Assembly (NCBI GenBank): GCA_050260395.1 | Contig: JBLNCC010000086.1 | Coordinates: forward strand, 71 to 64,070 | DNA from: Betaproteobacteria bacterium | Lineage (GTDB): Bacteria > Bacillota > SHA-98 > UBA4971 | Length of the DNA: 64,000 bases | Reading direction: 5' to 3' | Shown: in pieces, positions 1-64,000 of the stretch | Layout: each line of letters opens with the position of its first letter | Numbering within the stretch: the stretch's first letter is position 1 | The notes under the pieces: generated by a model | Told to the model about the DNA's origin: nothing | The model's input: the letters and a program-made list of their open reading frames with translations, nothing else | The model's database searches: none | Made by a program: the position numbers and the translations under genes

Positions 1-957
1 TTGGAATCCCGCGCATCGAGGGGGCTCGTCACGCTCGTAGTCGCCTACCAGACCATCAGCGACTACCTTGATAACCTATGCGACCGCGCGGGGGTGTTCG
101 ACCCCGTCGCGTTCGGACGGCTTCACCAATCCATGCTCGACGCGCTTTCAAAGGCGAAGACCTCCGTGAACGGCCGGCAGCGTGCCGAAGGCCTTGAGAA
201 GGACGGTTACTATGGGTCGTATCCTTGGAAGGCCGACGGCGGCTACCTCCGGTCGCTCGTGGAGGAGTGCAATCGCCAGGTCGCCCGCCTTCCCGGGTAC
301 GACGGGGCTGTCGAGGCCGAGGCCCTCAGGCTTGCCCAGCTGTACACGGACCTGCAGGTGCGCAAGCATGCCGCGCCGGAGGACAGGGTTCCCCTCCTCC
401 TGGACTGGTGGAGACGCGAGAAGGGGGGGACGACGGGGACGGCCGAAGGACTCGGGTTGCCGGACATCGCCTGGTGGGAGTTCGCCGCTGCTTCAGGGTC
501 CACCCTTGGCATCTTCGCGCTTTTCAGCTTTGCTGCCGGCGGAGAAACCAGACGCGGTCTGCTTTCGGGCCCGAGCCCCGAGTCGGTGCGGCGACTCTCT
601 CGAGCGTATTTTCCGTGGGTGGGCGGGCTACACATACTTCTGGACTACCTCATAGATCTGGACGAGGATGCCCAAGAGGGCGATCTCAACTTTGTGAGCT
701 TCTACAGGGACGAGGGGGAGCGACGGGAAAGGCTGGGGTACTTCGTGGACAAGGCGCTCCAAGCGGTGTCCTGCCTCCCGAACGCGTCATTCCACGAGAT
801 GGTGGTGAAGGGGCTTCTCGCCATGTACCTCTCCGATCCCAAGGTCGTCGAGGGTGGGCTGGAAGGGCTGGCAGCATTCCTCCTCGCGAAAGGCGGGCCT
901 GCCGCGCGCTGCATGTGGCATGCCTGCCGGCTGTTTAGGCGAACCGGCCTGCTCTGA
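1..957 (+). CDS. ytpB: Tetraprenyl-beta-curcumene synthase family protein (YtpB/DUF2600), 5'-truncated by the window edge
   Basis: Motifs YQTISDYLDNLCDR, WWEFAAASGSTLG and GLHILLDYLIDLDED are typical of YtpB-type terpene cyclases. The ORF is open at position 1. Confidence 0.85.
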   Translation: MESRASRGLVTLVVAYQTISDYLDNLCDRAGVFDPVAFGRLHQSMLDALSKAKTSVNGRQRAEGLEKDGYYGSYPWKADGGYLRSLVEECNRQVARLPGYDGAVEAEALRLAQLYTDLQVRKHAAPEDRVPLLLDWWRREKGGTTGTAEGLGLPDIAWWEFAAASGSTLGIFALFSFAAGGETRRGLLSGPSPESVRRLSRAYFPWVGGLHILLDYLIDLDEDAQEGDLNFVSFYRDEGERRERLGYFVDKALQAVSCLPNASFHEMVVKGLLAMYLSDPKVVEGGLEGLAAFLLAKGGPAARCMWHACRLFRRTGLL

Positions 958-1068
958 AGCTCTGACAGGGTCCGGAGGCTGATGAACGCGTTCGCCACCC
1001 GCCTCCGGGCGGGGTGCTCAGGCGGGCAGAGCGCGAGCGGCTCTTGACCGTTGCTTGTGGCACGAGGG

Positions 1069-1677
1069 CTAGTGCGGCGCGGGCCGTTCAAAGTCCTCGT
1101 TGCGTCCCGTGCCGTCGTGAGCCGCGCCGGCGATGTCCTCGGCGGCGGCTTTATTCAGCACGTCGCGCGCGGCCTTTCGTATCGCCTCGTCGCGCGCGTT
1201 TTCCGCGAGCCAGCCGACGTAGGCGGGGTCCTGCCGGGCCACGTGCCCAAGAGGCCGCTTGGCGTACTTGCCGAACGTGAGCACGACGTCCTCAGGGTTC
1301 TCAGGCCCGGGGATCTCATCCTGGGGCAGGACGTCCCCGAGTTCCTCGAGGGCGACGAGGTCGATGCCCACCGCGTCCCGCATCGCCCGGGCCTTCGCAC
1401 GGGTAGCGGCCATCCGGAGGATGTGTGGTTGGATTGCGCGGTTCACGCTCTCCGGCGAGGCGTCGCCCACCTCCTTGAAGACCCCGTTCGCCGTCTCTAT
1501 CTCGGCCTCGACGACCGCGTACATGCCGTTGTCAGGGGATGGGACTTGAACGATGTTGGTGGTGATCCGCTTCAATCCGTGTTGGCGGGCGAGCTCGAGC
1601 AGACCCCCGTACAGAACGTAGTCCTTGCCTTGAAGTGTCTTGACAAACCTCTCCCGGAACTCTCTTGATAGCTCCAT
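1069..1677 (-). CDS. Putative Rad52/Rad22-like ssDNA-annealing protein with a C-terminal FGKY (DUF3820/ExoX-C-like) domain
   Basis: ATG at 1677 with GGGAGG RBS. N-domain GDASPESVN...HILRMAATRAKARAMRDAVG..ALEEL resembles Rad52-fold annealases. C-domain is VLTFGKY...DPAYVGWL. Confidence 0.55.
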   Translation of the reverse strand: MELSREFRERFVKTLQGKDYVLYGGLLELARQHGLKRITTNIVQVPSPDNGMYAVVEAEIETANGVFKEVGDASPESVNRAIQPHILRMAATRAKARAMRDAVGIDLVALEELGDVLPQDEIPGPENPEDVVLTFGKYAKRPLGHVARQDPAYVGWLAENARDEAIRKAARDVLNKAAAEDIAGAAHDGTGRNEDFERPAPH

Positions 1678-1690
1678 AGAAACCTCCCGC

Positions 1691-2452
1691 TTACTCGTCA
1701 GGCTTGCGCGCCCCAGACTCAGACCCAGGCCCAGACTGAGGCCCGGGCCCAACCTTCGATTCGAGATCCCGCACCTCGGCTCTCTCCTTCTTTGCGACGT
1801 ACAGCTCGCCTGCGGTATCCAGCGTCGCCAGGAGCACGTCCGACGGGTCCTTCACGCCCTTTTTCTCCAGCTCTTCCTTCAGCCACGCGACGGTGAGGCC
1901 AAGCTGGTCCAGGTGATGGTAGTGGACCCTGCCGTCGGTGATGAGAGGGTACGGCAGTCCTTCGTAGGCCGTGGTGATCCCGAGGTCTCTGGGCGTCACC
2001 GGCCGGGCTTGCGATTTCATGATAACGCTGAGGCGTCCCGAGCCCTCCAGGATTGCGAACTCCACGTCCTGAATGTTGGAGACGTTCTTTTCCCGCAGGC
2101 CGGCCAGGAGGTCATCGAGGTTGTAACGGAGCTCTCTGAGGTTGCCCTCGATGATGTGACCGTCCCTGATCACAATGGTGGACTGGCCGCTTATGATGGC
2201 CCTTGCCTTGTCGCTCCTAAGCGTTATGTAAGCGAAGAGCACTTCGGCCGCCGCTAGCACGACAATGGGGACGACGGCGTCGTGTATGTGGATCGCCCTT
2301 TCCTCAAGCGGCATGGCAGCGAGGTCCGCTATCATGATCGCCACGACGAGATCGAAGGGAGAAAGCTGGCCGATCTCGCGCTTACCCATTAGCCGCGTGA
2401 TGAAGAGGACGAAGACATACATGAACACGGTCTTGGCTACTGTGGCGAGCAC
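1691..2452 (-). CDS. DUF421/YetF family membrane protein
   Basis: RLMGKREIGQLSPFDLVVAIMIA and DVEFAILEGSGRLSV signature. GTG start at 2452 after a GAAAGGG RBS. Confidence 0.85.
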   Translation of the reverse strand: MLATVAKTVFMYVFVLFITRLMGKREIGQLSPFDLVVAIMIADLAAMPLEERAIHIHDAVVPIVVLAAAEVLFAYITLRSDKARAIISGQSTIVIRDGHIIEGNLRELRYNLDDLLAGLREKNVSNIQDVEFAILEGSGRLSVIMKSQARPVTPRDLGITTAYEGLPYPLITDGRVHYHHLDQLGLTVAWLKEELEKKGVKDPSDVLLATLDTAGELYVAKKERAEVRDLESKVGPGPQSGPGSESGARKPDE

Positions 2453-2547
2453 CGAGGAACCAGCCCTTTCCCTAGACTCTGAAAGCCTCTCCGCCGTCGG
2501 CCGGGGAAAGCCTGCACGACCGGCGGTCCGGGCAAGCGCGCCTCTGG

Positions 2548-2745
2548 CTAAGTGAGGGTGCATTAGTCCTCGCCCCTCTTCCAGTAGTTGCCGGGCTGCC
2601 GGTGTTGCCCTCGGGGACGGCGCCCCAAGCGGGGCGCGCCTCGCTAAAATCCGGCCTGTCCGGCCAGTGGCCGGATTTTGACACCCCTCGTGCAATCACC
2701 GGCAACCCCTGCCAAAAGTCGGGAGCATTTTTGCACCCCACTTAG
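2548..2745 (-). repeat. Dispersed ~198-bp repeat (MITE-like or structured RNA), copy 1, with terminal inverted repeats
   Basis: Ends are CTAAGTGAGGGTGCA (2548-2562) and TGCACCCCACTTAG (2732-2745). Its reverse complement aligns end to end with 11675-11873 and in part with 18346-18434. Confidence 0.8.
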
Positions 2746-2750
2746 AGATG

Positions 2751-2780
2751 TAGTATGGTTCCAGCAGGCCGTTGTTATTC
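2751..2780 (-). promoter_or_regulatory. SigG-type (forespore) promoter upstream of the DUF421-annealase operon
   Basis: Minus strand GAATA-N18-CATACTA matches the B. subtilis sigG consensus GHATA-N17/18-CATWHTA. Confidence 0.6.
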
Positions 2781-3033
2781 CGTGCCAAGCGCGTAGCATG
2801 CCCTTCCCGCATTGCCTCGGGTGCTGCTTAGGGGTCAAGCGATTGCGACCTCTGCCAGCGATTCCGCTCGAGGCACATCCAGGCTGGCGCACGGCGAGCA
2901 CTTGGCCCCGACTCCCGGCGGGAATACATCGCGCGCGAGGCGACAAGACTATGTGTGCGCCCCCTGCTACGCTCGTGGGGGCCCTTGCCTCTTGCTCATC
3001 GGTTTGCTTATAGGTGCGGGGGGATGGAACGGC

Positions 3034-4029
3034 GTGAGAGGGATCCTAGAACTCCCAGCGGAGCTTGAGACCCGCGTGAAGGCGGTTGACAGCGTTATCG
3101 AGCAAGCGCTTTCCTCTGAAAGCAGGCATTTGGCGAGGCCGCGAGATCACGTCCTCGCGACGCGTGGGAAGGGCCTGCGGCCGGCGCTTGTGATTCTGTG
3201 GGCCTGGGCGCAGGCCGGCCCGGGTGGGACACCCGAAGAGGCGCGTGCCCGGGCGGCCGTGGAGGTCGCGGCTGCCGCGGAGCTCGTCCACATGGCTTCG
3301 CTCGTGCACGACGACGTCATCGACGGATCTCCCACGCGTAGGGGACTCGAGACAGCCAACGTGCTCTTTGGGGCGCGACCCTCGGTTCTGCTTGGGGATT
3401 TCTTCTTCGCGAGGGCCTTCGAGTTGCTTGCGCGGCACAAGGATTTCGGCGTGGTCGAGTTGATGACCGACGCCATTTCGGCGATGTGCGAGGGTGAGCT
3501 CGAGCAGGCCGCATGCGCCTTCTCGTGTGATGAGACTGAGGAAGGCTACCTTCGAAGGATCACATTGAAGACCGCGAGGCTCATCGAAGCGTGCTGCCGG
3601 GCTGGGGCAATCATCGGGGGAGCGTCCCAGGATGGGGTTGCGAACGCTCGCGAGTTCGGGCTTGAACTCGGGATCGCGTTTCAGCTCACCGATGACGCCC
3701 TGGATTTCGTGGCGGACGAGCGTAAGCTGGGCAAGCCTACGTGTCAGGACCTCATATGCGGAGTGCTCACCTTGCCGATCCTGTGGCTGCTCTCCAACGA
3801 ATCGCTCGGGCCGAGGGCCCGCCAGCTCATCGAGTCGAGGCGGTTTGACCCCGACACGGTCGTGTGGATGAGAAGTGCAGTTGTGGAGTGTGGCGGGGTG
3901 GACCTGACTTACCAGAGGGCGCGTGAGTGCCTCGAACGCGCCGCGGCTTGTGCGTCCAAGCTTCCCGGGGGCCCGGCCCGGGACGCGCTCACGGCCATTA
4001 CCCGCCAGGTCATCGGAAGGAAACGTTGA
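3034..4029 (+). CDS. Trans-polyprenyl diphosphate synthase (HepT/IspB-like)
   Basis: GKGLRP, first aspartate-rich motif SLVHDDVID..TRRG, LKTA, second motif FQLTDDALD. The GTG start at 3034 is approximate. Confidence 0.9.
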   Translation: MRGILELPAELETRVKAVDSVIEQALSSESRHLARPRDHVLATRGKGLRPALVILWAWAQAGPGGTPEEARARAAVEVAAAAELVHMASLVHDDVIDGSPTRRGLETANVLFGARPSVLLGDFFFARAFELLARHKDFGVVELMTDAISAMCEGELEQAACAFSCDETEEGYLRRITLKTARLIEACCRAGAIIGGASQDGVANAREFGLELGIAFQLTDDALDFVADERKLGKPTCQDLICGVLTLPILWLLSNESLGPRARQLIESRRFDPDTVVWMRSAVVECGGVDLTYQRARECLERAAACASKLPGGPARDALTAITRQVIGRKR

Positions 4030-4253
4030 ACGGCGATTCGCAGGCCAGCACTCGGCGCCCGGTCTGTGTGGTCTGTGCCCCCGGTGGTTCGAAGGGCTCT
4101 CGGATAGCCCCGACGTGGGACCCGCCGGTGTAAGCCGCACGGGAGCAGCCCGGGTGGCTTCGCGTCAGCATATGGTATAATGATGCCTGGCGGGTCGGAA
4201 GGCAGGGTTGCGCAACGTCCGCAGCCCGCCGGAACCCGCCGGAGGGATGCTGG

Positions 4254-6659
4254 TTGGACGAAAGGACCCTGCGGGTTTTGGAATTCCATAAGATTAAAGA
4301 GCGCCTGGCTGCAGCCGCCACGAACAACCTCGGCCGGGAACTCGCGCTCGCCCTTGACCCGGTCACCGATCCGGAAGACGTCTCGGCGAGGCAGCGCGAG
4401 ACCACCGAGGCGAGGAAGATCCTGGAGAGATATCCTGCCATGCCCCTCGGCGGGGTCCGCGACATCCGGTCTGCGGTGGCGAGGGCAAGGGTGGGGTCCA
4501 CCCTGACGCCTCAAGAGCTTCTGGACGTTGCGTGGACGATGGACGCGGCAAGCCGGCTTCGCAAGTTCATCCTGGACCTCGGCGAGGAATTCGCAACGAT
4601 GCGCGGCCACGCGGCCAGGATTGCTCCGCAGCCCTCTCTTGTGCGGGAGGTCACCCGCTGTCTCGACGATCAGGGCGACGTGGTGGACCATGCAAGCCCG
4701 CTCCTAGCAAGGCTCAGGGCCGAGATCAGGACGACGGGCAGTCGCATCCGCGATAAGCTGGATTCGCTCGTCCGCTCGCCGGAGACCTCGCGTTGGCTGC
4801 AAGACCCGGTGGTGACGTTGCGGGGCGGCAGGTTCGTTGTGCCGGTGAAGCAGGAGCATCGCGCGGCGGTCCCGGGCATAGTGCACGACCAGTCTGCCAG
4901 CGGGATGACGCTTTTCGTGGAGCCCATGGCGGTGGTTGAACTCAACAACGAGCTTGCGGCGCTTGAGGCGAAGGAGCGCGACGAGGTGGAGAGGATCCTC
5001 CGTCACCTATCCGGGCTAGTGCGGGTGGCGTGTCCCGAGATCCAGCAAACCGTGGAGGCCCTCGGCGCCCTAGACTTCGCTTTCGCCAAGGGCAGGCTCA
5101 GCATGGACATGAATGCCGTGGAGCCTGAGATCAACACCTCTGGCTATCTTGAGATCCGTCAGGGGAGACACCCCCTTCTTCAAGGGCGGGTTGTTCCGAT
5201 AGACGTGGACCTCGGCGCGAGGTTCCGGACGCTCGTCGTGACCGGTCCGAACACGGGCGGCAAGACCGTATCGCTGAAGACGATAGGTCTCTTCGCGCTG
5301 ATGACCATGGCCGGTCTCCACCTCCCGGCGGGGAGCGGCACGAGGTTCGCCGTGTTCCGGCGCGTGTTCGCCGATATTGGTGACGAACAGAGCATCGAGC
5401 AGAGCCTTTCCACCTTCTCGTCGCACATGAGCCACATTGTGAGGATACTGGAGCAAGCAGGTCCTGGATCGCTCGTGCTCCTGGACGAACTCGGTGCGGG
5501 CACAGACCCCGCCGAAGGAGCTTCCTTAGGCGTAGCCATTCTGGAGCACCTGCACTCGCGCGGTGCGTGTACGGTGGCGACCACGCATTACAGCGAGCTT
5601 AAGACCTTTGCCTACGAGCACGAGGGCGTGGAAAACGCGTCATGCGAGTTCGATGTGGCCACGCTTCAGCCTACTTACCGTCTGATAGTTGGCGTTCCCG
5701 GCAGCTCCTGCGCCTTCGAGGTTGCGGAGCGGCTTGGCCTGCCACGGGAGATCGTGGAGTCCGCCCGCGCGTGGCTGGGAGAGGACCGTGTGCGCGTCGA
5801 GCACATGATCGCGGAGATCGAGCGGAACCGCAGGGAGATGGAAGAGGACAGGGAGCGCGCGCGCGGTGCGAGACAGATGATGGAGAGGCTCGTCCGCGAA
5901 CGGGACGAGGAAGCCCGACGGCTGCGCGAGGAGCGATCCGAGGTGCTCCGGAAGGCCCGTGAGGAGGCGGCGCGCATCTTGTCCCGCGCGCGGGAGAACG
6001 CGGCGAGGATCATTGAGGAGCTCAGACAAAACGCTGTCGCCCTCGACAGGAGCGCTGTGGACAACGCCGCGCGCAGGGCGAGGGAGGCTTTGAAGCAAGC
6101 CACGGACGAGATCGTAAACACCGGGGATACCGAGGCCGGGCCGCAGAAGGAGGCGCGTGCGCGCCGCACAAGGGCTCCGCGTCCAGGGGAGATCGTCGCT
6201 GGCTCGCGAGTGTACGTGCCGAGGCTTGGGAGCTCTGGCCGGGTCGTGGGTGTCCCGCGCGACGGGGAGAACGTCGAAGTCCAGGTTGGATTGATGAGGT
6301 TCTTCGTGTCCGCCAAGGACCTTGCCATGATCGACGAGGAGCCCGAAGACGTTGGTCCGGCCACGGGTGGCGTTACCGTGGCGCCTGTTGCCCGCGAGAA
6401 AGCGGCTGTGGTCTCGAGCGAGCTCGACCTGCGTGGGCTCACCGTTGAGGAGGCGCTTGCCGAGGTGGATAAGTACCTGGACGACGCGTGCCTGGCAGGG
6501 CTCCCGAGGGCCAGGATAATACACGGCAAGGGAACGGGCGCGCTCCGGCAGGCTGTTCGTGATTTCGTAAGGACCCATCCTCACGTGAAGGGCTTCGAGC
6601 CGGGGGGACCCGCGGAAGGTGGGGACGGCGTCACAGTCGTCGCCATTCGGGGGGACTGA
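4254..6659 (+). CDS. mutS2: Endonuclease MutS2
   Basis: Walker A TGPNTGGKT, IGDEQSIEQSLSTFS, LLDELGAGTDP, C-terminal Smr domain (LDLRG...IIHGKGTG). Extended -10 TGGTATAAT at ~4173-4181. Confidence 0.95.
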   Translation: MDERTLRVLEFHKIKERLAAAATNNLGRELALALDPVTDPEDVSARQRETTEARKILERYPAMPLGGVRDIRSAVARARVGSTLTPQELLDVAWTMDAASRLRKFILDLGEEFATMRGHAARIAPQPSLVREVTRCLDDQGDVVDHASPLLARLRAEIRTTGSRIRDKLDSLVRSPETSRWLQDPVVTLRGGRFVVPVKQEHRAAVPGIVHDQSASGMTLFVEPMAVVELNNELAALEAKERDEVERILRHLSGLVRVACPEIQQTVEALGALDFAFAKGRLSMDMNAVEPEINTSGYLEIRQGRHPLLQGRVVPIDVDLGARFRTLVVTGPNTGGKTVSLKTIGLFALMTMAGLHLPAGSGTRFAVFRRVFADIGDEQSIEQSLSTFSSHMSHIVRILEQAGPGSLVLLDELGAGTDPAEGASLGVAILEHLHSRGACTVATTHYSELKTFAYEHEGVENASCEFDVATLQPTYRLIVGVPGSSCAFEVAERLGLPREIVESARAWLGEDRVRVEHMIAEIERNRREMEEDRERARGARQMMERLVRERDEEARRLREERSEVLRKAREEAARILSRARENAARIIEELRQNAVALDRSAVDNAARRAREALKQATDEIVNTGDTEAGPQKEARARRTRAPRPGEIVAGSRVYVPRLGSSGRVVGVPRDGENVEVQVGLMRFFVSAKDLAMIDEEPEDVGPATGGVTVAPVAREKAAVVSSELDLRGLTVEEALAEVDKYLDDACLAGLPRARIIHGKGTGALRQAVRDFVRTHPHVKGFEPGGPAEGGDGVTVVAIRGD

Positions 6660-6664
6660 AGACC

Positions 6665-8917
6665 CTACTCAGCGGGAGGGCTTATACTCTGAGGCGCCGG
6701 CGACACGGCGTCGGGCTGTTCACCAGGGTTGGTGGAGGCCCCGTTGTTCCACCCGTGAAGAGAGCAGTACGTCGTGGGGATGCGCTCGCCCGCCAATATC
6801 GTGCCGTCTGGAAGCACCCGCAAACCGCTGGACGACAGGTAGCGCCGGATCTCGACTTTATCCGGCGGACAGGCACCCGTCGCGAGGCACCCCGACTCGG
6901 TGCAGACTGCAACTTCAACGATGCCGCTATGAAGAGAGCAGTAGTCTTTTGGCTCTGTTCCGGGCAAGAACACCTCTGTGGTGGTCTTTGGGCACGAAGG
7001 GGTTGCGAGCATACCCGATTCAGTACAGATCGTGGTGAATACGAGCCCGGTCGGCACCGGGAATTCCGCAGACGGGGTGTCACGCAACGCCTCCTTCATG
7101 AAGGCTCCCCATATCATCGCCGCCCGTGCGCTTCCGATCCTCACGCCTCCGTAAACCATCGGCTTCTGCTGCTCGTCGTTGCCTATCCACACACATGCCA
7201 CGAGGTCAGGCGTGAATCCCACGAACCACGCGTTGGTGTAGTCTGACGTGGTTCCTGTTTTGCCTGCTGCGGGACGGCCAATGTTCGCCGATTTGCCGGT
7301 TCCGCGGGTGATGACGCCCCGCATCATATCAGTCATGATGTATGCCGTTTGCTCGTCCAAGACCACGTTTTTGACGGGCACGTTGCGCTCGAGCACGTTG
7401 CCATCAGGGTCCTCCACTCTCAAGATGGCGACGGGCTCTGCTCTAATGCCTTGGTTGGGGAACACGGCGTATGCGGCCGCCATCTCAAGAGGGGTGACGC
7501 CCTTCGTGAGTCCGCCTAGCACGAGGGAGAGGGTCATGTCGTTCCGTCGTCCAGACTCCACGAGGCTCGTTATCCCCATGGCCTTGGCGGTCTTGATGGC
7601 TTTTTCGATCCCTATCTGGTCGAGGAGCTTCACGGACGCCACGTTGGTGGAGTCTTCCAAAGCCTTTCGGAGTGTCACGGGCCCCCGGAACTTGTTGTCA
7701 TTGTTGACGGGCGCCCACGGTTCCTTTTGACCCGGGATGTTGTACTGGACCGGCGAGTCATCGAGCATGGTGGACGGGGTGTATCCAGCCTGTATGGCCG
7801 CTGTGTACACGAAAGGCTTGAATGCCGACCCTGGCTGCCTGTATGACTGGACAGCTCTGTTGAACTCATCGTTGCCGCGCCCGCCGACCATCGCTCTGAT
7901 GTAGCCATCGTGGGCGTCAAGCACAACCATGGCTCCCTGGGGCTGCACGAGGCCCTTCGAGTCGGGTTTGCCCTGCGGAAGATTGGAGATGAGCGTCTTC
8001 TCCGCGAGCTCCTGAAGTCTCAGGTCCAGGGTGGTATACACTTTCAAGCCGCCCTTGTATACCAGATCCCGTCCGTATCTCTCCAACAGCTGCGACCGGA
8101 CGTAGTCGACGAAATACGGGGCGACCTCCTTTGAGGACCGCTTCTCGATGACCCCCAAGGGGGCCCGGTTGGCCGCATCCGCCTCCTCCTGTGAGATGTA
8201 CCCGAGCTCTACCATGCGCGAGAGCACCGTCGCGCGCCTCGCTCGTGCGGCCTCAGGGTTCTTTGTTGGCGAATAGAGCTGGGAGTTCCGTATCAAGCCT
8301 GCGAGGAGCGCGGACTCCGCAAGGTTCAGATCGCGCACGTGCTTGCCGAAATACCCTTGGGACGCGGCTTCCACGCCGTACACGGCTTGGCCGGGGTAAA
8401 AGTACACTTCATTGAGGTAAAGCTCCAGGATCTGGTCTTTGGTGTACGCGCGCTCCAGTTGGATCGCGTAAATGAACTCCTGGATCTTTCGGGTGAACGT
8501 GCGCTCTTGAGTCAAGAAAGCGTTCTTGGCAAGCTGCTGAGTGATCGTGCTCCCGCCCTGGACGATCCGGCCCTCTTTGAGGTCGACGAGGAGGGCTCTC
8601 AGCATAGCGGTGAAGTTGACGCCGTGGTGGCGACGGAAATTGTGGTCTTCGATGGCGATCACGGCGTTCTGCAGCGTCTCCGGAATGTCGCGCAACGGAA
8701 CCCACACCCTGTTTTCTATGTACAATCTCGAAATGAGCTTTCCGTTGACGTCGTATATCCTCGTGGCCTCGCTGGGTCTGTACTCAAGGTCCTGGAGCGC
8801 GGGCATGTTCCGCAACGCTCCCATAACCACTCCCACGAGGACGCCGGAGACGACACATGCTGCCAGGACGAAGGTTATGATTAGGACGGATATGATGCGC
8901 CCCATGCTCCTGGACAT
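6665..8917 (-). CDS. Class A penicillin-binding protein (PBP1A family, transglycosylase/transpeptidase)
   Basis: N-terminal TM segment. TG motifs EDHNF..HHG, GGSTITQQL, RKIQE. TP motifs SAFK, STN, KTG. Cys/His repeats in the C-terminus. Confidence 0.93.
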   Translation of the reverse strand: MSRSMGRIISVLIITFVLAACVVSGVLVGVVMGALRNMPALQDLEYRPSEATRIYDVNGKLISRLYIENRVWVPLRDIPETLQNAVIAIEDHNFRRHHGVNFTAMLRALLVDLKEGRIVQGGSTITQQLAKNAFLTQERTFTRKIQEFIYAIQLERAYTKDQILELYLNEVYFYPGQAVYGVEAASQGYFGKHVRDLNLAESALLAGLIRNSQLYSPTKNPEAARARRATVLSRMVELGYISQEEADAANRAPLGVIEKRSSKEVAPYFVDYVRSQLLERYGRDLVYKGGLKVYTTLDLRLQELAEKTLISNLPQGKPDSKGLVQPQGAMVVLDAHDGYIRAMVGGRGNDEFNRAVQSYRQPGSAFKPFVYTAAIQAGYTPSTMLDDSPVQYNIPGQKEPWAPVNNDNKFRGPVTLRKALEDSTNVASVKLLDQIGIEKAIKTAKAMGITSLVESGRRNDMTLSLVLGGLTKGVTPLEMAAAYAVFPNQGIRAEPVAILRVEDPDGNVLERNVPVKNVVLDEQTAYIMTDMMRGVITRGTGKSANIGRPAAGKTGTTSDYTNAWFVGFTPDLVACVWIGNDEQQKPMVYGGVRIGSARAAMIWGAFMKEALRDTPSAEFPVPTGLVFTTICTESGMLATPSCPKTTTEVFLPGTEPKDYCSLHSGIVEVAVCTESGCLATGACPPDKVEIRRYLSSSGLRVLPDGTILAGERIPTTYCSLHGWNNGASTNPGEQPDAVSPAPQSISPPAE

Positions 8918-9262
8918 CGTTGTGTCCCTCTCTAAGCGAGCACGTCCTCGACGCGCCCGGTGTGATGGAAATCGCTGAACTCGCATAACGGTTCACGGAG
9001 TCCTTTTCGCATAATCCCTGTGTAGTGCCCGGCCTAATTATACCACACGCGCCTTCGCGCGTGCCAATCTCGCACTGTCTGGACACGCAGCGCGATCGGG
9101 GTCCCGTCCGGTGAGCGAGCGTTAGGAGCGTGCGCGAGCCCACGGGGGTCTTCTGGGCTCGTTTGGTTTTCCGAAGGAAAGCGCTCTCTGCCACGAGCCC
9201 GCAGAGGCACAGGCCTGCACAAGCGAAGGATGGACGAGCCGCGCCCCGGCCCGGGGTGGCGA

Positions 9263-9291
9263 TTGACGCCAGGATCACCCTGTGCTACACT
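9263..9291 (+). promoter_or_regulatory. SigA promoter of tyrS
   Basis: TTGACG-N17-TACACT with a TG extension. Confidence 0.65.
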
Positions 9292-9318
9292 GGACGTAAC
9301 GCTGGCTGGGAGGTATTG

Positions 9319-10542
9319 GTGGTGACTGTCGACGACCAGGTAAGTATCCTGAAAAAAAAGACCGCGGAGATAGTATCGGAGGGGGATCTCCACGAGAAGC
9401 TGGAACGAGCGTCGCGCGAGTCCCGGCCCCTCAGGGTCAAGCTCGGCCTGGACCCGTCCGCACCCGACATTCATCTCGGGCATGCTGTGGTCCTGCGGAA
9501 ACTGCGCGAATTCCAAGACCTGGGCCACGAGGTTATCCTGGTGGTTGGGGATTTCACAGGCCGCATCGGTGATCCCACCGGGAAGTCTGAGACGAGGCGC
9601 CAGCTTTCCATCGAGCAAGTCACGAGGAACGCCCGGACTTACCAGCAACAGGCATATAAGATCCTGGACGCGGCGAGGACGAGGATAGCATTCAACAGCG
9701 AGTGGCTTTCGAAGCTTACGTTTGAGGACGTTATCAACCTTGCCTCCAAGTACACAGTAGCGCGAATGCTGGAGCGGGACGAGTTCAGCGCGAGGTTCCG
9801 CCAGGAACAGCCGATATACATCCATGAATTCTTCTATCCTTTCATGCAAGCTTACGACTCCATTGCGTTGAAGGCCGATGTCGAGCTCGGCGGCACCGAC
9901 CAAAAGTTCAACATCCTCTTCGGAAGGACGCTTCAACGCGAGTACGGCCAAGAACCCCAGGTTGCCATGTTGATGCCCATTCTCGTTGGCACTGACGGGG
10001 TTAACAAGATGAGCAAGAGCTTGGGGAACTACATCGGCGTGGACGAGCCTCCGTCGCAAATGTACGGGAAGACCATGTCGATATCGGACGATGTCATGAT
10101 GACGTATTACGAGCTCGCGACGACGCTGCCCCAGGCTGAGGTGGAGAAGATTCGAGATGCTCTCGCCGACGGTCGGTTGCACCCGAGGGACGCGAAAAGG
10201 CGTCTCGCGCGCGAGATCGTCGCACTCTACCACGGGCCGGAGGCGGCGAAAGCTGCCGAGGAGGAGTTCGACGCGGTCTTCCGGAAAGGGGAGCTGCCCG
10301 AGGACGTTCCCGAGGTGACCATCTCCTGCGCTGACCTAGTGGATGGCAAGATGTGGTGTCCGAGACTGCTTGTGGCCGCCGGCCTCGCAGATAGCACCAG
10401 CGAGGCGCGGCGCCTCATCGAGCAAGGAGCGGTGAGGATCAATAGTGAGAGGGTGACGGATTCACAGGCTCAGGTGGCCATCGAGCCTGGCACGGTGGTC
10501 AGGGTGGGGAGGCGTAGGTTCGCGAAGATCCGTCTTGCCTGA
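9319..10542 (+). CDS. tyrS: Tyrosine--tRNA ligase
   Basis: HLGH (HIGH-like) and KMSKS motifs, GGTDQKFN, C-terminal S4 domain. GGGAGG RBS at 9308-9313. Confidence 0.96.
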   Translation: MVTVDDQVSILKKKTAEIVSEGDLHEKLERASRESRPLRVKLGLDPSAPDIHLGHAVVLRKLREFQDLGHEVILVVGDFTGRIGDPTGKSETRRQLSIEQVTRNARTYQQQAYKILDAARTRIAFNSEWLSKLTFEDVINLASKYTVARMLERDEFSARFRQEQPIYIHEFFYPFMQAYDSIALKADVELGGTDQKFNILFGRTLQREYGQEPQVAMLMPILVGTDGVNKMSKSLGNYIGVDEPPSQMYGKTMSISDDVMMTYYELATTLPQAEVEKIRDALADGRLHPRDAKRRLAREIVALYHGPEAAKAAEEEFDAVFRKGELPEDVPEVTISCADLVDGKMWCPRLLVAAGLADSTSEARRLIEQGAVRINSERVTDSQAQVAIEPGTVVRVGRRRFAKIRLA

Positions 10543-10558
10543 GAGGATTCCACGCATC

Positions 10559-10584
10559 GGGGCCCGCGCGAGGGCCCCGTTTTC
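10559..10584 (+). terminator. Intrinsic terminator after tyrS
   Basis: GGGGCCC-gcgcga-GGGCCCC hairpin followed by GTTTTC. Confidence 0.6.
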
Positions 10585-10690
10585 GTGCCCCGCTTTACGG
10601 CTTTTTTGTTGCGCGTGGAGAATATGATCTACCACGAACTCCTTGCGTCCGTCAGGGCTAGGCGCGAGGACGAAGGAGGTACGTGGTCCG

Positions 10691-11608
10691 ATGGCGTATC
10701 GCCGCTGGTCAAGCGGCCTTCCGCGCCACCCGTGGTGGGTGGACCTGGGACGGACCTTGTCCAGGGCTTTCGGGCCCAGGTGGCCCGTGCGGCGGCGACC
10801 AACGATGCGGGTTCAACCGGGGCCCGCGACCAGGAGGACCGGGCGCAGCCAGCGGGTGCTCGCAGGCCTCGGAGGCGAAGGGCGAAGCTTTACTTTTGCG
10901 GCGCGGCGCGCGCGGGCCCGGAGATGGCCCGGACTCCGGCGTCGGCCCCCGCGGTGGTACGGGTGGCTACGACGTGCGGTTGCCCTCGTCGTGGTGGCTG
11001 GCCTCCTCTTTGCGCTTGTGGATTGGCGCCTCAGGCCGACGCTCCATCAGATCGCGAGCGCGCAGGCCCGGGTGCTCGCCACTGAGGCGGTTACGCAGGC
11101 GGTCGCGACGGAGATCGCGGAGGACATTCGGTGGGAGGACCTTTATGCTCTGAGGCCTGACAGCACCGGGCGGGTTGTCCTCGTGCAGCCGAACACGGCG
11201 GAGATCGACCGCCTTACGTCCAAGGTGACCACCAGAGTACAGGAGCTCCTCAAGAAAGTCACCGAGACCCAGGTGCAGATACCGCTAGGACAGGTCTTCG
11301 GAAGCCAGATCCTCGCCAACATGGGCCCGCGAATACCCATCTCGGTTGTGCCAGTGGGCACTGTAACCACGAAAATACTCAGCGATTTCGAGCAGGCCGG
11401 CATAAACCAGATCCGCCACAAGATCTACCTCGAGGTCGCGGCCCACATCAAACTCGTGGTTCCGCTCGTTGCCTCGGCGGTCGACGTCACGGTCCAAGTG
11501 CCCATCACCGAGGTCCTCATCATGGGCGACGTGCCCCAGACCTATATCCAGTTGGAGGGCTCGGAGCTGCGGAATCTCCTTCTACCGCAGACTCCTCCGG
11601 CGCAGTGA
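10691..11608 (+). CDS. yunB: Sporulation protein YunB
   Basis: IPLGQVFGSQILANMGPRIP...SDFEQAGINQIRHKIYL...IMGDVP signature. GAAGGAGG RBS. Confidence 0.9.
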   Translation: MAYRRWSSGLPRHPWWVDLGRTLSRAFGPRWPVRRRPTMRVQPGPATRRTGRSQRVLAGLGGEGRSFTFAARRARARRWPGLRRRPPRWYGWLRRAVALVVVAGLLFALVDWRLRPTLHQIASAQARVLATEAVTQAVATEIAEDIRWEDLYALRPDSTGRVVLVQPNTAEIDRLTSKVTTRVQELLKKVTETQVQIPLGQVFGSQILANMGPRIPISVVPVGTVTTKILSDFEQAGINQIRHKIYLEVAAHIKLVVPLVASAVDVTVQVPITEVLIMGDVPQTYIQLEGSELRNLLLPQTPPAQ

Positions 11609-11674
11609 GAGCCGCGGAGAACTCGCGGATAGCCGAAGGGCCGTTTTCCCGTGTCCGGCCTGGTTTGGTCAGAC

Positions 11675-11873
11675 CTGAGTGTGGACGCGAAAGCGCTCGC
11701 GACTTTTGGAAGATGCTGCCGGTGACCGCACAAGAGGTGTCAAAATCCGCCCAGTGGCCTCGCGGGCCGGGTTTTGGGGAAGCCCGCCCCGCTTGGGGCA
11801 CCGTCTTCGAGTGCAACACCGGCAACCCGGTGACCGCCGGAAATGCGGCAATCACTGATGCACCCTCACACGG
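11675..11873 (+). repeat. Dispersed ~199-bp repeat, copy 2 (diverged)
   Basis: Shares GACTTTTGG, TGCCGGTGA, GGTGTCAAAATCCG, CGCCCCGCTTGGGGC, GCAACACCGGCA and ATGCACCCTCAC in the same order and spacing as the reverse complement of 2548-2745. Confidence 0.8.
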
Positions 11874-12025
11874 TGCCCCTCGTGAGAGATGCTCGTACAT
11901 TTGACGTAACGCGCTAATCCTGCATGTCCGGAAGGGATCCGCGGGAGCGTGCGGAAAAAGAAGAGTACATGAGCCGCAAGTGTTGTACGAGATGTTTCTC
12001 GTCTCCGAGGAGGGAATCGCCGAGA

Positions 12026-12673
12026 ATGCACAGGATCCGTGACATGGTCCTAGCCCGCAGCTACATTCAACGCGCCATCATAATCTGGGAGACGGTCCTG
12101 GCCCTCTTTGTGTTGCTGGGAGTGGTCGCGGGGAGCCTGGAACTGGTCAGCTATCTCCGGCTCCTCTTGCAACGCGGCGCCGCGCTCCAGGATCCTTACA
12201 GCACGCTTCAGGCGCTGATAAGTCACGTGCTCATATTGGTGGTTGGGCTTGAACTCGCCATGATGCTGATCTGGCACACGCCCGGGAGCGTGATCGAGGT
12301 TCTCATGTACGTGGCAGCCCGGAAGATGCTCGGGCCGCAGACAACGGTGGCGGAATTCCTCGCCGGCACCGCGGCCATCGGTGGTCTCTTCGCGATCAGG
12401 AAGTACCTGTTCGTGGCGAGAATGCAAGCCGGCGATCACGTTTTTAGCGCGGCCACTCCGGTGAGCGCGGTGTGTCAGATCGCGGACGTGCACATACCGC
12501 TGACCATGGGCAAGACCATCGGAGGGGTGGCGGCGCGTCTTGCAGAGGAACAGGGGGTGGACATCGCCCCAAGCCGCACCTTCCGAGTGGCGGACGCTCT
12601 CATTGAAGTCGTGACAGTCGTGGACGGCTTGATGGAAACCGTGAGGGTGACCCGGATTGGCGATGATTCCTAA
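12026..12673 (+). CDS. PsiE-like membrane protein fused to a transporter-associated (CorC/HlyC-like) C-terminal domain
   Basis: Four hydrophobic segments with LILVVGLELAMML..HTPGSVIEVLMYVAARK. C-terminal TIGG...FRVADALIEV..V pattern. Confidence 0.6.
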   Translation: MHRIRDMVLARSYIQRAIIIWETVLALFVLLGVVAGSLELVSYLRLLLQRGAALQDPYSTLQALISHVLILVVGLELAMMLIWHTPGSVIEVLMYVAARKMLGPQTTVAEFLAGTAAIGGLFAIRKYLFVARMQAGDHVFSAATPVSAVCQIADVHIPLTMGKTIGGVAARLAEEQGVDIAPSRTFRVADALIEVVTVVDGLMETVRVTRIGDDS

Positions 12674-12779
12674 CTCACCTGCGCCACGGGGCGACCCGCG
12701 TGGCCTGGCGATCCTGGCGCGCGAAGTCCCAATCGTGCCGGGCGATGCCCGGCATGAAGGGCTCACAGCACTAATTCCC

Positions 12780-12823
12780 GCAATCAAGCGACCCCGGAGA
12801 AGACTCCGGGGTCGCTTGATTGC
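12780..12823. terminator. Perfect 20-bp-arm hairpin between convergent genes, probable groEL terminator
   Basis: GCAATCAAGCGACCCCGGAG-aaga-CTCCGGGGTCGCTTGATTGC. Confidence 0.6.
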
Positions 12824-12840
12824 CATTCTTGGCTTGCATC

Positions 12841-14798
<1,958 letters not shown>

Positions 14799-14824
14799 TC
14801 GTCATACCTCCTCTGGGCTGAAAT

Positions 14825-14851
14825 TTAGCACTCACCGAGGGGGAGTGCTAA
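14825..14851. promoter_or_regulatory. CIRCE element (HrcA operator)
   Basis: Perfect TTAGCACTC-N9-GAGTGCTAA upstream of groES. Confidence 0.97.
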
Positions 14852-14863
14852 CAATCCGATACC

Positions 14864-14893
14864 ATATTACAGAAGGTCGTTCCGGGTTGTCAA
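14864..14893 (-). promoter_or_regulatory. SigA promoter of groESL
   Basis: Minus strand TTGACA-N18-TAATAT just upstream of CIRCE. Confidence 0.7.
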
Positions 14894-14958
14894 TAGGATA
14901 ACTCGCAAATTCCCAAAACCGGAGAAGCCTGACGAGCTCCATGCGTCCTATAAGTCGT

Positions 14959-15585
14959 TCACCCGTCAGACCAGCTCGCGAGGGTTTCAAGGATGCGTAG
15001 CAGTTCCTCCTCACTTGACACGGGTATCCCGGCTTTGAGATCGGCTCTCTCATTCGGCGGAAGGTCGCTAGCTCTTATCCTGGTCACGCTTTTGGGTCTG
15101 CACCGGTGTTCCGGATCACCGTAGAAAACCGTAACCCACCCGTCCTTCTCACCAATGTGCATACTAGAAACGCACGTGGGTGACATCCCGGCCCGCCTCT
15201 GCGACATCACGACCCGCTCTGGCGTAAACTCCGTTATGGTCCAGTCGACGACTTCGCGCGCCAGTTCCTCGCGAGTCAAGCCCACCATCTCCGGAGGCGC
15301 GACCATTCTGTTCACTTCCTCATGGCCGCACTCGTATAGCACTCTGTAGACAACCTCGGTGGAAGAGGATATCCTTGCGGCCGAGGCAGCTTGTTCCACG
15401 CCAGCCTTGAGGCCCTCAGGAGGCAGGGAAGCCGCGTTCGGCCTCGTCGGGCTCGTCTGCTGGAGCCTCTCCCGCGCCCGTTCGATGTTGTGAGCGGCTT
15501 TCAGGCTGAGGTAGGCGTACGTCGCCCCGGCGGAGGCCAGGGTGAGCGCGACGCAGAGGGCTACCAGCCTGCCTTTTCGGTCCAC
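14959..15585 (-). CDS. bofC: BofC C-terminal domain sporulation protein
   Basis: N-terminal signal/TM segment. YECGHEE..MVGLTREEL and IGEKDGWVTVFYGDP..LPPNERADLKAGIPV..EEELLRILE. GGAGGGG RBS. Confidence 0.7.
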   Translation of the reverse strand: MDRKGRLVALCVALTLASAGATYAYLSLKAAHNIERARERLQQTSPTRPNAASLPPEGLKAGVEQAASAARISSSTEVVYRVLYECGHEEVNRMVAPPEMVGLTREELAREVVDWTITEFTPERVVMSQRRAGMSPTCVSSMHIGEKDGWVTVFYGDPEHRCRPKSVTRIRASDLPPNERADLKAGIPVSSEEELLRILETLASWSDG

Positions 15586-15625
15586 AGCTTCACCCCTCCG
15601 CAACCAGTACCCAAGACTCCCTGGC

Positions 15626-15654
15626 TATCATGCCCGAAATAGCGCGGAGTATTC
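15626..15654 (-). promoter_or_regulatory. SigF/SigG-type promoter of bofC
   Basis: Minus strand GAATA-N15-GGCATGATA (also reads GAATA-N17-CATGATA). bofC is forespore-expressed in B. subtilis. Confidence 0.55.
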
Positions 15655-15657
15655 CTG

Positions 15658-15697
15658 AAAGCAGGAGAACATGGCAAGCATGCCATGTTCTCCTGCT
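15658..15697 (-). terminator. Terminator hairpin after yebC
   Basis: Perfect 17-bp arms AGCAGGAGAACATGGCA / TGCCATGTTCTCCTGCT, with a short T run on the minus strand. Confidence 0.55.
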
Positions 15698-15846
15698 CCG
15701 ATCGACTTTTTTCGCCCCATGCCACGGGCCCACGTGGCGCCGGCGAGACGTCCTCCTCGGGAACGCGCGGCCCCAACTTCGTCCGGAGAGGGGCGGTGAA
15801 GCTCCCTGCCGTGAAGCCTCGCCCTACACGGTGAAGCGACCGGAGG

Positions 15847-16605
15847 TCATTCCTCTGCGGCCGCTTCCATTTCCTCGTCCGGTATGTCGAAGTTCGCGTG
15901 TACCTGCTGGACGTCGTCCAGATCCTCAAGCTCCTCGGTGAGAGTGAGCACCTGCCTTGCATCCTTGCCTGTGACCCGCACCGTGGTCTGCGGGACCCAG
16001 GTGAGTTCCGCGACGGTGAACGCGACGCCGTGGCCTTTGAGGTATCTCTGCACGTTCTCGAAATCCGCGGGATCGGTCGTGATTTCGACAGTGGCGCCGT
16101 CAGCCTTGAAATCTTCGGCCCCGGCTTCCACGGCGAGGTTCATCAGATCGTCCTCGCTCATTTTCGAATCTGCGAGGTCTACCACGAGGAGACCTTTTTT
16201 ACGGAACATCCACGCCACGCAACCGCTTTCGCCCAGGTTTCCCCCGTGCCTCGTGAAGATGTGTCGTATATCGGAGGCCGCGCGGTTCCTGTTGTCGGTC
16301 ATGACCTCGACCATGATGGCCACGCCTCCGGGGCCGTATCCCTCGTAAATGATCTCCTCATATGTTTCAGTTCCGGACTCGCCCGCGCCCCTTTTTATGG
16401 CCCGCATTATGCTGTCGTTGGGCATGTTGACGGCTCTGGCTCGCTCGATCGCCATCCTCAGCCTGAAGTTGGCCTCCGGGTCGGGACCCCCCTCGCGCGC
16501 CGCAACCAAGATCTCCCGTGCGACCTTGGTGAACATCTTCCCCCGCTCCGCATCAGCCTTTGCCTTCCTATGCTTGATGTTAGCCCATTTGGAATGTCCA
16601 GACAC
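15847..16605 (-). CDS. yebC: YebC/PmpR family protein
   Basis: MSGHSKWANIKHRK, YEGYGPGGVA, TDNRNR, LEDLDDVQQV. Confidence 0.96.
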   Translation of the reverse strand: MSGHSKWANIKHRKAKADAERGKMFTKVAREILVAAREGGPDPEANFRLRMAIERARAVNMPNDSIMRAIKRGAGESGTETYEEIIYEGYGPGGVAIMVEVMTDNRNRAASDIRHIFTRHGGNLGESGCVAWMFRKKGLLVVDLADSKMSEDDLMNLAVEAGAEDFKADGATVEITTDPADFENVQRYLKGHGVAFTVAELTWVPQTTVRVTGKDARQVLTLTEELEDLDDVQQVHANFDIPDEEMEAAAEE

Positions 16606-16874
16606 ATTTCACCCCTCCCGTCACGACAATCTTAGCACAGACGCCAATGAGTTGTCACCGGGTCTTCGGCCCCCGGGCGGGCGCTCCCGTGGCGCCTTTT
16701 GACGGCTGGACGGCGCGTGCCGTGCCGTTCCTTGAGCGAATCGCCGCGAGGTTTCGCCCGATCGCAAACGGCGCACCGAGGCGCCCTGTTGAAGCGTCGC
16801 CCCTGATCGTGGGCGACATCGGCAACTCGGTGACTAACCCAACGGAAACCCAGCCGAGCCTTGTGCCTGTCTGT

Positions 16875-17813
16875 TCATGGAACGCCGCCGCCTGCTTCGG
16901 TTGGCCCGAGGGACTTGCTCTCCGGCCCGTCCTCAGGCGCGTCCAAGGGCACGGGTGCCTCAGGTCCCTGGCGCTCCGGCGCACCACGCGTCATTCCCGG
17001 GGCGCGTGCGGGAGTCGCCGCGCCGGCGTGGGGTTCCGTCCGTGGGCGGCTTTTCGGCCGCGTCTCGCTGGAGGCGTTGACGCGGGAGGGTCCGGCCGCC
17101 GCGGCCACCCCTTGGCGGGTTCGGAACGGCGACAGCCTGCGGGCCTTGGCGATTTTCCGGCTGAGGTAGGCATAGGTTGCAAGGACCATGAAGACGCCGA
17201 AGGCTGGCGGGACTATGCCGCTGATTATGAGAAAATCGTATCCGCCGTGCAAGGTGATTGCGGTACCGAGGCCCCTGGCGACAAGGGCGGTGGCGTGCGG
17301 GGCGTCGAACTTCGCGCGCCCGAGGTAGTACCCGACTATCCCCGAGAACGACGCGTGGGCGAGATCTGTTATAAACGCTCTCACTATCCCGACCGCGAGA
17401 CCATAAGTCGTAGCATAGAAGAGGTTTTCGGTGGCGGCAAACCCAAGCCCCGCTGCCACGGCGTACACGACCCCGTCCATCACCTCATCGAACTCGGCGC
17501 TGTCGTACGCCGCTATCTTCACGGCAACGAACTTCGAGACCTCCTCGACGACACCCACCACTAGCACTGAGACGACGAGGAGGGCCGCAAGGTCCTGGGG
17601 GCCGGCGGTTATGACTCTGCGGAACGGCGCCTCGAGGAGCGCCGCCGGGAATACCGACAGAACGCCGTACAGGAATGCTTTGGTCACGAAGGCCTTCGGC
17701 TCGGGCTCTGCCCGATCCTTGCGATAAAAGAACCAGACCCAGAGGAGGCCAGGACCGAGGGACACGAGCGCGAGTGCCACGAGATCTGGAGTGACTGGGC
17801 CCATTCGCGTCAC
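16875..17813 (-). CDS. prsW: PrsW family intramembrane metalloprotease with a low-complexity C-terminal tail
   Basis: EPEP, VVEEVSKF, GFAATEN, HASFSG and LHGGYD motifs. Multiple TM segments. Confidence 0.85.
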   Translation of the reverse strand: MTRMGPVTPDLVALALVSLGPGLLWVWFFYRKDRAEPEPKAFVTKAFLYGVLSVFPAALLEAPFRRVITAGPQDLAALLVVSVLVVGVVEEVSKFVAVKIAAYDSAEFDEVMDGVVYAVAAGLGFAATENLFYATTYGLAVGIVRAFITDLAHASFSGIVGYYLGRAKFDAPHATALVARGLGTAITLHGGYDFLIISGIVPPAFGVFMVLATYAYLSRKIAKARRLSPFRTRQGVAAAAGPSRVNASSETRPKSRPRTEPHAGAATPARAPGMTRGAPERQGPEAPVPLDAPEDGPESKSLGPTEAGGGVP

Positions 17814-17971
17814 CTTCCAGGGCGGGATATGTGTTGCTGCCCATAAGTCTTCCCAGACTTGCCCGCCGCCAATCTCCAGGGCCGGGCCCGTGGAGATCGT
17901 CGTTGCCCGCCACGAGCGCCGGTATGCTATAATAAGGCCGAAGCAATCAGCGGACGGCGGGGTGATCGTGC

Positions 17972-18196
17972 TTGGACGGGCTCAGCTCGCTCGGAAAGAT
18001 GCTCATGATGCTTGGCGGTTTGCTGCTGGTCTTCGGAGCGATCCTTGCCTTTGCCGATAGGCTGCCAGGCATAGGTAGGCTGCCCGGCGACATCCTGATC
18101 CGGCGGGGCAACTTCACGTTCTACTTCCCGCTTGCTACGAGCATCTTGCTGAGCGTGTTGCTGACGGTTCTCCTCGCGTTTTTCTCTCGCAGGTGA
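17972..18196 (+). CDS. DUF2905 (YrzS-like) small membrane protein
   Basis: GRLPGDILIRRGNFTFYFPLATSILLS signature. Extended -10 TGCTATAAT at 17925-17933. Confidence 0.85.
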   Translation: MDGLSSLGKMLMMLGGLLLVFGAILAFADRLPGIGRLPGDILIRRGNFTFYFPLATSILLSVLLTVLLAFFSRR

Positions 18197-18345
18197 GGGC
18201 GGCAGGTGGTTCAGAGGGCCCGGGATCGTCGCTAGACAAGCCATGACCGAGGCGCCAGAGTCAGAGCGTGCCCGGTGGCATCCTTCTTGCTGGCCACTGG
18301 GATTACCAGAGTAAAGCGCGCAAGCGCCGAGAAGGTGTGTTCCAG

Positions 18346-18434
18346 GCGCCCCGCTTGGGGCGCCGTCCCCGAGTGCGACACCGGCAACCCGGCAACCGCT
18401 GGAAATGCGGCAATGGTGGCGCACCCTCACATGG
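18346..18434 (+). repeat. Dispersed repeat, copy 3 (3' half only)
   Basis: GCGCCCCGCTTGGGGCGCCGTCCCCGAGTGCGACACCGGCAACCCGGCAACCGCTGGAAATGCGGCAAT...GCACCCTCACA matches the 3' half of copies 1 and 2. Confidence 0.75.
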
Positions 18435-18511
18435 GAGAATAGGCCGCATATACTGGGGAGAGCGTGGGAACTCTATGCACGATGGGGATGCGATTCCCTG
18501 GAGGTAGTGCC

Positions 18512-19321
18512 ATGGCGCTCTACAGAACTGAGGGGATCGTCCTCAGGACCAGGAACCTAGGCGAGGCGGACAGGATCGTCACGTTCTACTCACCCACCAG
18601 GGGCAAGGTGCGGGCGGTTGCCCGGGGCGCCAGGAGGCCCCGGAGCAGGTTCGTGAGCAGCACGCAGATGTTCGCTCACGCTGACTTCCTGGTGTTTTCG
18701 GGCAAGTCCCTTGACAGCATAAGCCAAGTTGAGGTAAAGACGTCTTTCCCACGTCTGCACGAGGATCTCGTCAAGCTTGCCTACGCGAGCTACATCGCGG
18801 AGCTCCTTGACGCCATGGTCGAGGAGGGTGGGGAAGGCACCGATAGTGCCGGAAACGAGGCGCTCTTCGGTCTCCTGGCTGCGTACCTCCGTGCTCTATC
18901 GGAGATGCAGGACCCTGAGATGCTTACGCGGGCTTTCGAGATGAAGCTCTCGTCGCTCCTCGGGTACAAGCCGGTCTTGGACTCGTGTGCGCGGTGTGGC
19001 CGGGGCGATCTCGGCGCCGAAGTTGGGTTCGCGCCCGATGTGGGCGGTGTGGTCTGCGAAGACTGCCTCAAGCGCTGCGGCTTGGGCCCCGGCAGCGTCA
19101 GGGTTTCGCGGGGCGCGGTCGAGGTCATGAAGAGACTGCTCGTGCTTGAGCTTGACAAGGTCTCGCGGCTCGGAGCAGGCCCTGGCATGAGGGCAGAGAT
19201 AGAAAGGGCGATGAGGGCGCACCTTGACTTCAGGCTTGATCGGAAACTTCAGTCGCTTGACTTCCTTGCAGCGGTGAAAGCAGCGCAGGACGGAGGCCGC
19301 AAGGCCGCGACCATCGAGTAA
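18512..19321 (+). CDS. recO: DNA repair protein RecO
   Basis: EGIVLRTRNLGEADRIVT..GKVRAVARGAR, plus zinc-finger CARC...CEDC. Confidence 0.93.
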   Translation: MALYRTEGIVLRTRNLGEADRIVTFYSPTRGKVRAVARGARRPRSRFVSSTQMFAHADFLVFSGKSLDSISQVEVKTSFPRLHEDLVKLAYASYIAELLDAMVEEGGEGTDSAGNEALFGLLAAYLRALSEMQDPEMLTRAFEMKLSSLLGYKPVLDSCARCGRGDLGAEVGFAPDVGGVVCEDCLKRCGLGPGSVRVSRGAVEVMKRLLVLELDKVSRLGAGPGMRAEIERAMRAHLDFRLDRKLQSLDFLAAVKAAQDGGRKAATIE

Positions 19322-19385
19322 GCCGGTGGAAGCGGTTCTCGCCTTCGCTCCCTCATTCAGCGGGGCCAAAACGGGGGGACAAGGT

Positions 19386-19784
19386 ATGCAAATCGATCTC
19401 GAGAAAGTGGACATCATCCGCGAACGGGCAGGGCTTTCATACCGCGAGGCCGTGGAGTACCTTGAGAGAGCTGAGGGCGATGTTGTGAAGGCCCTCGTTT
19501 TGATCGAGGAAGACAAACAGGCTGGACGGGCCGAGTTCGCGGGCAAAGGGCAGGAGATCTTGAACAAGATCAAATACGTCATACGTCGCGGCAACGAGAC
19601 CAAGATAAAGGTGGAGCGCGACGGGAGGACCATGGTTGAGCTTCCCGTCACCGCGGGTGTCATCGGGACTGCGATAGCACCCCAGCTCGCGCTCGTCGGC
19701 GCGGTGACGGCGCTTGCAACCGGGTGTTCCATCTCGGTCGAAGATGCGGGCGGGCGCGCCGAAGACGGGCAAGAGCAGGCCTAG
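19386..19784 (+). CDS. DUF4342 domain protein with an N-terminal UBA-like helix bundle
   Basis: LEKVDIIRERAGLSYREAVEYL..GDVVKAL and IRRGNETKIKV..ELPVTAGVIG. Confidence 0.75.
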   Translation: MQIDLEKVDIIRERAGLSYREAVEYLERAEGDVVKALVLIEEDKQAGRAEFAGKGQEILNKIKYVIRRGNETKIKVERDGRTMVELPVTAGVIGTAIAPQLALVGAVTALATGCSISVEDAGGRAEDGQEQA

Positions 19785-19835
19785 TGATCTCGGGCGGACG
19801 GTTTGGATCGTTGACTCGAGTCGTCGAGGTCAGGA

Positions 19836-19864
19836 TTGACACGCCGGGGCATGTCTGGTATATT
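19836..19864 (+). promoter_or_regulatory. SigA promoter of the T-box/spoIIM/glyQS transcript
   Basis: TTGACA-N17-TATATT with a TG extension. Confidence 0.75.
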
Positions 19865-19887
19865 GGGAACAAAATGATCACAGTCCG

Positions 19888-20126
19888 GCGATGACGAAGA
19901 GAGAGTACCCGCAGCGCGGGCGGGGGGAGAGAGCCGGGCGAGGTGAAAGCCGGCACCGCCACCACGGGGAATGGCGCCTTCGGAGCCGGGGTGTTCTTCT
20001 AGAGGAGTGGGCTCATCGCTGCGGGGCCCTGCCCGTTTGGGTATGTGCGCGATGGGCCAATCAGGGTGGAACCGCGGGAGCGACCTCTCGTCCCTGGATG
20101 TTGCGTCGAGGGCGGGAGGTTTCTTT
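19888..20126 (+). ncRNA. T-box riboswitch, glycine specifier (GGC)
   Basis: GA motif GCGATGACG, AGUA, AGAGA and GGTGAAA loop elements. Specifier GGC at 19973-19975. T-box AATCAGGGTGGAACCGCG at 20059-20076. Terminator 20083-20126 ends in TTTCTTT. Confidence 0.92.
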
Positions 20127-20142
20127 GTGGGAGGGGAACGCG

Positions 20143-20787
20143 TTGCGCGCACCGTGGCTTCTGGCGCGCGTCCCGAAAGTCCTTCGCGCGAGCAGGCGTT
20201 ACATATTCTTTACGAGCGTTCTCTTTCTTACCGGTGTGGTTTTCGGGTACGTGGTCTTCCGTCGGCACCCGGTTGACTCCTCGTGGTTGTCCACGCTCCT
20301 CGACCAGAAGTTCGGGCCGATGGCTGAGGCTATGTCGACAATGAATGTGACAGGCATGGCCAGCATGGTTTTCTGGAACAACCTCAAAGCCGCGGGGCTT
20401 CTCGTTGCGGGCGGCGTTGTGTTCGGAGTTCTCCCGATGGTCATGGTTTTTCTTAACGGGCTCTTGGTAGGAATGGTTTCCGGGGACGTGGCGCGGCAGG
20501 GGTTCGGGCTCATCCCCTTCATCCTCATCGGGGTCCTCCCGCACGGGATGTTCGAGATACCCGGCTATATCGTCGGCGGCACGCTAGGCATAAGGCTCGG
20601 GTTCAACATCCTCGGGTACCAGCGAGGCCGGCGGGAGGGGCGCAGCATCCGGGCGATTCTCGTTGACACGCTTTTGGTGCTGGTCGTAATGGTGATTCCG
20701 CTCCTTATGGTGGGTTCGCTCATTGAGGTGACGGTGACGCGTCACCTGGTTGAGTGGGTGATGGGCGACGCGCTGCGCTGGCACTGA
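20143..20787 (+). CDS. Stage II sporulation protein M (SpoIIM/DUF95) family membrane protein
   Basis: [21 protein letters not shown] and IEVTVT motifs. TTG start after a GGAGGGG RBS. Confidence 0.85.
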
Positions 20788-20969
20788 TAGCGGGGCTGCG
20801 TCGTGACGTAATCATGCGAGTCTGCGGCGCGTTCGGCGTTGCGAGGGCCGTCGTGTCAGACATCAGAAGGGACGACCCGCTTTTAGGGCGGCGGCGCCGA
20901 TACGTCTGCGCCGAGACGGGTCTTCAGCGACCCTCTGGCCGCGTGGGGCAGCAGCATGGGGGTGAGCGG

Positions 20970-21926
20970 GTGACATTCCAGGAGATGATCCGAAAGCTTG
21001 AAGAATACTGGTCGGCGCGGGGATGCGTGGTGCAGCAGCCTTACGACGTCGAGGTCGGGGCGGGTACCATGGCTCCGGCCACATTCCTGCGGGCCCTCGG
21101 GCCGGAACCCTGGAAGGTGGCGTACGTGCAACCATCGAGGCGGCCGGCGGACGCCCGGTACGGTGAGAATCCAAACCGCGTGTTCTTGCATCACCAGTAC
21201 CAAGTGATCCTGAAGCCCTCTCCTGAAGACGTGGTGGAGATGTACCTCGGCAGCCTCACCGACGCGCTCGGGATCGATCCGGTGGAGCACGACATAAGGT
21301 TCGTGGAGGACAACTGGGAGGCTCCAACCCTGGGCGCATGGGGGACAGGCTGGGAGGTGTGGCTCGACGGGATGGAGATCACTCAGTTTACATACTTTCA
21401 GCAGGTGGGCGGCATCGACACGCGTCCCGTCTCGGCAGAGATCACTTACGGCCTTGAGCGGCTCTGTATGTACCTGCAGGACGTGGACAACGTGTTCGAC
21501 CTTGCGTGGACTTCCGGCGTGACTTACGGGGAGATCCAGCGCCAGTTCGAGGTGGAGCACTCGAAATATGGATTCGAGCTCGCCGATGTACGTGCCCTCA
21601 ACCTTCTTTTCGACACCTATGAGGCCGAGGCCAAGCGGGGGCTCGACGAGGGCGTGGTGCTCCCTGCCTACGATTATGTCCTTAAGTGCTCCCACGTCTT
21701 CAACCTCCTCGACTCCCGCGGCGCTCTTGGGGTGAGTGAGCGAACGGCGTTCATCGCGCGGGTGAGGGCCCTTGCCAAGGCATGTGCCGAGGCGTACGTC
21801 CGGAGGCGGGAAAGCCTCGGCTTTCCGCTTATGGCGGCGTTCGGGGGCAGGCCGAAGGGCGCTGCGAGCGTGGGGAAGGGAGCCCAGGATCGGCGAGGGG
21901 GTGGTTCGGATGAGCATGGCCAGTGA
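20970..21926 (+). CDS. glyQ: Glycine--tRNA ligase alpha subunit
   Basis: [43 protein letters not shown]. Confidence 0.98.
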
Positions 21927-24033
21927 GACGCCTCACGCGTCCGACCTCAGGGACGCTGTGCTCGAGATAGGCGCGGAAGAGATCCCGGCAAGGTTCCTGC
22001 CTGACGCGCTTGAGCAGCTCGAGCGCGAAGGGGAAAGGCTCCTTTCGGAGGAACGTGTGGCCTACGGAGCCGTGAAGGCCCTCGGCACACCCAGGAGGCT
22101 CGTGTTGTACGTCGAAGGAGTTGCGCCGATTGGGCCGCCCATGGTGCGCGAGACTAAAGGCCCGGCATACAACGTGGCTTTCGACGCTGCCGGAAATCCC
22201 ACCCGCGCTGCTGAAGGATTCGCACGGTCGCGGGGCGTGCGGGTGGACGACCTCATCATTAAGAAAGAACCCAAGGGCAAGTTCGTGTACGCGGTATCAC
22301 GAGAACCTGGGCGCCCGGCGAAGCAGGCGCTCGCGTCGGCGTTCCTTCGGCTCATAACGACCATGAGCTTTCCAAAGTCAATGAGATGGGGCGACCGGGA
22401 GTTTCGATTCGCGAGACCGATCCGCTGGATACTGGCGCTCTTTGGGGACGAGGTGGTCCCCTTTGAGGTGGATGGGATAAAGGCCGGCAGGTTGTCCTCT
22501 GGCCACAGGTTTCTAGCCAAGGGCATGCTCGAGGTGGCGAAGGCCGAGGACTACGTCGAGGCCTTGCGGGCGGCGTACTGCATGGTGGACCACCACGAGC
22601 GGCGGGACGCCATATCAAAGGGGGCCAGGGAGGCGGCGGAGGCAGCCGGCGGGAGGATCGTGGAAGACCCGGGCCTGCTGGAAGAGCTCACGTTTCTCGC
22701 CGAGCATCCCGTCCCGTTCGTGGGTCGCTTCGACCCGGACATCCTTCGCTTGCCCAGGGAGGTCATCGTCACCCCCATGCGTGACCACCAGCGCTATTTC
22801 CCGGTGGAGGACGGGGCCGGGAGACTCATGCCCGCGTTCGTCGCTGTTCGCGACGGCCTCCCGTCGCGGCTGGACGCCGTGCGGAGGGGAAACGAACGGG
22901 TGCTGGCCGCAAGGCTAGAGGACGCCAAGTTCTTCTATGAGGAAGATACGAAGGTTCCGCTGGAAAGACACATCGGGGGCCTCACGGGCATTGTGTTCCA
23001 TGAAGAGCTGGGCACCATGCTCGACAAGACCAGCCGCGTCGAGGAGCTTGCGACCGATATCGCAGACAGGCTCAGCTTTCCTTCGGATGCGCGCGCTGTG
23101 GTGGCGCGGGCGGCGAGGCTGTGCAAGGCCGACCTCGTGACACACATGGTGAAGGAGTTTCCTGAGCTGCAAGGGATTATGGGGGCCGAGTACGCCCGGG
23201 TCGGCGGGGAAGACGAAGGCGTGGCGCGCGCGATATTCGAGCATTACCTTCCGAGATTCGCGGGGGACAACCTTCCCGAGAGCCAGCCGGGGATAGCCCT
23301 CGCCCTCGCCGACAAGATGGACACCCTGGCCGGGTTCTTCGGCATCGGTATCCAGCCGTCGGGCTCCGAAGATCCGTTCGCTCTCAGGCGGCAGGTCGCG
23401 GGTGTTGTGAGTATCCTCCTGGAGCGGAAAGTGGGAGTCCCGGTGTCCTGGCTTGCGCTACGGTCCGCATCGCTGTTTGAGAGGGCCGGCGTTCTTAAGC
23501 TCCCGCCGGAGGAGGTGAGCGAGGCCATCCTGGATTTCGTGCGACAGCGCTTGCGATCCAGCCTCATCGACCGGGGCATACGCTACGATCTAGTCGACGC
23601 TGCCCTTGGGGCCGGCTTCGACGACGTGCCGGATGCACTTGTGCGTGCAGAGGCACTTGCGTACGCGAGCGGCACCGAAGAGTTCGGCCGGGCCGTCACC
23701 AGCTATACCCGGGCCTCTCGGATCGCAGGGACCGACGACCGCGGCGAGGTGACCGAGTCCATTCTGGGTGAACCGGCTGAAAGGGCGCTTTTCGCGGCGT
23801 ACCTGGACGCCCGAGACAAAGTCGGGGCCAGCGTCAGACAGGGTGACTACATAGGCGCTCTCGCGGCCATGGCTGCGCTGGCCGGCCCGATAGACGATTT
23901 CTTCCGTGAGGTCCTCGTGATGGCGGAGGACGAGTCGCTCAGGAGGAACAGGCTGGCGCTACTCGCACGCGTAGCGGGGCTTTCTCGGGGAATCGCTGAC
24001 CTCTCCAAGGTCGTCCAGGCTGAGGCGACCTGA
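21910..24033 (+). CDS. glyS: Glycine--tRNA ligase beta subunit
   Basis: [40 protein letters not shown]-terminal DALR domain. Confidence 0.97.
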
Positions 24034-24169
24034 GGGTCCAGGAGTAGGTAGGATGATGCGATGTGCGGGCCCGCCCGCAGCGCAAGTCCTGGCGGGGGAC
24101 GAAGCGGAAGGCGGCGCTCGTGCCATACCACACGATCGAGAGTCACGAACGAAGGAGGTTGAACCATTC

Positions 24170-26872
24170 ATGGCCAAAAAGTACGTCTACTTTTTCGGCA
24201 ATGGCAAGGCTGAGGGCGGCAAGGACATGCGAAACCTTCTTGGCGGCAAAGGTGCGGGCTTATCCGAGATGACGAACCTTGGCATACCTGTACCGCCCGG
24301 GTTCACCATCACGACCGAGGTGTGCTCGTTTTACTATGAGAAAGACAGGCAGTACCCGCCTGAGCTTACCGAGCAGATCCGGGAGAACCTCAAGAAGCTC
24401 GAAGATGCGATGGGCCTCAAGTTCGGCGACCGCGAGCGGCCGCTCCTCGTATCCGTAAGGTCGGGAGCCAGGGTGTCCATGCCTGGTATGATGGACACCG
24501 TGCTCAACCTGGGGCTCAACGACGAGACTGTGAAGGGTCTCATCAAGCTTACGGGGAACGAGCGCTTTGCCTATGACGCGTACCGCAGGTTCGTCCAGAT
24601 GTTCGGGAACGTGGTCCTGGGCGTGTCCCATGATGACTTCGAAGAGATCCTCGAGGCGAAGAAGAAGGAGCTCGGGGTGCGTCTGGATACCGAGCTCGAC
24701 GCGGCAGCCCTCAAGGATGTGGTGAAGTCCTTCAAAGCACGCATCCGCGAGAAAAAGGGCATCGACTTCCCCGATGATCCCATGAAACAACTGGAAATGG
24801 CACGCGACGCAGTGTTCGGTTCCTGGAACAACCCGCGTGCCATAACCTACCGTAAGATCCACAACATACCCGGCAACTGGGGCACTGCCGTTAACGTCCA
24901 GGCGATGGTGTTCGGGAACATGGGCGAGAACTCCGGGACGGGGGTTGCCTTCACTAGAGACCCCGCGACCGGCGAAAAGAAGTACTACGGCGAGTATCTG
25001 AAGAACGCGCAAGGCGAGGACGTGGTGGCTGGCATTAGGACCCCGAAACCCATCTCCGAGCTGGAGAAGGAAATGCCGGAGGTCTACAAGCAGCTTTGCG
25101 GCATCTTCGAGAAGCTGGAGCGGCACTACCGGGACATGCAGGATGTGGAGTTCACGATTCAGGAAGGCAAGCTCTTCATGCTGCAAACGCGCTCGGGAAA
25201 GCGCACGGCTGCGGCTGCCGTTAAGATCGCCGTGGACATGGTGAAGGAAGGCCTCATAACGAAGGAAGAAGCCATCATGCGCGTTGAGCCCTCTCAGCTC
25301 GACACGCTCCTGCATAAGATGATAGACCCCAAGGCCAAGGTGCGGGTCATCGCGACGGGCGTGGCTGCCTCCCCAGGCGCCGCAGTGGGCGCGGTGGTGT
25401 TCACCGCTGACGACGCGGCGTCGCGCGGCGCGGCGGGAGAGAAAGTCATCCTGGTCAGGAAGGAGACGTCGCCGGATGACATCCACGGCATGGCCGCTGC
25501 CCAGGGCATTCTGACGAGCAGGGGCGGCAAGACCAGCCACGCGGCGGTTGTCGCGCGCGGCATGGGGACGCCTGCGGTCACGGGTTGCGAGGCCATCACC
25601 GTTGTCGAGGCGCAGAAGCTGTTCCGCGTGGGGGACGTGGTCGTGAAGGAGGGTGACATCATAACCCTTGACGGCACCAACGGAAGGGTCATTCTCGGCC
25701 AGGCGCCGCTGGTGGACCCGACCATAGGCGGGGACTTTGCGACGCTCATGGAGTGGGCTGACGAGATAAAGAGCCTCGGCGTGAGAGCTAACGCCGATAC
25801 CCCCCACGACGCCGAGGCGGCGCTCAAGTTCGGTGCGAAGGGCATCGGGCTGTGTCGGACCGAGCATATGTTCTTCGGTGAGGAACGCGTGCCGGTCGTG
25901 CAGGAGATGATCCTGGCTGAGACCACAGAGGCGAGGCGTGCGGCGCTCGACAAGTTGCTGCCGTTCCAGGTGGAGGACTTCCGGGGAATCCTCAAGGCCA
26001 TGGCGGGGTATCCTGTGATCATCAGGCTCCTCGACCCGCCGCTCCATGAGTTCCTGCCGAGCCACGAAGAGCTGCTCGTGGAGGTCACGAAGATGAAACT
26101 CCAGGGCGGTGATCCGGAAGAGCTCAAGAAGAAAGAGGAGCTTCTCACGCGCGTGGATAGGCTTCGTGAGCTCAACCCCATGCTCGGGCACAGGGGATGC
26201 AGGCTCGGCGTGACCTATCCCGAGATCAATGAGATGCAGGCGAGGGCCATCTTTGAGGCCGCTTGCGAGCTGACCAAGGAAGGGTACAAAGTTTACCCAG
26301 AGGTTATGATCCCCGTTGTAGGGCACGTGAGGGAGATCGAGATAGCTCGCGAAGTCGTGGACCGGGTCGCCAAGGAGACCATGGAAAGGCACGGCGTCAA
26401 GATCGAGTACATGGTTGGCACGATGATCGAGCTTCCGAGGGCCGCTCTCACTGCTGATGAGATCGCTAAGGAAGCCCAGTTCTTCTCCTTCGGCACCAAC
26501 GACCTCACCCAGACGACCTTCGGTTTCTCGCGGGACGATGCCGAGGGCAAATTCCTGCCGTACTATCTCGAGCATAACGTGCTGGAGCACAACCCATTCG
26601 AGATCCTCGACAGGAAGGGCGTCGGCGAACTAATCAAGATAGCCGTCGAGCGGGGGAAGCGGACCAGGCCCGAGCTTGAGGTGGGCATCTGCGGAGAACA
26701 CGGCGGGGAGCCTTCATCTGTCGAGTTCTGCCACGACGTCGGCCTCGACTATGTGAGCTGCTCACCGTTCCGCGTCCCCATCGCGAGGCTCGCGGCGGCC
26801 CAGGCTGAAATAAAGAATCCTCGTAAAGCCAAGGGCAAGGCCGGCCACACCGAGGAATACACCACCGCCTGA
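24170..26872 (+). CDS. ppdK: Pyruvate, phosphate dikinase
   Basis: LLGGKGA, SMPGMMDT, TSHAAVVAR phospho-His motif, GLCRTEHMF, SFGTNDLTQ, GICGEHGG. Confidence 0.98.
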   Translation: MAKKYVYFFGNGKAEGGKDMRNLLGGKGAGLSEMTNLGIPVPPGFTITTEVCSFYYEKDRQYPPELTEQIRENLKKLEDAMGLKFGDRERPLLVSVRSGARVSMPGMMDTVLNLGLNDETVKGLIKLTGNERFAYDAYRRFVQMFGNVVLGVSHDDFEEILEAKKKELGVRLDTELDAAALKDVVKSFKARIREKKGIDFPDDPMKQLEMARDAVFGSWNNPRAITYRKIHNIPGNWGTAVNVQAMVFGNMGENSGTGVAFTRDPATGEKKYYGEYLKNAQGEDVVAGIRTPKPISELEKEMPEVYKQLCGIFEKLERHYRDMQDVEFTIQEGKLFMLQTRSGKRTAAAAVKIAVDMVKEGLITKEEAIMRVEPSQLDTLLHKMIDPKAKVRVIATGVAASPGAAVGAVVFTADDAASRGAAGEKVILVRKETSPDDIHGMAAAQGILTSRGGKTSHAAVVARGMGTPAVTGCEAITVVEAQKLFRVGDVVVKEGDIITLDGTNGRVILGQAPLVDPTIGGDFATLMEWADEIKSLGVRANADTPHDAEAALKFGAKGIGLCRTEHMFFGEERVPVVQEMILAETTEARRAALDKLLPFQVEDFRGILKAMAGYPVIIRLLDPPLHEFLPSHEELLVEVTKMKLQGGDPEELKKKEELLTRVDRLRELNPMLGHRGCRLGVTYPEINEMQARAIFEAACELTKEGYKVYPEVMIPVVGHVREIEIAREVVDRVAKETMERHGVKIEYMVGTMIELPRAALTADEIAKEAQFFSFGTNDLTQTTFGFSRDDAEGKFLPYYLEHNVLEHNPFEILDRKGVGELIKIAVERGKRTRPELEVGICGEHGGEPSSVEFCHDVGLDYVSCSPFRVPIARLAAAQAEIKNPRKAKGKAGHTEEYTTA

Positions 26873-27233
26873 CCCGGAGCTCCTCGCGCGAGCATGCCAC
26901 CGCCACCGGTGGGCGGCTGCGACATGCCGTTGAGCCGCTGTGGCGGATGCGGCGCCGCGAAGAGGGGGCCGGCTCTGTAGGCTGAAAGAAGGCCATGAAC
27001 GCTGAAAGGTGCCCCCGAGAGCGCCTGAAGGAAGACGCTCGCGGGGGCACCCGCGATCCGGGCTCTCGCGGCCGAGAGGCACAAGACCGGCCTTGCTTCA
27101 GCAGGGGCCGCGCGCGGTTGTCGCACGCGACTGAATTGTCGGGCATATACTGCTTCAAGTATGATATACTATCAGATATACGAACATGTGGTCTGGTGGA
27201 GCGCCAATTCGGGCGCGAAATCTTAACCCCCAG

Positions 27234-27260
27234 GAAGGATTCTGACGAGATCCGTCGAAT
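27234..27260 (+). promoter_or_regulatory. SigH-type promoter upstream of dnaG-sigA
   Basis: GAAGGATTC-N11-GTCGAAT. A second, AGAGGAAAA-N11-GGCGAAA, lies at 27369-27395. Confidence 0.55.
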
Positions 27261-27453
27261 CCTGTGTCTCAGTCTTCGTCCAGTTCAGCGCCATATCGTG
27301 AGATTGCCGCTGCCCGCACGCCCAGGCAATAGCGAGATGCCTTTCTGTGGCGAGTGAAGCCTGGCAAAAGAGGAAAAACGCCTGTAGTGGCGAAAGAGGA
27401 ACTACGAGAGACGTGTGCCGTTAATCTGTGGTGTGGCAAGGAGAACAGGCGTA

Positions 27454-29385
27454 ATGCGCGGCTACAGCGAAGACGTTCTTAACGAGGTCCGCGCAAAAAG
27501 CGATATCGTCGAGGTGATATCCGGGTACGTCGCGCTGAAGCAGGCTGGTAGGACTTACAAAGCTTTGTGCCCGTTTCACGCGGAAAAGACACCGTCGTTT
27601 GTGGTCTCGCCTGAGAAGCAGTTGTTCCACTGTTTCGGGTGCGGCGCGGGCGGTGACGTTTTCAGTTTCGTGATGAAAGCAGAGAATGTGGACTTCGCCG
27701 AGGCGGTCAGGATCCTTGCAGACAGGGCCGGCGTCGCTCTTGTGGCGTCGTCGCAGGAAGCTCGGGAAGCGCAGGAGAGGCGGGCAGCCGTATACGACGC
27801 GAACGAGGCTGCATGCGAGTATTTCCAGCAGGTGCTTGCGGGAAGCCCGGAAGCGGAGAGTGCGCGGGCCTATCTGAGAAAGCGTGGCCTTTCAGAGGAG
27901 ACCGTCAGGAAGTTCAGGCTTGGGTTTGCCCTGCCATCTTGGGATGCCCTCTTGAGGGTTCTCACGAGGAAGAAGATCGCGAAAGAAGTCCTTCTCGACG
28001 CCGGGCTGGTTATCCCAGGGAAGGAGCCTGGGAGCTGTTACGACAGGTTCAGGGCAAGGCTGATGTTCCCAATAAGCGACCCATCGGGGAAAGTGATAGG
28101 GTTCGGGGGACGAGTGATCGACGATTCCGTGCCCAAGTACCTGAATTCCCCGGAGACCGTGTTGTTCAAGAAAGGAAGGAACCTGTACGCGCTTCACCTC
28201 GCAAAAGACGCTATGCGCAGGGAATCTGCGGCGGTTGTAGTGGAGGGTTACATGGACGCCATCACCGCGCATCAGCACGGTTTCGCTCATGTCGTCGCCT
28301 CGCTGGGCACGGCCCTTACCGAGGAGCAAGCGAGGACGCTCCGGCGCTACGTGCCTGGTGTGGTGATCGCGTACGATGCTGACGCGGCGGGTGCAGCTGC
28401 AACCCTGCGGGGCATGGAGATTCTAGCCGGGGCGGGTCTCGCTGTGCGGGTGGCGACCCTGCCCACCGGAGAAGATCCCGATGCGACGCTCAGAAGGGGC
28501 GGGGAAGCGGCCTTCGCCCAGGTGCTCGCGGGGGCGAGGCCGCTCATAGATTACAGGCTGCACGTGGCCATCTTGAACGTGGACCGTGGAACGACCGAGG
28601 GAAAGGTGCGCGCGGCACGCGAGGCCGCACGTGTGCTCGCTAGTGTGAAAAGCGCCGTCGAGCGCAGCGAATACACGCGCAAAGTCGCGGCCTGGCTGGA
28701 GATAGACCCAGATGCCCTCAGCAAGGATGTGGAGACACTTGTCAGGGCTGGAGGCCTTCGCGTGAGGAGGCTGGGGCCGGGCGGAGCGGGCGGAGGAGCG
28801 GCTGGAGCCTCTTTGGGGCCCGAGACGCTGAGGGGAGACGCGGATAGAAACGCCGGAAGCAGGTATACTAAGTCAAAGGATGATATTCCCAGATCAGGCG
28901 AGATGATGAAAGTCCTGGAAGCCGAGAAGATCCTTCTCAGGCTCATGGCCGAGAACAGGAAGGTCCAGGCCGCGGTGCTGTCGGAGGTCGGGACCGACGG
29001 TTTCCATGATCCCAGGCACCAGAAGATAGCTCGGGCGGTGGTAGAACAGACGGCCGGCTTGCGCGACGAGGATGAGGGTCGGCCCGCTGTTGAGCCATCG
29101 AAAGTCATAGCTGTGCTCGAGGATGACGAAACCCGCAGGTACGCCGCTGGTGTATTCCTCGGACAGGCCGGGGACGACCGCGGGGATCCAGCGAGAATGG
29201 CTGAGGATTGCCTCAGCGTCTTGCGGGAGCACGCCATTAGGGAGAGGATCCGCGAGATCGAGCGCGAACTCGCGTCCCTCGGTGAGGTGGGGCAGGTGGA
29301 GAGGGCGCGGGACCTGCTCGCGGAGCTTGGAAGCCTGAGGGCGAGGCTTTCAAGGGAATTCCAGCCCTTTTCGGGGATCGGCTAG
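27454..29385 (+). CDS. dnaG: DNA primase
   Basis: Zinc finger [38 protein letters not shown] and YDADAAG. Confidence 0.97.
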
Positions 29386-29494
29386 GGGGCGAGACCAAGT
29401 CCGAGCGTGTCGCAGCGCTGGGCGGCGGCCGCCCTGTCGAGATTCAACTGGCACGACCGGCGGCGTATCCGGCGGCTGGGGATGGAAAGGAGGG

Positions 29495-30637
29495 ATGACG
29501 ATGACGAAGCCTGGGCAGCCTGACGTGCCCGAGCTCAAAGAGCTTATCGAACGTGGCAAAAGAAAGGGCATGCTGACGTACAGGGAGATAATGGATGCGC
29601 TTCAGAACGTCGAGCTTTCTCCCGAACAAATCGACGACATATACGAAGCCCTCGGCCAAATGGGCATAGATGTTCTGCCGGAGCCCGGAGATGGAGAGGC
29701 GGCGGAGGTGGCTGAAGAGGGCGTGGTCCCTGAGGGGCCGGATGGGGCTGACGGGGATGCGGTGCCTCGTGAAGACGTGGACTTTGACCTTTCCATTCCC
29801 GAGGGCATCAGCGTGGACGACCCAGTCAGGATGTACCTCAAGGAGATCGGGAGGGTCCCGCTTCTTACGGCCGAGGAAGAAGTAGAGCTGGCGAAACGAA
29901 TCGAAAAGGGCGACGAACAGGCGAAGCGCAGGCTCGCCGAGGCAAACCTCCGGCTTGTGGTCAGTATCGCCAAGCGTTACGTCGGTCGCGGGATGCTCTT
30001 CCTCGATCTCATACAGGAGGGGAACCTTGGCCTTTTGAAGGCTGTCGAGAAGTTTGATTACCGCAAAGGGTACAAGTTCAGCACTTACGCGACCTGGTGG
30101 ATCCGGCAGGCCATAACTCGGGCCATAGCCGACCAGGCAAGGACCATACGGATTCCCGTCCACATGGTGGAGACCATCAACAAGCTGGTGAGAGTGCAAA
30201 GGCAGCTCGTGCAGGAGTACGGCCGGGAGCCCACCATAGAGGAAACGGCCAAGGCCATGGACATGAGCGAGGACAAGGTCAGGGAGATCATGAAGGTCGC
30301 GCAGGAGCCTGTGTCCCTCGAGACGCCGATCGGTGAGGAAGAGGACAGCCATCTGGGGGACTTCATCGAGGATGAGGACGTGATGGCTCCCGCGGATGCG
30401 GTCTCCTTCCATCTTCTCAAGGAACAACTCGAGGATGTCCTCGACACGCTGTCTCCGAGAGAGGAGAAGGTGCTCCGATTGCGTTTCGGCCTCGACGACG
30501 GCCGGTCGCGAACCCTGGAGGAGGTCGGACAGGTCTTCGGCGTGACCCGTGAGAGGATCCGCCAGATTGAGGCGAAGGCCCTGAGGAAACTGAGGCATCC
30601 GAGCCGGAGCAAGAAGCTCAAGGATTACCTTGAGTAA
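29495..30637 (+). CDS. rpoD: Primary sigma factor RpoD/SigA
   Basis: [55 protein letters not shown]. Confidence 0.98.
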
Positions 30638-30686
30638 ACCCTGGAGCGGGATGGAGGCGGCGCGCGGATTTCGCGACGCTGGCCTC

Positions 30687-30715
30687 TTGACCGGACGGGG
30701 TCGCTTGTGTATAAT
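30687..30715 (+). promoter_or_regulatory. SigA promoter of the tRNA pair
   Basis: TTGACC-N17-TATAAT. Confidence 0.75.
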
Positions 30716-30737
30716 TGCGATGTAAGTGAAGTTTTGC

Positions 30738-30812
30738 TCCCTGGTAGCTCAATGGCAGAGCGGCCGGCTGTTAACCGGTAGGTTGCAGGTTCGAGTCCTG
30801 CCCAGGGAGCCA
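30738..30812 (+). tRNA. tRNA-Asn(GTT)
   Basis: Cloverleaf TCCCTGG...CCAGGGA-GCCA, anticodon loop CTGTTAA, T-loop GTTCGAG. Confidence 0.96.
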
Positions 30813-30818
30813 GAATTC

Positions 30819-30893
30819 GGGCCTATAGCTCAGCGGTAGAGCAACCGGCTCATAACCGGTCGGTCCCTGGTTCGAACCCAGGTGGGCCCACCA
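30819..30893 (+). tRNA. tRNA with CAT anticodon, most likely tRNA-Ile2 (lysidine)
   Basis: GGGCCTATAGCTCAG...CTCATAA...GTTCGAA...GGGCCCACCA. The acceptor stem is Ile-type, not fMet-type. Confidence 0.88.
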
Positions 30894-30900
30894 GGATCTC

Positions 30901-30927
30901 AAAGCGGGCGGTGTTCGCCCGCTTTCC
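30901..30927 (+). terminator. Terminator after the tRNAs
   Basis: AAAGCGGGCG-gtgtt-CGCCCGCTTT. Confidence 0.7.
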
Positions 30928-31101
30928 ATATTTTGCGATGGCGTTAGCTCCGTTGCACCGCGACGCGGCGAGAACGTGAATGCCTGCGCGGGCCGTCCGA
31001 CCTTGTGTGGAGCACCACGGCGGCGCTGTCGGAGGATGCGAGGGTGACAGTGCTGAGGGTGTGATGAACCGCTTGGAACCTTGTGGGACCTTGGGCGTCG
31101 T

Positions 31102-31128
31102 GCAGGAACTGAAAGTCTGGTGTAGAAA
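31102..31128 (+). promoter_or_regulatory. SigH-like promoter upstream of the DksA-like zinc finger gene
   Basis: GCAGGAACT-N11-GTAGAAA. Confidence 0.4.
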
Positions 31129-31264
31129 TAACTATAGTACCGAAAGTATCGAAAAAGCAAAGCCCGTGCCTGCCGGGGCCTTGTTCGCTGGCACAAACGC
31201 TCCGGCATCGGGGTCTTGAGGCCAAGTGGGAACGGCAGACCGGAGGAGAAAGGGGCCCAGAAGG

Positions 31265-31447
31265 ATGGTCGTGAAGTGCGAGATATGTGGCAAGGTCATC
31301 CCAAAGGCAAGGCTCGAGATTCTGCCGACGACGAAGAGATGCGTTGAGTGCGCGAAGAAAAACGGTACGGACGTGCAGGCCAAACGCACCGAAGTGGGCA
31401 TGGACATCGAAACGTATAAGGACCTGTTGGGGGCGATAAGAAGCTAG
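31265..31447 (+). CDS. Small TraR/DksA C4-type zinc finger protein
   Basis: CEICGKVIPKARLEILPTTKRCVEC. Confidence 0.8.
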   Translation: MVVKCEICGKVIPKARLEILPTTKRCVECAKKNGTDVQAKRTEVGMDIETYKDLLGAIRS

Positions 31448-31506
31448 GGTGGAGCCGCGCATGATGTCGCTCCCTTCAGGGTTCACATGATAACGCGAAG
31501 GGAATA

Positions 31507-32226
31507 ATGGCGATGACCGAAATACAGTTGCTCCTTGAGCTCCAGCACCTGGACATGCAGATACGGCAGCTGGAAAAGGCGCTTGCGGAGTTGCCTATCC
31601 GGAAGGAAATCGAGAACCTCGAGGCGGCTCTTGAAACGCTGCGCGCAAGCCTCTCCGATGTGAACGCGAGGCTTGCGCGTATTCGTAAGGAGCAGAAAGA
31701 GGCCGAGTGGAGCCTCAAGGAAACGGCGGGAGCGATTGAGTCGATCTCGGGAAAGCTTTATGGGGGTGCGGTCATGAATCCCAGGGAGATCGAAGGAATG
31801 CAGGGCAAACTCAGGATGCTGGAGGCAGGGAAGGCTCAGCTGGAGGACCGCATCATCGCTCACATGGAGGAGATCGAAACCCTCGAGTCCAGAGAGAAGA
31901 CCCTGAGCCGTGAGATCGCAGAGGCCGCATCGAGGTTGGATGTATTGCACAACACCCGGGACGTCAAGGTATCCGAGATTGAGGCCGAGATATCCGATGT
32001 CTCGGGACGGCGTGAGGCCCTGGCTGCCAAGATATCAGCCGGCGTCCTCGCCAGGTATGAGCAGCTCGCGAAGGACAAGGGAGGTTTGGCGGTAGCCCCA
32101 GTCAAGGATGGGATCTGCGGCGGATGCCATGTGGTCCTGCCGACGTTCCTTGTGGCTCGGGCCAGGCCCAACGACCAGGTCGTGAAGTGCGAGAGCTGCG
32201 GCAGAATCCTCTGCTGGGTTGGGTGA
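31507..32226 (+). CDS. Coiled-coil protein with a C-terminal C4 zinc ribbon (DUF164/CT398-like)
   Basis: LQHLD N-terminus, long heptad repeat, CGGC...CESCGRIL. Confidence 0.85.
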   Translation: MAMTEIQLLLELQHLDMQIRQLEKALAELPIRKEIENLEAALETLRASLSDVNARLARIRKEQKEAEWSLKETAGAIESISGKLYGGAVMNPREIEGMQGKLRMLEAGKAQLEDRIIAHMEEIETLESREKTLSREIAEAASRLDVLHNTRDVKVSEIEAEISDVSGRREALAAKISAGVLARYEQLAKDKGGLAVAPVKDGICGGCHVVLPTFLVARARPNDQVVKCESCGRILCWVG

Positions 32227-32361
32227 GCCCCGGCCCCAGTCGCGACTCGTGATTCTGGGGTGGAGGTTCGATGGGCTCAGCGCGCGTCTTCCAACCGGAA
32301 GACGGCGGCGAGGACGCGGCGCCGGGCGGGCAGAGGCAAAAGGGCGTTAGGGGGGGGCACG

Positions 32362-32829
32362 GTGGACGATCGCTCAGAGGTCGGTGCAGCTGCTGGTGAG
32401 CTTGTTATATACACCGACGGCGCGTCTCGGGGGAATCCAGGCCCCGCGGGCATCGGGGCAGTCATTCTGGATCAGAACGAAGGAGTTGTCGCCGAGATAA
32501 GCCGGGGGATCGGCACGGCCACCAACAACGAGGCGGAGTATGTCGCTCTCGCGGAGGCGCTTGAGACAGCACGAAGGCTTGGTGCGCGGAGAGTGCGCGT
32601 CTACGTTGACAGCGAGCTTGTGGCCAGACAGGTTTGCGGTCAGTATGCCGTGAGGTCCGACCGGTTGCGGCCTCTCGTCGCGAGGATACAAGAGCTCCGG
32701 AGAGAGTTCGACGCGTGTCCCGTGAGGCACGTGAGGCGGGCCATGAACGCGCGGGCCGACGAGCTCGCAAACATGGGCATCGACGCCGCATCGAAAGCGC
32801 GGGCGGAAACGCAAGGGCGATGCGGATAG
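32362..32829 (+). CDS. rnhA: Ribonuclease HI family protein
   Basis: YTDGASRGNPG, ATNNEAEY, DSELV, HVRRAMNARADELAN. Confidence 0.9.
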   Translation: MDDRSEVGAAAGELVIYTDGASRGNPGPAGIGAVILDQNEGVVAEISRGIGTATNNEAEYVALAEALETARRLGARRVRVYVDSELVARQVCGQYAVRSDRLRPLVARIQELRREFDACPVRHVRRAMNARADELANMGIDAASKARAETQGRCG

Positions 32830-32971
32830 CACGGCGGGCGGCCGAAGGTGGGCCGAGACCATCGTGTCTCCGTGCGCCGGGGATCGAGGCGGCTGAGCGG
32901 CATCCCGGGAGCGCGAAGCAGACGCGCGGGCGCAGGCTTGGCGGAAAAGCGGGCTAGCGCGCCTCGCGGAT

Positions 32972-33000
32972 TTGACATACGGTCGGGCACGTGCTAAGAT
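32972..33000 (+). promoter_or_regulatory. SigA promoter upstream of rnpB
   Basis: TTGACA-N17-TAAGAT with a TG extension. Confidence 0.65.
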
Positions 33001-33126
33001 GGCGGTTAGCGGGGCCGAGGCGAGCGGGAGCATTGGCGTTGCTCGTCGCGTGGCTTCGCGAGAAGTCAGAGTCATGATCGAAACAAAGGAAGACTCCCGC
33101 TCTCCCGGGCGGGCGAGCATGTTAAG

Positions 33127-33509
<383 letters not shown>

Positions 33510-33640
33510 TGCTTGGTTCAAAACGAGCGCCTCTGGCGAAAGAGAAGCGCTCGCTTATTATCACTCAGGCCCTTGGTGAGTTCGGCTTCGGGACGTCACT
33601 AATTGTTGGAGAACACGACAACCTGACGCGGAGGGACGAG

Positions 33641-34210
33641 ATGACCGTGAGAAACGACATTGTGCGAGGCCTTGCTTACGGAGGCGTTTTCGTTGCGCTG
33701 GGGATAGTGTTTCCGATGTTCTTCCATGCCGTCGGTGCCGGCAAACTCTTCCTTCCCATGCACATCCCGGTGCTTTTGGCCGGCTTTTTCATCGGTCCTC
33801 TCATTGGTGCGGTTGTCGGATTCCTCACGCCCATCCTTTCTGCCCTGTTGACCGGGATGCCTCCGTTGATGCCCCCGATGGCCCAGACTATGATGGTGGA
33901 GCTGGCCGCGTACGGCTTCCTGAGCGGGTTGCTATACAAGGTCTTGAAGCAGAACGTGATAGTAGCTCTCATCGGCGCCATGGTCGGCGGGCGCCTGATC
34001 TATGGCGTGCTTTCTGCATACCTCTTGCCCGTCTTCGGGTTCGAACGCGTGCCGGTGCTGTATCCTCTATCAGCCGGGATCGTAGGGAGTCTCCCAGGGA
34101 TCGTCCTTCAGCTTGTTTTCATCCCGGCCGTCGTGTATCTCGCCGAGAAGACGGTGAAGGCGAGGTCCGCGACCGCCTCCGGCGTCAAGCAACGTGACGG
34201 AGCCCGGTGA
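33641..34210 (+). CDS. ECF transporter S component (orphan)
   Basis: FLPMHIPVLLAG..GP..GAVVG..TP.LSALLTGMPP, GIVLQLVFIP. About 6 TM segments. Confidence 0.8.
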   Translation: MTVRNDIVRGLAYGGVFVALGIVFPMFFHAVGAGKLFLPMHIPVLLAGFFIGPLIGAVVGFLTPILSALLTGMPPLMPPMAQTMMVELAAYGFLSGLLYKVLKQNVIVALIGAMVGGRLIYGVLSAYLLPVFGFERVPVLYPLSAGIVGSLPGIVLQLVFIPAVVYLAEKTVKARSATASGVKQRDGAR

Positions 34211-34589
34211 GAGACGGGAACGAATGATGCGTCGTAGCCAGCAGCGTAAAGGGCCCGGGAGAGATGGACGTCCCGTCCCGGTCCGCGCGCAGCCGGCCCG
34301 GACACACGCGGAGAGAGAGAAGAGGGGAGACGGGGGCCTGCCAGGGGGGCGTTTTGGTCGCGGCGGCCGACAGGCCCTCATCTCTACGTGTTCGCAGCTA
34401 ACCATGTGTTCGCAGCTAGCCAAATGTAAGGGGCTAGCTCTCAACTCATTGCTTTTCGCTTCATCGGCATGCCCGAGGCGAATGCGTGTCGGTGTTACTC
34501 GCCGGCTGCGCACAGCGCGAGGGCGGACGCGAAGCGCGACCTGCGCCGCGCGCGGCAAGCTGGCGTGGCGAACACCGGCGGATGCCGTG

Positions 34590-35687
34590 CTACTCGGCCA
34601 TCCTCCAGGCGCGCCCGGGCCTGATATGCCGCATGATCCTTCCTACAGCGACGATGCGCTCCTCGGCAAGCCTGTCGGCGGCCTTGTATGTCGGAATGCC
34701 ATCGCGCCTCGATATCTCGATCACGTTGAGCATCGTATTGTAGATGCTCCCAGCTTTGCGCAGAGCCCTCTCGCGGTTGTATCCGAACAGGCCTTCCGCG
34801 ACATTGATCACGCCCCCAGCATTGATGATGTAGTCAGGGGCGTAAAGGATTCCAATGTCTTGCAACGCGTCGCCGTGACGGTCCTCCTTCAGTTGGTTGT
34901 TGGCGGAGCCTCCCACGATCTTGCATTTGAGCCTGGGGATGGTGTCGTCGTTCAGGGCGGCGCCGAGGGCACACGGGGCGAAGATATCGCACTCGACGTC
35001 GAATATGGCGTCGGGCTCCACGGCCTGCGCTCCGAGGTCACGTACCGCCCTTTGGACCTTGTCAGGGAAGATATCGGTCACGATGAGCTTTGCGCCATCG
35101 TCGCGAAGGTGTTTGCCCAGGTGATAGCCGACGCTTCCCACCCCCTGGATGGCCACGGTGAGACCTTTGAGCGAGTCGCTACCGAAAACCGCCTTGGCAC
35201 ACGCAGCAAGACCTCGCCAGACACCGTACGCAGTCACCGGACCAGGGTCGCCGCTTCCTCCGGACGCGCTGGACGAACCGCCGACCCATCTGGTCTCGCA
35301 CCTAATGGTTTCAACGTCGTCCACTGTGATGCCGACATCCTCGCCTGTGATAAACCTGCCGCCGAGAGTGTCCACGAACCGGCCGAATGCTCTGAAAAGC
35401 TCCTCGGACTTGTCCTTTCTCGGGTCGCCTATGATAACGGCCTTGCCGCCGCCGAAATTCAAGCCCGCTGCAGCGTTCTTGTAAGTCATCCCGCGAGCGA
35501 GGCGGAGCGCGTCAACGATCGCTTCCTCTTCGGTGTTGTACGGCCACATGCGTGTGCCGCCCAGGGCTGGGCCGAGAGTGGTGTCGTGGATGACGATTAT
35601 CGCCCGCAAGCCCGCCGATGTGTCGCTGCAGAAGAGGACTTGCTCATAGCCGTGTCTCCTCATCGCGTCAAACAGGTTCACCGTCAT
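34590..35687 (-). CDS. Leucine dehydrogenase (Glu/Leu/Phe/Val dehydrogenase family)
   Basis: [62 protein letters not shown]. Confidence 0.92.
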
Positions 35688-35939
35688 ACCTCCTTGTTTT
35701 GGAGTTTCGACAGGGAAGCTTTCGAGTGAGGATTGCCGACAGCGGAATCTACCCGCCGGGACGGCGCTTTGACAAGGACTCTTTCCCCCTTTCGCATGGA
35801 CTTTAATGTAGCCCTTGTGGCCCTTGAGGTGCGCGGATGGATCGTGTTGTGTCTTGCGTCCTTGGCGTTGCCGCCACTTAGTTGTTGGACACATCGGTAT
35901 GAATTCCTTCTGTACGGAAGGCGTATGGCAGGATTTGTC

Positions 35940-35969
35940 TTGACAGGAAGGACGGTGACCTAATATACT
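35940..35969 (+). promoter_or_regulatory. SigA promoter of the mutagenesis cassette
   Basis: TTGACA-N18-TATACT. Confidence 0.65.
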
Positions 35970-35976
35970 ATTGGTG

Positions 35977-35990
35977 CGAACACACGTTCG
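35977..35990. promoter_or_regulatory. LexA (Cheo/SOS) box
   Basis: CGAACACACGTTCG is an exact match to CGAACRNRYGTTCG and overlaps the predicted +1. Confidence 0.9.
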
Positions 35991-36025
35991 CATCCATTAC
36001 TTGATGGCTTCGAGGAGCTGTAAAG

Positions 36026-37480
36026 ATGAGACCCGCGTCGACGGTGGTAGCCCATGTCTGGGTGCCTGGTTTCTATGCGGAAGCTGAGACCCTGTTGAAC
36101 TCACGTCCGAAGGGGACGCCCGTGGTGGTGGTTGGGGAAGGTAAGAAGGTCATGGATATGTCGCCTGGGGCGAGAAGGAAGGGCGTGAAGCCTGGGATGT
36201 CTCTTTCCGTGGTGCGGCTCATATGCCCGGAGGCCATCGAGGTGAGTTATGTTCCTGAGAGGTACGATAGCCTTGCCGACAGCCTATGGGAAACATGCGC
36301 ACGCCATAGCCTGGCCGTGGAGCCTTTGGCCCAGCATGAGGCCTTTATCGACCTTTCGGGATGTGCCGATGTGCCGGACGCGATCGAAAGAATATCTCAG
36401 AGCATAGAGGCAATCGTTGGAAGCTGCCCAGCTTTCGGGGTGGCGCGCTGTAAACTGGTGGCACGGGTGGCTTCGGGGGTGCTTGAGGAGTCGAGGAGGG
36501 TTGTACACGGCAAAACGCTTGGAAGCTCGCGCCGCCGCCGGACGGAATCCCATCCTCATCCTGAAAGAGAAGGCCGAGCCGAGCGTTTGACAGCAGATCC
36601 GGCGCGAGGGCTCAGGAACGTGCTGATCGTTATCGGTAAGGAGAAGGAGTTTCTCGCCCCTTTGCCCGTGGGCGTGCTTTGGACCCTTGATGATGGTGTG
36701 ATCGAGCGGCTTCAGCGCCTCGGTATGCGGCGGGTCGGCGATGTGCTGGCGATGGGAAGATCGGCTCTAGTTGAGGTGTTGGGGGAGCCAGGACACGTTG
36801 TTTACGAGCTCTGCCTGGGCATGGATCGTTCGAAGGTGATCCCCGTTTATCCAAAAGAAGCGATAACATTCAGAAAGATTTTCGACGGCGAAGTGTCCGA
36901 TGAGTCTATTCTGGAACACGTAGTGGAGATGGGTGCCGCCTTCATCGAACAGAGGCTGAACGCCTATGGCGCGACGGCCCGCCGGTGGGGCATCACGCTA
37001 GATCTTACCGGCGAAGGTGGCGCGGGCCAGATGGTTCACGAACAACGCCTTTCGAAGCCTTCGAAGTTTTATGGTGGCGGCCTGGCGATATGCAGAAGCC
37101 TCCTACGAGCGGTGCTGGCGGCGCCTGACGGGGCGACACGATCGCGATCGCAACATGGGCCGCTCCGTTCCGTGAGAGCACTATCTCTTATAGCCGCCGA
37201 TCTCATGCCTACGACAACGACGTTGCAAGTGAGCATATTTGATCCACATATAGCCGTCGATCGCGCTCAAGCCGTTGATGCGGTAATAACTCGGGTAAGG
37301 GAGAAGTTCGGGGCGAAGAGCCTTTTTCCGGCGAGCTTGCTTGAATGCGACAGAAGGGATAGGCTTCTGGCAGCCTGGGAGGCTTGTTCGCGCTATGAGG
37401 AGAGTAAACAGGTCGCTTCAGGTAGTAACGCGAGGAGACCAGCGTCCGGAGAGATTCTATTGGAACCGGAAATGGCTTAG
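36026..37480 (+). CDS. Catalytically inactive Y-family polymerase (ImuB/ImuY-like)
   Basis: DinB-like fold motifs with lost acidic residues (HVWVPGFYA, AQHEAFIDL). Clamp motif QVSIF. RecA-NT-like motif AVDAVITRVREKFGAKSL. Confidence 0.8.
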   Translation: MRPASTVVAHVWVPGFYAEAETLLNSRPKGTPVVVVGEGKKVMDMSPGARRKGVKPGMSLSVVRLICPEAIEVSYVPERYDSLADSLWETCARHSLAVEPLAQHEAFIDLSGCADVPDAIERISQSIEAIVGSCPAFGVARCKLVARVASGVLEESRRVVHGKTLGSSRRRRTESHPHPEREGRAERLTADPARGLRNVLIVIGKEKEFLAPLPVGVLWTLDDGVIERLQRLGMRRVGDVLAMGRSALVEVLGEPGHVVYELCLGMDRSKVIPVYPKEAITFRKIFDGEVSDESILEHVVEMGAAFIEQRLNAYGATARRWGITLDLTGEGGAGQMVHEQRLSKPSKFYGGGLAICRSLLRAVLAAPDGATRSRSQHGPLRSVRALSLIAADLMPTTTTLQVSIFDPHIAVDRAQAVDAVITRVREKFGAKSLFPASLLECDRRDRLLAAWEACSRYEESKQVASGSNARRPASGEILLEPEMA

Positions 37481-37640
37481 GGTGATTTCCATCATCGACG
37501 AGTGGCGCGAGTCAGGCGAATGGTGGCGGGGGGAAGGGGAGAGGCGAGTTTTCACCGTGCTCGCAGATAATCACGGACTATACGAGCTCTGCTGCGATGG
37601 GCATGGCGACGCCTGGCGGCTTACAAAGATATTCGACTAA
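37395..37640 (+). CDS. ImuB-C-like small protein (DUF6504-like)
   Basis: PERFYW...IIDEWRESGEWW...R.F.V...LYEL...W.L.KIFD. Overlaps the 3' end of the Y-polymerase gene. Confidence 0.75.
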   Translation: MRRVNRSLQVVTRGDQRPERFYWNRKWLRVISIIDEWRESGEWWRGEGERRVFTVLADNHGLYELCCDGHGDAWRLTKIFD

Positions 37641-37946
37641 GCAGTTCGCCATGAGCGATCGTCATGAGCCCGTGTTGTTCTTCGATGTTTGAGTTCCGCC
37701 CAGGGGCGCCTATAGATACCCAAGCCCGAGCCCAGAAACTGTGTTCGGCTTGGATGGCATGCACTCAGAGTGCGCTTACGGTGCGCCTGGAGATCGTTTT
37801 GACTTCAGCATGCTGTTTCCCTGAAAAGGCCGTTTGAGATAGCTCTGCCCCGTTTACGTAACGTCATCGTTGCTTTCTATAAACGATGGCGAAATCCTAG
37901 GACGACACGATTCCAGATACAGTCTGCTGATGGAGCCTGGATCGCC

Positions 37947-40900
37947 ATGGGGAAGTTCGTGCATCTCCACGTGCATTCGCATTTTTCATTCCTCGATGGC
38001 GCATCGAGCGTCGAGTCTATAGTGAAAAACGCGGCGGAGCTCGGCATGGAGGCCGTTGCCATAACAGACCACGATAATCTTTGTGCGGCGGCAAGGCTAA
38101 CTCGAGCTGCGCAGCGGCATGGGATAAAACCAATCCATGGTGCCGAGGTCACGCTCGAGGATGGGAGTCACCTGGTGCTCCTGGCAGAAGATCCAGAGGG
38201 TTACTCCAATATCTGCGCGATCCTTACCGAGGCTTATATGTCGAGAGGCTGGGAAAGGGCTGTCGCGGGTGACGGCATGACGCCGTTTCCTGGGGACCAG
38301 GCTGTGGCGGAGTTCACAAAACGCCGCCTCGCGCCAAAGGCGTCTTTATCTTCGCTTGAAGAGCATCATAAAGGGATCATAGCGCTTTCCGGGTGCTTCG
38401 GGCGGGGTTCCATCCCGGTGCTCGTTCGCGTGGGCAAGTATAGCCAGGCCCTTGAACTTGCCAGGCGTCTTGCGGGGATTTTCGGGCGGCCTGGCTTTTA
38501 CATCGAACTCCAGAACCTCGCTGTCCCGGGAAGCGACCGGCTCATCTCCCGCCTCGTTGAGCTTGCTGAAGAAGCGGGGGTTAGGGTTGTGGCGACCAAT
38601 GATGTCCACTACTGCAAGAAATCGGAGTTTGCCGTACACGACGTCCTCACTTGTATCCGCACGCTGACGCGGCTCGACGACGTGCATCCCGAACGAAAGT
38701 TCAACGCCGAGAATTACTTGAAATCCGTTGATGAAATGACATCCCTCTTTCGTCGCTATCCCGAGGCGATAGCGACCGCCGGAGAGGTCGCCGATAGGTG
38801 CTCACCCGGGCTTTTGCTAGACCAGAAGCTCTTCCCAGTTTTCGCTCTTCCACGAGGGGCGGGGACGTCTGCCGAGTGCCTTCGGCACCTTGTATACGAA
38901 GGAGCCTCATCCCGCTATGGGATCATCAACTCTGTGATAAAGTCCAGGCTCGACCATGAGCTCGAGGTCATATGCACCCTCGGATACGAGGACTACTTTC
39001 TCATGGTCTGGGATGTCGTGAACTTCGCGCGACAAAAAGGGATCAGGTTCTCGGGCAGGGGCTCAGCTGCGGACTCTGCCGTGGCGTATTGCCTCTTCAT
39101 AACGAGCGTGGACCCGATCTCCCGAGGCCTTCTTTTTGAGCGATTCCTCAGTCTTGAGCGGGCGCAGAAGCCCGATATCGACATCGATTTCGATGCCAGG
39201 AGACGAGACGAGGTGCGGCACTATCTCCAGCGTAAATACGGTCCCGAACGCGTGGCCACGGTATGCACCTTTAATACGTTTCAGGCTAGGTCTGCCGTGC
39301 GCGACGTAGGGAAGGCCATGGGGTTTCCCCCGGAAGACATAGATATGCTGGCCAAGCGCCTTCCCTACATATGTGCGGACGAGATCAGGCCGGCTTTCGA
39401 GAAGTACCCTGAGCTTCGCGGAAGCGGTATCTCCATCGAGAGGTACTCTTGTTTGTTCAAAGTATGCGAGGCGTTGGCAGGTGTGCCCCGTCACATCGGG
39501 ACCCATCTGGGTGGGGTGGTAGCAAGCCGCGTGCCCCTCGTGAGACTGACCCCGCTGCAAATGGCAGCGCGCGGCGTGGTCATCACCCAGTTTGACAAGG
39601 ACGACGTAGAGGAGATCGGCTTGATCAAGCTCGATCTTCTATCTCTTCGCATGCTCGCGGCGGTGGACGACTCCGTGAGCCTGAGTGGCGTTGACTACCA
39701 ACACATCCCCCTCGAGGATAGTGCCACATACGAGATGCTGAACGCCGGAGAAACCATAGGCGCTTTCCAGCTGGAAAGCCCCGCGCAGCGGGCCCTCCAA
39801 GGGCGCCTTGGTGCGAGCACCATCGAGGACATCGTGGCGAGCGTGGCGCTTATCCGGCCTGGTCCCGTGCAGGGGAATATGGTGGAGCCGTTCGTGGCGA
39901 GGAGGCGAGGGCTTGAGGAAGTGACCTACGCCCATCCCGGCCTTGAAAGGATCCTTAAGAAAACGTATGGCGTGGTGCTCTACCAGGAGCAGGTGATCGA
40001 GATCGCGACGGCCATAGCCGGCTTTACCCCGGGGGAATCCGATCGATTGCGAAAAGTGATGACTCACTACCGCTCCAGAGCGGAAATGGATGAGATAGGG
40101 AGGGAATTCGTGAAGAAGGCGATGGAACACGGGACCTCCCGAGAAGTCGCCGAGACGGTGCTGTCGTACATAGTTGCCTACGCGGGTTATGGCTTCTGTG
40201 AAGCCCACGCGGCGGCTTTTGCGGATACAGCCTACAAGACGTCGTACCTATTGCGCCATTTCCCTGTGGAATTCTACACAGCCATCCTGAACAATCAACC
40301 CATGGGATTCTATCCGCCGAACACCATATGTGTGGAAGCCAGGCGGCGTGGGATCAGGATCTTGCCGGTTGACATAAACAAGAGCGCTGAGAGGTTCACG
40401 GTTGAGGACGGCGCGATACGCGTGGGGCTTCTCAGAGTACGGGGTATGAGCGAGGAAACGGCCGCAAGGATAATCGCGCGCAGGGGACCACGGGGGTATT
40501 CCTCCGTTGAGGACTTCTTCGCGCGGGTGCCATTGGATCGAGACCTCCTCGAAAACCTGGTGCTGTGCGGCGCGTTTGATTCCCTGTGCCCCAACCGCAG
40601 GGCTGTGCTTTGGGGGATCTCGCGGCCCTTGCAAGGGTTGGAACGATCCGGTGACGGTGTCCCGAACCTCGCGGCCTGTGCCCTTCCAGATGTCGCAACT
40701 GACCTGGCCATCGCCGGCGCTCGTGGCGACGCTGGGGCCGGCGATTGCCTTGGTGTCCGTCGCACATCAGACGCTTGGATGTGGGACCGGCGTGCCCAAA
40801 GCGGCCGCTCTTTGTGTGAGCTCTGGGACATCCCCGACTTTTCCGAGGTCGAGAAGTTCAAGCACGAGTTCTACATACTGGGCCTTCATCCTACGAAGCA

Positions 40901-41237
40901 CCCGATGGAGTTCTATCGCGATAGCCTGGCGACAGAAGGGGTGCTCACGGCCGCCGCTGCGAAGAGGATGGATTCCGGCGCGAGCGTGCGAGTTGCTGGA
41001 GTGGTGGTTAGGCCGCATCGCCCCCCAACCCGGAGCGGGAGGGTCGTGGTCTTTTTCTCGCTCGAGGACGAGACGGGCCTCATAGACGTGACTGTGTTCG
41101 AAGGCGTGTACAAGCGCTGCGGGGGCGCGATGTTCACAAGCCCGATCCTTGTAGTGGAGGGACGGGTGGAGCGACGGGGCAACGCTGTGAGCGTTACCTG
41201 CCGCCGCATCCAAAAGGGTCCCTTGTCCTCATACTGA
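37947..41237 (+). CDS. dnaE2: DNA polymerase III alpha subunit, error-prone DnaE2 type
   Basis: PHP domain HLHVHSHFS..TDH..TNDVHY, GRGSAA, PDIDIDF, KLDLL, NNQPMGFY, OB fold RPPTRSG..FFSLEDETG. Ends after the OB fold with no tau-binding tail. Confidence 0.88.
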   Translation: MGKFVHLHVHSHFSFLDGASSVESIVKNAAELGMEAVAITDHDNLCAAARLTRAAQRHGIKPIHGAEVTLEDGSHLVLLAEDPEGYSNICAILTEAYMSRGWERAVAGDGMTPFPGDQAVAEFTKRRLAPKASLSSLEEHHKGIIALSGCFGRGSIPVLVRVGKYSQALELARRLAGIFGRPGFYIELQNLAVPGSDRLISRLVELAEEAGVRVVATNDVHYCKKSEFAVHDVLTCIRTLTRLDDVHPERKFNAENYLKSVDEMTSLFRRYPEAIATAGEVADRCSPGLLLDQKLFPVFALPRGAGTSAECLRHLVYEGASSRYGIINSVIKSRLDHELEVICTLGYEDYFLMVWDVVNFARQKGIRFSGRGSAADSAVAYCLFITSVDPISRGLLFERFLSLERAQKPDIDIDFDARRRDEVRHYLQRKYGPERVATVCTFNTFQARSAVRDVGKAMGFPPEDIDMLAKRLPYICADEIRPAFEKYPELRGSGISIERYSCLFKVCEALAGVPRHIGTHLGGVVASRVPLVRLTPLQMAARGVVITQFDKDDVEEIGLIKLDLLSLRMLAAVDDSVSLSGVDYQHIPLEDSATYEMLNAGETIGAFQLESPAQRALQGRLGASTIEDIVASVALIRPGPVQGNMVEPFVARRRGLEEVTYAHPGLERILKKTYGVVLYQEQVIEIATAIAGFTPGESDRLRKVMTHYRSRAEMDEIGREFVKKAMEHGTSREVAETVLSYIVAYAGYGFCEAHAAAFADTAYKTSYLLRHFPVEFYTAILNNQPMGFYPPNTICVEARRRGIRILPVDINKSAERFTVEDGAIRVGLLRVRGMSEETAARIIARRGPRGYSSVEDFFARVPLDRDLLENLVLCGAFDSLCPNRRAVLWGISRPLQGLERSGDGVPNLAACALPDVATDLAIAGARGDAGAGDCLGVRRTSDAWMWDRRAQSGRSLCELWDIPDFSEVEKFKHEFYILGLHPTKHPMEFYRDSLATEGVLTAAAAKRMDSGASVRVAGVVVRPHRPPTRSGRVVVFFSLEDETGLIDVTVFEGVYKRCGGAMFTSPILVVEGRVERRGNAVSVTCRRIQKGPLSSY

Positions 41238-41274
41238 ACCGCCTGGTCGCCGCAGGTCTCGGCCTGGGCCGATG

Positions 41275-42186
41275 TTAAGCGGCCACGCTATTCTGGTAGT
41301 CGTACACGATTCGCGAGATCTCAGCGATCCTAGCGAAGCCCTGATCGATGTCGGGAACATCCTTCGAGAGCACCACGAGGATGTACGGTCTACTGGCGAA
41401 GACGATGCCGACATCGTTGGCGACGCCGGAAACGTCACCTTCCTTGTGCGCCACCATCACCTGCGGAGGCAGCTTTCCCGGCAAGCCGACGTGGTAGATA
41501 GGGTGCGCCATGTCGTCCAAGAGGCGCGAGCCCAGGTCCGGGTACGACCGGTCGAAGTCGAGCACGCCCTGGACGTACGCTGCCATGTCCTTGGCACATG
41601 TGATATTCTGACCGCCTGGGAACACCATCTCCCCGCCGAGTTCCCGCATGAACTCCGCGATATTGTCCTTTCCGAGGTGCCGGACGAGCATCCGGTAGGC
41701 CACGTTATCGCTTATCGTGATAGCCAGGTTCGCCAATGTCCGAAGGGAATAACTATCCCCGTCTCTCGCCGCGAACTGGAGTATCCCGGCGCCATCCTGG
41801 TAGTCCGTGGCGCTGTTGTACACGACACGGTCGTCCCAGCTCGCCTTGCCCTCCGCAACAAGACGGTTCAGGTAGAGCACAGCGGGGACTTTCACGGTGC
41901 TTGCCGCGGTGATGGGCTCGTATTCATTGATTCCGAAGCTCATCCCAGTCTTGAGGTCGCGGAAATACACGCCGTATGTGGCGGGCTGCGACTTTATATA
42001 AGCCTCGAGCTCGGCCTTGAGTGGCGCGTAGTCTGGTCGCGCCTCGTACGAGCCTGCTTCTCTACCCATACCGTTCCCGGCCGGGATGTCGTGGCGCGTC
42101 GACCCGCCCCAATAGAGCAGCGACCCGGCGCCCAGAAGAGCTATTGCGATAACAAGGCCGAGGGCGCGGTAGACGCGGTTTCTCAT
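41275..42186 (-). CDS. Exported serine hydrolase, class A beta-lactamase-like fold (probable PBP/peptidase)
   Basis: N-terminal TM/signal segment. ASTVK (SxxK), SDN, and HKEG in place of KTG. Confidence 0.8.
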   Translation of the reverse strand: MRNRVYRALGLVIAIALLGAGSLLYWGGSTRHDIPAGNGMGREAGSYEARPDYAPLKAELEAYIKSQPATYGVYFRDLKTGMSFGINEYEPITAASTVKVPAVLYLNRLVAEGKASWDDRVVYNSATDYQDGAGILQFAARDGDSYSLRTLANLAITISDNVAYRMLVRHLGKDNIAEFMRELGGEMVFPGGQNITCAKDMAAYVQGVLDFDRSYPDLGSRLLDDMAHPIYHVGLPGKLPPQVMVAHKEGDVSGVANDVGIVFASRPYILVVLSKDVPDIDQGFARIAEISRIVYDYQNSVAA

Positions 42187-42442
42187 GGCCATCCTCCTTT
42201 CCCTGTGTTTCACCGCTTCATTATAGGACGTACGAGGCAACGCGGCTATGGTAGTTTGTGGTTCATGATGCGAAATCCGCATTTACGCCAGCCTGAGTAG
42301 AAGGAAAACTTCAAATCGCGTGGAACAAAGACTCACGCCTCGGCCGCAGCGAGGTGCTACGGTAGAAAGCGCGGGAGCGCAAGAATGCCTGGTGAGATCG
42401 GGGGTTTAGGTGCGTTCGGCCCGGCAACTTTGCCCTGATCCG

Positions 42443-42469
42443 GAAGGAATCCACATGGTCGAGGCGAAT
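42443..42469 (+). promoter_or_regulatory. SigH-type promoter upstream of the ABC operon
   Basis: GAAGGAATC-N11-GGCGAAT. Confidence 0.55.
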
Positions 42470-42697
42470 AATGGTACGGAAGGTCGTCGGCTGCCTGGCG
42501 TCACCGTCATCTTGACGACGCACGGTCTGTCGGTGGTCTACAAGGATGTGCCATTGGGGTATCCACCAAGGTTGAGGGGAGGTGGTGGGCAGGCACCGGA
42601 GGAGAACCTGCCGGTCTGTCTTGGGCTCCTAGATAGGTTGGGGGCAAAAGGGTTCCGGAGAACAACTTTGGGAAGGTAAGAAGGAGGCTAGGCTTCA

Positions 42698-44578
42698 ATG
42701 AGAAGATTCTGGAAGGGAATCCTTGCCGGGTTGCTTTTCGTGTTCCTTGTTGCTGGAGTTGCTTCGACTGGGTTCGCGGGGCAGGGGAAACTATACGAAA
42801 TGGCCATTTTCGCGGATCCTACCACGATAAACCTGTATTCATCCCTGGGCCCGAGTTCGACGGTGTGGAACACGTTCGTTTCCAACAGCCAGTACTACAC
42901 GTCCCTTTACGGGAACGCCGCTCCCACCTGGGCGTTCGTGCCGGCCGCAGCGGCCGACATGCCGAGCCCACTGAAACAGGAGACCATCGGCGGAAAGACC
43001 TACTACACGTCCATCGTCAAGATGCGCAAAGACATCAAGTGGAGCGACAATACCCCGCTTACCGCCGATGACGTCGTGTTCAGCTACAACGCCGTCCTCC
43101 AGATGGATCCCAACAAGCTCGGTGGGAACTGGCCGAGCATCGTGGACCCGACCGTTCTTGAGCGCGTAGAGAAGGTCGATGACTACACGGTGAAGTTCAT
43201 CCTGAAGGATAAACCTGGGTTGTCCCAGTGGCAATATGGATTGCTCCAGAACTACATCGTTAACAAGAAGTACTGGGAACCCGTGTTCGAGAACGCGAAA
43301 AAGGCGGCTGATCCAGTCAAGGAGCTTTTTGCCCACGAGCCTGAGAAGCAGCCCACAGCTGGTCCGTGGAAGTTCGGACATTGGGAGAAGGGCGCATTTT
43401 GGCAGAACGTGCCTAACCCTGTGTACAGTGGCAAAGGTGAGGTCACCACATTCTACGAGAACGGCGTAGTGACCATCGAGAACCCGAGAACCGGGTTCAA
43501 GTGGCAGAGTGGCAAGCCCGAGGGCAAGGTCGAGCTCAAGCTCACCGATGGTCCGGACGCGACAGGCACGTTGTACCGGATATTCCAGAACCAGAGCGCG
43601 GCCGTGCTCTCGCTGACGAGTGGGCAGGTCGATTTCGTGCTGAACTCCCTGGGCTTGCAGCGCGGTTTCCAGGAGCAGCTGAAGAAGGCGCCCAATGTCC
43701 AGCTCATTGAGAACAGCGTGAACGGCTTCCGGTTCATGGCTTTCAACCTGCGGAAGTACCCCTTCAACATTAAGGAGTTCCGTCAGGCGGTCGCCACCCT
43801 TATCGACCGGGAGTACATCTGCGAGAAGGTACTACAGGGTATAGCCTTCCCGCAGTACTCGGTCGTGCCTCCCGGAAACGCATACTGGTACAACAAAGAC
43901 GTTCCTCAGTGGGGCAAGGGGCTCACTCGCTCCCAGAAGATAGCGGAAGCCGTGAAGCTCCTCAAGAAAGCCGGATTCAAGTGGGAAGTCGAGCCTGAGG
44001 TGGACGTCGAGAAGGACAAGGTGCTGAAACGCGGTAAGGGGCTCATCATGCCGGACGGCAAGAAGATGCCCGAATTCGAGTTCATGATCATGACCGCCGG
44101 GTACGATCCTCTCCGCTACACGTTCGGTTTGAACATCGCATCCTGGCTCAAAGAGGTCGGCATCCCGATTGAAGCCGTGCCCACTGACTTCAACGTGGTC
44201 AGCTCGAAGGTATTCGACGAGCAGGACTTCGACGCCTTCATGATGGGCTGGAGCTTGACCCTGTATCCGGACCACATGAAGTATTTCTTCCACAGCGAAC
44301 AGGCAGGGCTCGGCGGCTTCAACGCCGAGGGCTACAGCAACCCAGAGTTCGACAAGCTGGCGGACGACTTCGTGAAGGAGTCCGATATGGAGAAGGCCCG
44401 CGAGAAGGCGTTCAAGCTACAGGAGATCCTCGCCGATGAGCTGCCTTACATCGTGCTCTTCGACACCCCGATGCTCGAAGCGTACAGGTCTGACCGCGTC
44501 CAGTACCCCTACACAAAGGTGCTGAGCGGCTTGCAGTACGTCGGGGCGCTCACGAGCACGGTCAAGATGCTCGACTGA
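42698..44578 (+). CDS. ABC transporter substrate-binding protein (family 5, Opp/Dpp type)
   Basis: Signal peptide. KWSDNTPLTADDVVFS, KVDDYTVKF, FRQAVATLIDR, YSNPEFDKL, LADELPYI. Confidence 0.92.
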   Translation: MRRFWKGILAGLLFVFLVAGVASTGFAGQGKLYEMAIFADPTTINLYSSLGPSSTVWNTFVSNSQYYTSLYGNAAPTWAFVPAAAADMPSPLKQETIGGKTYYTSIVKMRKDIKWSDNTPLTADDVVFSYNAVLQMDPNKLGGNWPSIVDPTVLERVEKVDDYTVKFILKDKPGLSQWQYGLLQNYIVNKKYWEPVFENAKKAADPVKELFAHEPEKQPTAGPWKFGHWEKGAFWQNVPNPVYSGKGEVTTFYENGVVTIENPRTGFKWQSGKPEGKVELKLTDGPDATGTLYRIFQNQSAAVLSLTSGQVDFVLNSLGLQRGFQEQLKKAPNVQLIENSVNGFRFMAFNLRKYPFNIKEFRQAVATLIDREYICEKVLQGIAFPQYSVVPPGNAYWYNKDVPQWGKGLTRSQKIAEAVKLLKKAGFKWEVEPEVDVEKDKVLKRGKGLIMPDGKKMPEFEFMIMTAGYDPLRYTFGLNIASWLKEVGIPIEAVPTDFNVVSSKVFDEQDFDAFMMGWSLTLYPDHMKYFFHSEQAGLGGFNAEGYSNPEFDKLADDFVKESDMEKAREKAFKLQEILADELPYIVLFDTPMLEAYRSDRVQYPYTKVLSGLQYVGALTSTVKMLD

Positions 44579-44625
44579 CGGCGGGAAGCCGCATCCCGGG
44601 CGCGAGTCGAGCCGCGGCCTTTCAC

Positions 44626-44655
44626 GAGCGGGCCTGGGGTGCCCCAGGCCCGCTC
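44626..44655 (+). other. Intercistronic GC-rich hairpin after the SBP gene (mRNA stabiliser/attenuator)
   Basis: GAGCGGGCCTGGGG / CCCCAGGCCCGCTC inverted repeat. Confidence 0.55.
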
Positions 44656-44719
44656 CGGTTTATGGGGCCTTTTGCGAAAGGCCGCGTTTAACCGGGGCAA
44701 ATCTGGCGAAGATTGAGGG

Positions 44720-45904
44720 ATGGAAATGCGCCGATACATTTTGAGCAGGCTGGGACAGGTCGTCCTGACGCTTCTGATATACATCACCCTGGTCTATTTC
44801 CTGCTTCAGGCCATGCCGGGCGACATCACCCAGATGTACCTGGCAAATCCCAAAATCCCGCAGGCGGCCAGGGAGGAGCTGAAGAAGCAGCTTGGGCTCG
44901 ACCAGGGGGTGTTGATGCAGTATCTGACTTACCTGAAGAACTTTTTCCGGGGAGAGCTCGGGGTGTCATTCTCGCAGTACCCGCGGCCGGTGTGGGATAT
45001 CTTGATGGAGCGATTGCCCAGGACCTTCGTGCTCTTCCTCACCGCGAACGTCCTCTCTTTCTACGTTGGTTACCTAATGGGACGGGTCATCGCTTGGCGC
45101 CGCGGCAAGGTCGTGGACTACGCGGCAACGGTCGTCGGCATAACGTTCTGGACTGCGTTCTATCCTCTATTGGCACTGGTCCTCATTTGGATCTTTGCCT
45201 ATACCCTCAAGATCCTTCCGCTCAACCAGTTCATAGAGCCCAAGCTGTGGCAGGGAGCCCCCTTCTCGGTGAACACGGTTTTTGGCTACATGGTGTTCGG
45301 GGGAGGTCTGGTCGCAGTAGGGCTCTTCCTCGTCTTCTACGCCTTCCTGCGCGGTCTCAAACGTACCCGCCGAAATGTCACGCTGGCCTGCCTTTCGGGA
45401 TCAGCGCTCGTCGCGGTGGCTCTTCTCGTTGCGTGGCGCTCAGGGGCGCTCATCTACATCTGGGACATAGCTAACCACATGGTGCTCCCAGTGTGCACGC
45501 TCACGCTCATCAGCTTCGCAGGCACTATGCTCCTCATGCGTGACTCCATGCTCGAGACAGTGCAGGAGGACTATGTGATGGCTGCTCGCGCCAAGGGCCT
45601 TCCCGACAACGTGGTGAGGGATAGGTACGCCGCGCGGACCGCGATGCTGCCTACCGTTACAAGCCTGGTGCTCAGCCTGGCGAGCTCGATGAGCGGCGGT
45701 CTCGTCACAGAGACCATGTTCTCTTGGCCGGGGCTGGGACAGGTGCTGTTCCATTCCGCGCTCGCGAACGACTACCCGCTTGCGACGGGGGCCCTCGCGT
45801 TCACCGGGGTGTTCCTCCTAATAGCGCACTTTGTTGCAGATATTCTCTACGCGGTTCTCGACCCGCGCATTACCTACACGGGGCAGCCCGCGACCGAGGC
45901 TTAG
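44720..45904 (+). CDS. ABC permease (OppB/DppB type)
   Basis: MPGD, LGLDQ, EAA loop DYVMAARAKGL, ETMFSWPGLG, DILYAVLDPRI. Confidence 0.93.
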   Translation: MEMRRYILSRLGQVVLTLLIYITLVYFLLQAMPGDITQMYLANPKIPQAAREELKKQLGLDQGVLMQYLTYLKNFFRGELGVSFSQYPRPVWDILMERLPRTFVLFLTANVLSFYVGYLMGRVIAWRRGKVVDYAATVVGITFWTAFYPLLALVLIWIFAYTLKILPLNQFIEPKLWQGAPFSVNTVFGYMVFGGGLVAVGLFLVFYAFLRGLKRTRRNVTLACLSGSALVAVALLVAWRSGALIYIWDIANHMVLPVCTLTLISFAGTMLLMRDSMLETVQEDYVMAARAKGLPDNVVRDRYAARTAMLPTVTSLVLSLASSMSGGLVTETMFSWPGLGQVLFHSALANDYPLATGALAFTGVFLLIAHFVADILYAVLDPRITYTGQPATEA

Positions 45905-45934
45905 ATTGACGTGTGGCAAGGCAGGTGAGGCAAG

Positions 45935-46897
45935 ATGAGACAGTTGGCACCGAGCCCCCAAGCGGACACCGTGGCCCTCAGGGAACCCCTCTGGAAAATC
46001 AGGTGGAAGCTCACCATGCGCGGGCTTTCGCAGAACTGGGCTGTGTTCCGAGAAAGCCGTATCGGCATGTTCGGGTTAGTCCTCATCGTGCTTTTCGGCG
46101 TGTTCGGCGCGCTGTGGCCGATAATGATAAACACGGTGTGGGATCCCATGATCTACCACCCCGTGGTCGGGTTTGACCCGATGCTCGCCCATCCTTCGCC
46201 GCCCACAAGGGCTCATCTCCTCGGCACCGATCCCATCGGCCGGGATATCCTTGCCCAGCTCATGTTCAGCACAGGCCGGGAGTTCCTTCTGGGCGTGCTT
46301 TCGGCGCTGATCACAGTGGTGATCGGCACTATCGTCGGCACCGTGGCCGCATACTACGGCGGTTTTACTGACACGTTCTTCATGCGGGTAGCCGACATCA
46401 TGATGCTCTTTCCGTTCATACCGCTGCTCGTGGTTGTGGGTTCAATGGTGCGGCTGAGTTTCTTCCCATTCGCCGTGATCCTCGGCGTGTTGGGGGGATT
46501 CGGAGGCATAACGATCATCCTGAAGGCGCAAGCGCTGTCCGTGAAAGTCAGGCCGTACATCGACGCAGCCCGCGTGGCTGGCGGGAGCAGCTTTCACATA
46601 ATCCGGGCGCATATAATACCCAACGTGCTTCCGCTGTCATTTCTGTACATGATGTTCAACGTGACAGCCGCCATCTTGAGCGAAGCGACCCTCTCGTTTT
46701 TCGGTGTTCTGAACATCGACATGAGCTGGGGTATGATGATCCATACCGCTGAAGCCGCCGGTTACCTCTTTGACTTCAGTAGGTACTGGTGGCTGTGGTT
46801 GCCTTCCGGGCTTGCGATCACATTGTTCTGCGCCGCGTTTTACATGGTGGGTAGAGGGCTGGATGAAGTCGTGAACCCGCGGCTGAGAAAGAGGTGA
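45935..46897 (+). CDS. ABC permease (OppC/DppC type)
   Basis: HLLGTDPIGRD, YIDAARVAG, HIIPN, SEATLSF, NPRLR. Confidence 0.93.
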   Translation: MRQLAPSPQADTVALREPLWKIRWKLTMRGLSQNWAVFRESRIGMFGLVLIVLFGVFGALWPIMINTVWDPMIYHPVVGFDPMLAHPSPPTRAHLLGTDPIGRDILAQLMFSTGREFLLGVLSALITVVIGTIVGTVAAYYGGFTDTFFMRVADIMMLFPFIPLLVVVGSMVRLSFFPFAVILGVLGGFGGITIILKAQALSVKVRPYIDAARVAGGSSFHIIRAHIIPNVLPLSFLYMMFNVTAAILSEATLSFFGVLNIDMSWGMMIHTAEAAGYLFDFSRYWWLWLPSGLAITLFCAAFYMVGRGLDEVVNPRLRKR

Positions 46898-46901
46898 TAA
46901 G

Positions 46902-47945
46902 ATGGACCCCCTGCTTGAGTTGGATGATTTCACCATGCACTACAGCACGAAGGCCGGCTGGGTGCAGGCGGTAGACGGCGTAACATTGTCCCTGGCCAAA
47001 GGGCAGGCCCTCGGGCTGGTCGGAGAGTCCGGGTGCGGCAAGACGTCCATCGCCATGTCCATAATGAAACTCCTCCCCTACAACTCGAATGTGGTCAGGG
47101 GCCGGATCCTCTTCGAGGGCCGCGACATTTACTCGATGACCGACGAGGAAGTTCGAAGGATGCGATGGAAAGGCGTCGCCATGATATTCCAAGCCGCGAT
47201 GAACTCCCTCAATCCCGTGTATCGTGTGGGCAATCAAATAGTGGAGGCCATAGTGACTCATGAGCCCGAGACCAGCGAAGAAGAGGCGTGGGCAAGGGTG
47301 GGGTCGTTGTTCGAGCTCGTAGGCATTCCGAAAGAACGCATGTATAACTACCCGCACGAATACAGCGGCGGCATGAAGCAGAGGGCCGTCATCGCCATGG
47401 CCCTCGCGTGCAATCCCAAGCTGATCATCGCCGACGAGCCAACTACTGCGTTGGATGTGATAGTCCAGGACAGAATCCTGCGAGAAATGGACCAGATAAG
47501 GCGCAAAATCAACATGAGCATGATCTACATCTCTCACGACGTTTCCGTCATAGCCGAGGTGAGCGACGTGGTAGCCGTGATGTACGCCGGCAAGCTGGTC
47601 GAACTCGGCCAGGCAGACGATGTGTTCAAGAGGCCGCGGCATCCGTACACCTACGCTCTCATGAGGGCTTACCCCAGCATCCTTGGGGAGAAGCGCGAGC
47701 TGGCCACGATCCCGGGCGAGCCGCCGAACCTCCTCGACCCGCCATCCGGATGCCGTTTCCACCCGCGGTGCGATCGGGCTACCGCCGAATGTTCCGCGGC
47801 AGACCCCGTGTGGCGGGAGATCTATCCGGGGCATTACTGCGCATGTCACAACCCCGTTGAGGCCGACGGCAGATGGTCCGAGGGACTGCGCCTGGGCAAG
47901 GGGACGGATGGGGGTGAGAAGCTTGGCAGTTCCAGCAATGGCTGA
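46902..47945 (+). CDS. ABC ATPase (OppD type)
   Basis: GESGCGKT, YPHEYSGGMKQR, IADEPTTALD, C-terminal GCRFHPRC. Confidence 0.95.
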   Translation: MDPLLELDDFTMHYSTKAGWVQAVDGVTLSLAKGQALGLVGESGCGKTSIAMSIMKLLPYNSNVVRGRILFEGRDIYSMTDEEVRRMRWKGVAMIFQAAMNSLNPVYRVGNQIVEAIVTHEPETSEEEAWARVGSLFELVGIPKERMYNYPHEYSGGMKQRAVIAMALACNPKLIIADEPTTALDVIVQDRILREMDQIRRKINMSMIYISHDVSVIAEVSDVVAVMYAGKLVELGQADDVFKRPRHPYTYALMRAYPSILGEKRELATIPGEPPNLLDPPSGCRFHPRCDRATAECSAADPVWREIYPGHYCACHNPVEADGRWSEGLRLGKGTDGGEKLGSSSNG

Positions 47946-48921
47946 GAAGACCGACCCCATTCTGCGCGTCGAGCACCTATCCAAGCACTATCCTGTGTCG
48001 AGAGGCTTCTTCCAACGGGGGAAGCTGTTCCTCCATGCCGTCGACGATGTGAGCTTCGAGGTGAAGCGGCGCGAGGTGCTTGGGCTGGTTGGGGAATCGG
48101 GGTGCGGAAAGACAACGACGGGCCGAATGATCGCCCGCCTCACGGTTCCCACCTCCGGGCGTATCCTCGTGGAGGATGCCGATGTCTCGAAGATGCAGGG
48201 CGCTGCGACGGTGGAGTTCCGCAGGAAGGTCCAGATGATCTTCCAAGATCCTTATGAGTCGCTGGACCCCAGGATGACCATCTTTGACATCGTTGCGGAA
48301 CCCCTGAATGTGAACGGCATAGGCAGCCTGGAGGAACGAGAGCAACGCGTGGCCGAGATGCTGAGCTTGGTTGGGATCTCGCCTCCGTCGGCGTTCCTCT
48401 TCAGGTTCCCTCACGAGCTGTCGGGCGGGCAACGACAGCGTGTTGCGATCGCGAGGGCGCTCGTGATGGATCCTGCTTTCGTGGTGGCCGACGAGCCCAC
48501 GTCGATGCTGGATGTTTCGATTCGCACGGGCGTCATGAAGCTTCTTGCACAGCTTCGCGAGGATCTCGGGATCAGCTACCTTTACATCACCCATGACCTC
48601 GCGGTTGCAAGGTACCTCTGCGACAGGATCGCCGTGATGTACCTGGGGAAAATCGTTGAGATGGCCGGAGCTGAAGAGATCATCAAGGAGCCGCTGCATC
48701 CTTACACCAGGGCTCTCATATCGGCTGTTCCCGTGCCTGACCCAGCGGTGAAGAGGCCCATTCCCACCATCAAGGGGGGAATAAGCAAGCCGATAAACCC
48801 GCCGCGCAGGTGTCGGTTCTACGAAAGGTGCCCTCTGGCGAAAAGCACGTGCGCCGAGCAGGACCACCCAGTTCTGAAAGAGGTGTCAAAGGGCCACTTT
48901 GTCGCTTGCCACGACCTATAG
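47938..48921 (+). CDS. ABC ATPase (OppF type)
   Basis: GESGCGKT, FPHELSGGQRQR, VADEPTSMLD, HFVACH. The start overlaps the oppD stop. Confidence 0.95.
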   Translation: MAEKTDPILRVEHLSKHYPVSRGFFQRGKLFLHAVDDVSFEVKRREVLGLVGESGCGKTTTGRMIARLTVPTSGRILVEDADVSKMQGAATVEFRRKVQMIFQDPYESLDPRMTIFDIVAEPLNVNGIGSLEEREQRVAEMLSLVGISPPSAFLFRFPHELSGGQRQRVAIARALVMDPAFVVADEPTSMLDVSIRTGVMKLLAQLREDLGISYLYITHDLAVARYLCDRIAVMYLGKIVEMAGAEEIIKEPLHPYTRALISAVPVPDPAVKRPIPTIKGGISKPINPPRRCRFYERCPLAKSTCAEQDHPVLKEVSKGHFVACHDL

Positions 48922-49058
48922 GCGTTTGGGCGGTGAATAGACGGTGGAGAGGGGCGAGTCGGCCTGGCTGCGGCGGGATTGGGATATGTGGTGTGCGGTC
49001 GACTTGCTTCCCGAGCGCAGGATACGCGAGCCGCAGGTCTAGAAATGCGAGGTGAGGG

Positions 49059-49625
49059 GTGGTGTCTACCAGGAGGAGTCACGAGGTATGGTCCTGGACG
49101 ACCCTCGCCGTCGCGTCCATCGCGGCCATCCTCCTTCTCGTGGCAACCGAACGTCGGTACTTCGAGTACGCGGGGTGGACGCGCGAGGTACGAGCCTCGC
49201 TCGAGACCGCGAGTCTCAGGCATGAGGGCGAGGCCGTTATGCTGAACGCGGTGATCGCGCTGGAGGCGCCGACGGTGGGGTTCGAGAGCAAGGTGGAGCG
49301 AGTTGAGTTCACTCTGGACCAGGGCGGGAGGCGCCTTGGGTACTTCTTCACGCTTCCGGGCGACATTGTCGTTGTCCCGCCGGCGGATGTTGGCGCTCGC
49401 CCCACGGCAGTCACCCGAATCACTGTGACAAAGGACACCTCACGGGAGCTTGCAGTGAGCGCGCCAGACGCCGGCGAAGAGGCGCGACAAGGGGGCGGAG
49501 GAAACGGCGAAAGCGCCACGGCGCAACTCGCCGGCGATGTCGTGCTGGTTGTCGCTCTTCGGCGGGGAGAGAGATTGGTGCGCGTTCCAGTGGCGGGGGA
49601 GGTGGGGGTGGAAAGTGGCGGGTGA
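49059..49625 (+). CDS. Hypothetical membrane-anchored protein (possible LEA-2-like beta-sandwich)
   Basis: GAGGTGAGGGG RBS. One N-terminal TM segment, then alternating beta-strand patterns (RVEFTLDQGGRRLGYF). Confidence 0.5.
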   Translation: MVSTRRSHEVWSWTTLAVASIAAILLLVATERRYFEYAGWTREVRASLETASLRHEGEAVMLNAVIALEAPTVGFESKVERVEFTLDQGGRRLGYFFTLPGDIVVVPPADVGARPTAVTRITVTKDTSRELAVSAPDAGEEARQGGGGNGESATAQLAGDVVLVVALRRGERLVRVPVAGEVGVESGG

Positions 49626-49644
49626 AGAGACGTGGGGGCGGTGC

Positions 49645-50046
49645 ATGAAAGCCGTGGGGGTTGCCGCACGCGCGGTTATTCTGGGTGGAGCAGGTTCGGT
49701 GTGCCTGGCGTTGCTTCAGCTCGGGGACTTCACCCCTCTGCCTTCCGGGTGGAGTCTCGCCATCCCGGTGCTGGGCGGAGTGGCGTTGGGCCTCGCCGAA
49801 ATGAGCGTGCACGAGCTCGTGGGGTGCGTGGCGTTTCTCGTCGTGATGGCCCCAGCGCTGGCGCCCGTTATCGTCGCCTTTCCCACATCGGAGCTTGAAA
49901 GGAGCGGTGTCGTGCGTGCCGCGCTTCGAAACTCGTTGGCGGCCGACGCCCTGCTTCTCCCGTGCGTCCTGGCGGGAATCGTGCTCGGCAGGTGGGTCGC
50001 GGACATGATCGCCTCGCGCCCCCGATCCATGCGTCATAGAAGATAA
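49645..50046 (+). CDS. Hypothetical small integral membrane protein (~4 TM)
   Basis: ATG after a GGGGG RBS. 133 aa, strongly hydrophobic, co-oriented within the cluster. Confidence 0.5.
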   Translation: MKAVGVAARAVILGGAGSVCLALLQLGDFTPLPSGWSLAIPVLGGVALGLAEMSVHELVGCVAFLVVMAPALAPVIVAFPTSELERSGVVRAALRNSLAADALLLPCVLAGIVLGRWVADMIASRPRSMRHRR

Positions 50047-50081
50047 CGGGCGTGCTAGCTTGTTCTCTCGGGGGGATCGAC

Positions 50082-51446
50082 GTGGAAGGTTACGTTGACG
50101 ACAAGCATGAACGAAGGGCACAGGAGCATTCAGAGTTGCGGGCCACCTGCACCGACGAAAGGACCGCCGGGACCCTCATCGGTGCCAAACCCCAGGCGTC
50201 CATCGTCGAGGATTTCGCGCGGTACGTGTCCCCAGGGAGAGTGGAGGTGTATCGATCCCTCGGCTTCGACGCGGTTCCGGGCAAACGTGAGGGGGTGTAC
50301 GTCTGGGACCTCTCCGGCAGACGGTACATAAACTGCCGGTCCAGCGGCGGTGTGTTCAACCTCGGGCACCGGCCCCCTGCCGTCGTGAATGCGCTCAAGG
50401 CCGCACTCGATGTGCTCGACATCGGCGACCACATGCTTCTCAGCGAACACCGGGCCAGGCTGGCTGCCAGGCTTGCTGAGCTCACGCCGGGCGACATAAC
50501 GTACAGCTTTTTCACCCCTAGCGGCGGCGAGGCGTGCGACGTCGCCATCAAGCTGGCGAGGGGCTACACCGGGCGTGCCGGAATCGTCTCTGCGGTCGAC
50601 GGTTACCACGGTCACACCGGGTTTGCGCTTTCGGCGGGGGACGCTCGTTTCAAGAGGCACTTCGAGCCGCTTATGCCGGGGTTCACCCAGGTGCCTTTCG
50701 GGGACATCGACGCGGTGGAGCGCGCTGTCGACGAGACCACGGCCGCGGTGATATTCGAGACCATCCCCGCCACCGCCGGGATCGTCATCCCGCCCGACGA
50801 TTTCTATCCCGCGGTGAGGGAGATCTGCGACAGCAAGGGAGCCCTGCTGATCCTCGACGAGGTCCAAGCTGGGCTTGGCAGGACAGGTCGCCTTTGGGCG
50901 ATCGATGAGTGGGGTGTGGTCCCAGACATCCTGGTTCTGGGCAAAGGGATGAGCGGCGGAATCTACCCGCTTTCCGCAGTGTGCTATAGGGAGCACGTTG
51001 ACGAGTTCTTCAAGCGGAACCCGTTCGTGCATTTGACCTCTTTCGGTGGCGCCGACCTTGGGTGCGTGTGCGCCCTGGCGATGCTCGACGAGATCTGCCG
51101 GCCGGGGTTCCTGGACCACGTGGAAGAGATGGGTGTGCGTTTCGAGCGAGGCTTTGCGCGGCTGAAGGAGAAACACCGGGAGACGGTAGCAGGCTGGAGA
51201 CGGCGCGGCCTGATGATGGCTTTCGAGCTTGCCGACGACACGCTTGGCCCCATGATGACTTACGCCCTCGGCAAGAACGGCGTGATCGCCGTGTTCTCGG
51301 ATTTTCGACCGAGGGCGATGCAGATAATGCCGCCTCTCATCATACAGCCGCCCGAGGTTGACGAGGTGCTTGAGGCGATGGACCAGGCGCTCGACCTCGT
51401 GGAGAGCATGGTTGCCGCAGGGGCCCCAGCTCCTTACATTCCCTGA
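50082..51446 (+). CDS. Class III PLP-dependent aminotransferase (putrescine/ornithine aminotransferase-like)
   Basis: FNLGH, SGGEACDVAIKLAR, GYHGHT, LILDEVQAGLGRTG, PDILVLGKGMSGG (PLP lysine), TSFGG. Confidence 0.9.
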   Translation: MEGYVDDKHERRAQEHSELRATCTDERTAGTLIGAKPQASIVEDFARYVSPGRVEVYRSLGFDAVPGKREGVYVWDLSGRRYINCRSSGGVFNLGHRPPAVVNALKAALDVLDIGDHMLLSEHRARLAARLAELTPGDITYSFFTPSGGEACDVAIKLARGYTGRAGIVSAVDGYHGHTGFALSAGDARFKRHFEPLMPGFTQVPFGDIDAVERAVDETTAAVIFETIPATAGIVIPPDDFYPAVREICDSKGALLILDEVQAGLGRTGRLWAIDEWGVVPDILVLGKGMSGGIYPLSAVCYREHVDEFFKRNPFVHLTSFGGADLGCVCALAMLDEICRPGFLDHVEEMGVRFERGFARLKEKHRETVAGWRRRGLMMAFELADDTLGPMMTYALGKNGVIAVFSDFRPRAMQIMPPLIIQPPEVDEVLEAMDQALDLVESMVAAGAPAPYIP

Positions 51447-51499
51447 AAACGACCGGAGAAAGCCATATCACAGGTCGGCGCAGTGGAGGGACCACCCAA

Positions 51500-54319
51500 G
51501 TGGAGCCGTATGTTTTGAGGCTTGAACAGATCGGACCGGAACACGACGCTTTCGTGGGCGGCAAGGCACGTAACCTTGCGAGGTTGCTGCGTGCCGGGTT
51601 GCCGGTGCCCCGGGGGTTCGTTATCACGACAGCGGCCTATCTTCGGTGTGCAGCTGGGGGACAAGGCAGCGGGCCTGGGGCGACGGCGGAGGTGGGAACG
51701 GCCACCTGCGACTTGCGTGCGCCCTGCCGGGACGGCACGACTGGCGCCGTCTGGGACGAGGTTCGCGAGGCCTACGATGAGCTTCTCCGCGTTCACCCGG
51801 GTGCGTCGTGCGCTGTGCGGTCCTCGGCCAACGTGGAAGATGAGGTCGGAGCGTCGCACGCGGGGCAGTACGACACGGTGCTCGGGGTCCGAAACTGGGA
51901 TGAGCTGGTCGAGGCCGTTCTGACTTGCTGGGGGTCGCTGAACGGGGAGAGGACGCGCGCGTACTTGCCGCATCGGGAGACGCGACACCGCCGAGGCCGC
52001 GTGGAACAAGCTATGGCAGTGGTCGTGCAGCGCGAGGTGCCAGCGGAGGTGAGCGGAGTTCTCTTCACCCTCAACCCGCAATCCGGCAGGGAGAACGAGA
52101 CGTTGGTGGAGGCCACCTGGGGACTGGGCGAAGCGCTCGTGGCTGGGATAGCCACGCCCGACAGGTTCGTGGTGGACACTTGGGAAGAGAGAGTCGTTGA
52201 GGCGCGGGTGAGCGAGAAGAAGGTCATGGTGACGTCCGGCGGGGGGGCGCCGGTGCCGGTGCCCGAGGACATGCGCGCCTGTCGCACGCTGGACGATGCC
52301 GCTCTTCTGTGCCTTGCGCATCTGGGAGAAAGGATTCAGGAGGAGTACGGACTGCCACAGGATGTGGAATGGGCGATGTCCGGAAAAGAGGTCTTCATTC
52401 TCCAGGCGCGTCCGATGACGGCCTTTTCGTTCGCGCCCGATTTCGGCGAGTGGACGTCGGCGAATTTCAGGGAGGTGATGCCGGGGTTCGCGTCGTATTT
52501 GAGCCAATCCCTGTCGTTCCACCACGATTTCGCCCGGGCCACCGAGGAGGTCTTCAAGCGCACGAGACTGTACCGCCGGGACGACGCGGGCACCACATGG
52601 GCGGCCACGTTCTTCGGACACGGCTACTGGAACGTAGGCGCGACCAAGCGGGTGGCCGCGCGGGTCCCGGGTTTCAAGGAGCGTGCCTTCGACCGGACCG
52701 TCGGGATCGTGCCGTCATATGAAGGGAACGGGACCGTGACCCCGTGGACCATGAGGACGGTGCTCAGCGCGCTGCCGTCGCTCTTCGCTTTGAAGAAGCA
52801 TTACCGGCTCGCGGTTGAGGAAGCCAGGCGGTTCATCTCGTGGTTCGAGGCGAACGAGCCCGGGTGGGACGCGATCGCGCCGGAAGGACTCAACGATGCA
52901 GAGCTCAAGTCGTGGGCCAGGTTTGCTGTCGACCTCCATTGGCAGGCAAACCGCTGGGCCCTGATTATCTCCCTCCTCGGGACGCAGGCCCAGGACGATT
53001 TCCATGCCACGGTGGAGAGACTTAACAAGCACGGGCAGAAGGCGGGGAAGGCCATATCCGAGGCTCGTCTCCTGACGGGCATCTCTCAGATGGCCACGGC
53101 GAGGCCGCTCGCCGCCATCTGGGAGCTTGCCAGCTTCGCGCAGGGGAGGCCCCAAGTGGCGGACGTCCTGAAGGCCGCTTCGCCCCGCGCTCTCTCGGAG
53201 ATGTTCGTCAACTGGCAGAATCAGACCGCGAGCGAGCCGCCCGACGCAAAGCGGGAATCGCCAGACCTGGATGAATTCTGGAAGCTGTTCGCCGCGTGCA
53301 TCTCGGAATTCCGCTACATGTCCGAGATCGACGAGGACCTAGCCGTTCCGCGGTGGTCCGAGGATACGGCGTTGCCCCTCTCGATGGTGCAAGCATGTCT
53401 GTCCGGGGAGGTCGGGGAAGATCCGCGCCTCCAGATAGCCCGGCAGGAGGAAGTGCGCAGACGGGAGGAAGAAGCCGCAGCTGCTATCCTGAGATCGCCG
53501 GGCCGGGTCGCGTGGCTCATGGGGCTTGTTCGGGTCCGTGCTTTCCGGGCCCAACTAGACCTTGTGAGGCACCTTGCGTGGTGGCGCGAGGAGACCCGGG
53601 TGTACCTCAGTCGCGCTAGGTACCATACGAGGCGGTTCCTTAAGGAGCAGGGGAAGCGTTGGGCTTCATGCGGGGCTCTCGACGCGGCCGATGATGTTTT
53701 CTGGATGTCCCGGGACGAGGTCCTCGGCCTGCTTGAAGGGTCTTGTGATTTCGAGAGAGTGCGGAAGGCTGTCAGGAAAAGACGACGCGTTCCCGTGGCT
53801 TACAGGAACTTCACCCCACCACCCGTGATCCAGCCTGGCCCCGTCCGCGTCCTCACTAGGCGTTCGCTGGCTTCACGCGCGCGAGGCATGGAGGACGGGA
53901 CCGAAGACACCGTGGCGATGGCGTACCCAAACCGTCAAAACGCGAAGATCGAGAAGACGACGGAAGGGGAGAGCGCACGCGAGGTGCACACTGGCGTGGG
54001 TTGCTCGGCAGGGGTGGCTCGCGGCCTGGCCAGAGTGATACGCTCCCTGGACGAAGCGGCCACTCTCCGAAGAGGCGAGATCCTGGTGGCACCCTTCGCG
54101 AACCCGGGTTGGATGCCTCTCTTCAACGTCGCGTCCGCCGTCGTGCTGGAAGAGGGAGGCCTGCTATCCCATAGCGCTGTGGTCGCCAGGGAGTATGGGA
54201 TTCCGGCGGTGCTTCAGGTGGAAGGGGCCACCACCAGGCTGCGCACCGGGGACCTCATAGTTGTCGACGGCGGGCGGGGCGTGGTTGAGGTGCTCAGCAG
54301 GGGTCACCAGGAGAGCTAG
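51500..54319 (+). CDS. PEP-synthase/PPDK-superfamily dikinase with rifampin phosphotransferase-like domain order
   Basis: N-terminal ATP-grasp (VGGKA, AVRSSANVED, SHAGQYDT, WGLGEALV, QDVEW, LQARP), large central helical domain, C-terminal swivel domain GGLLSHSAVVAREYGIPAV. No pyruvate-binding barrel. Confidence 0.85.
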   Translation: MEPYVLRLEQIGPEHDAFVGGKARNLARLLRAGLPVPRGFVITTAAYLRCAAGGQGSGPGATAEVGTATCDLRAPCRDGTTGAVWDEVREAYDELLRVHPGASCAVRSSANVEDEVGASHAGQYDTVLGVRNWDELVEAVLTCWGSLNGERTRAYLPHRETRHRRGRVEQAMAVVVQREVPAEVSGVLFTLNPQSGRENETLVEATWGLGEALVAGIATPDRFVVDTWEERVVEARVSEKKVMVTSGGGAPVPVPEDMRACRTLDDAALLCLAHLGERIQEEYGLPQDVEWAMSGKEVFILQARPMTAFSFAPDFGEWTSANFREVMPGFASYLSQSLSFHHDFARATEEVFKRTRLYRRDDAGTTWAATFFGHGYWNVGATKRVAARVPGFKERAFDRTVGIVPSYEGNGTVTPWTMRTVLSALPSLFALKKHYRLAVEEARRFISWFEANEPGWDAIAPEGLNDAELKSWARFAVDLHWQANRWALIISLLGTQAQDDFHATVERLNKHGQKAGKAISEARLLTGISQMATARPLAAIWELASFAQGRPQVADVLKAASPRALSEMFVNWQNQTASEPPDAKRESPDLDEFWKLFAACISEFRYMSEIDEDLAVPRWSEDTALPLSMVQACLSGEVGEDPRLQIARQEEVRRREEEAAAAILRSPGRVAWLMGLVRVRAFRAQLDLVRHLAWWREETRVYLSRARYHTRRFLKEQGKRWASCGALDAADDVFWMSRDEVLGLLEGSCDFERVRKAVRKRRRVPVAYRNFTPPPVIQPGPVRVLTRRSLASRARGMEDGTEDTVAMAYPNRQNAKIEKTTEGESAREVHTGVGCSAGVARGLARVIRSLDEAATLRRGEILVAPFANPGWMPLFNVASAVVLEEGGLLSHSAVVAREYGIPAVLQVEGATTRLRTGDLIVVDGGRGVVEVLSRGHQES

Positions 54320-54362
54320 ACACATCCCCTCAGTCTCGCCGTTTTCCCGGTTCGCTTACACC

Positions 54363-55028
54363 CTACGATATCAGACGACGGGCCTCCGAGTCCCTCTCGA
54401 GGCTTTCCAGCCTGTCCTCGAGCTCCTCTATCCTGCGGGTGAGGGCCTCAAGCGCTGTCTGGACAGGGTCCGGGAGGTTCTGGTGATCGAGGTCGATGCC
54501 CTGGATGCGCTTTCCGTACCTCGAGACCACCTTTCCAGGCACACCCACAACCGTGGCGCCGGCCGGCACGGGCCGCAGGACCACAGCCCCGGCGCCGATC
54601 TTCGCCTCATCGCCCACTTCGAACGATCCCAGTACCTTCGCTCCTGCCGCTATGACCACGCGGTTTCCTATGGTCGGGTGGCGCTTGCCTTTCTCCTTGC
54701 CGGTTCCACCCAGAGTCACTCCCTGGTAGATCGTGACATCGTCGCCGATCTCGGCTGTTTCGCCGATCACCACGCCCATGCCGTGGTCGATGAAAAGACG
54801 GCGTCCGATGCGCGCTCCTGGATGGATTTCTATCCCCGTCAGGAAACGCACGATGTGGGAGATGAGCCGCGCGATGACGAACATCCTCCTCTGGTAGAAG
54901 AAGTGGGCGATTCTGTATCCTACGACGGCATGAAGGCCGGGGTAGCACAGGATGACTTCAAGTACGTTCTTGGCTGCGGGGTCGCGCTCGAACACTACTT
55001 TGATGTCCTCTCGGATGCGGTCGAACAT
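54363..55028 (-). CDS. cysE: Serine O-acetyltransferase
   Basis: [39 protein letters not shown]. Confidence 0.95.
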
Positions 55029-55077
55029 TGAAAGCTCCCTCCAACAACGGCTTCACGGGTCGGTGGTCGCCGGCTGC

Positions 55078-55114
55078 AATACCCTAGTATTTTAGTTGGG
55101 TTTGCTGTATTATA
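55078..55114 (-). promoter_or_regulatory. cysE extended -10 with an adjacent AT-rich dyad (possible CymR/Rrf2 operator)
   Basis: Minus strand TGTTATAAT at 55109-55117. Imperfect dyad AATACCCTAGTATTTTAGTTGGGTTT at 55078-55103. Confidence 0.4.
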
Positions 55115-55228
55115 ACACACGGAAGCGCCCCGCGCCAGGGGATGGGCGGTGGTACAGATGGGCACTGGTACATAGGTGCACATGGACTGGCCGGGCCGGG
55201 CTTTCGATGCACTACTTAGGGAGAGTGA

Positions 55229-56155
55229 GTGAGCGTCGTGGCAAGAATCGCCGATAGCGTGCAGGACGTTGTGGGAAAGACCCCTCTTGTCAGGATCCGT
55301 CGGATCGCGGAGGGACTGCGGGCGGAAATCGCGGCAAAACTGGAGTCCATGAATCCGGGCGGGAGCGTGAAGGATCGGGCTGCCCTCGGGATGCTCGTCG
55401 CAGCTGAGAAAGAGGGTAGGCTCGGCCCGGGGTCTGTGGTTGTGGAGCCAACGAGTGGCAACACGGGGATCGCTCTGGCAATGCTTTGCGCCTCGCGGGG
55501 CTTGCGTCTCATCGTGACCATGCCTGAATCTATGAGTGTTGAGAGGCGCAAGATCCTCGAAGCATACGGCGCCGAGGTCGTGCTCACCCCGGCGCGCGAG
55601 GGAATGGCCGGGGCTGTGCAACGGGCGCTGGAGATCGCGGGCTCCACGCCCGGGGCGTTCATGCCTCAACAGTTCACGAACCCCGCGAATGCTGAGGCGC
55701 ACCGTAGGACAACGGCGAGGGAGATCTGGGAAGATACCGACGGCAAGGTGGACGTGTTCGTGGCGGGCGTGGGCACCGGCGGGACCATCACGGGCGTGGG
55801 GGAAGCCCTCAAGGCCAAGAAGCCCGATATTCGTGTCGTTGCCGTCGAGCCGGAGGAATCCCCCGTGCTGGAGGGCGGGCCCGCCGGAAGCCACGGAATC
55901 CAGGGCATCGGCGCCGGCTTTGTGCCGGACGTGCTCAACGTGGGGGTCATCGACGAAGTCGTCGCCGTGTCGAGTGCAGAGGCGGTCTCGATGGCCCGCA
56001 GGCTTGCAAGGGAGGAGGGCATCCTCGCGGGCATATCATCAGGTGCCGCGCTTGCCGCGGCTGTCCGCGTCGCGCGAAGGCCGGAAAACGAGGGGCGTCT
56101 CCTGGTTGTGGTGTTTCCAGATGGCGGGGAACGGTACCTCTCGACTGGCAGCTGA
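55229..56155 (+). CDS. cysK: Cysteine synthase A
   Basis: [51 protein letters not shown]. Confidence 0.96.
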
Positions 56156-56333
56156 CCCCTGCCGCGCGAAAAAGCACGGGTGGTTGGCGGCGGGCCGGAG
56201 GGACGTGGCTGGTACGCCTCCTGTGTTCTGCGCATAATAGCCGTGGGACGACAACCAGCTGTATCGGGTGCATTCCGGTGCGGCGGTGCGGGCGGGTCCC
56301 AACTCCAGTGCGCAGGATGGGAGGCTGAGGCAG

Positions 56334-57284
56334 GTGGCTGCCAAAAGGAACAGGAGCTTACTTTGGCTCGGGATCGGTCTTCTCGTCGTGGTGCTCGTCG
56401 TGATAGGGGTGTCACGGGCCAGGAGGGCGGTCCTCGCGAAGGAGCCCACCATCAGAGTGTATCTATCCGATCAGAACAGGGTCGAGGCGATGCCCATGGA
56501 AGAATACGTGGCCGCCGTGGTGGCAGGCGAGATGAAGAACTACTGGCCCAGGGAGGCCCTGGCGGCCCAGGCTATCGTCGCGCGCACGTTCGCCCTGAAG
56601 ACGCTCGAGGAGATGCGCGGCAAGGGGCCGATGGGCTCGGACATCCAGGCGGGATTCAAGCAAGCTCAAGAGTTTAAGCCGGAGAACGTAAACGACGCGA
56701 TCAGAGCGGCGGTCCGCGAGACGCGAGGCAAGGTCTTGACCCATGGCGGGGAGCTCATCGACGCGTGGTTCCACTCGAACGCCGGCGGCATCACGGCTCT
56801 CGCCAAGGAGGGTCTCAACCTTCGTGGTCCTGAGCCTCCTTACACGGTCGTAAAGAAGAGCCCTGACATGATGTCGGACGTGCCTGCCGAGGACCGCGTC
56901 TGGTCCGCCACATTCACCACGGCTGAGGTCGAGGCCGCCCTGAACAAGATCGGCATCCCGGTCAACGGAGTAACCGGGATGTCCGTGGCCAAGCGCGGTC
57001 CTTCTGGACGGGCGCAGGCGATAACCATCCACCACTCGGGGGGGGACGTCACTATCGGTGGCAACGACCTCCGCGTGGCCCTCGACCCGATGCGTATGAG
57101 ATCCAACCTCATAACTAGCCTCGAGGTGCGCGACGGCGAGGTCCGTATGAGCGGAAAGGGTTTCGGCCACGGCGTGGGGATGAGCCAATGGGGCGCCTAC
57201 AATATGGCGAAAGCAGGACGGCGCCACGAGGAGATCTGCACTTACTATTTCAATGGCGTGAGGGTGGAGAAACGCTGGGCGTAG
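56334..57284 (+). CDS. SpoIID/LytB domain protein
   Basis: N-terminal TM segment. EEYVAAVVAGEM..EALAAQAIVARTF and GFGHGVGMSQWGA. Confidence 0.9.
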   Translation: MAAKRNRSLLWLGIGLLVVVLVVIGVSRARRAVLAKEPTIRVYLSDQNRVEAMPMEEYVAAVVAGEMKNYWPREALAAQAIVARTFALKTLEEMRGKGPMGSDIQAGFKQAQEFKPENVNDAIRAAVRETRGKVLTHGGELIDAWFHSNAGGITALAKEGLNLRGPEPPYTVVKKSPDMMSDVPAEDRVWSATFTTAEVEAALNKIGIPVNGVTGMSVAKRGPSGRAQAITIHHSGGDVTIGGNDLRVALDPMRMRSNLITSLEVRDGEVRMSGKGFGHGVGMSQWGAYNMAKAGRRHEEICTYYFNGVRVEKRWA

Positions 57285-57308
57285 CCTGACACGAGGAGGG
57301 GTTCTGCG

Positions 57309-59783
57309 ATGGAAGTGGAAGGAGGAGACTCGAGGAAGGAGCGCCTTTGTGCGCTTTCCGAGCGAGCCGGGGACCCGGCGTGCGAACGCCTGCGTGCGAC
57401 CGCTAACGGCGAGGGCGGGGACGCTCGCGACACGGCTAGCTCCCCTGCCCGGACCGCTGGCGTGCGCCTGGTGAGGGCGGGAGGCTCTGCGAAACGCGCG
57501 CCTCACGAGAGCGAGGCGCGCGCCGTGCTCCAGGTAAAGGGGATGACGTGCGCTTCGTGCGTGGCCAGGGTGGAGCGCGCCCTCCGGCGTGCGCCCGGCG
57601 TGGTCGATGCGGTCGTGAACCTTGCCACTGAGAAGGCCACTGTCCATTATGACCCAGATGAGACATCCCCCGACAACCTCGTGAGAACCGTGCGCGACGC
57701 GGGATACGAGGCTTGTGAGCTCCGGGAAAGTGATAGGCAGAATCTGGGAAAGATGGAGGAGGAACGCCGGCGCGAGGCCGAGATAAGGCGGCAAACAGCC
57801 GTCTTCGTCCTGGCTGCCGTCCTCTCGGCGCCGCTCGTTTCGCTCATGCTGTCCCATCTGCTGGGCGTGCGATTGCCTGCGCCGCTTGCGAATCCGTTCT
57901 CGCAGTTCGTCCTGGCCACGCCTGTGCAGTTCGTTGCGGGGCGGCAGTTCTACACCGGTGCCGCGGCGGCTCTGCGCGCTCGCTCGCCCAACATGGACGT
58001 GCTCGTCGCCCTCGGTACCACGGCCGCGTACGGCTTCAGCGTGTACGAGACGTTCGCGGGTCAGGGCCACGTTTACTATGAGTCTTCCGCCGTAGTCATC
58101 ACCCTTGTGCTTCTCGGCCGCCTCCTCGAAGCGAGGGCGAAAGGCAGAACCTCCGAGGCCATAAGAAAGCTTGTGCGTCTCGCTCCTCGAGTCGCGCACG
58201 TGGTGCGCGGCGGCGCCGAGACGGACGTTCCCACCGACGAGGTGATGGTGGGCGACGTGGTGGTCGTGAGGCCCGGCGAAAGGATTCCCGTGGACGGAAT
58301 CGTTCTGGAGGGCACGTCGGTCGTGGACGAATCGATGCTCACGGGAGAGAGCATACCCGTGGAGAAGGCTCCTGGCGATGAGGTCACTGGGGCGACGGTC
58401 AACGGGCACGGGTGGTTCAAGCTCCGTGCGACCAGGGTGGGGAGGGACACGGTGCTCTCTCAGATCGTGCGGATGGTGGAGGAGGCGCAAGGGTCCAAGG
58501 CGCCCATCCAGCGCCTCGCGGACGTCGTCGCGGGTTACTTCGTCCCAGTGGTGCTTGGTGTGGCTTTTCTCGCGTTTGTGGGATGGTTCGTCGCGACGCG
58601 TGATCCCGGCCGCGCGTTGTTTGCGTTCACCGCGGTCTTAGTGATCGCCTGCCCGTGCGCCCTCGGGCTTGCGACGCCGACCGCGATCATGGTCGGCACG
58701 GGAAGAGGGGCGGAGGCCGGTATCTTGATCCGCGGCGCGGAACACCTCGAAAGGGCTCACAAGGTAGACACGGTGGTGTTTGACAAGACCGGCACTCTCA
58801 CGAAGGGTGAGCCTGAGGTGGTGCGCGAGGTTTCCACCGATGAAACTCGAGCACAGCGGGAAACGTCAACGACCGCGGCTGTCCCGAGCTCGGGTTCGGG
58901 GGCGGACGAGCCGGCGGAGACGCCTGCCAGGACGATGATGAGGCTCGCGGGTTCGGCCGAGTTGCGGTCGGAGCACCCGCTGGGCGCGGCCGTGGTGCGG
59001 CGGGCTCGTGACCTCGGTATAGAGCCTGCGGAGCCTGCCGAGTTCGAGGCGGTCCCGGGCAAGGGCGTCCGGGCCGTGGTGGATGGCAACGTCGTGCATG
59101 TCGGGACGCTCCGCTTCCTTGAAGAGGCTGGCGTGGACGTGCCAGGGGAACTTGATGAGGTTCGTCGCTCCATGGAAGCTGAAGGGCAGACGGCCATGTT
59201 CGTCGCAGCGGGCCGACGGGCTCTTGGCGTCATAGGCGTGGCCGACACTGTAAAGGACACTTCGCGCGAGGCTATCCAAGCCCTTCGCGCTCTTGGGGTG
59301 GACGTCGTGATGATAACGGGCGATAACGAGCGCACGGCCCGTGCCATCGCGCGGCAGGTAGGCATCGAGAGGGTGCTTGCCGAGGTGCTTCCAGGAGAGA
59401 AGGCCAGGGAGGTTGAGAGGCTCCGCTCGGAGGGAAGGGTGGTGGCAATGGTGGGGGACGGGATCAACGATGCGCCCGCCCTCGCTGCTGCTGATGTCGG
59501 GATAGCGTTGGGAACCGGGACGGACATAGCGATGGAGGCTGCGGACATCACCCTCATTCGAGGAGACATCCGCGCTGTGGCCGCAGCGATCCGCCTCAGC
59601 CGCCGCACGATGGCAACCATCCGCCAGAACCTGTTCTGGGCGTTCATCTACAACGTCATCGGCATTCCCCTTGCCGCTCTTGGTCTCCTCTCCCCGGTGA
59701 TCGCGGGAACGGCCATGGCCTTCTCATCGGTGTCGGTCGTGACCAACTCCCTGAGGCTGCGCCGCTTTGACCCGTTGAGCTAG
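57309..59783 (+). CDS. copA: Copper-translocating P1B-1 ATPase
   Basis: [33 protein letters not shown] motifs YN and MAFSS are typical of Cu(I) pumps. Confidence 0.93.
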
Positions 59784-60787
59784 GAAGAGGGAAGGGCGGA
59801 GATTATGGCGTCCGCCATCTCTCCGGTCGTGGCGGTGCCACCAAGATCTGGTGTGAGAACACGGCCTTCGGCTAGCACCTTTATGACCGCCGCCTCAACC
59901 GCCGCGGCGCGCCGGGTTTCTTTGAGGTGCCTCAACATCATGGCCCCGGAAAGGATGGTGGCAACGGGGTTTGCGACCCCCCTCCCGGCGATCTCGGGGG
60001 CGCTTCCGTGGACTGGCTCGAAGACTGCGATTCCATCCCCTATGTTGGCTCCTGGGGCAAGGCCCAACCCACCTACGAGGCCTGAGGCGAGGTCCGAGAC
60101 GATGTCCCCGTACAGATTCGGAAGCAGCAATACGTCGAAGCCTTCCGGCGCCATGACCAGCTGCATGCAGAGGGCATCGATGATCCGATCGTCGAACTGG
60201 ATCTCAGGGTAATCGCGGGCCACCGTGCGCGCGCAGTCGAGGAAGAGCCCATCGGTGAACTTCATGATGTTGGCCTTGTGGCCGCAGGTCACTCGACGGC
60301 GCCCCTCGCGCCTCGCGAACTCCATTGCGGCCCGGGCGATGCGTTCCGAGCCTTTGCGCGTGATGATCTTGAGGGTCTCCGCGGTGTCCTTGTCCACCCA
60401 GCGCTCCTTGCCGGCGTACACGTCCTCTGTGGCCTCGCGGAATATCACGATGTCGACCTGGGGATACCTTGTGGGCACGGAAGGCAGGGTTTTGATGGGC
60501 CGGACGTTCGCGTAAAGGTCGAGGGCGATGCGAAGGCCCACGTTGACGCTACGGAACCCAGTCCCAACAGGGGTTGTAACAGGGCCTTTGAGCGCAACGC
60601 CGGTACGTCTCACCGACTCGATGACTTCGTCCGGCAAAGGGGTGCCGCGGCGCTCCAGTACCTCCGCGCCCGCTTGCGCTTCTTCCCAGTCGATCGCGAC
60701 CCCGGTGGCCTCGATGACGCGTTTTGCGGCGAAGACTACCTCGGGACCGATCCCGTCCCCAGGCATGAGCGTTACTCTATGCGACAC
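59780..60787 (-). CDS. Isocitrate/homoisocitrate/isopropylmalate dehydrogenase family protein
   Basis: [47 protein letters not shown]. Confidence 0.92.
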
Positions 60788-60835
60788 AGCGTATCCCTCC
60801 GGCGGGGCGGTTCAACGGAACCACAAGTGTGTGCG

Positions 60836-61339
60836 TCACAGGCCGAGGTTGAACCCGCCGTGCTTGCGGATGTGCGCGGCGAGACCCCCGTCCTCGAAAA
60901 TTCGCTGCATGAACGGCGGCAGAGGTGACGCGCTCGCCGTGATGCCTTGGGTGAGGTTAACCACGGTGCCACGACCGAGATCAACTTCCAGCTCGTCTCC
61001 GTTGGAGATGGTGCTAGTGTCGCACTCTACCACGGGGAGGCCTGTGTTAACCGCGTTTCTGTAGAACAGCCTCGCGAAAGACACAGCTATGACCGCTCCC
61101 ACCTTCGCGTGGATGAGAGCGAGCGGCGCCTGCTCGCGAGACGACCCGCACCCGAAGTTCCTCCCGGCCACAACAAAGTCACCGGGCTTGAGCCTCGCGT
61201 GGAACTCCGGGTCGAGGTCCTCCATGACGTGCTTTGCAAGCTCGTCCATATCGAGCGTCTTGAACTTGTACTTCCCGGCGATGATGTAGTCGGTATTGAT
61301 GTCGTCACCGAACCTGTGAGCTCTTCCTCTCAGGACCAC
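60836..61339 (-). CDS. Aconitase-family dehydratase small subunit (LeuD/HacB type)
   Basis: GDDINTDYII, NFGCGSSREQA, SFARLFYRNAVNTG. GGAGGTGA RBS. Confidence 0.92.
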   Translation of the reverse strand: MVLRGRAHRFGDDINTDYIIAGKYKFKTLDMDELAKHVMEDLDPEFHARLKPGDFVVAGRNFGCGSSREQAPLALIHAKVGAVIAVSFARLFYRNAVNTGLPVVECDTSTISNGDELEVDLGRGTVVNLTQGITASASPLPPFMQRIFEDGGLAAHIRKHGGFNLGL

Positions 61340-61401
61340 TCGGCCATCACCTCCGTGAGAATCCCCCGGCGATTTCCGTTTCAACCATCAACGGAAAAGC
61401 C

Positions 61402-62658
61402 TCATCCGAGGAACTTCCTCGGGTCTGCGATCCTTCCGGCGAGCGCCGACGCTGCCACCGTCGCGGGGGAGGCGAGATAGATCTGGGCGGATGGGTTGCC
61501 CATCCTCCCTTTGAAATTGCGGTTAGCGGTGGATATCACGACCTCGCCGTCTGCCGGCACACCGCCATGGGTGCCCACACACGGGCCGCACCCCGGAGCA
61601 AGCACGGCTGCTCCCGCGTTCAGAAGGATCTCCAGCACCCCTTCGCGCAGGGCCTCGATGAGGATACGCCGGGAGGCCGGCGCGACCACGAGGCGCACCG
61701 AAGGACTCACCCTTTTGCCTTTGAGAATCGCAGCGGCGACGCGTAAGTCCTCGAGCCGGCCGTTCGTGCATGTCCCAATGAACGCCTCGTGGATCTCGAC
61801 TCCCGAGAGGTCCTGGACTTCACACACGTTGTCCACTTTGTGCGGCCGGGCTACCTGCGGCGCAAGGCGGGAGACGTCGAATTCCCGCACGTCCGCGTAG
61901 CGGGCGTCTTCATCCGCGAAGACCGGGTGGAACTTCCTCTTCAAGCGCCCACGCACCCATGCGAGAACCTCGCCGCTGGGTGCTATGATCCCAGCCTTGG
62001 CGCCCATTTCCACCGCCATGTTGCACAGCGTGAACCTGGCATCCACCCCGAGGTCGTCCATGGCCTCTCCGCTGAACTCGCAGGACATGTACGTCGCGCC
62101 GGACGCTGTGATCTTGCCGGCGAGGTACAGCGCGAGGTCCTTGCTGTAAGTCCCCGGCGGAAGGTGGCCTTTGCAGACTATCTTCATGCTCTCTGGCACC
62201 TTGAGCCAGGTCTTACCGGTGATGAGGGCCGCCGCGAGGTCGGTGGACCCCACGCCCGTCGAGAACGCTCCGAGGCCACCGTAGGTGCAGGTATGAGAAT
62301 CGGCTCCCACCACGAGGTCTCCCGGGGCAACGTGTCCGCGCTCCGGGACCAGCTGGTGACAGACGCCCTCGCCGACATCGTAGAGGATGGAGCCTTGCTC
62401 GGCGGCGAAATCCCTCATGAGTTTGTGGAGGTTTGCCGTGCCCTCGTTCGGGCTCGGAGCGCCGTGGTCTATCACCATGGCGACCTTCCCAGGGTCGAAG
62501 ACCTTCTTCCCGCCCATCTCGCGAAAAGCCTTGATGGCAAGGGGCGAGGTGCCATCCTGCCCCATCACGAAATCCACATCGGCGAGGACGATATCCCCGG
62601 CACGAGCATCAACGCCTGAATGGCTTGAGAGGATCTTCTCTGCGATGGTCTTGCCCAA
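61402..62658 (-). CDS. Aconitase-family dehydratase large subunit (LeuC/HacA type)
   Basis: DSHTCTYG, IGTCTNGR, PGCGPCVG (4Fe-4S ligands), NRNFKGRMG. Confidence 0.94.
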   Translation of the reverse strand: MGKTIAEKILSSHSGVDARAGDIVLADVDFVMGQDGTSPLAIKAFREMGGKKVFDPGKVAMVIDHGAPSPNEGTANLHKLMRDFAAEQGSILYDVGEGVCHQLVPERGHVAPGDLVVGADSHTCTYGGLGAFSTGVGSTDLAAALITGKTWLKVPESMKIVCKGHLPPGTYSKDLALYLAGKITASGATYMSCEFSGEAMDDLGVDARFTLCNMAVEMGAKAGIIAPSGEVLAWVRGRLKRKFHPVFADEDARYADVREFDVSRLAPQVARPHKVDNVCEVQDLSGVEIHEAFIGTCTNGRLEDLRVAAAILKGKRVSPSVRLVVAPASRRILIEALREGVLEILLNAGAAVLAPGCGPCVGTHGGVPADGEVVISTANRNFKGRMGNPSAQIYLASPATVAASALAGRIADPRKFLG

Positions 62659-62741
62659 GCTTCTGCTGCCTCCCTGTGCGCTGACACGTTTGCCGCTGTC
62701 GCCGCGCTGTTGCAGCCGCGGCTACGCATCACAAGCCGACG

Positions 62742-63893
62742 CTATTTATGGGCTGACGATGTGCCCCTTTTCGCGTCTTCGTATATATATACAAGTTCCT
62801 TGTCGAACAGAGGTCGCTTGAGATTCACCGCCGTGGCGCGCACCGCGGGCAACATCGCGGCCGCCTCCTCATCCGTGAGGTTTATGCCGTATTCAAGGAA
62901 CTTCGCCTTGAGCGCGTGCTTGCCTGAATGCTTGCCGATGATGATCTGTCTCTGGAGCCCCACTTCCTCCGGCGGGAAGACCTCATAAGTCCTGGGGTTC
63001 TTAAGGACTCCATCCGCATGGATCCCAGACTCATGCGCGAAGGTATTCGTGCCCACGATAGGCTTCCCAGGCGGGATCTCCCTCCCGGAGGCCCTCGCCA
63101 CGTACTCGGAGATCTCTCTGAATCTCGTGGTCTTGACTCCGAGGTCTATGCCGTAGATGTGCTTGAGAGCCATCACGACCTCCTCGAGGGCTGCGTTCCC
63201 CGCGCGCTCGCCGAGGCCGTTGACGGTCACTCCAACGTACCTGGCGCCCGCCTGGACTCCCGCGAGGGTGTTGGCTGTGGCCATCCCGAAGTCGTTGTGA
63301 GTATGGGTCTCGATGTCCAGCCCGGTCTGCTCGTGGAGGGTCTTGATTCGCTCATACATGGTCAAAGGATCCAAGAGACCCACGGTGTCACAGTAACGGA
63401 GCCTGTTTGCGCCAGCTCCTTTCGCCGCCATGGCGAACTCGAGGAGGAAGTCGGGGTCGGCGCGGCTTGCGTCCTCGGCGTTGACGGATATGTACAGCCC
63501 GTACTGGGCCGCGTACACCGCCGCCTGGGTCATCGCATCGAGAACCTGCTGGCGTGTCATGCGAAGCTTGTGGAAGATGTGTATGTCAGACACGGAAATG
63601 GATATGGCTACGGCGTCTACCCCGCAGTCGATCGATGCCTCCAGGTCGGAGATGACAGCCCTGTTCCACGCCATGATGCTCGCGTTAAGCCCAGCGTGGG
63701 CGATCGCCTTTACGGCCTCCTTTTCGTCACCACCCATGGCAGGGATGCCGGCCTCGATCTGATCCACGCCGATCTCGTCCAGCATTCTCGCGATCCGCAG
63801 TTTCTCCGTTCGGGCGAACACGACGCCCGCCGTTTGCTCGCCATCACGCAACGTCGTGTCAACGATGAGGACCTTCTTGTCCTTTTCCCTCAT
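62742..63893 (-). CDS. Homocitrate synthase/NifV-like DRE-TIM synthase (possibly Re-citrate synthase)
   Basis: [36 protein letters not shown]. Lacks the LeuA C-terminal regulatory domain. Confidence 0.88.
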
Positions 63894-64000
63894 TGCTTCG
63901 TCCCTCCTCCTTTTGTGCTAGAGACTGCATATATATGCATGCACCTTCGCGGCAGCGCAGCAGCTTTGCCTCGCGTCACTCAGCTATCGCCCGCGGCGCT

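Follow-up and report, generated by a model that had tools for sequence, protein, structure and literature searches.

A conserved aminotransferase-dikinase pair lies downstream of an independent Opp-type importer operon

Gene content and signals at the locus

The region located at 42698-54319 of the window (the whole 64,000-nucleotide stretch of DNA that was analysed) contains nine CDS, all on the + strand, which are designated below as the Opp genes, mem1, mem2, AT and DK:

42698-44578, + strand: Opp-type binding protein (SBP_bac_5, Pfam)
44720-45904, + strand: permease (BPD_transp_1, Pfam)
45935-46897, + strand: permease (BPD_transp_1, Pfam)
46902-47945, + strand: ATPase (ABC_tran and oligo_HPY, Pfam)
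47938-48921, + strand: ATPase (ABC_tran and oligo_HPY, Pfam)
49059-49625, + strand: mem1, 188 aa, without known family, one N-terminal membrane helix predicted from hydropathy
49645-50046, + strand: mem2, 133 aa, without known family, ca. four hydrophobic helices predicted from hydropathy
50052-51446, + strand: AT, PLP enzyme of the class III aminotransferase fold (Aminotran_3)
51500-54319, + strand: DK, 939-aa dikinase with the architecture of rifampin phosphotransferase, RPH (PPDK_N and PEP-utilizers)

In block order, the intergenic gaps are 141, 30, 4, -8, 137, 19, 5 and 53 bp, in agreement with the first-pass annotation, which had described nine co-oriented and tightly spaced genes without a clear terminator. 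Indeed, a terminator scan found no site in any gap, the seven terminator-like sites of the region (9.7 expected) all being intragenic. The same annotation had placed the block behind a sigH-like promoter. A match to a SigH-like pattern does occur at 42445-42469, but this pattern is found 14 times in the window for 11.6 expected and the match is therefore no better than chance. No sigma-70 site was detected by a sigma-70 scan upstream of 42698. Base composition was considered as a mark of separate origin and dropped because, despite an overall GC of 0.57-0.60 in the Opp genes and of 0.63-0.65 in AT and DK, GC3 is similar across the block (0.75-0.80; mem1, with 0.746, resembles its neighbours).

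DK has the domain architecture of RPH

Pfam domains PPDK_N (residues 18-308) and PEP-utilizers (residues 857-927) were detected in DK, whose chain consists of an ATP-grasp domain (ca. residues 1-310), a helical central domain (ca. 320-770), a disordered linker (782-825) and a His-swivel domain (826-935). This is the domain order of RPH, with the catalytic histidine, His891, lying in a GGLLSH motif; K22, R107, E290 and H891 are invariant in alignment A1 (16 sequences for His891). The predicted structure (pLDDT 83.7) has as its best Foldseek match RPH-Lm (5HV1), which aligns over the whole chain (E 9.4e-43) with 22% identity in the structural alignment and is the only solved full-length structural match, so that the RPH-like architecture first read from the sequence is borne out by structure prediction. 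HpeI (9goj) was found among the fold matches of the ATP-grasp domain. PF02896, the C-terminal PEP/pyruvate-binding TIM barrel, is absent from DK, and the score against the PEP synthase model TIGR01418 is 294.5 for a cut-off of 739.75, which agrees with the earlier view that DK is neither a PPDK nor a PEP synthase. A genuine PPDK, in which the three Pfam domains, PF02896 included, are all present, is encoded separately in the window as had been claimed, but at 24053-26872 and not at 24170.

DK belongs to the large family of RPH-type dikinases, with 5930 matches at E <= 1e-30 in a representative search. Its scores against the RPH equivalog models NF041857 and NF000283 are 304.6 bits (cut-off 999) and 197.5 (cut-off 1700), and those against the NCBIfam models for RedH and PigC are 331.6 bits (cut-off 1350) and 307.6 bits (cut-off 1300), respectively. 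When DK was compared with solved chains using phmmer, RPH was matched in two stretches, the best of which covers residues 1-317 with the central domain lying outside.

AT belongs to a clade with a modified active site

AT scores 278.7 bits against Aminotran_3 (PF00202; gathering score 30.5), and the Schiff-base lysine K298 together with D269 and Q272 (the Asp and Gln of the DEVQ motif) are invariant in alignment A3, as in enzymes of the class III aminotransferase fold. Its best NCBIfam model is the putrescine aminotransferase NF008570, with 323.9 bits for a cut-off of 612, and the score with TIGR03372, also for putrescine aminotransferase, is 268.7 for a cut-off of 658.65. By sequence, AT is closest to true transaminases (YgjG, PigE, ArgD and OAT) and no phospho-lyase relative was present among the best 60 of 92 matching solved chains, in which YgjG (PDB 4UOX) ranks first with ca. 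260 bits, being collinear over residues 50-455, and PigE sixth with 215 bits.

The clade to which AT belongs displays the motifs NCRSSGGVFNLGHR, GYHGHTG and ETIPATAG, with the catalytic Lys298 lying within VLGKGMSGG. Two segments that had been singled out as unusual in the active site, INCRSSGG and FETIPATAG, are thus present as conserved clade signatures. Lys298, Gln272 and Arg383 are retained and correspond to Lys300, Gln274 and Arg426 of YgjG; AT differs from YgjG by His188 in place of Lys183, by Thr241 in place of Glu243 and by the linkage of its clade to a kinase. Thr241 occupies the Glu position of the Glu-Arg switch (ETIPATAG versus the canonical EPIQGEGG). Of the 36 rows shown in the alignment, 35 have Thr or Pro at this position and only the outgroup L134 retains Glu (EPVQGEAG). 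The Glu-Arg ion pair of 2-oxoglutarate-dependent class III transaminases (YgjG, OAT and GABA-AT type), referred to as strictly conserved for Glu243-Arg426 of YgjG in PMC4244111, is therefore missing from AT. Orthologs of AT can be aligned only from ca. residue 32-42, and judging from this alignment the true start may be located some 30-40 codons downstream of the annotated one.

AT and DK are co-conserved

Orthologs of DK and AT (81-94% identity) co-occur in the same 10 of 41 related genomes (G000-G009) while the other 31 have neither; among these near relatives, the co-occurrence represents a single event. Outside the genus, a full-length ortholog of DK was present at 27 loci, 24 of which have enough upstream DNA to be assessed and belong to Chloroflexota, to other Bacillota and to one MAG labelled Heimdallarchaeota. 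AT lies directly upstream of DK and on the same strand in 19 of these 24 loci (L033-35, L037-39, L041-45, L047, L049, L050, L055-58 and L066), which do not amount to 19 independent events because many are from related Chloroflexota MAGs. The five unlinked loci correspond to four genomes, each having an AT ortholog (58-72% identity) elsewhere. For more distant members of the DK family, no class III aminotransferase match was found nearby in any of 51 loci. In a sample of 151 Chloroflexota genomes, a DK ortholog was detected in two, and an AT with at least 61% identity was found in the same two, adjoining DK; some DK copies may have been missed in this sample since only five candidates were scored per genome. 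Among 146 flanking ORFs of the linked loci, further recurrence was limited to a few lineage-level neighbours (Rrf2, FtsK and an S1 protein), in tables that are incomplete since the greedy ORF caller missed genes in G+C-rich loci, such as a DUF6206 gene in L135. Taken together, these data indicate that AT and DK very likely form one functional unit.

The Opp genes form an independent operon

The five genes at 42698-48921 have the layout of an Opp/Dpp-type operon, with one SBP_bac_5, two BPD_transp_1 and two ABC_tran plus oligo_HPY products, and all fall below every specific NCBIfam equivalog cut-off (OppA, DppA, NikA, GsiB and CntA); they probably encode an ordinary peptide-type importer. No family was found for mem1 or mem2 in Pfam (E <= 1) or in NCBIfam, and both are lineage-specific, sharing a single distribution in six of the 41 genomes (G000, G001, G002, G003, G008 and G009).

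The first-pass annotation had interpreted the nine genes as a single pathway in which an amine-bearing compound is taken up by the Opp importer with the assistance of the mem proteins, transaminated by AT and phosphorylated or condensed by DK. Besides co-orientation, short gaps and the lack of terminator-like sites between genes, this is consistent with the synteny of the entire block in G001, G002, G003, G008 and G009 and with the restriction of mem1 and mem2 to genomes having both Opp and AT-DK. Importers of other types also occur upstream of the pair, as in G004, which carries a different Opp-type set (30-53% identity), and in the Anaerolineales locus L037, where a carbohydrate-type ABC importer directly precedes a dehydrogenase-AT-DK arrangement. 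However, synteny within the genus extends equally to the unrelated flanks dnaE2 and cysE, and tight spacing at this scale does not prove a pathway. In five sister-genus genomes (G012, G013, G014, G015 and G017), which have none of mem1, mem2, AT and DK, an orthologous operon of all five Opp genes (75-83% identity) occurs by itself; reciprocally, no ortholog of the binding protein was found at E <= 1e-80 in the same-genus genomes G004-G007 that bear AT-DK, and beyond the genus all 19 linked loci lack an Opp gene next to the pair. The Opp importer is thus an independent operon that is merely located upstream, outside the conserved AT-DK module, and a nine-gene pathway is improbable. What the comparison of gene neighbourhoods retains from the earlier proposal is the co-conservation of AT and DK, to which neither the Opp genes nor mem1 and mem2 belong.

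We therefore consider, with a probability of ca. 0.7, that the functional unit is the AT-DK pair rather than the nine genes, and that it associates an RPH-type dikinase and a PLP enzyme acting on the same metabolite.

Gene fusions, a sister module and a dehydrogenase

In three of the 21 long relatives scanned (P0113, P0118 and P0202), a DK and a class III aminotransferase domain form a single polypeptide, and two of these fusions also bear a Rossmann dehydrogenase-type domain. Since the fused aminotransferase domains are canonical (EPIQGEGG) and only 25-29% identical to AT, they support the pairing of DK with aminotransferases in general and not with the AT clade specifically. Another relative, P0080, with 39% identity to DK over the full length, corresponds to a fusion of a DK with a GNAT acetyltransferase.

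The sister clade of AT (51-53% identity, clade support 100/100) adjoins a DUF6206 gene in five of five cases. The structural model of DUF6206 (pLDDT 90) matched only kinases, WaaP being the best of 270 matches at E <= 0.001, and its sequence contains a G-loop, a Lys, and D..N and D-T-S motifs; as modelled, DUF6206 is a protein-kinase-like fold unrelated to DK. Literature searches, whose coverage stops short of subscription journals, returned no paper describing either the aminotransferase-dikinase pair or DUF6206, the latter term occurring in none of the literature searched.

AT-DK is frequently accompanied by a third gene, for an NAD(P) dehydrogenase. In five of the 19 linked loci, a Zn-MDR gene resembling threonine or sorbitol dehydrogenases is located directly upstream of AT; the stop codon region of the one overlaps the start of the other by 4 bases in L033, L037 and L038, and by 8 bases in L044. 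This dehydrogenase was rejected as an obligate third member because an ortholog occurs in seven of eight sister-genus genomes without AT-DK and, in the genus of the window, lies ca. 45 kb away from the pair.

Comparison with known systems and other roles for DK

RPH-Lm (PDB 5HV1, 5FBS-5FBU) shares with DK three domains in the same order and the conserved catalytic histidine, but resemblance in the structural alignment is low and DK scores far under the RPH model cut-off; RPH is not known to have an obligate PLP partner. The HpeHI, CreHI and PpsAB systems belong to the same wider dikinase family, but each is split into a pair of proteins and handles phenols as they enter aromatic catabolism, whereas DK is a single chain with a PLP partner. 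They are presented in PMC12167813 as small-molecule dikinases that form AMP via a swivel histidine.

A first alternative, which we regard as unlikely, slightly more so than the nine-gene scheme, is that DK is a condensing enzyme of the PigC/TamQ type, phosphorylating a carbonyl partner that would then be attacked by a primary amine made by AT with formation of a C-N bond. PigC, RedH and HapC have an RPH-like architecture, and DK matches the RedH and PigC models about as well as the RPH model. The prodiginine pathway also includes a class III aminotransferase, PigE, whose model is matched by AT and which, as seen above, is the sixth-best solved relative of AT. Two reports go in the same direction, as in the study of HapC a PigC homologue phosphorylates the aldehyde MBC via its swivel histidine before condensation (PMC13534948) and the tambjamine cluster reportedly includes a transaminase-containing enzyme, TamH (PMC9594044). 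Nonetheless, all these family scores are far below cut-offs, and PigE (861 residues) has an extra N-terminal domain when AT is single-domain. Neither bipyrrole nor other biosynthetic genes were found among the Pfam-scanned neighbours of AT-DK, which are variable housekeeping genes instead. Finally, the partner of the sister AT clade is a protein-kinase-like protein, a fold that is not known for PigC-type condensations.

It is very unlikely that DK is a kinase inactivating xenobiotics or antibiotics as RPH does, with AT being an unrelated neighbour or having a role foreign to resistance. That RPH-Lm is the sole solved full-length match would fit such a role, as would the P0080 fusion with a GNAT acetyltransferase, which resembles bifunctional aminoglycoside-modifying enzymes. 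The low RPH equivalog score and the exclusion of the central domain from the best phmmer stretch argue against it, and a resistance kinase would not be expected to be tightly associated with a PLP enzyme in different phyla, nor to be found in such fusions. Least probable of all is a regulatory role in which DK phosphorylates the AT protein and no small molecule, for although a PPDK-derived kinase with a regulatory role, VadK, has been reported in mycobacteria (PMC13400623), DK retains the large helical central domain, which in RPH binds the small-molecule substrate, and none of the data suggest a protein substrate.

Proposed function of the AT-DK pair

Returning to the AT-DK pair as the functional unit, the two enzymes probably act on one amine-bearing metabolite. 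The ATP-grasp domain of DK would load His891 of the swivel domain, which would then carry the phosphoryl group to the helical central domain where a second substrate is expected to bind, the overall reaction yielding AMP and Pi from ATP by analogy with RPH and HpeHI; AT would act on the amine or the carbonyl of the same metabolite. We infer that the substrate most likely combines a hydroxyl with an amine or carbonyl at a non-alpha position, as in an amino alcohol, an aminopolyol, an aminocyclitol or an amino sugar. Domain layout, catalytic residues, co-conservation, fusions and the sister module are observations, and the chemistry, the class of substrate and the sequence of reactions are proposals.

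Two orders of steps can be envisaged. In the first, the kinase would act before the PLP enzyme, which would carry out a transamination or a phospho-lyase-type elimination on the phosphorylated amine; in the second, a dehydrogenase would be followed by the transaminase and then by the kinase, as in the formation of inosamine or kanosamine. The kinase-first order is slightly preferred because the Glu by which the conserved active-site Arg is normally shielded is missing from the AT clade and because the sister clade is paired with an unrelated kinase. A functional analogy, and only that, is provided by the ethanolamine-phosphate and 5-phosphohydroxylysine phospho-lyases, in which a kinase and a class III-fold PLP enzyme deal with one amino alcohol, the kinases being of the protein-kinase-like type. 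AT differs from these enzymes in that its sequence gives no placement among them and that its partner kinase is a dikinase. The existence of phospho-lyases within the class III subgroup is confirmed by PMC8154272.

Synthesis of the cobamide linker (aminopropanol phosphate) was also considered and rejected for the genus of the window: CbiB (PF03186) was not found in G000 (85% complete), G002 and G004, when control genomes and G045 were matched, and a threonine-phosphate decarboxylase model remained below cut-off in five of five genomes.

A more specific proposal, which is tentative and for now rather doubtful, is that the AT clade (ETIPATxG, GYHGHTG) represents a new functional type of class III PLP enzyme, dedicated to phosphorylated amines, that would have been recruited twice by unrelated kinases, namely by the RPH-type dikinase and, in the sister clade, by the protein-kinase-like DUF6206, and would serve, with a dehydrogenase, a B12-independent amino-alcohol or aminopolyol route.

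Significance

RPH-type dikinases form a large family whose known substrates are very few, namely rifamycins, bipyrrole aldehydes and phenols. For the clade of DK, the chemistry is narrowed to hydroxyl compounds bearing an amine by three features: the obligate PLP partner, the Rosetta-stone fusions and the parallel module in which the kinase is unrelated. They also single out two enzyme pairs, AT-DK and AT(B)-DUF6206. What is at stake is the function of an orphan dikinase clade, of an aminotransferase clade devoid of the canonical Glu-Arg switch and of DUF6206. If the double recruitment is true, it would reveal an undescribed route by which Chloroflexota and some Bacillota deaminate or build amino alcohols or aminopolyols, and would provide DUF6206 with a first function.

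Organization of the 42698-54319 region

Searches with Pfam and NCBIfam profiles placed nine + strand genes between 42698 and 54319, the first five of which make up a peptide-type ABC importer (Opp):

42698-44578, +, binding protein (SBP_bac_5)
44720-45904, +, permease (BPD_transp_1)
45935-46897, +, permease (BPD_transp_1)
46902-47945, +, ATPase (ABC_tran and oligo_HPY)
47938-48921, +, ATPase (ABC_tran and oligo_HPY)
49059-49625, +, mem1 (no Pfam or NCBIfam family)
49645-50046, +, mem2 (no Pfam or NCBIfam family)
50052-51446, +, AT, PLP enzyme of the class III aminotransferase fold (Aminotran_3, 278.7 bits)
51500-54319, +, DK, dikinase with the architecture of rifampin phosphotransferase, RPH (PPDK_N at residues 18-308, PEP-utilizers at 857-927, no recognised domain between)

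Intergenic spacings are, in order, 141, 30, 4, -8, 137, 19, 5 and 53 bp, and a simple terminator scan detected no terminator-like site in any of the gaps, in agreement with the co-oriented block described in the first-pass annotation. The sigH-like promoter proposed there did not hold up: the SigH-like pattern matches at 42445-42469 but is no commoner than chance (14 matches in the window versus 11.6 expected) and thus carries no weight as promoter evidence, and a sigma-70 scan gave no site upstream of the binding-protein gene at 42698. Hydropathy indicates one N-terminal hydrophobic helix in mem1 and about four in mem2. Both have a high third-position G+C like their neighbours (0.746) and reading frames kept in six genomes, and are probably real genes. 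The source genome is a Bacillota MAG of 2.6 Mb in 126 contigs, 85% complete.

Several neighbouring features were also recorded. Upstream, a probable mutagenesis cassette occupies 34194-41237 (+). It consists of an unknown ORF of 511 aa, a Y-family polymerase protein resembling IMS/ImuB (36026-37480) and, at 37947-41237, a DnaE2-like polymerase whose score of 875 bits with the error-prone polymerase model narrowly misses the cut-off of 939. Downstream, cysE (54363-55028, -) faces a PALP-family, cysteine-synthase-like gene (55229-56155, +); next come genes for a SpoIID-like protein (56268-57284) and a heavy-metal P-type ATPase (57309-59783). Two long ORFs on the - strand, 54995-55894 and 56463-58490, are antisense artefacts.

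Distribution of the Opp importer relative to AT and DK

Among 41 related genomes, a DK ortholog occurs in ten (G000-G009), which comprise every genome sampled from the window's genus together with one sister genus, and DK matches in the others cover no more than a fragment. AT orthologs (81-94% identity) share this distribution exactly, the remainder having only paralogs of 32-41% identity. The Opp binding protein is distributed differently, with orthologs (75-97% identity) in G000, G001, G002, G003, G008 and G009 but also in five genomes of the sister genus g3 that are devoid of AT and DK (G012, G013, G014, G015 and G017), and none found in G004-G007, which possess both. The g3 five-gene operon (75-83% identity) stops after the second ATPase, with no mem1, mem2, AT or DK lookalike downstream; at one g3 locus (L126), the gene following the Opp operon is a divergently oriented 504-aa ORF. 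In G004, another Opp-type set (30-53% identity) lies upstream of AT-DK, which is also preceded by a homologue of the unknown ORF at 41272-42300, and mem1 and mem2 are absent. These two genes are restricted to the six genomes having both the Opp block and AT-DK.

The Opp operon stands alone in g3, and no ortholog of its binding protein was found in G004-G007; it is therefore an independent operon that came to lie upstream of AT-DK. The nine genes are therefore not the single uptake-transaminate-phosphorylate pathway initially proposed; the unit is a two-gene module of PLP enzyme and dikinase, with the Opp operon separate.

In three genomes of the window's genus (G005:C60, G006:C71 and G007:C43; loci L029, L027 and L025), the contig breaks off either within AT or no more than ca. 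120-280 bp before it, which suggests a repeat or variable region where the Opp/mem block sits in other genomes. The ORF at 41272-42300 encodes 342 aa of no family, overlaps an opposite-strand ORF of nearly equal length (41275-42282) and is kept across the genus (38-90% identity); in G004, the alternative Opp set and AT-DK directly flank its homologue.

Linkage of AT and DK across phyla

Sixteen DK relatives were aligned, and a scan of one genome per species returned 80 loci. Outside the window's genus, 27 of them include a DK ortholog that is full-length and extends through the central domain (33-50% identity). At three of the 27 the contig breaks off where DK starts, leaving 24 judgeable loci. 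AT (51-74% identity) lies directly upstream on the same strand in 19 of them, a count that includes related MAGs and does not represent independent events. The linked loci belong to Anaerolineae, Ardenticatenia, Chloroflexia and MAGs labelled Symbiobacterium and Heimdallarchaeota. The five unlinked loci (L040, L048, L052, L053 and L054) come from four genomes, each with an AT ortholog elsewhere (58-72% identity), in one case 22 kb away on the same contig. No class III aminotransferase was found near more distant DK-family members (0/51 loci). Of 151 evenly sampled Chloroflexota genomes, two have a DK ortholog, and AT (at least 61% identity) occurs in the same two, adjacent to DK.

The neighbours of AT-DK are otherwise variable housekeeping genes (146 ORFs scanned), and just one further partner recurs, a Zn-dependent medium-chain dehydrogenase. 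Its best models, all under cut-off, are threonine 3-dehydrogenase, sorbitol dehydrogenase and scyllo-inosose dehydrogenase. The gene is directly upstream of AT in 5/19 linked loci, with stop and start codons sharing 4 bases (L033, L037 and L038) or 8 bases (L044). It is ruled out as an obligate third member by its presence in 7/8 g3 genomes that lack AT-DK and by the ca. 45 kb separating its ortholog from DK in the window's genus. At L037 (Anaerolineales), a carbohydrate-type ABC importer is found directly upstream of dehydrogenase-AT-DK, and the AT match (8760-9951) is split into residues 45-356 and residues 383-455, which may reflect a frameshift or an assembly error.

Among 21 long DK relatives from a representative search, three (P0113, P0118 and P0202) are single-chain fusions of DK with a class III aminotransferase domain, both orders being represented; a shikimate-dehydrogenase-type Rossmann domain is also present in two of the three, and one carries a P-loop kinase-like tail. 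Another relative, P0080, aligns with DK along its whole length at 39% identity and ends in a C-terminal GNAT acetyltransferase. The fused aminotransferase domains are canonical (EPIQGEGG) and just 25-29% identical to AT; the fusions demonstrate recurrence of the pairing in the wider family and not orthology of the fused proteins. Overall, the His-swivel dikinase and the PLP enzyme are inherited together, placed together and, in relatives, fused.

Features of the two enzymes

In the DK model (pLDDT 83.7), an ATP-grasp domain is followed by a central domain made up entirely of helices (ca. 320-770), then by a linker without order (782-825) and the swivel domain. Its sole whole-chain structural match is RPH (5HV1; E 9.4e-43), which shares the fold with only 22% identity; phmmer against solved chains matched two stretches, the best being residues 1-317, outside which the central domain lies. 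His891 (in GGLLSH), K22, R107 and E290 are invariant in the 16 aligned sequences. The central domain has 77 matches, down to 25% identity, and defines a subfamily encountered in MAGs only. DK falls below every curated cut-off. Its PEP synthase score is 294.5 versus 739.75, and the earlier view that it is neither that enzyme nor PPDK is supported; a true PPDK, PEP-binding barrel included, is indeed present separately, at 24053-26872 and not, as first annotated, at 24170. An RPH-like drug kinase would fit the unique match to 5HV1 but is less well supported given the score under the RPH cut-off (304.6 versus 999), as is a condensing enzyme like PigC or TamQ (PigC, 307.6 versus 1300; RedH, 331.6 versus 1350). 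That DK is a protein kinase acting on AT is likewise less well supported.

AT is collinear with the E. coli putrescine aminotransferase YgjG (ca. 260 bits), followed by PigE and ArgD/OAT-type enzymes; no phospho-lyase occurs in the best 60 of its 92 solved relatives. K298, Q272 and R383 are the kept equivalents of YgjG Lys300, Gln274 and Arg426, whereas His188 occupies the position of YgjG Lys183 and OAT Arg180. The whole AT clade, including a sister clade linked to DUF6206 (see below), has ETIPATxG in place of EPIQGEGG, so that the unusual segments noticed initially are real clade signatures and Thr, or Pro in a few members, takes the place of the Glu in the Glu243-Arg426 pair. This pair is described as strictly conserved and tied to 2-oxoglutarate handling (PMC4244111). 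In many members Arg383 is flanked by more arginines (RRRGL).

Proposed role of the AT-DK module

AT and DK would act on one metabolite bearing a hydroxyl and a non-alpha amine or carbonyl, because the nearest relatives of AT use terminal amines and aldehydes, a DK relative carries an amine-type acetyltransferase and the third partner is often a dehydrogenase. Either of two orders would fit. DK may phosphorylate first, with AT then performing PLP chemistry on the phospho-amine, which it would either transaminate or strip of phosphate and ammonia by elimination. Kinases paired with phospho-lyases of the latter kind are of the protein-kinase-like type. An unshielded Arg383 with its flanking arginines would suit phosphate, and the class III subgroup is described as including such an elimination, by ethanolamine-phosphate phospho-lyase (PMC8154272). 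AT itself is nearest by sequence to true transaminases. Alternatively, dehydrogenase, transaminase and kinase may act in that order, as in inosamine and kanosamine formation. We lean slightly towards phosphorylation first. A cobamide-linker role in the window's genus was rejected, no CbiB (PF03186) being found in G000, G002 and G004.

A parallel module with DUF6206

The 151 Chloroflexota genomes contain further AT-like genes (51-53% identity) without DK, each adjoining a DUF6206 (PF19709) gene. All five DUF6206 genes found in these genomes border such an AT, the fifth AT being cut by a contig end. DUF6206 is recorded at:

L138:2151-3125, -
L136:5800-6765, -
loci L140-L144

A maximum-likelihood tree groups the DUF6206-linked ATs in a single clade (100/100), next to which stand the DK-associated ATs (30 rows, 90/84); a DK-unlinked row, L133, falls outside both. 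We found no existing annotation for DUF6206, and no paper on it in the literature searched. Its alignment displays a glycine loop and lysine (GYGEIS..AFKR), a catalytic-loop-like motif (DGQISNW) and a DTS motif. Matches to the model (pLDDT 90) are protein-kinase-like structures, with WaaP the best and 270 at E <= 0.001; those listed include protein kinases and an aminoglycoside phosphotransferase, and a protein-kinase-like fold is thus predicted. With DK beside one AT clade and the kinase-fold DUF6206 beside its sister, both clades of this unusual PLP enzyme are linked to phosphotransferases, whose folds are unrelated to each other. Within the literature searched, this parallel AT-DUF6206 module and the kinase fold for DUF6206 are new, as are the uncoupling of the Opp operon, the DK-aminotransferase fusions and the loss of the Glu-Arg switch in the AT clade.
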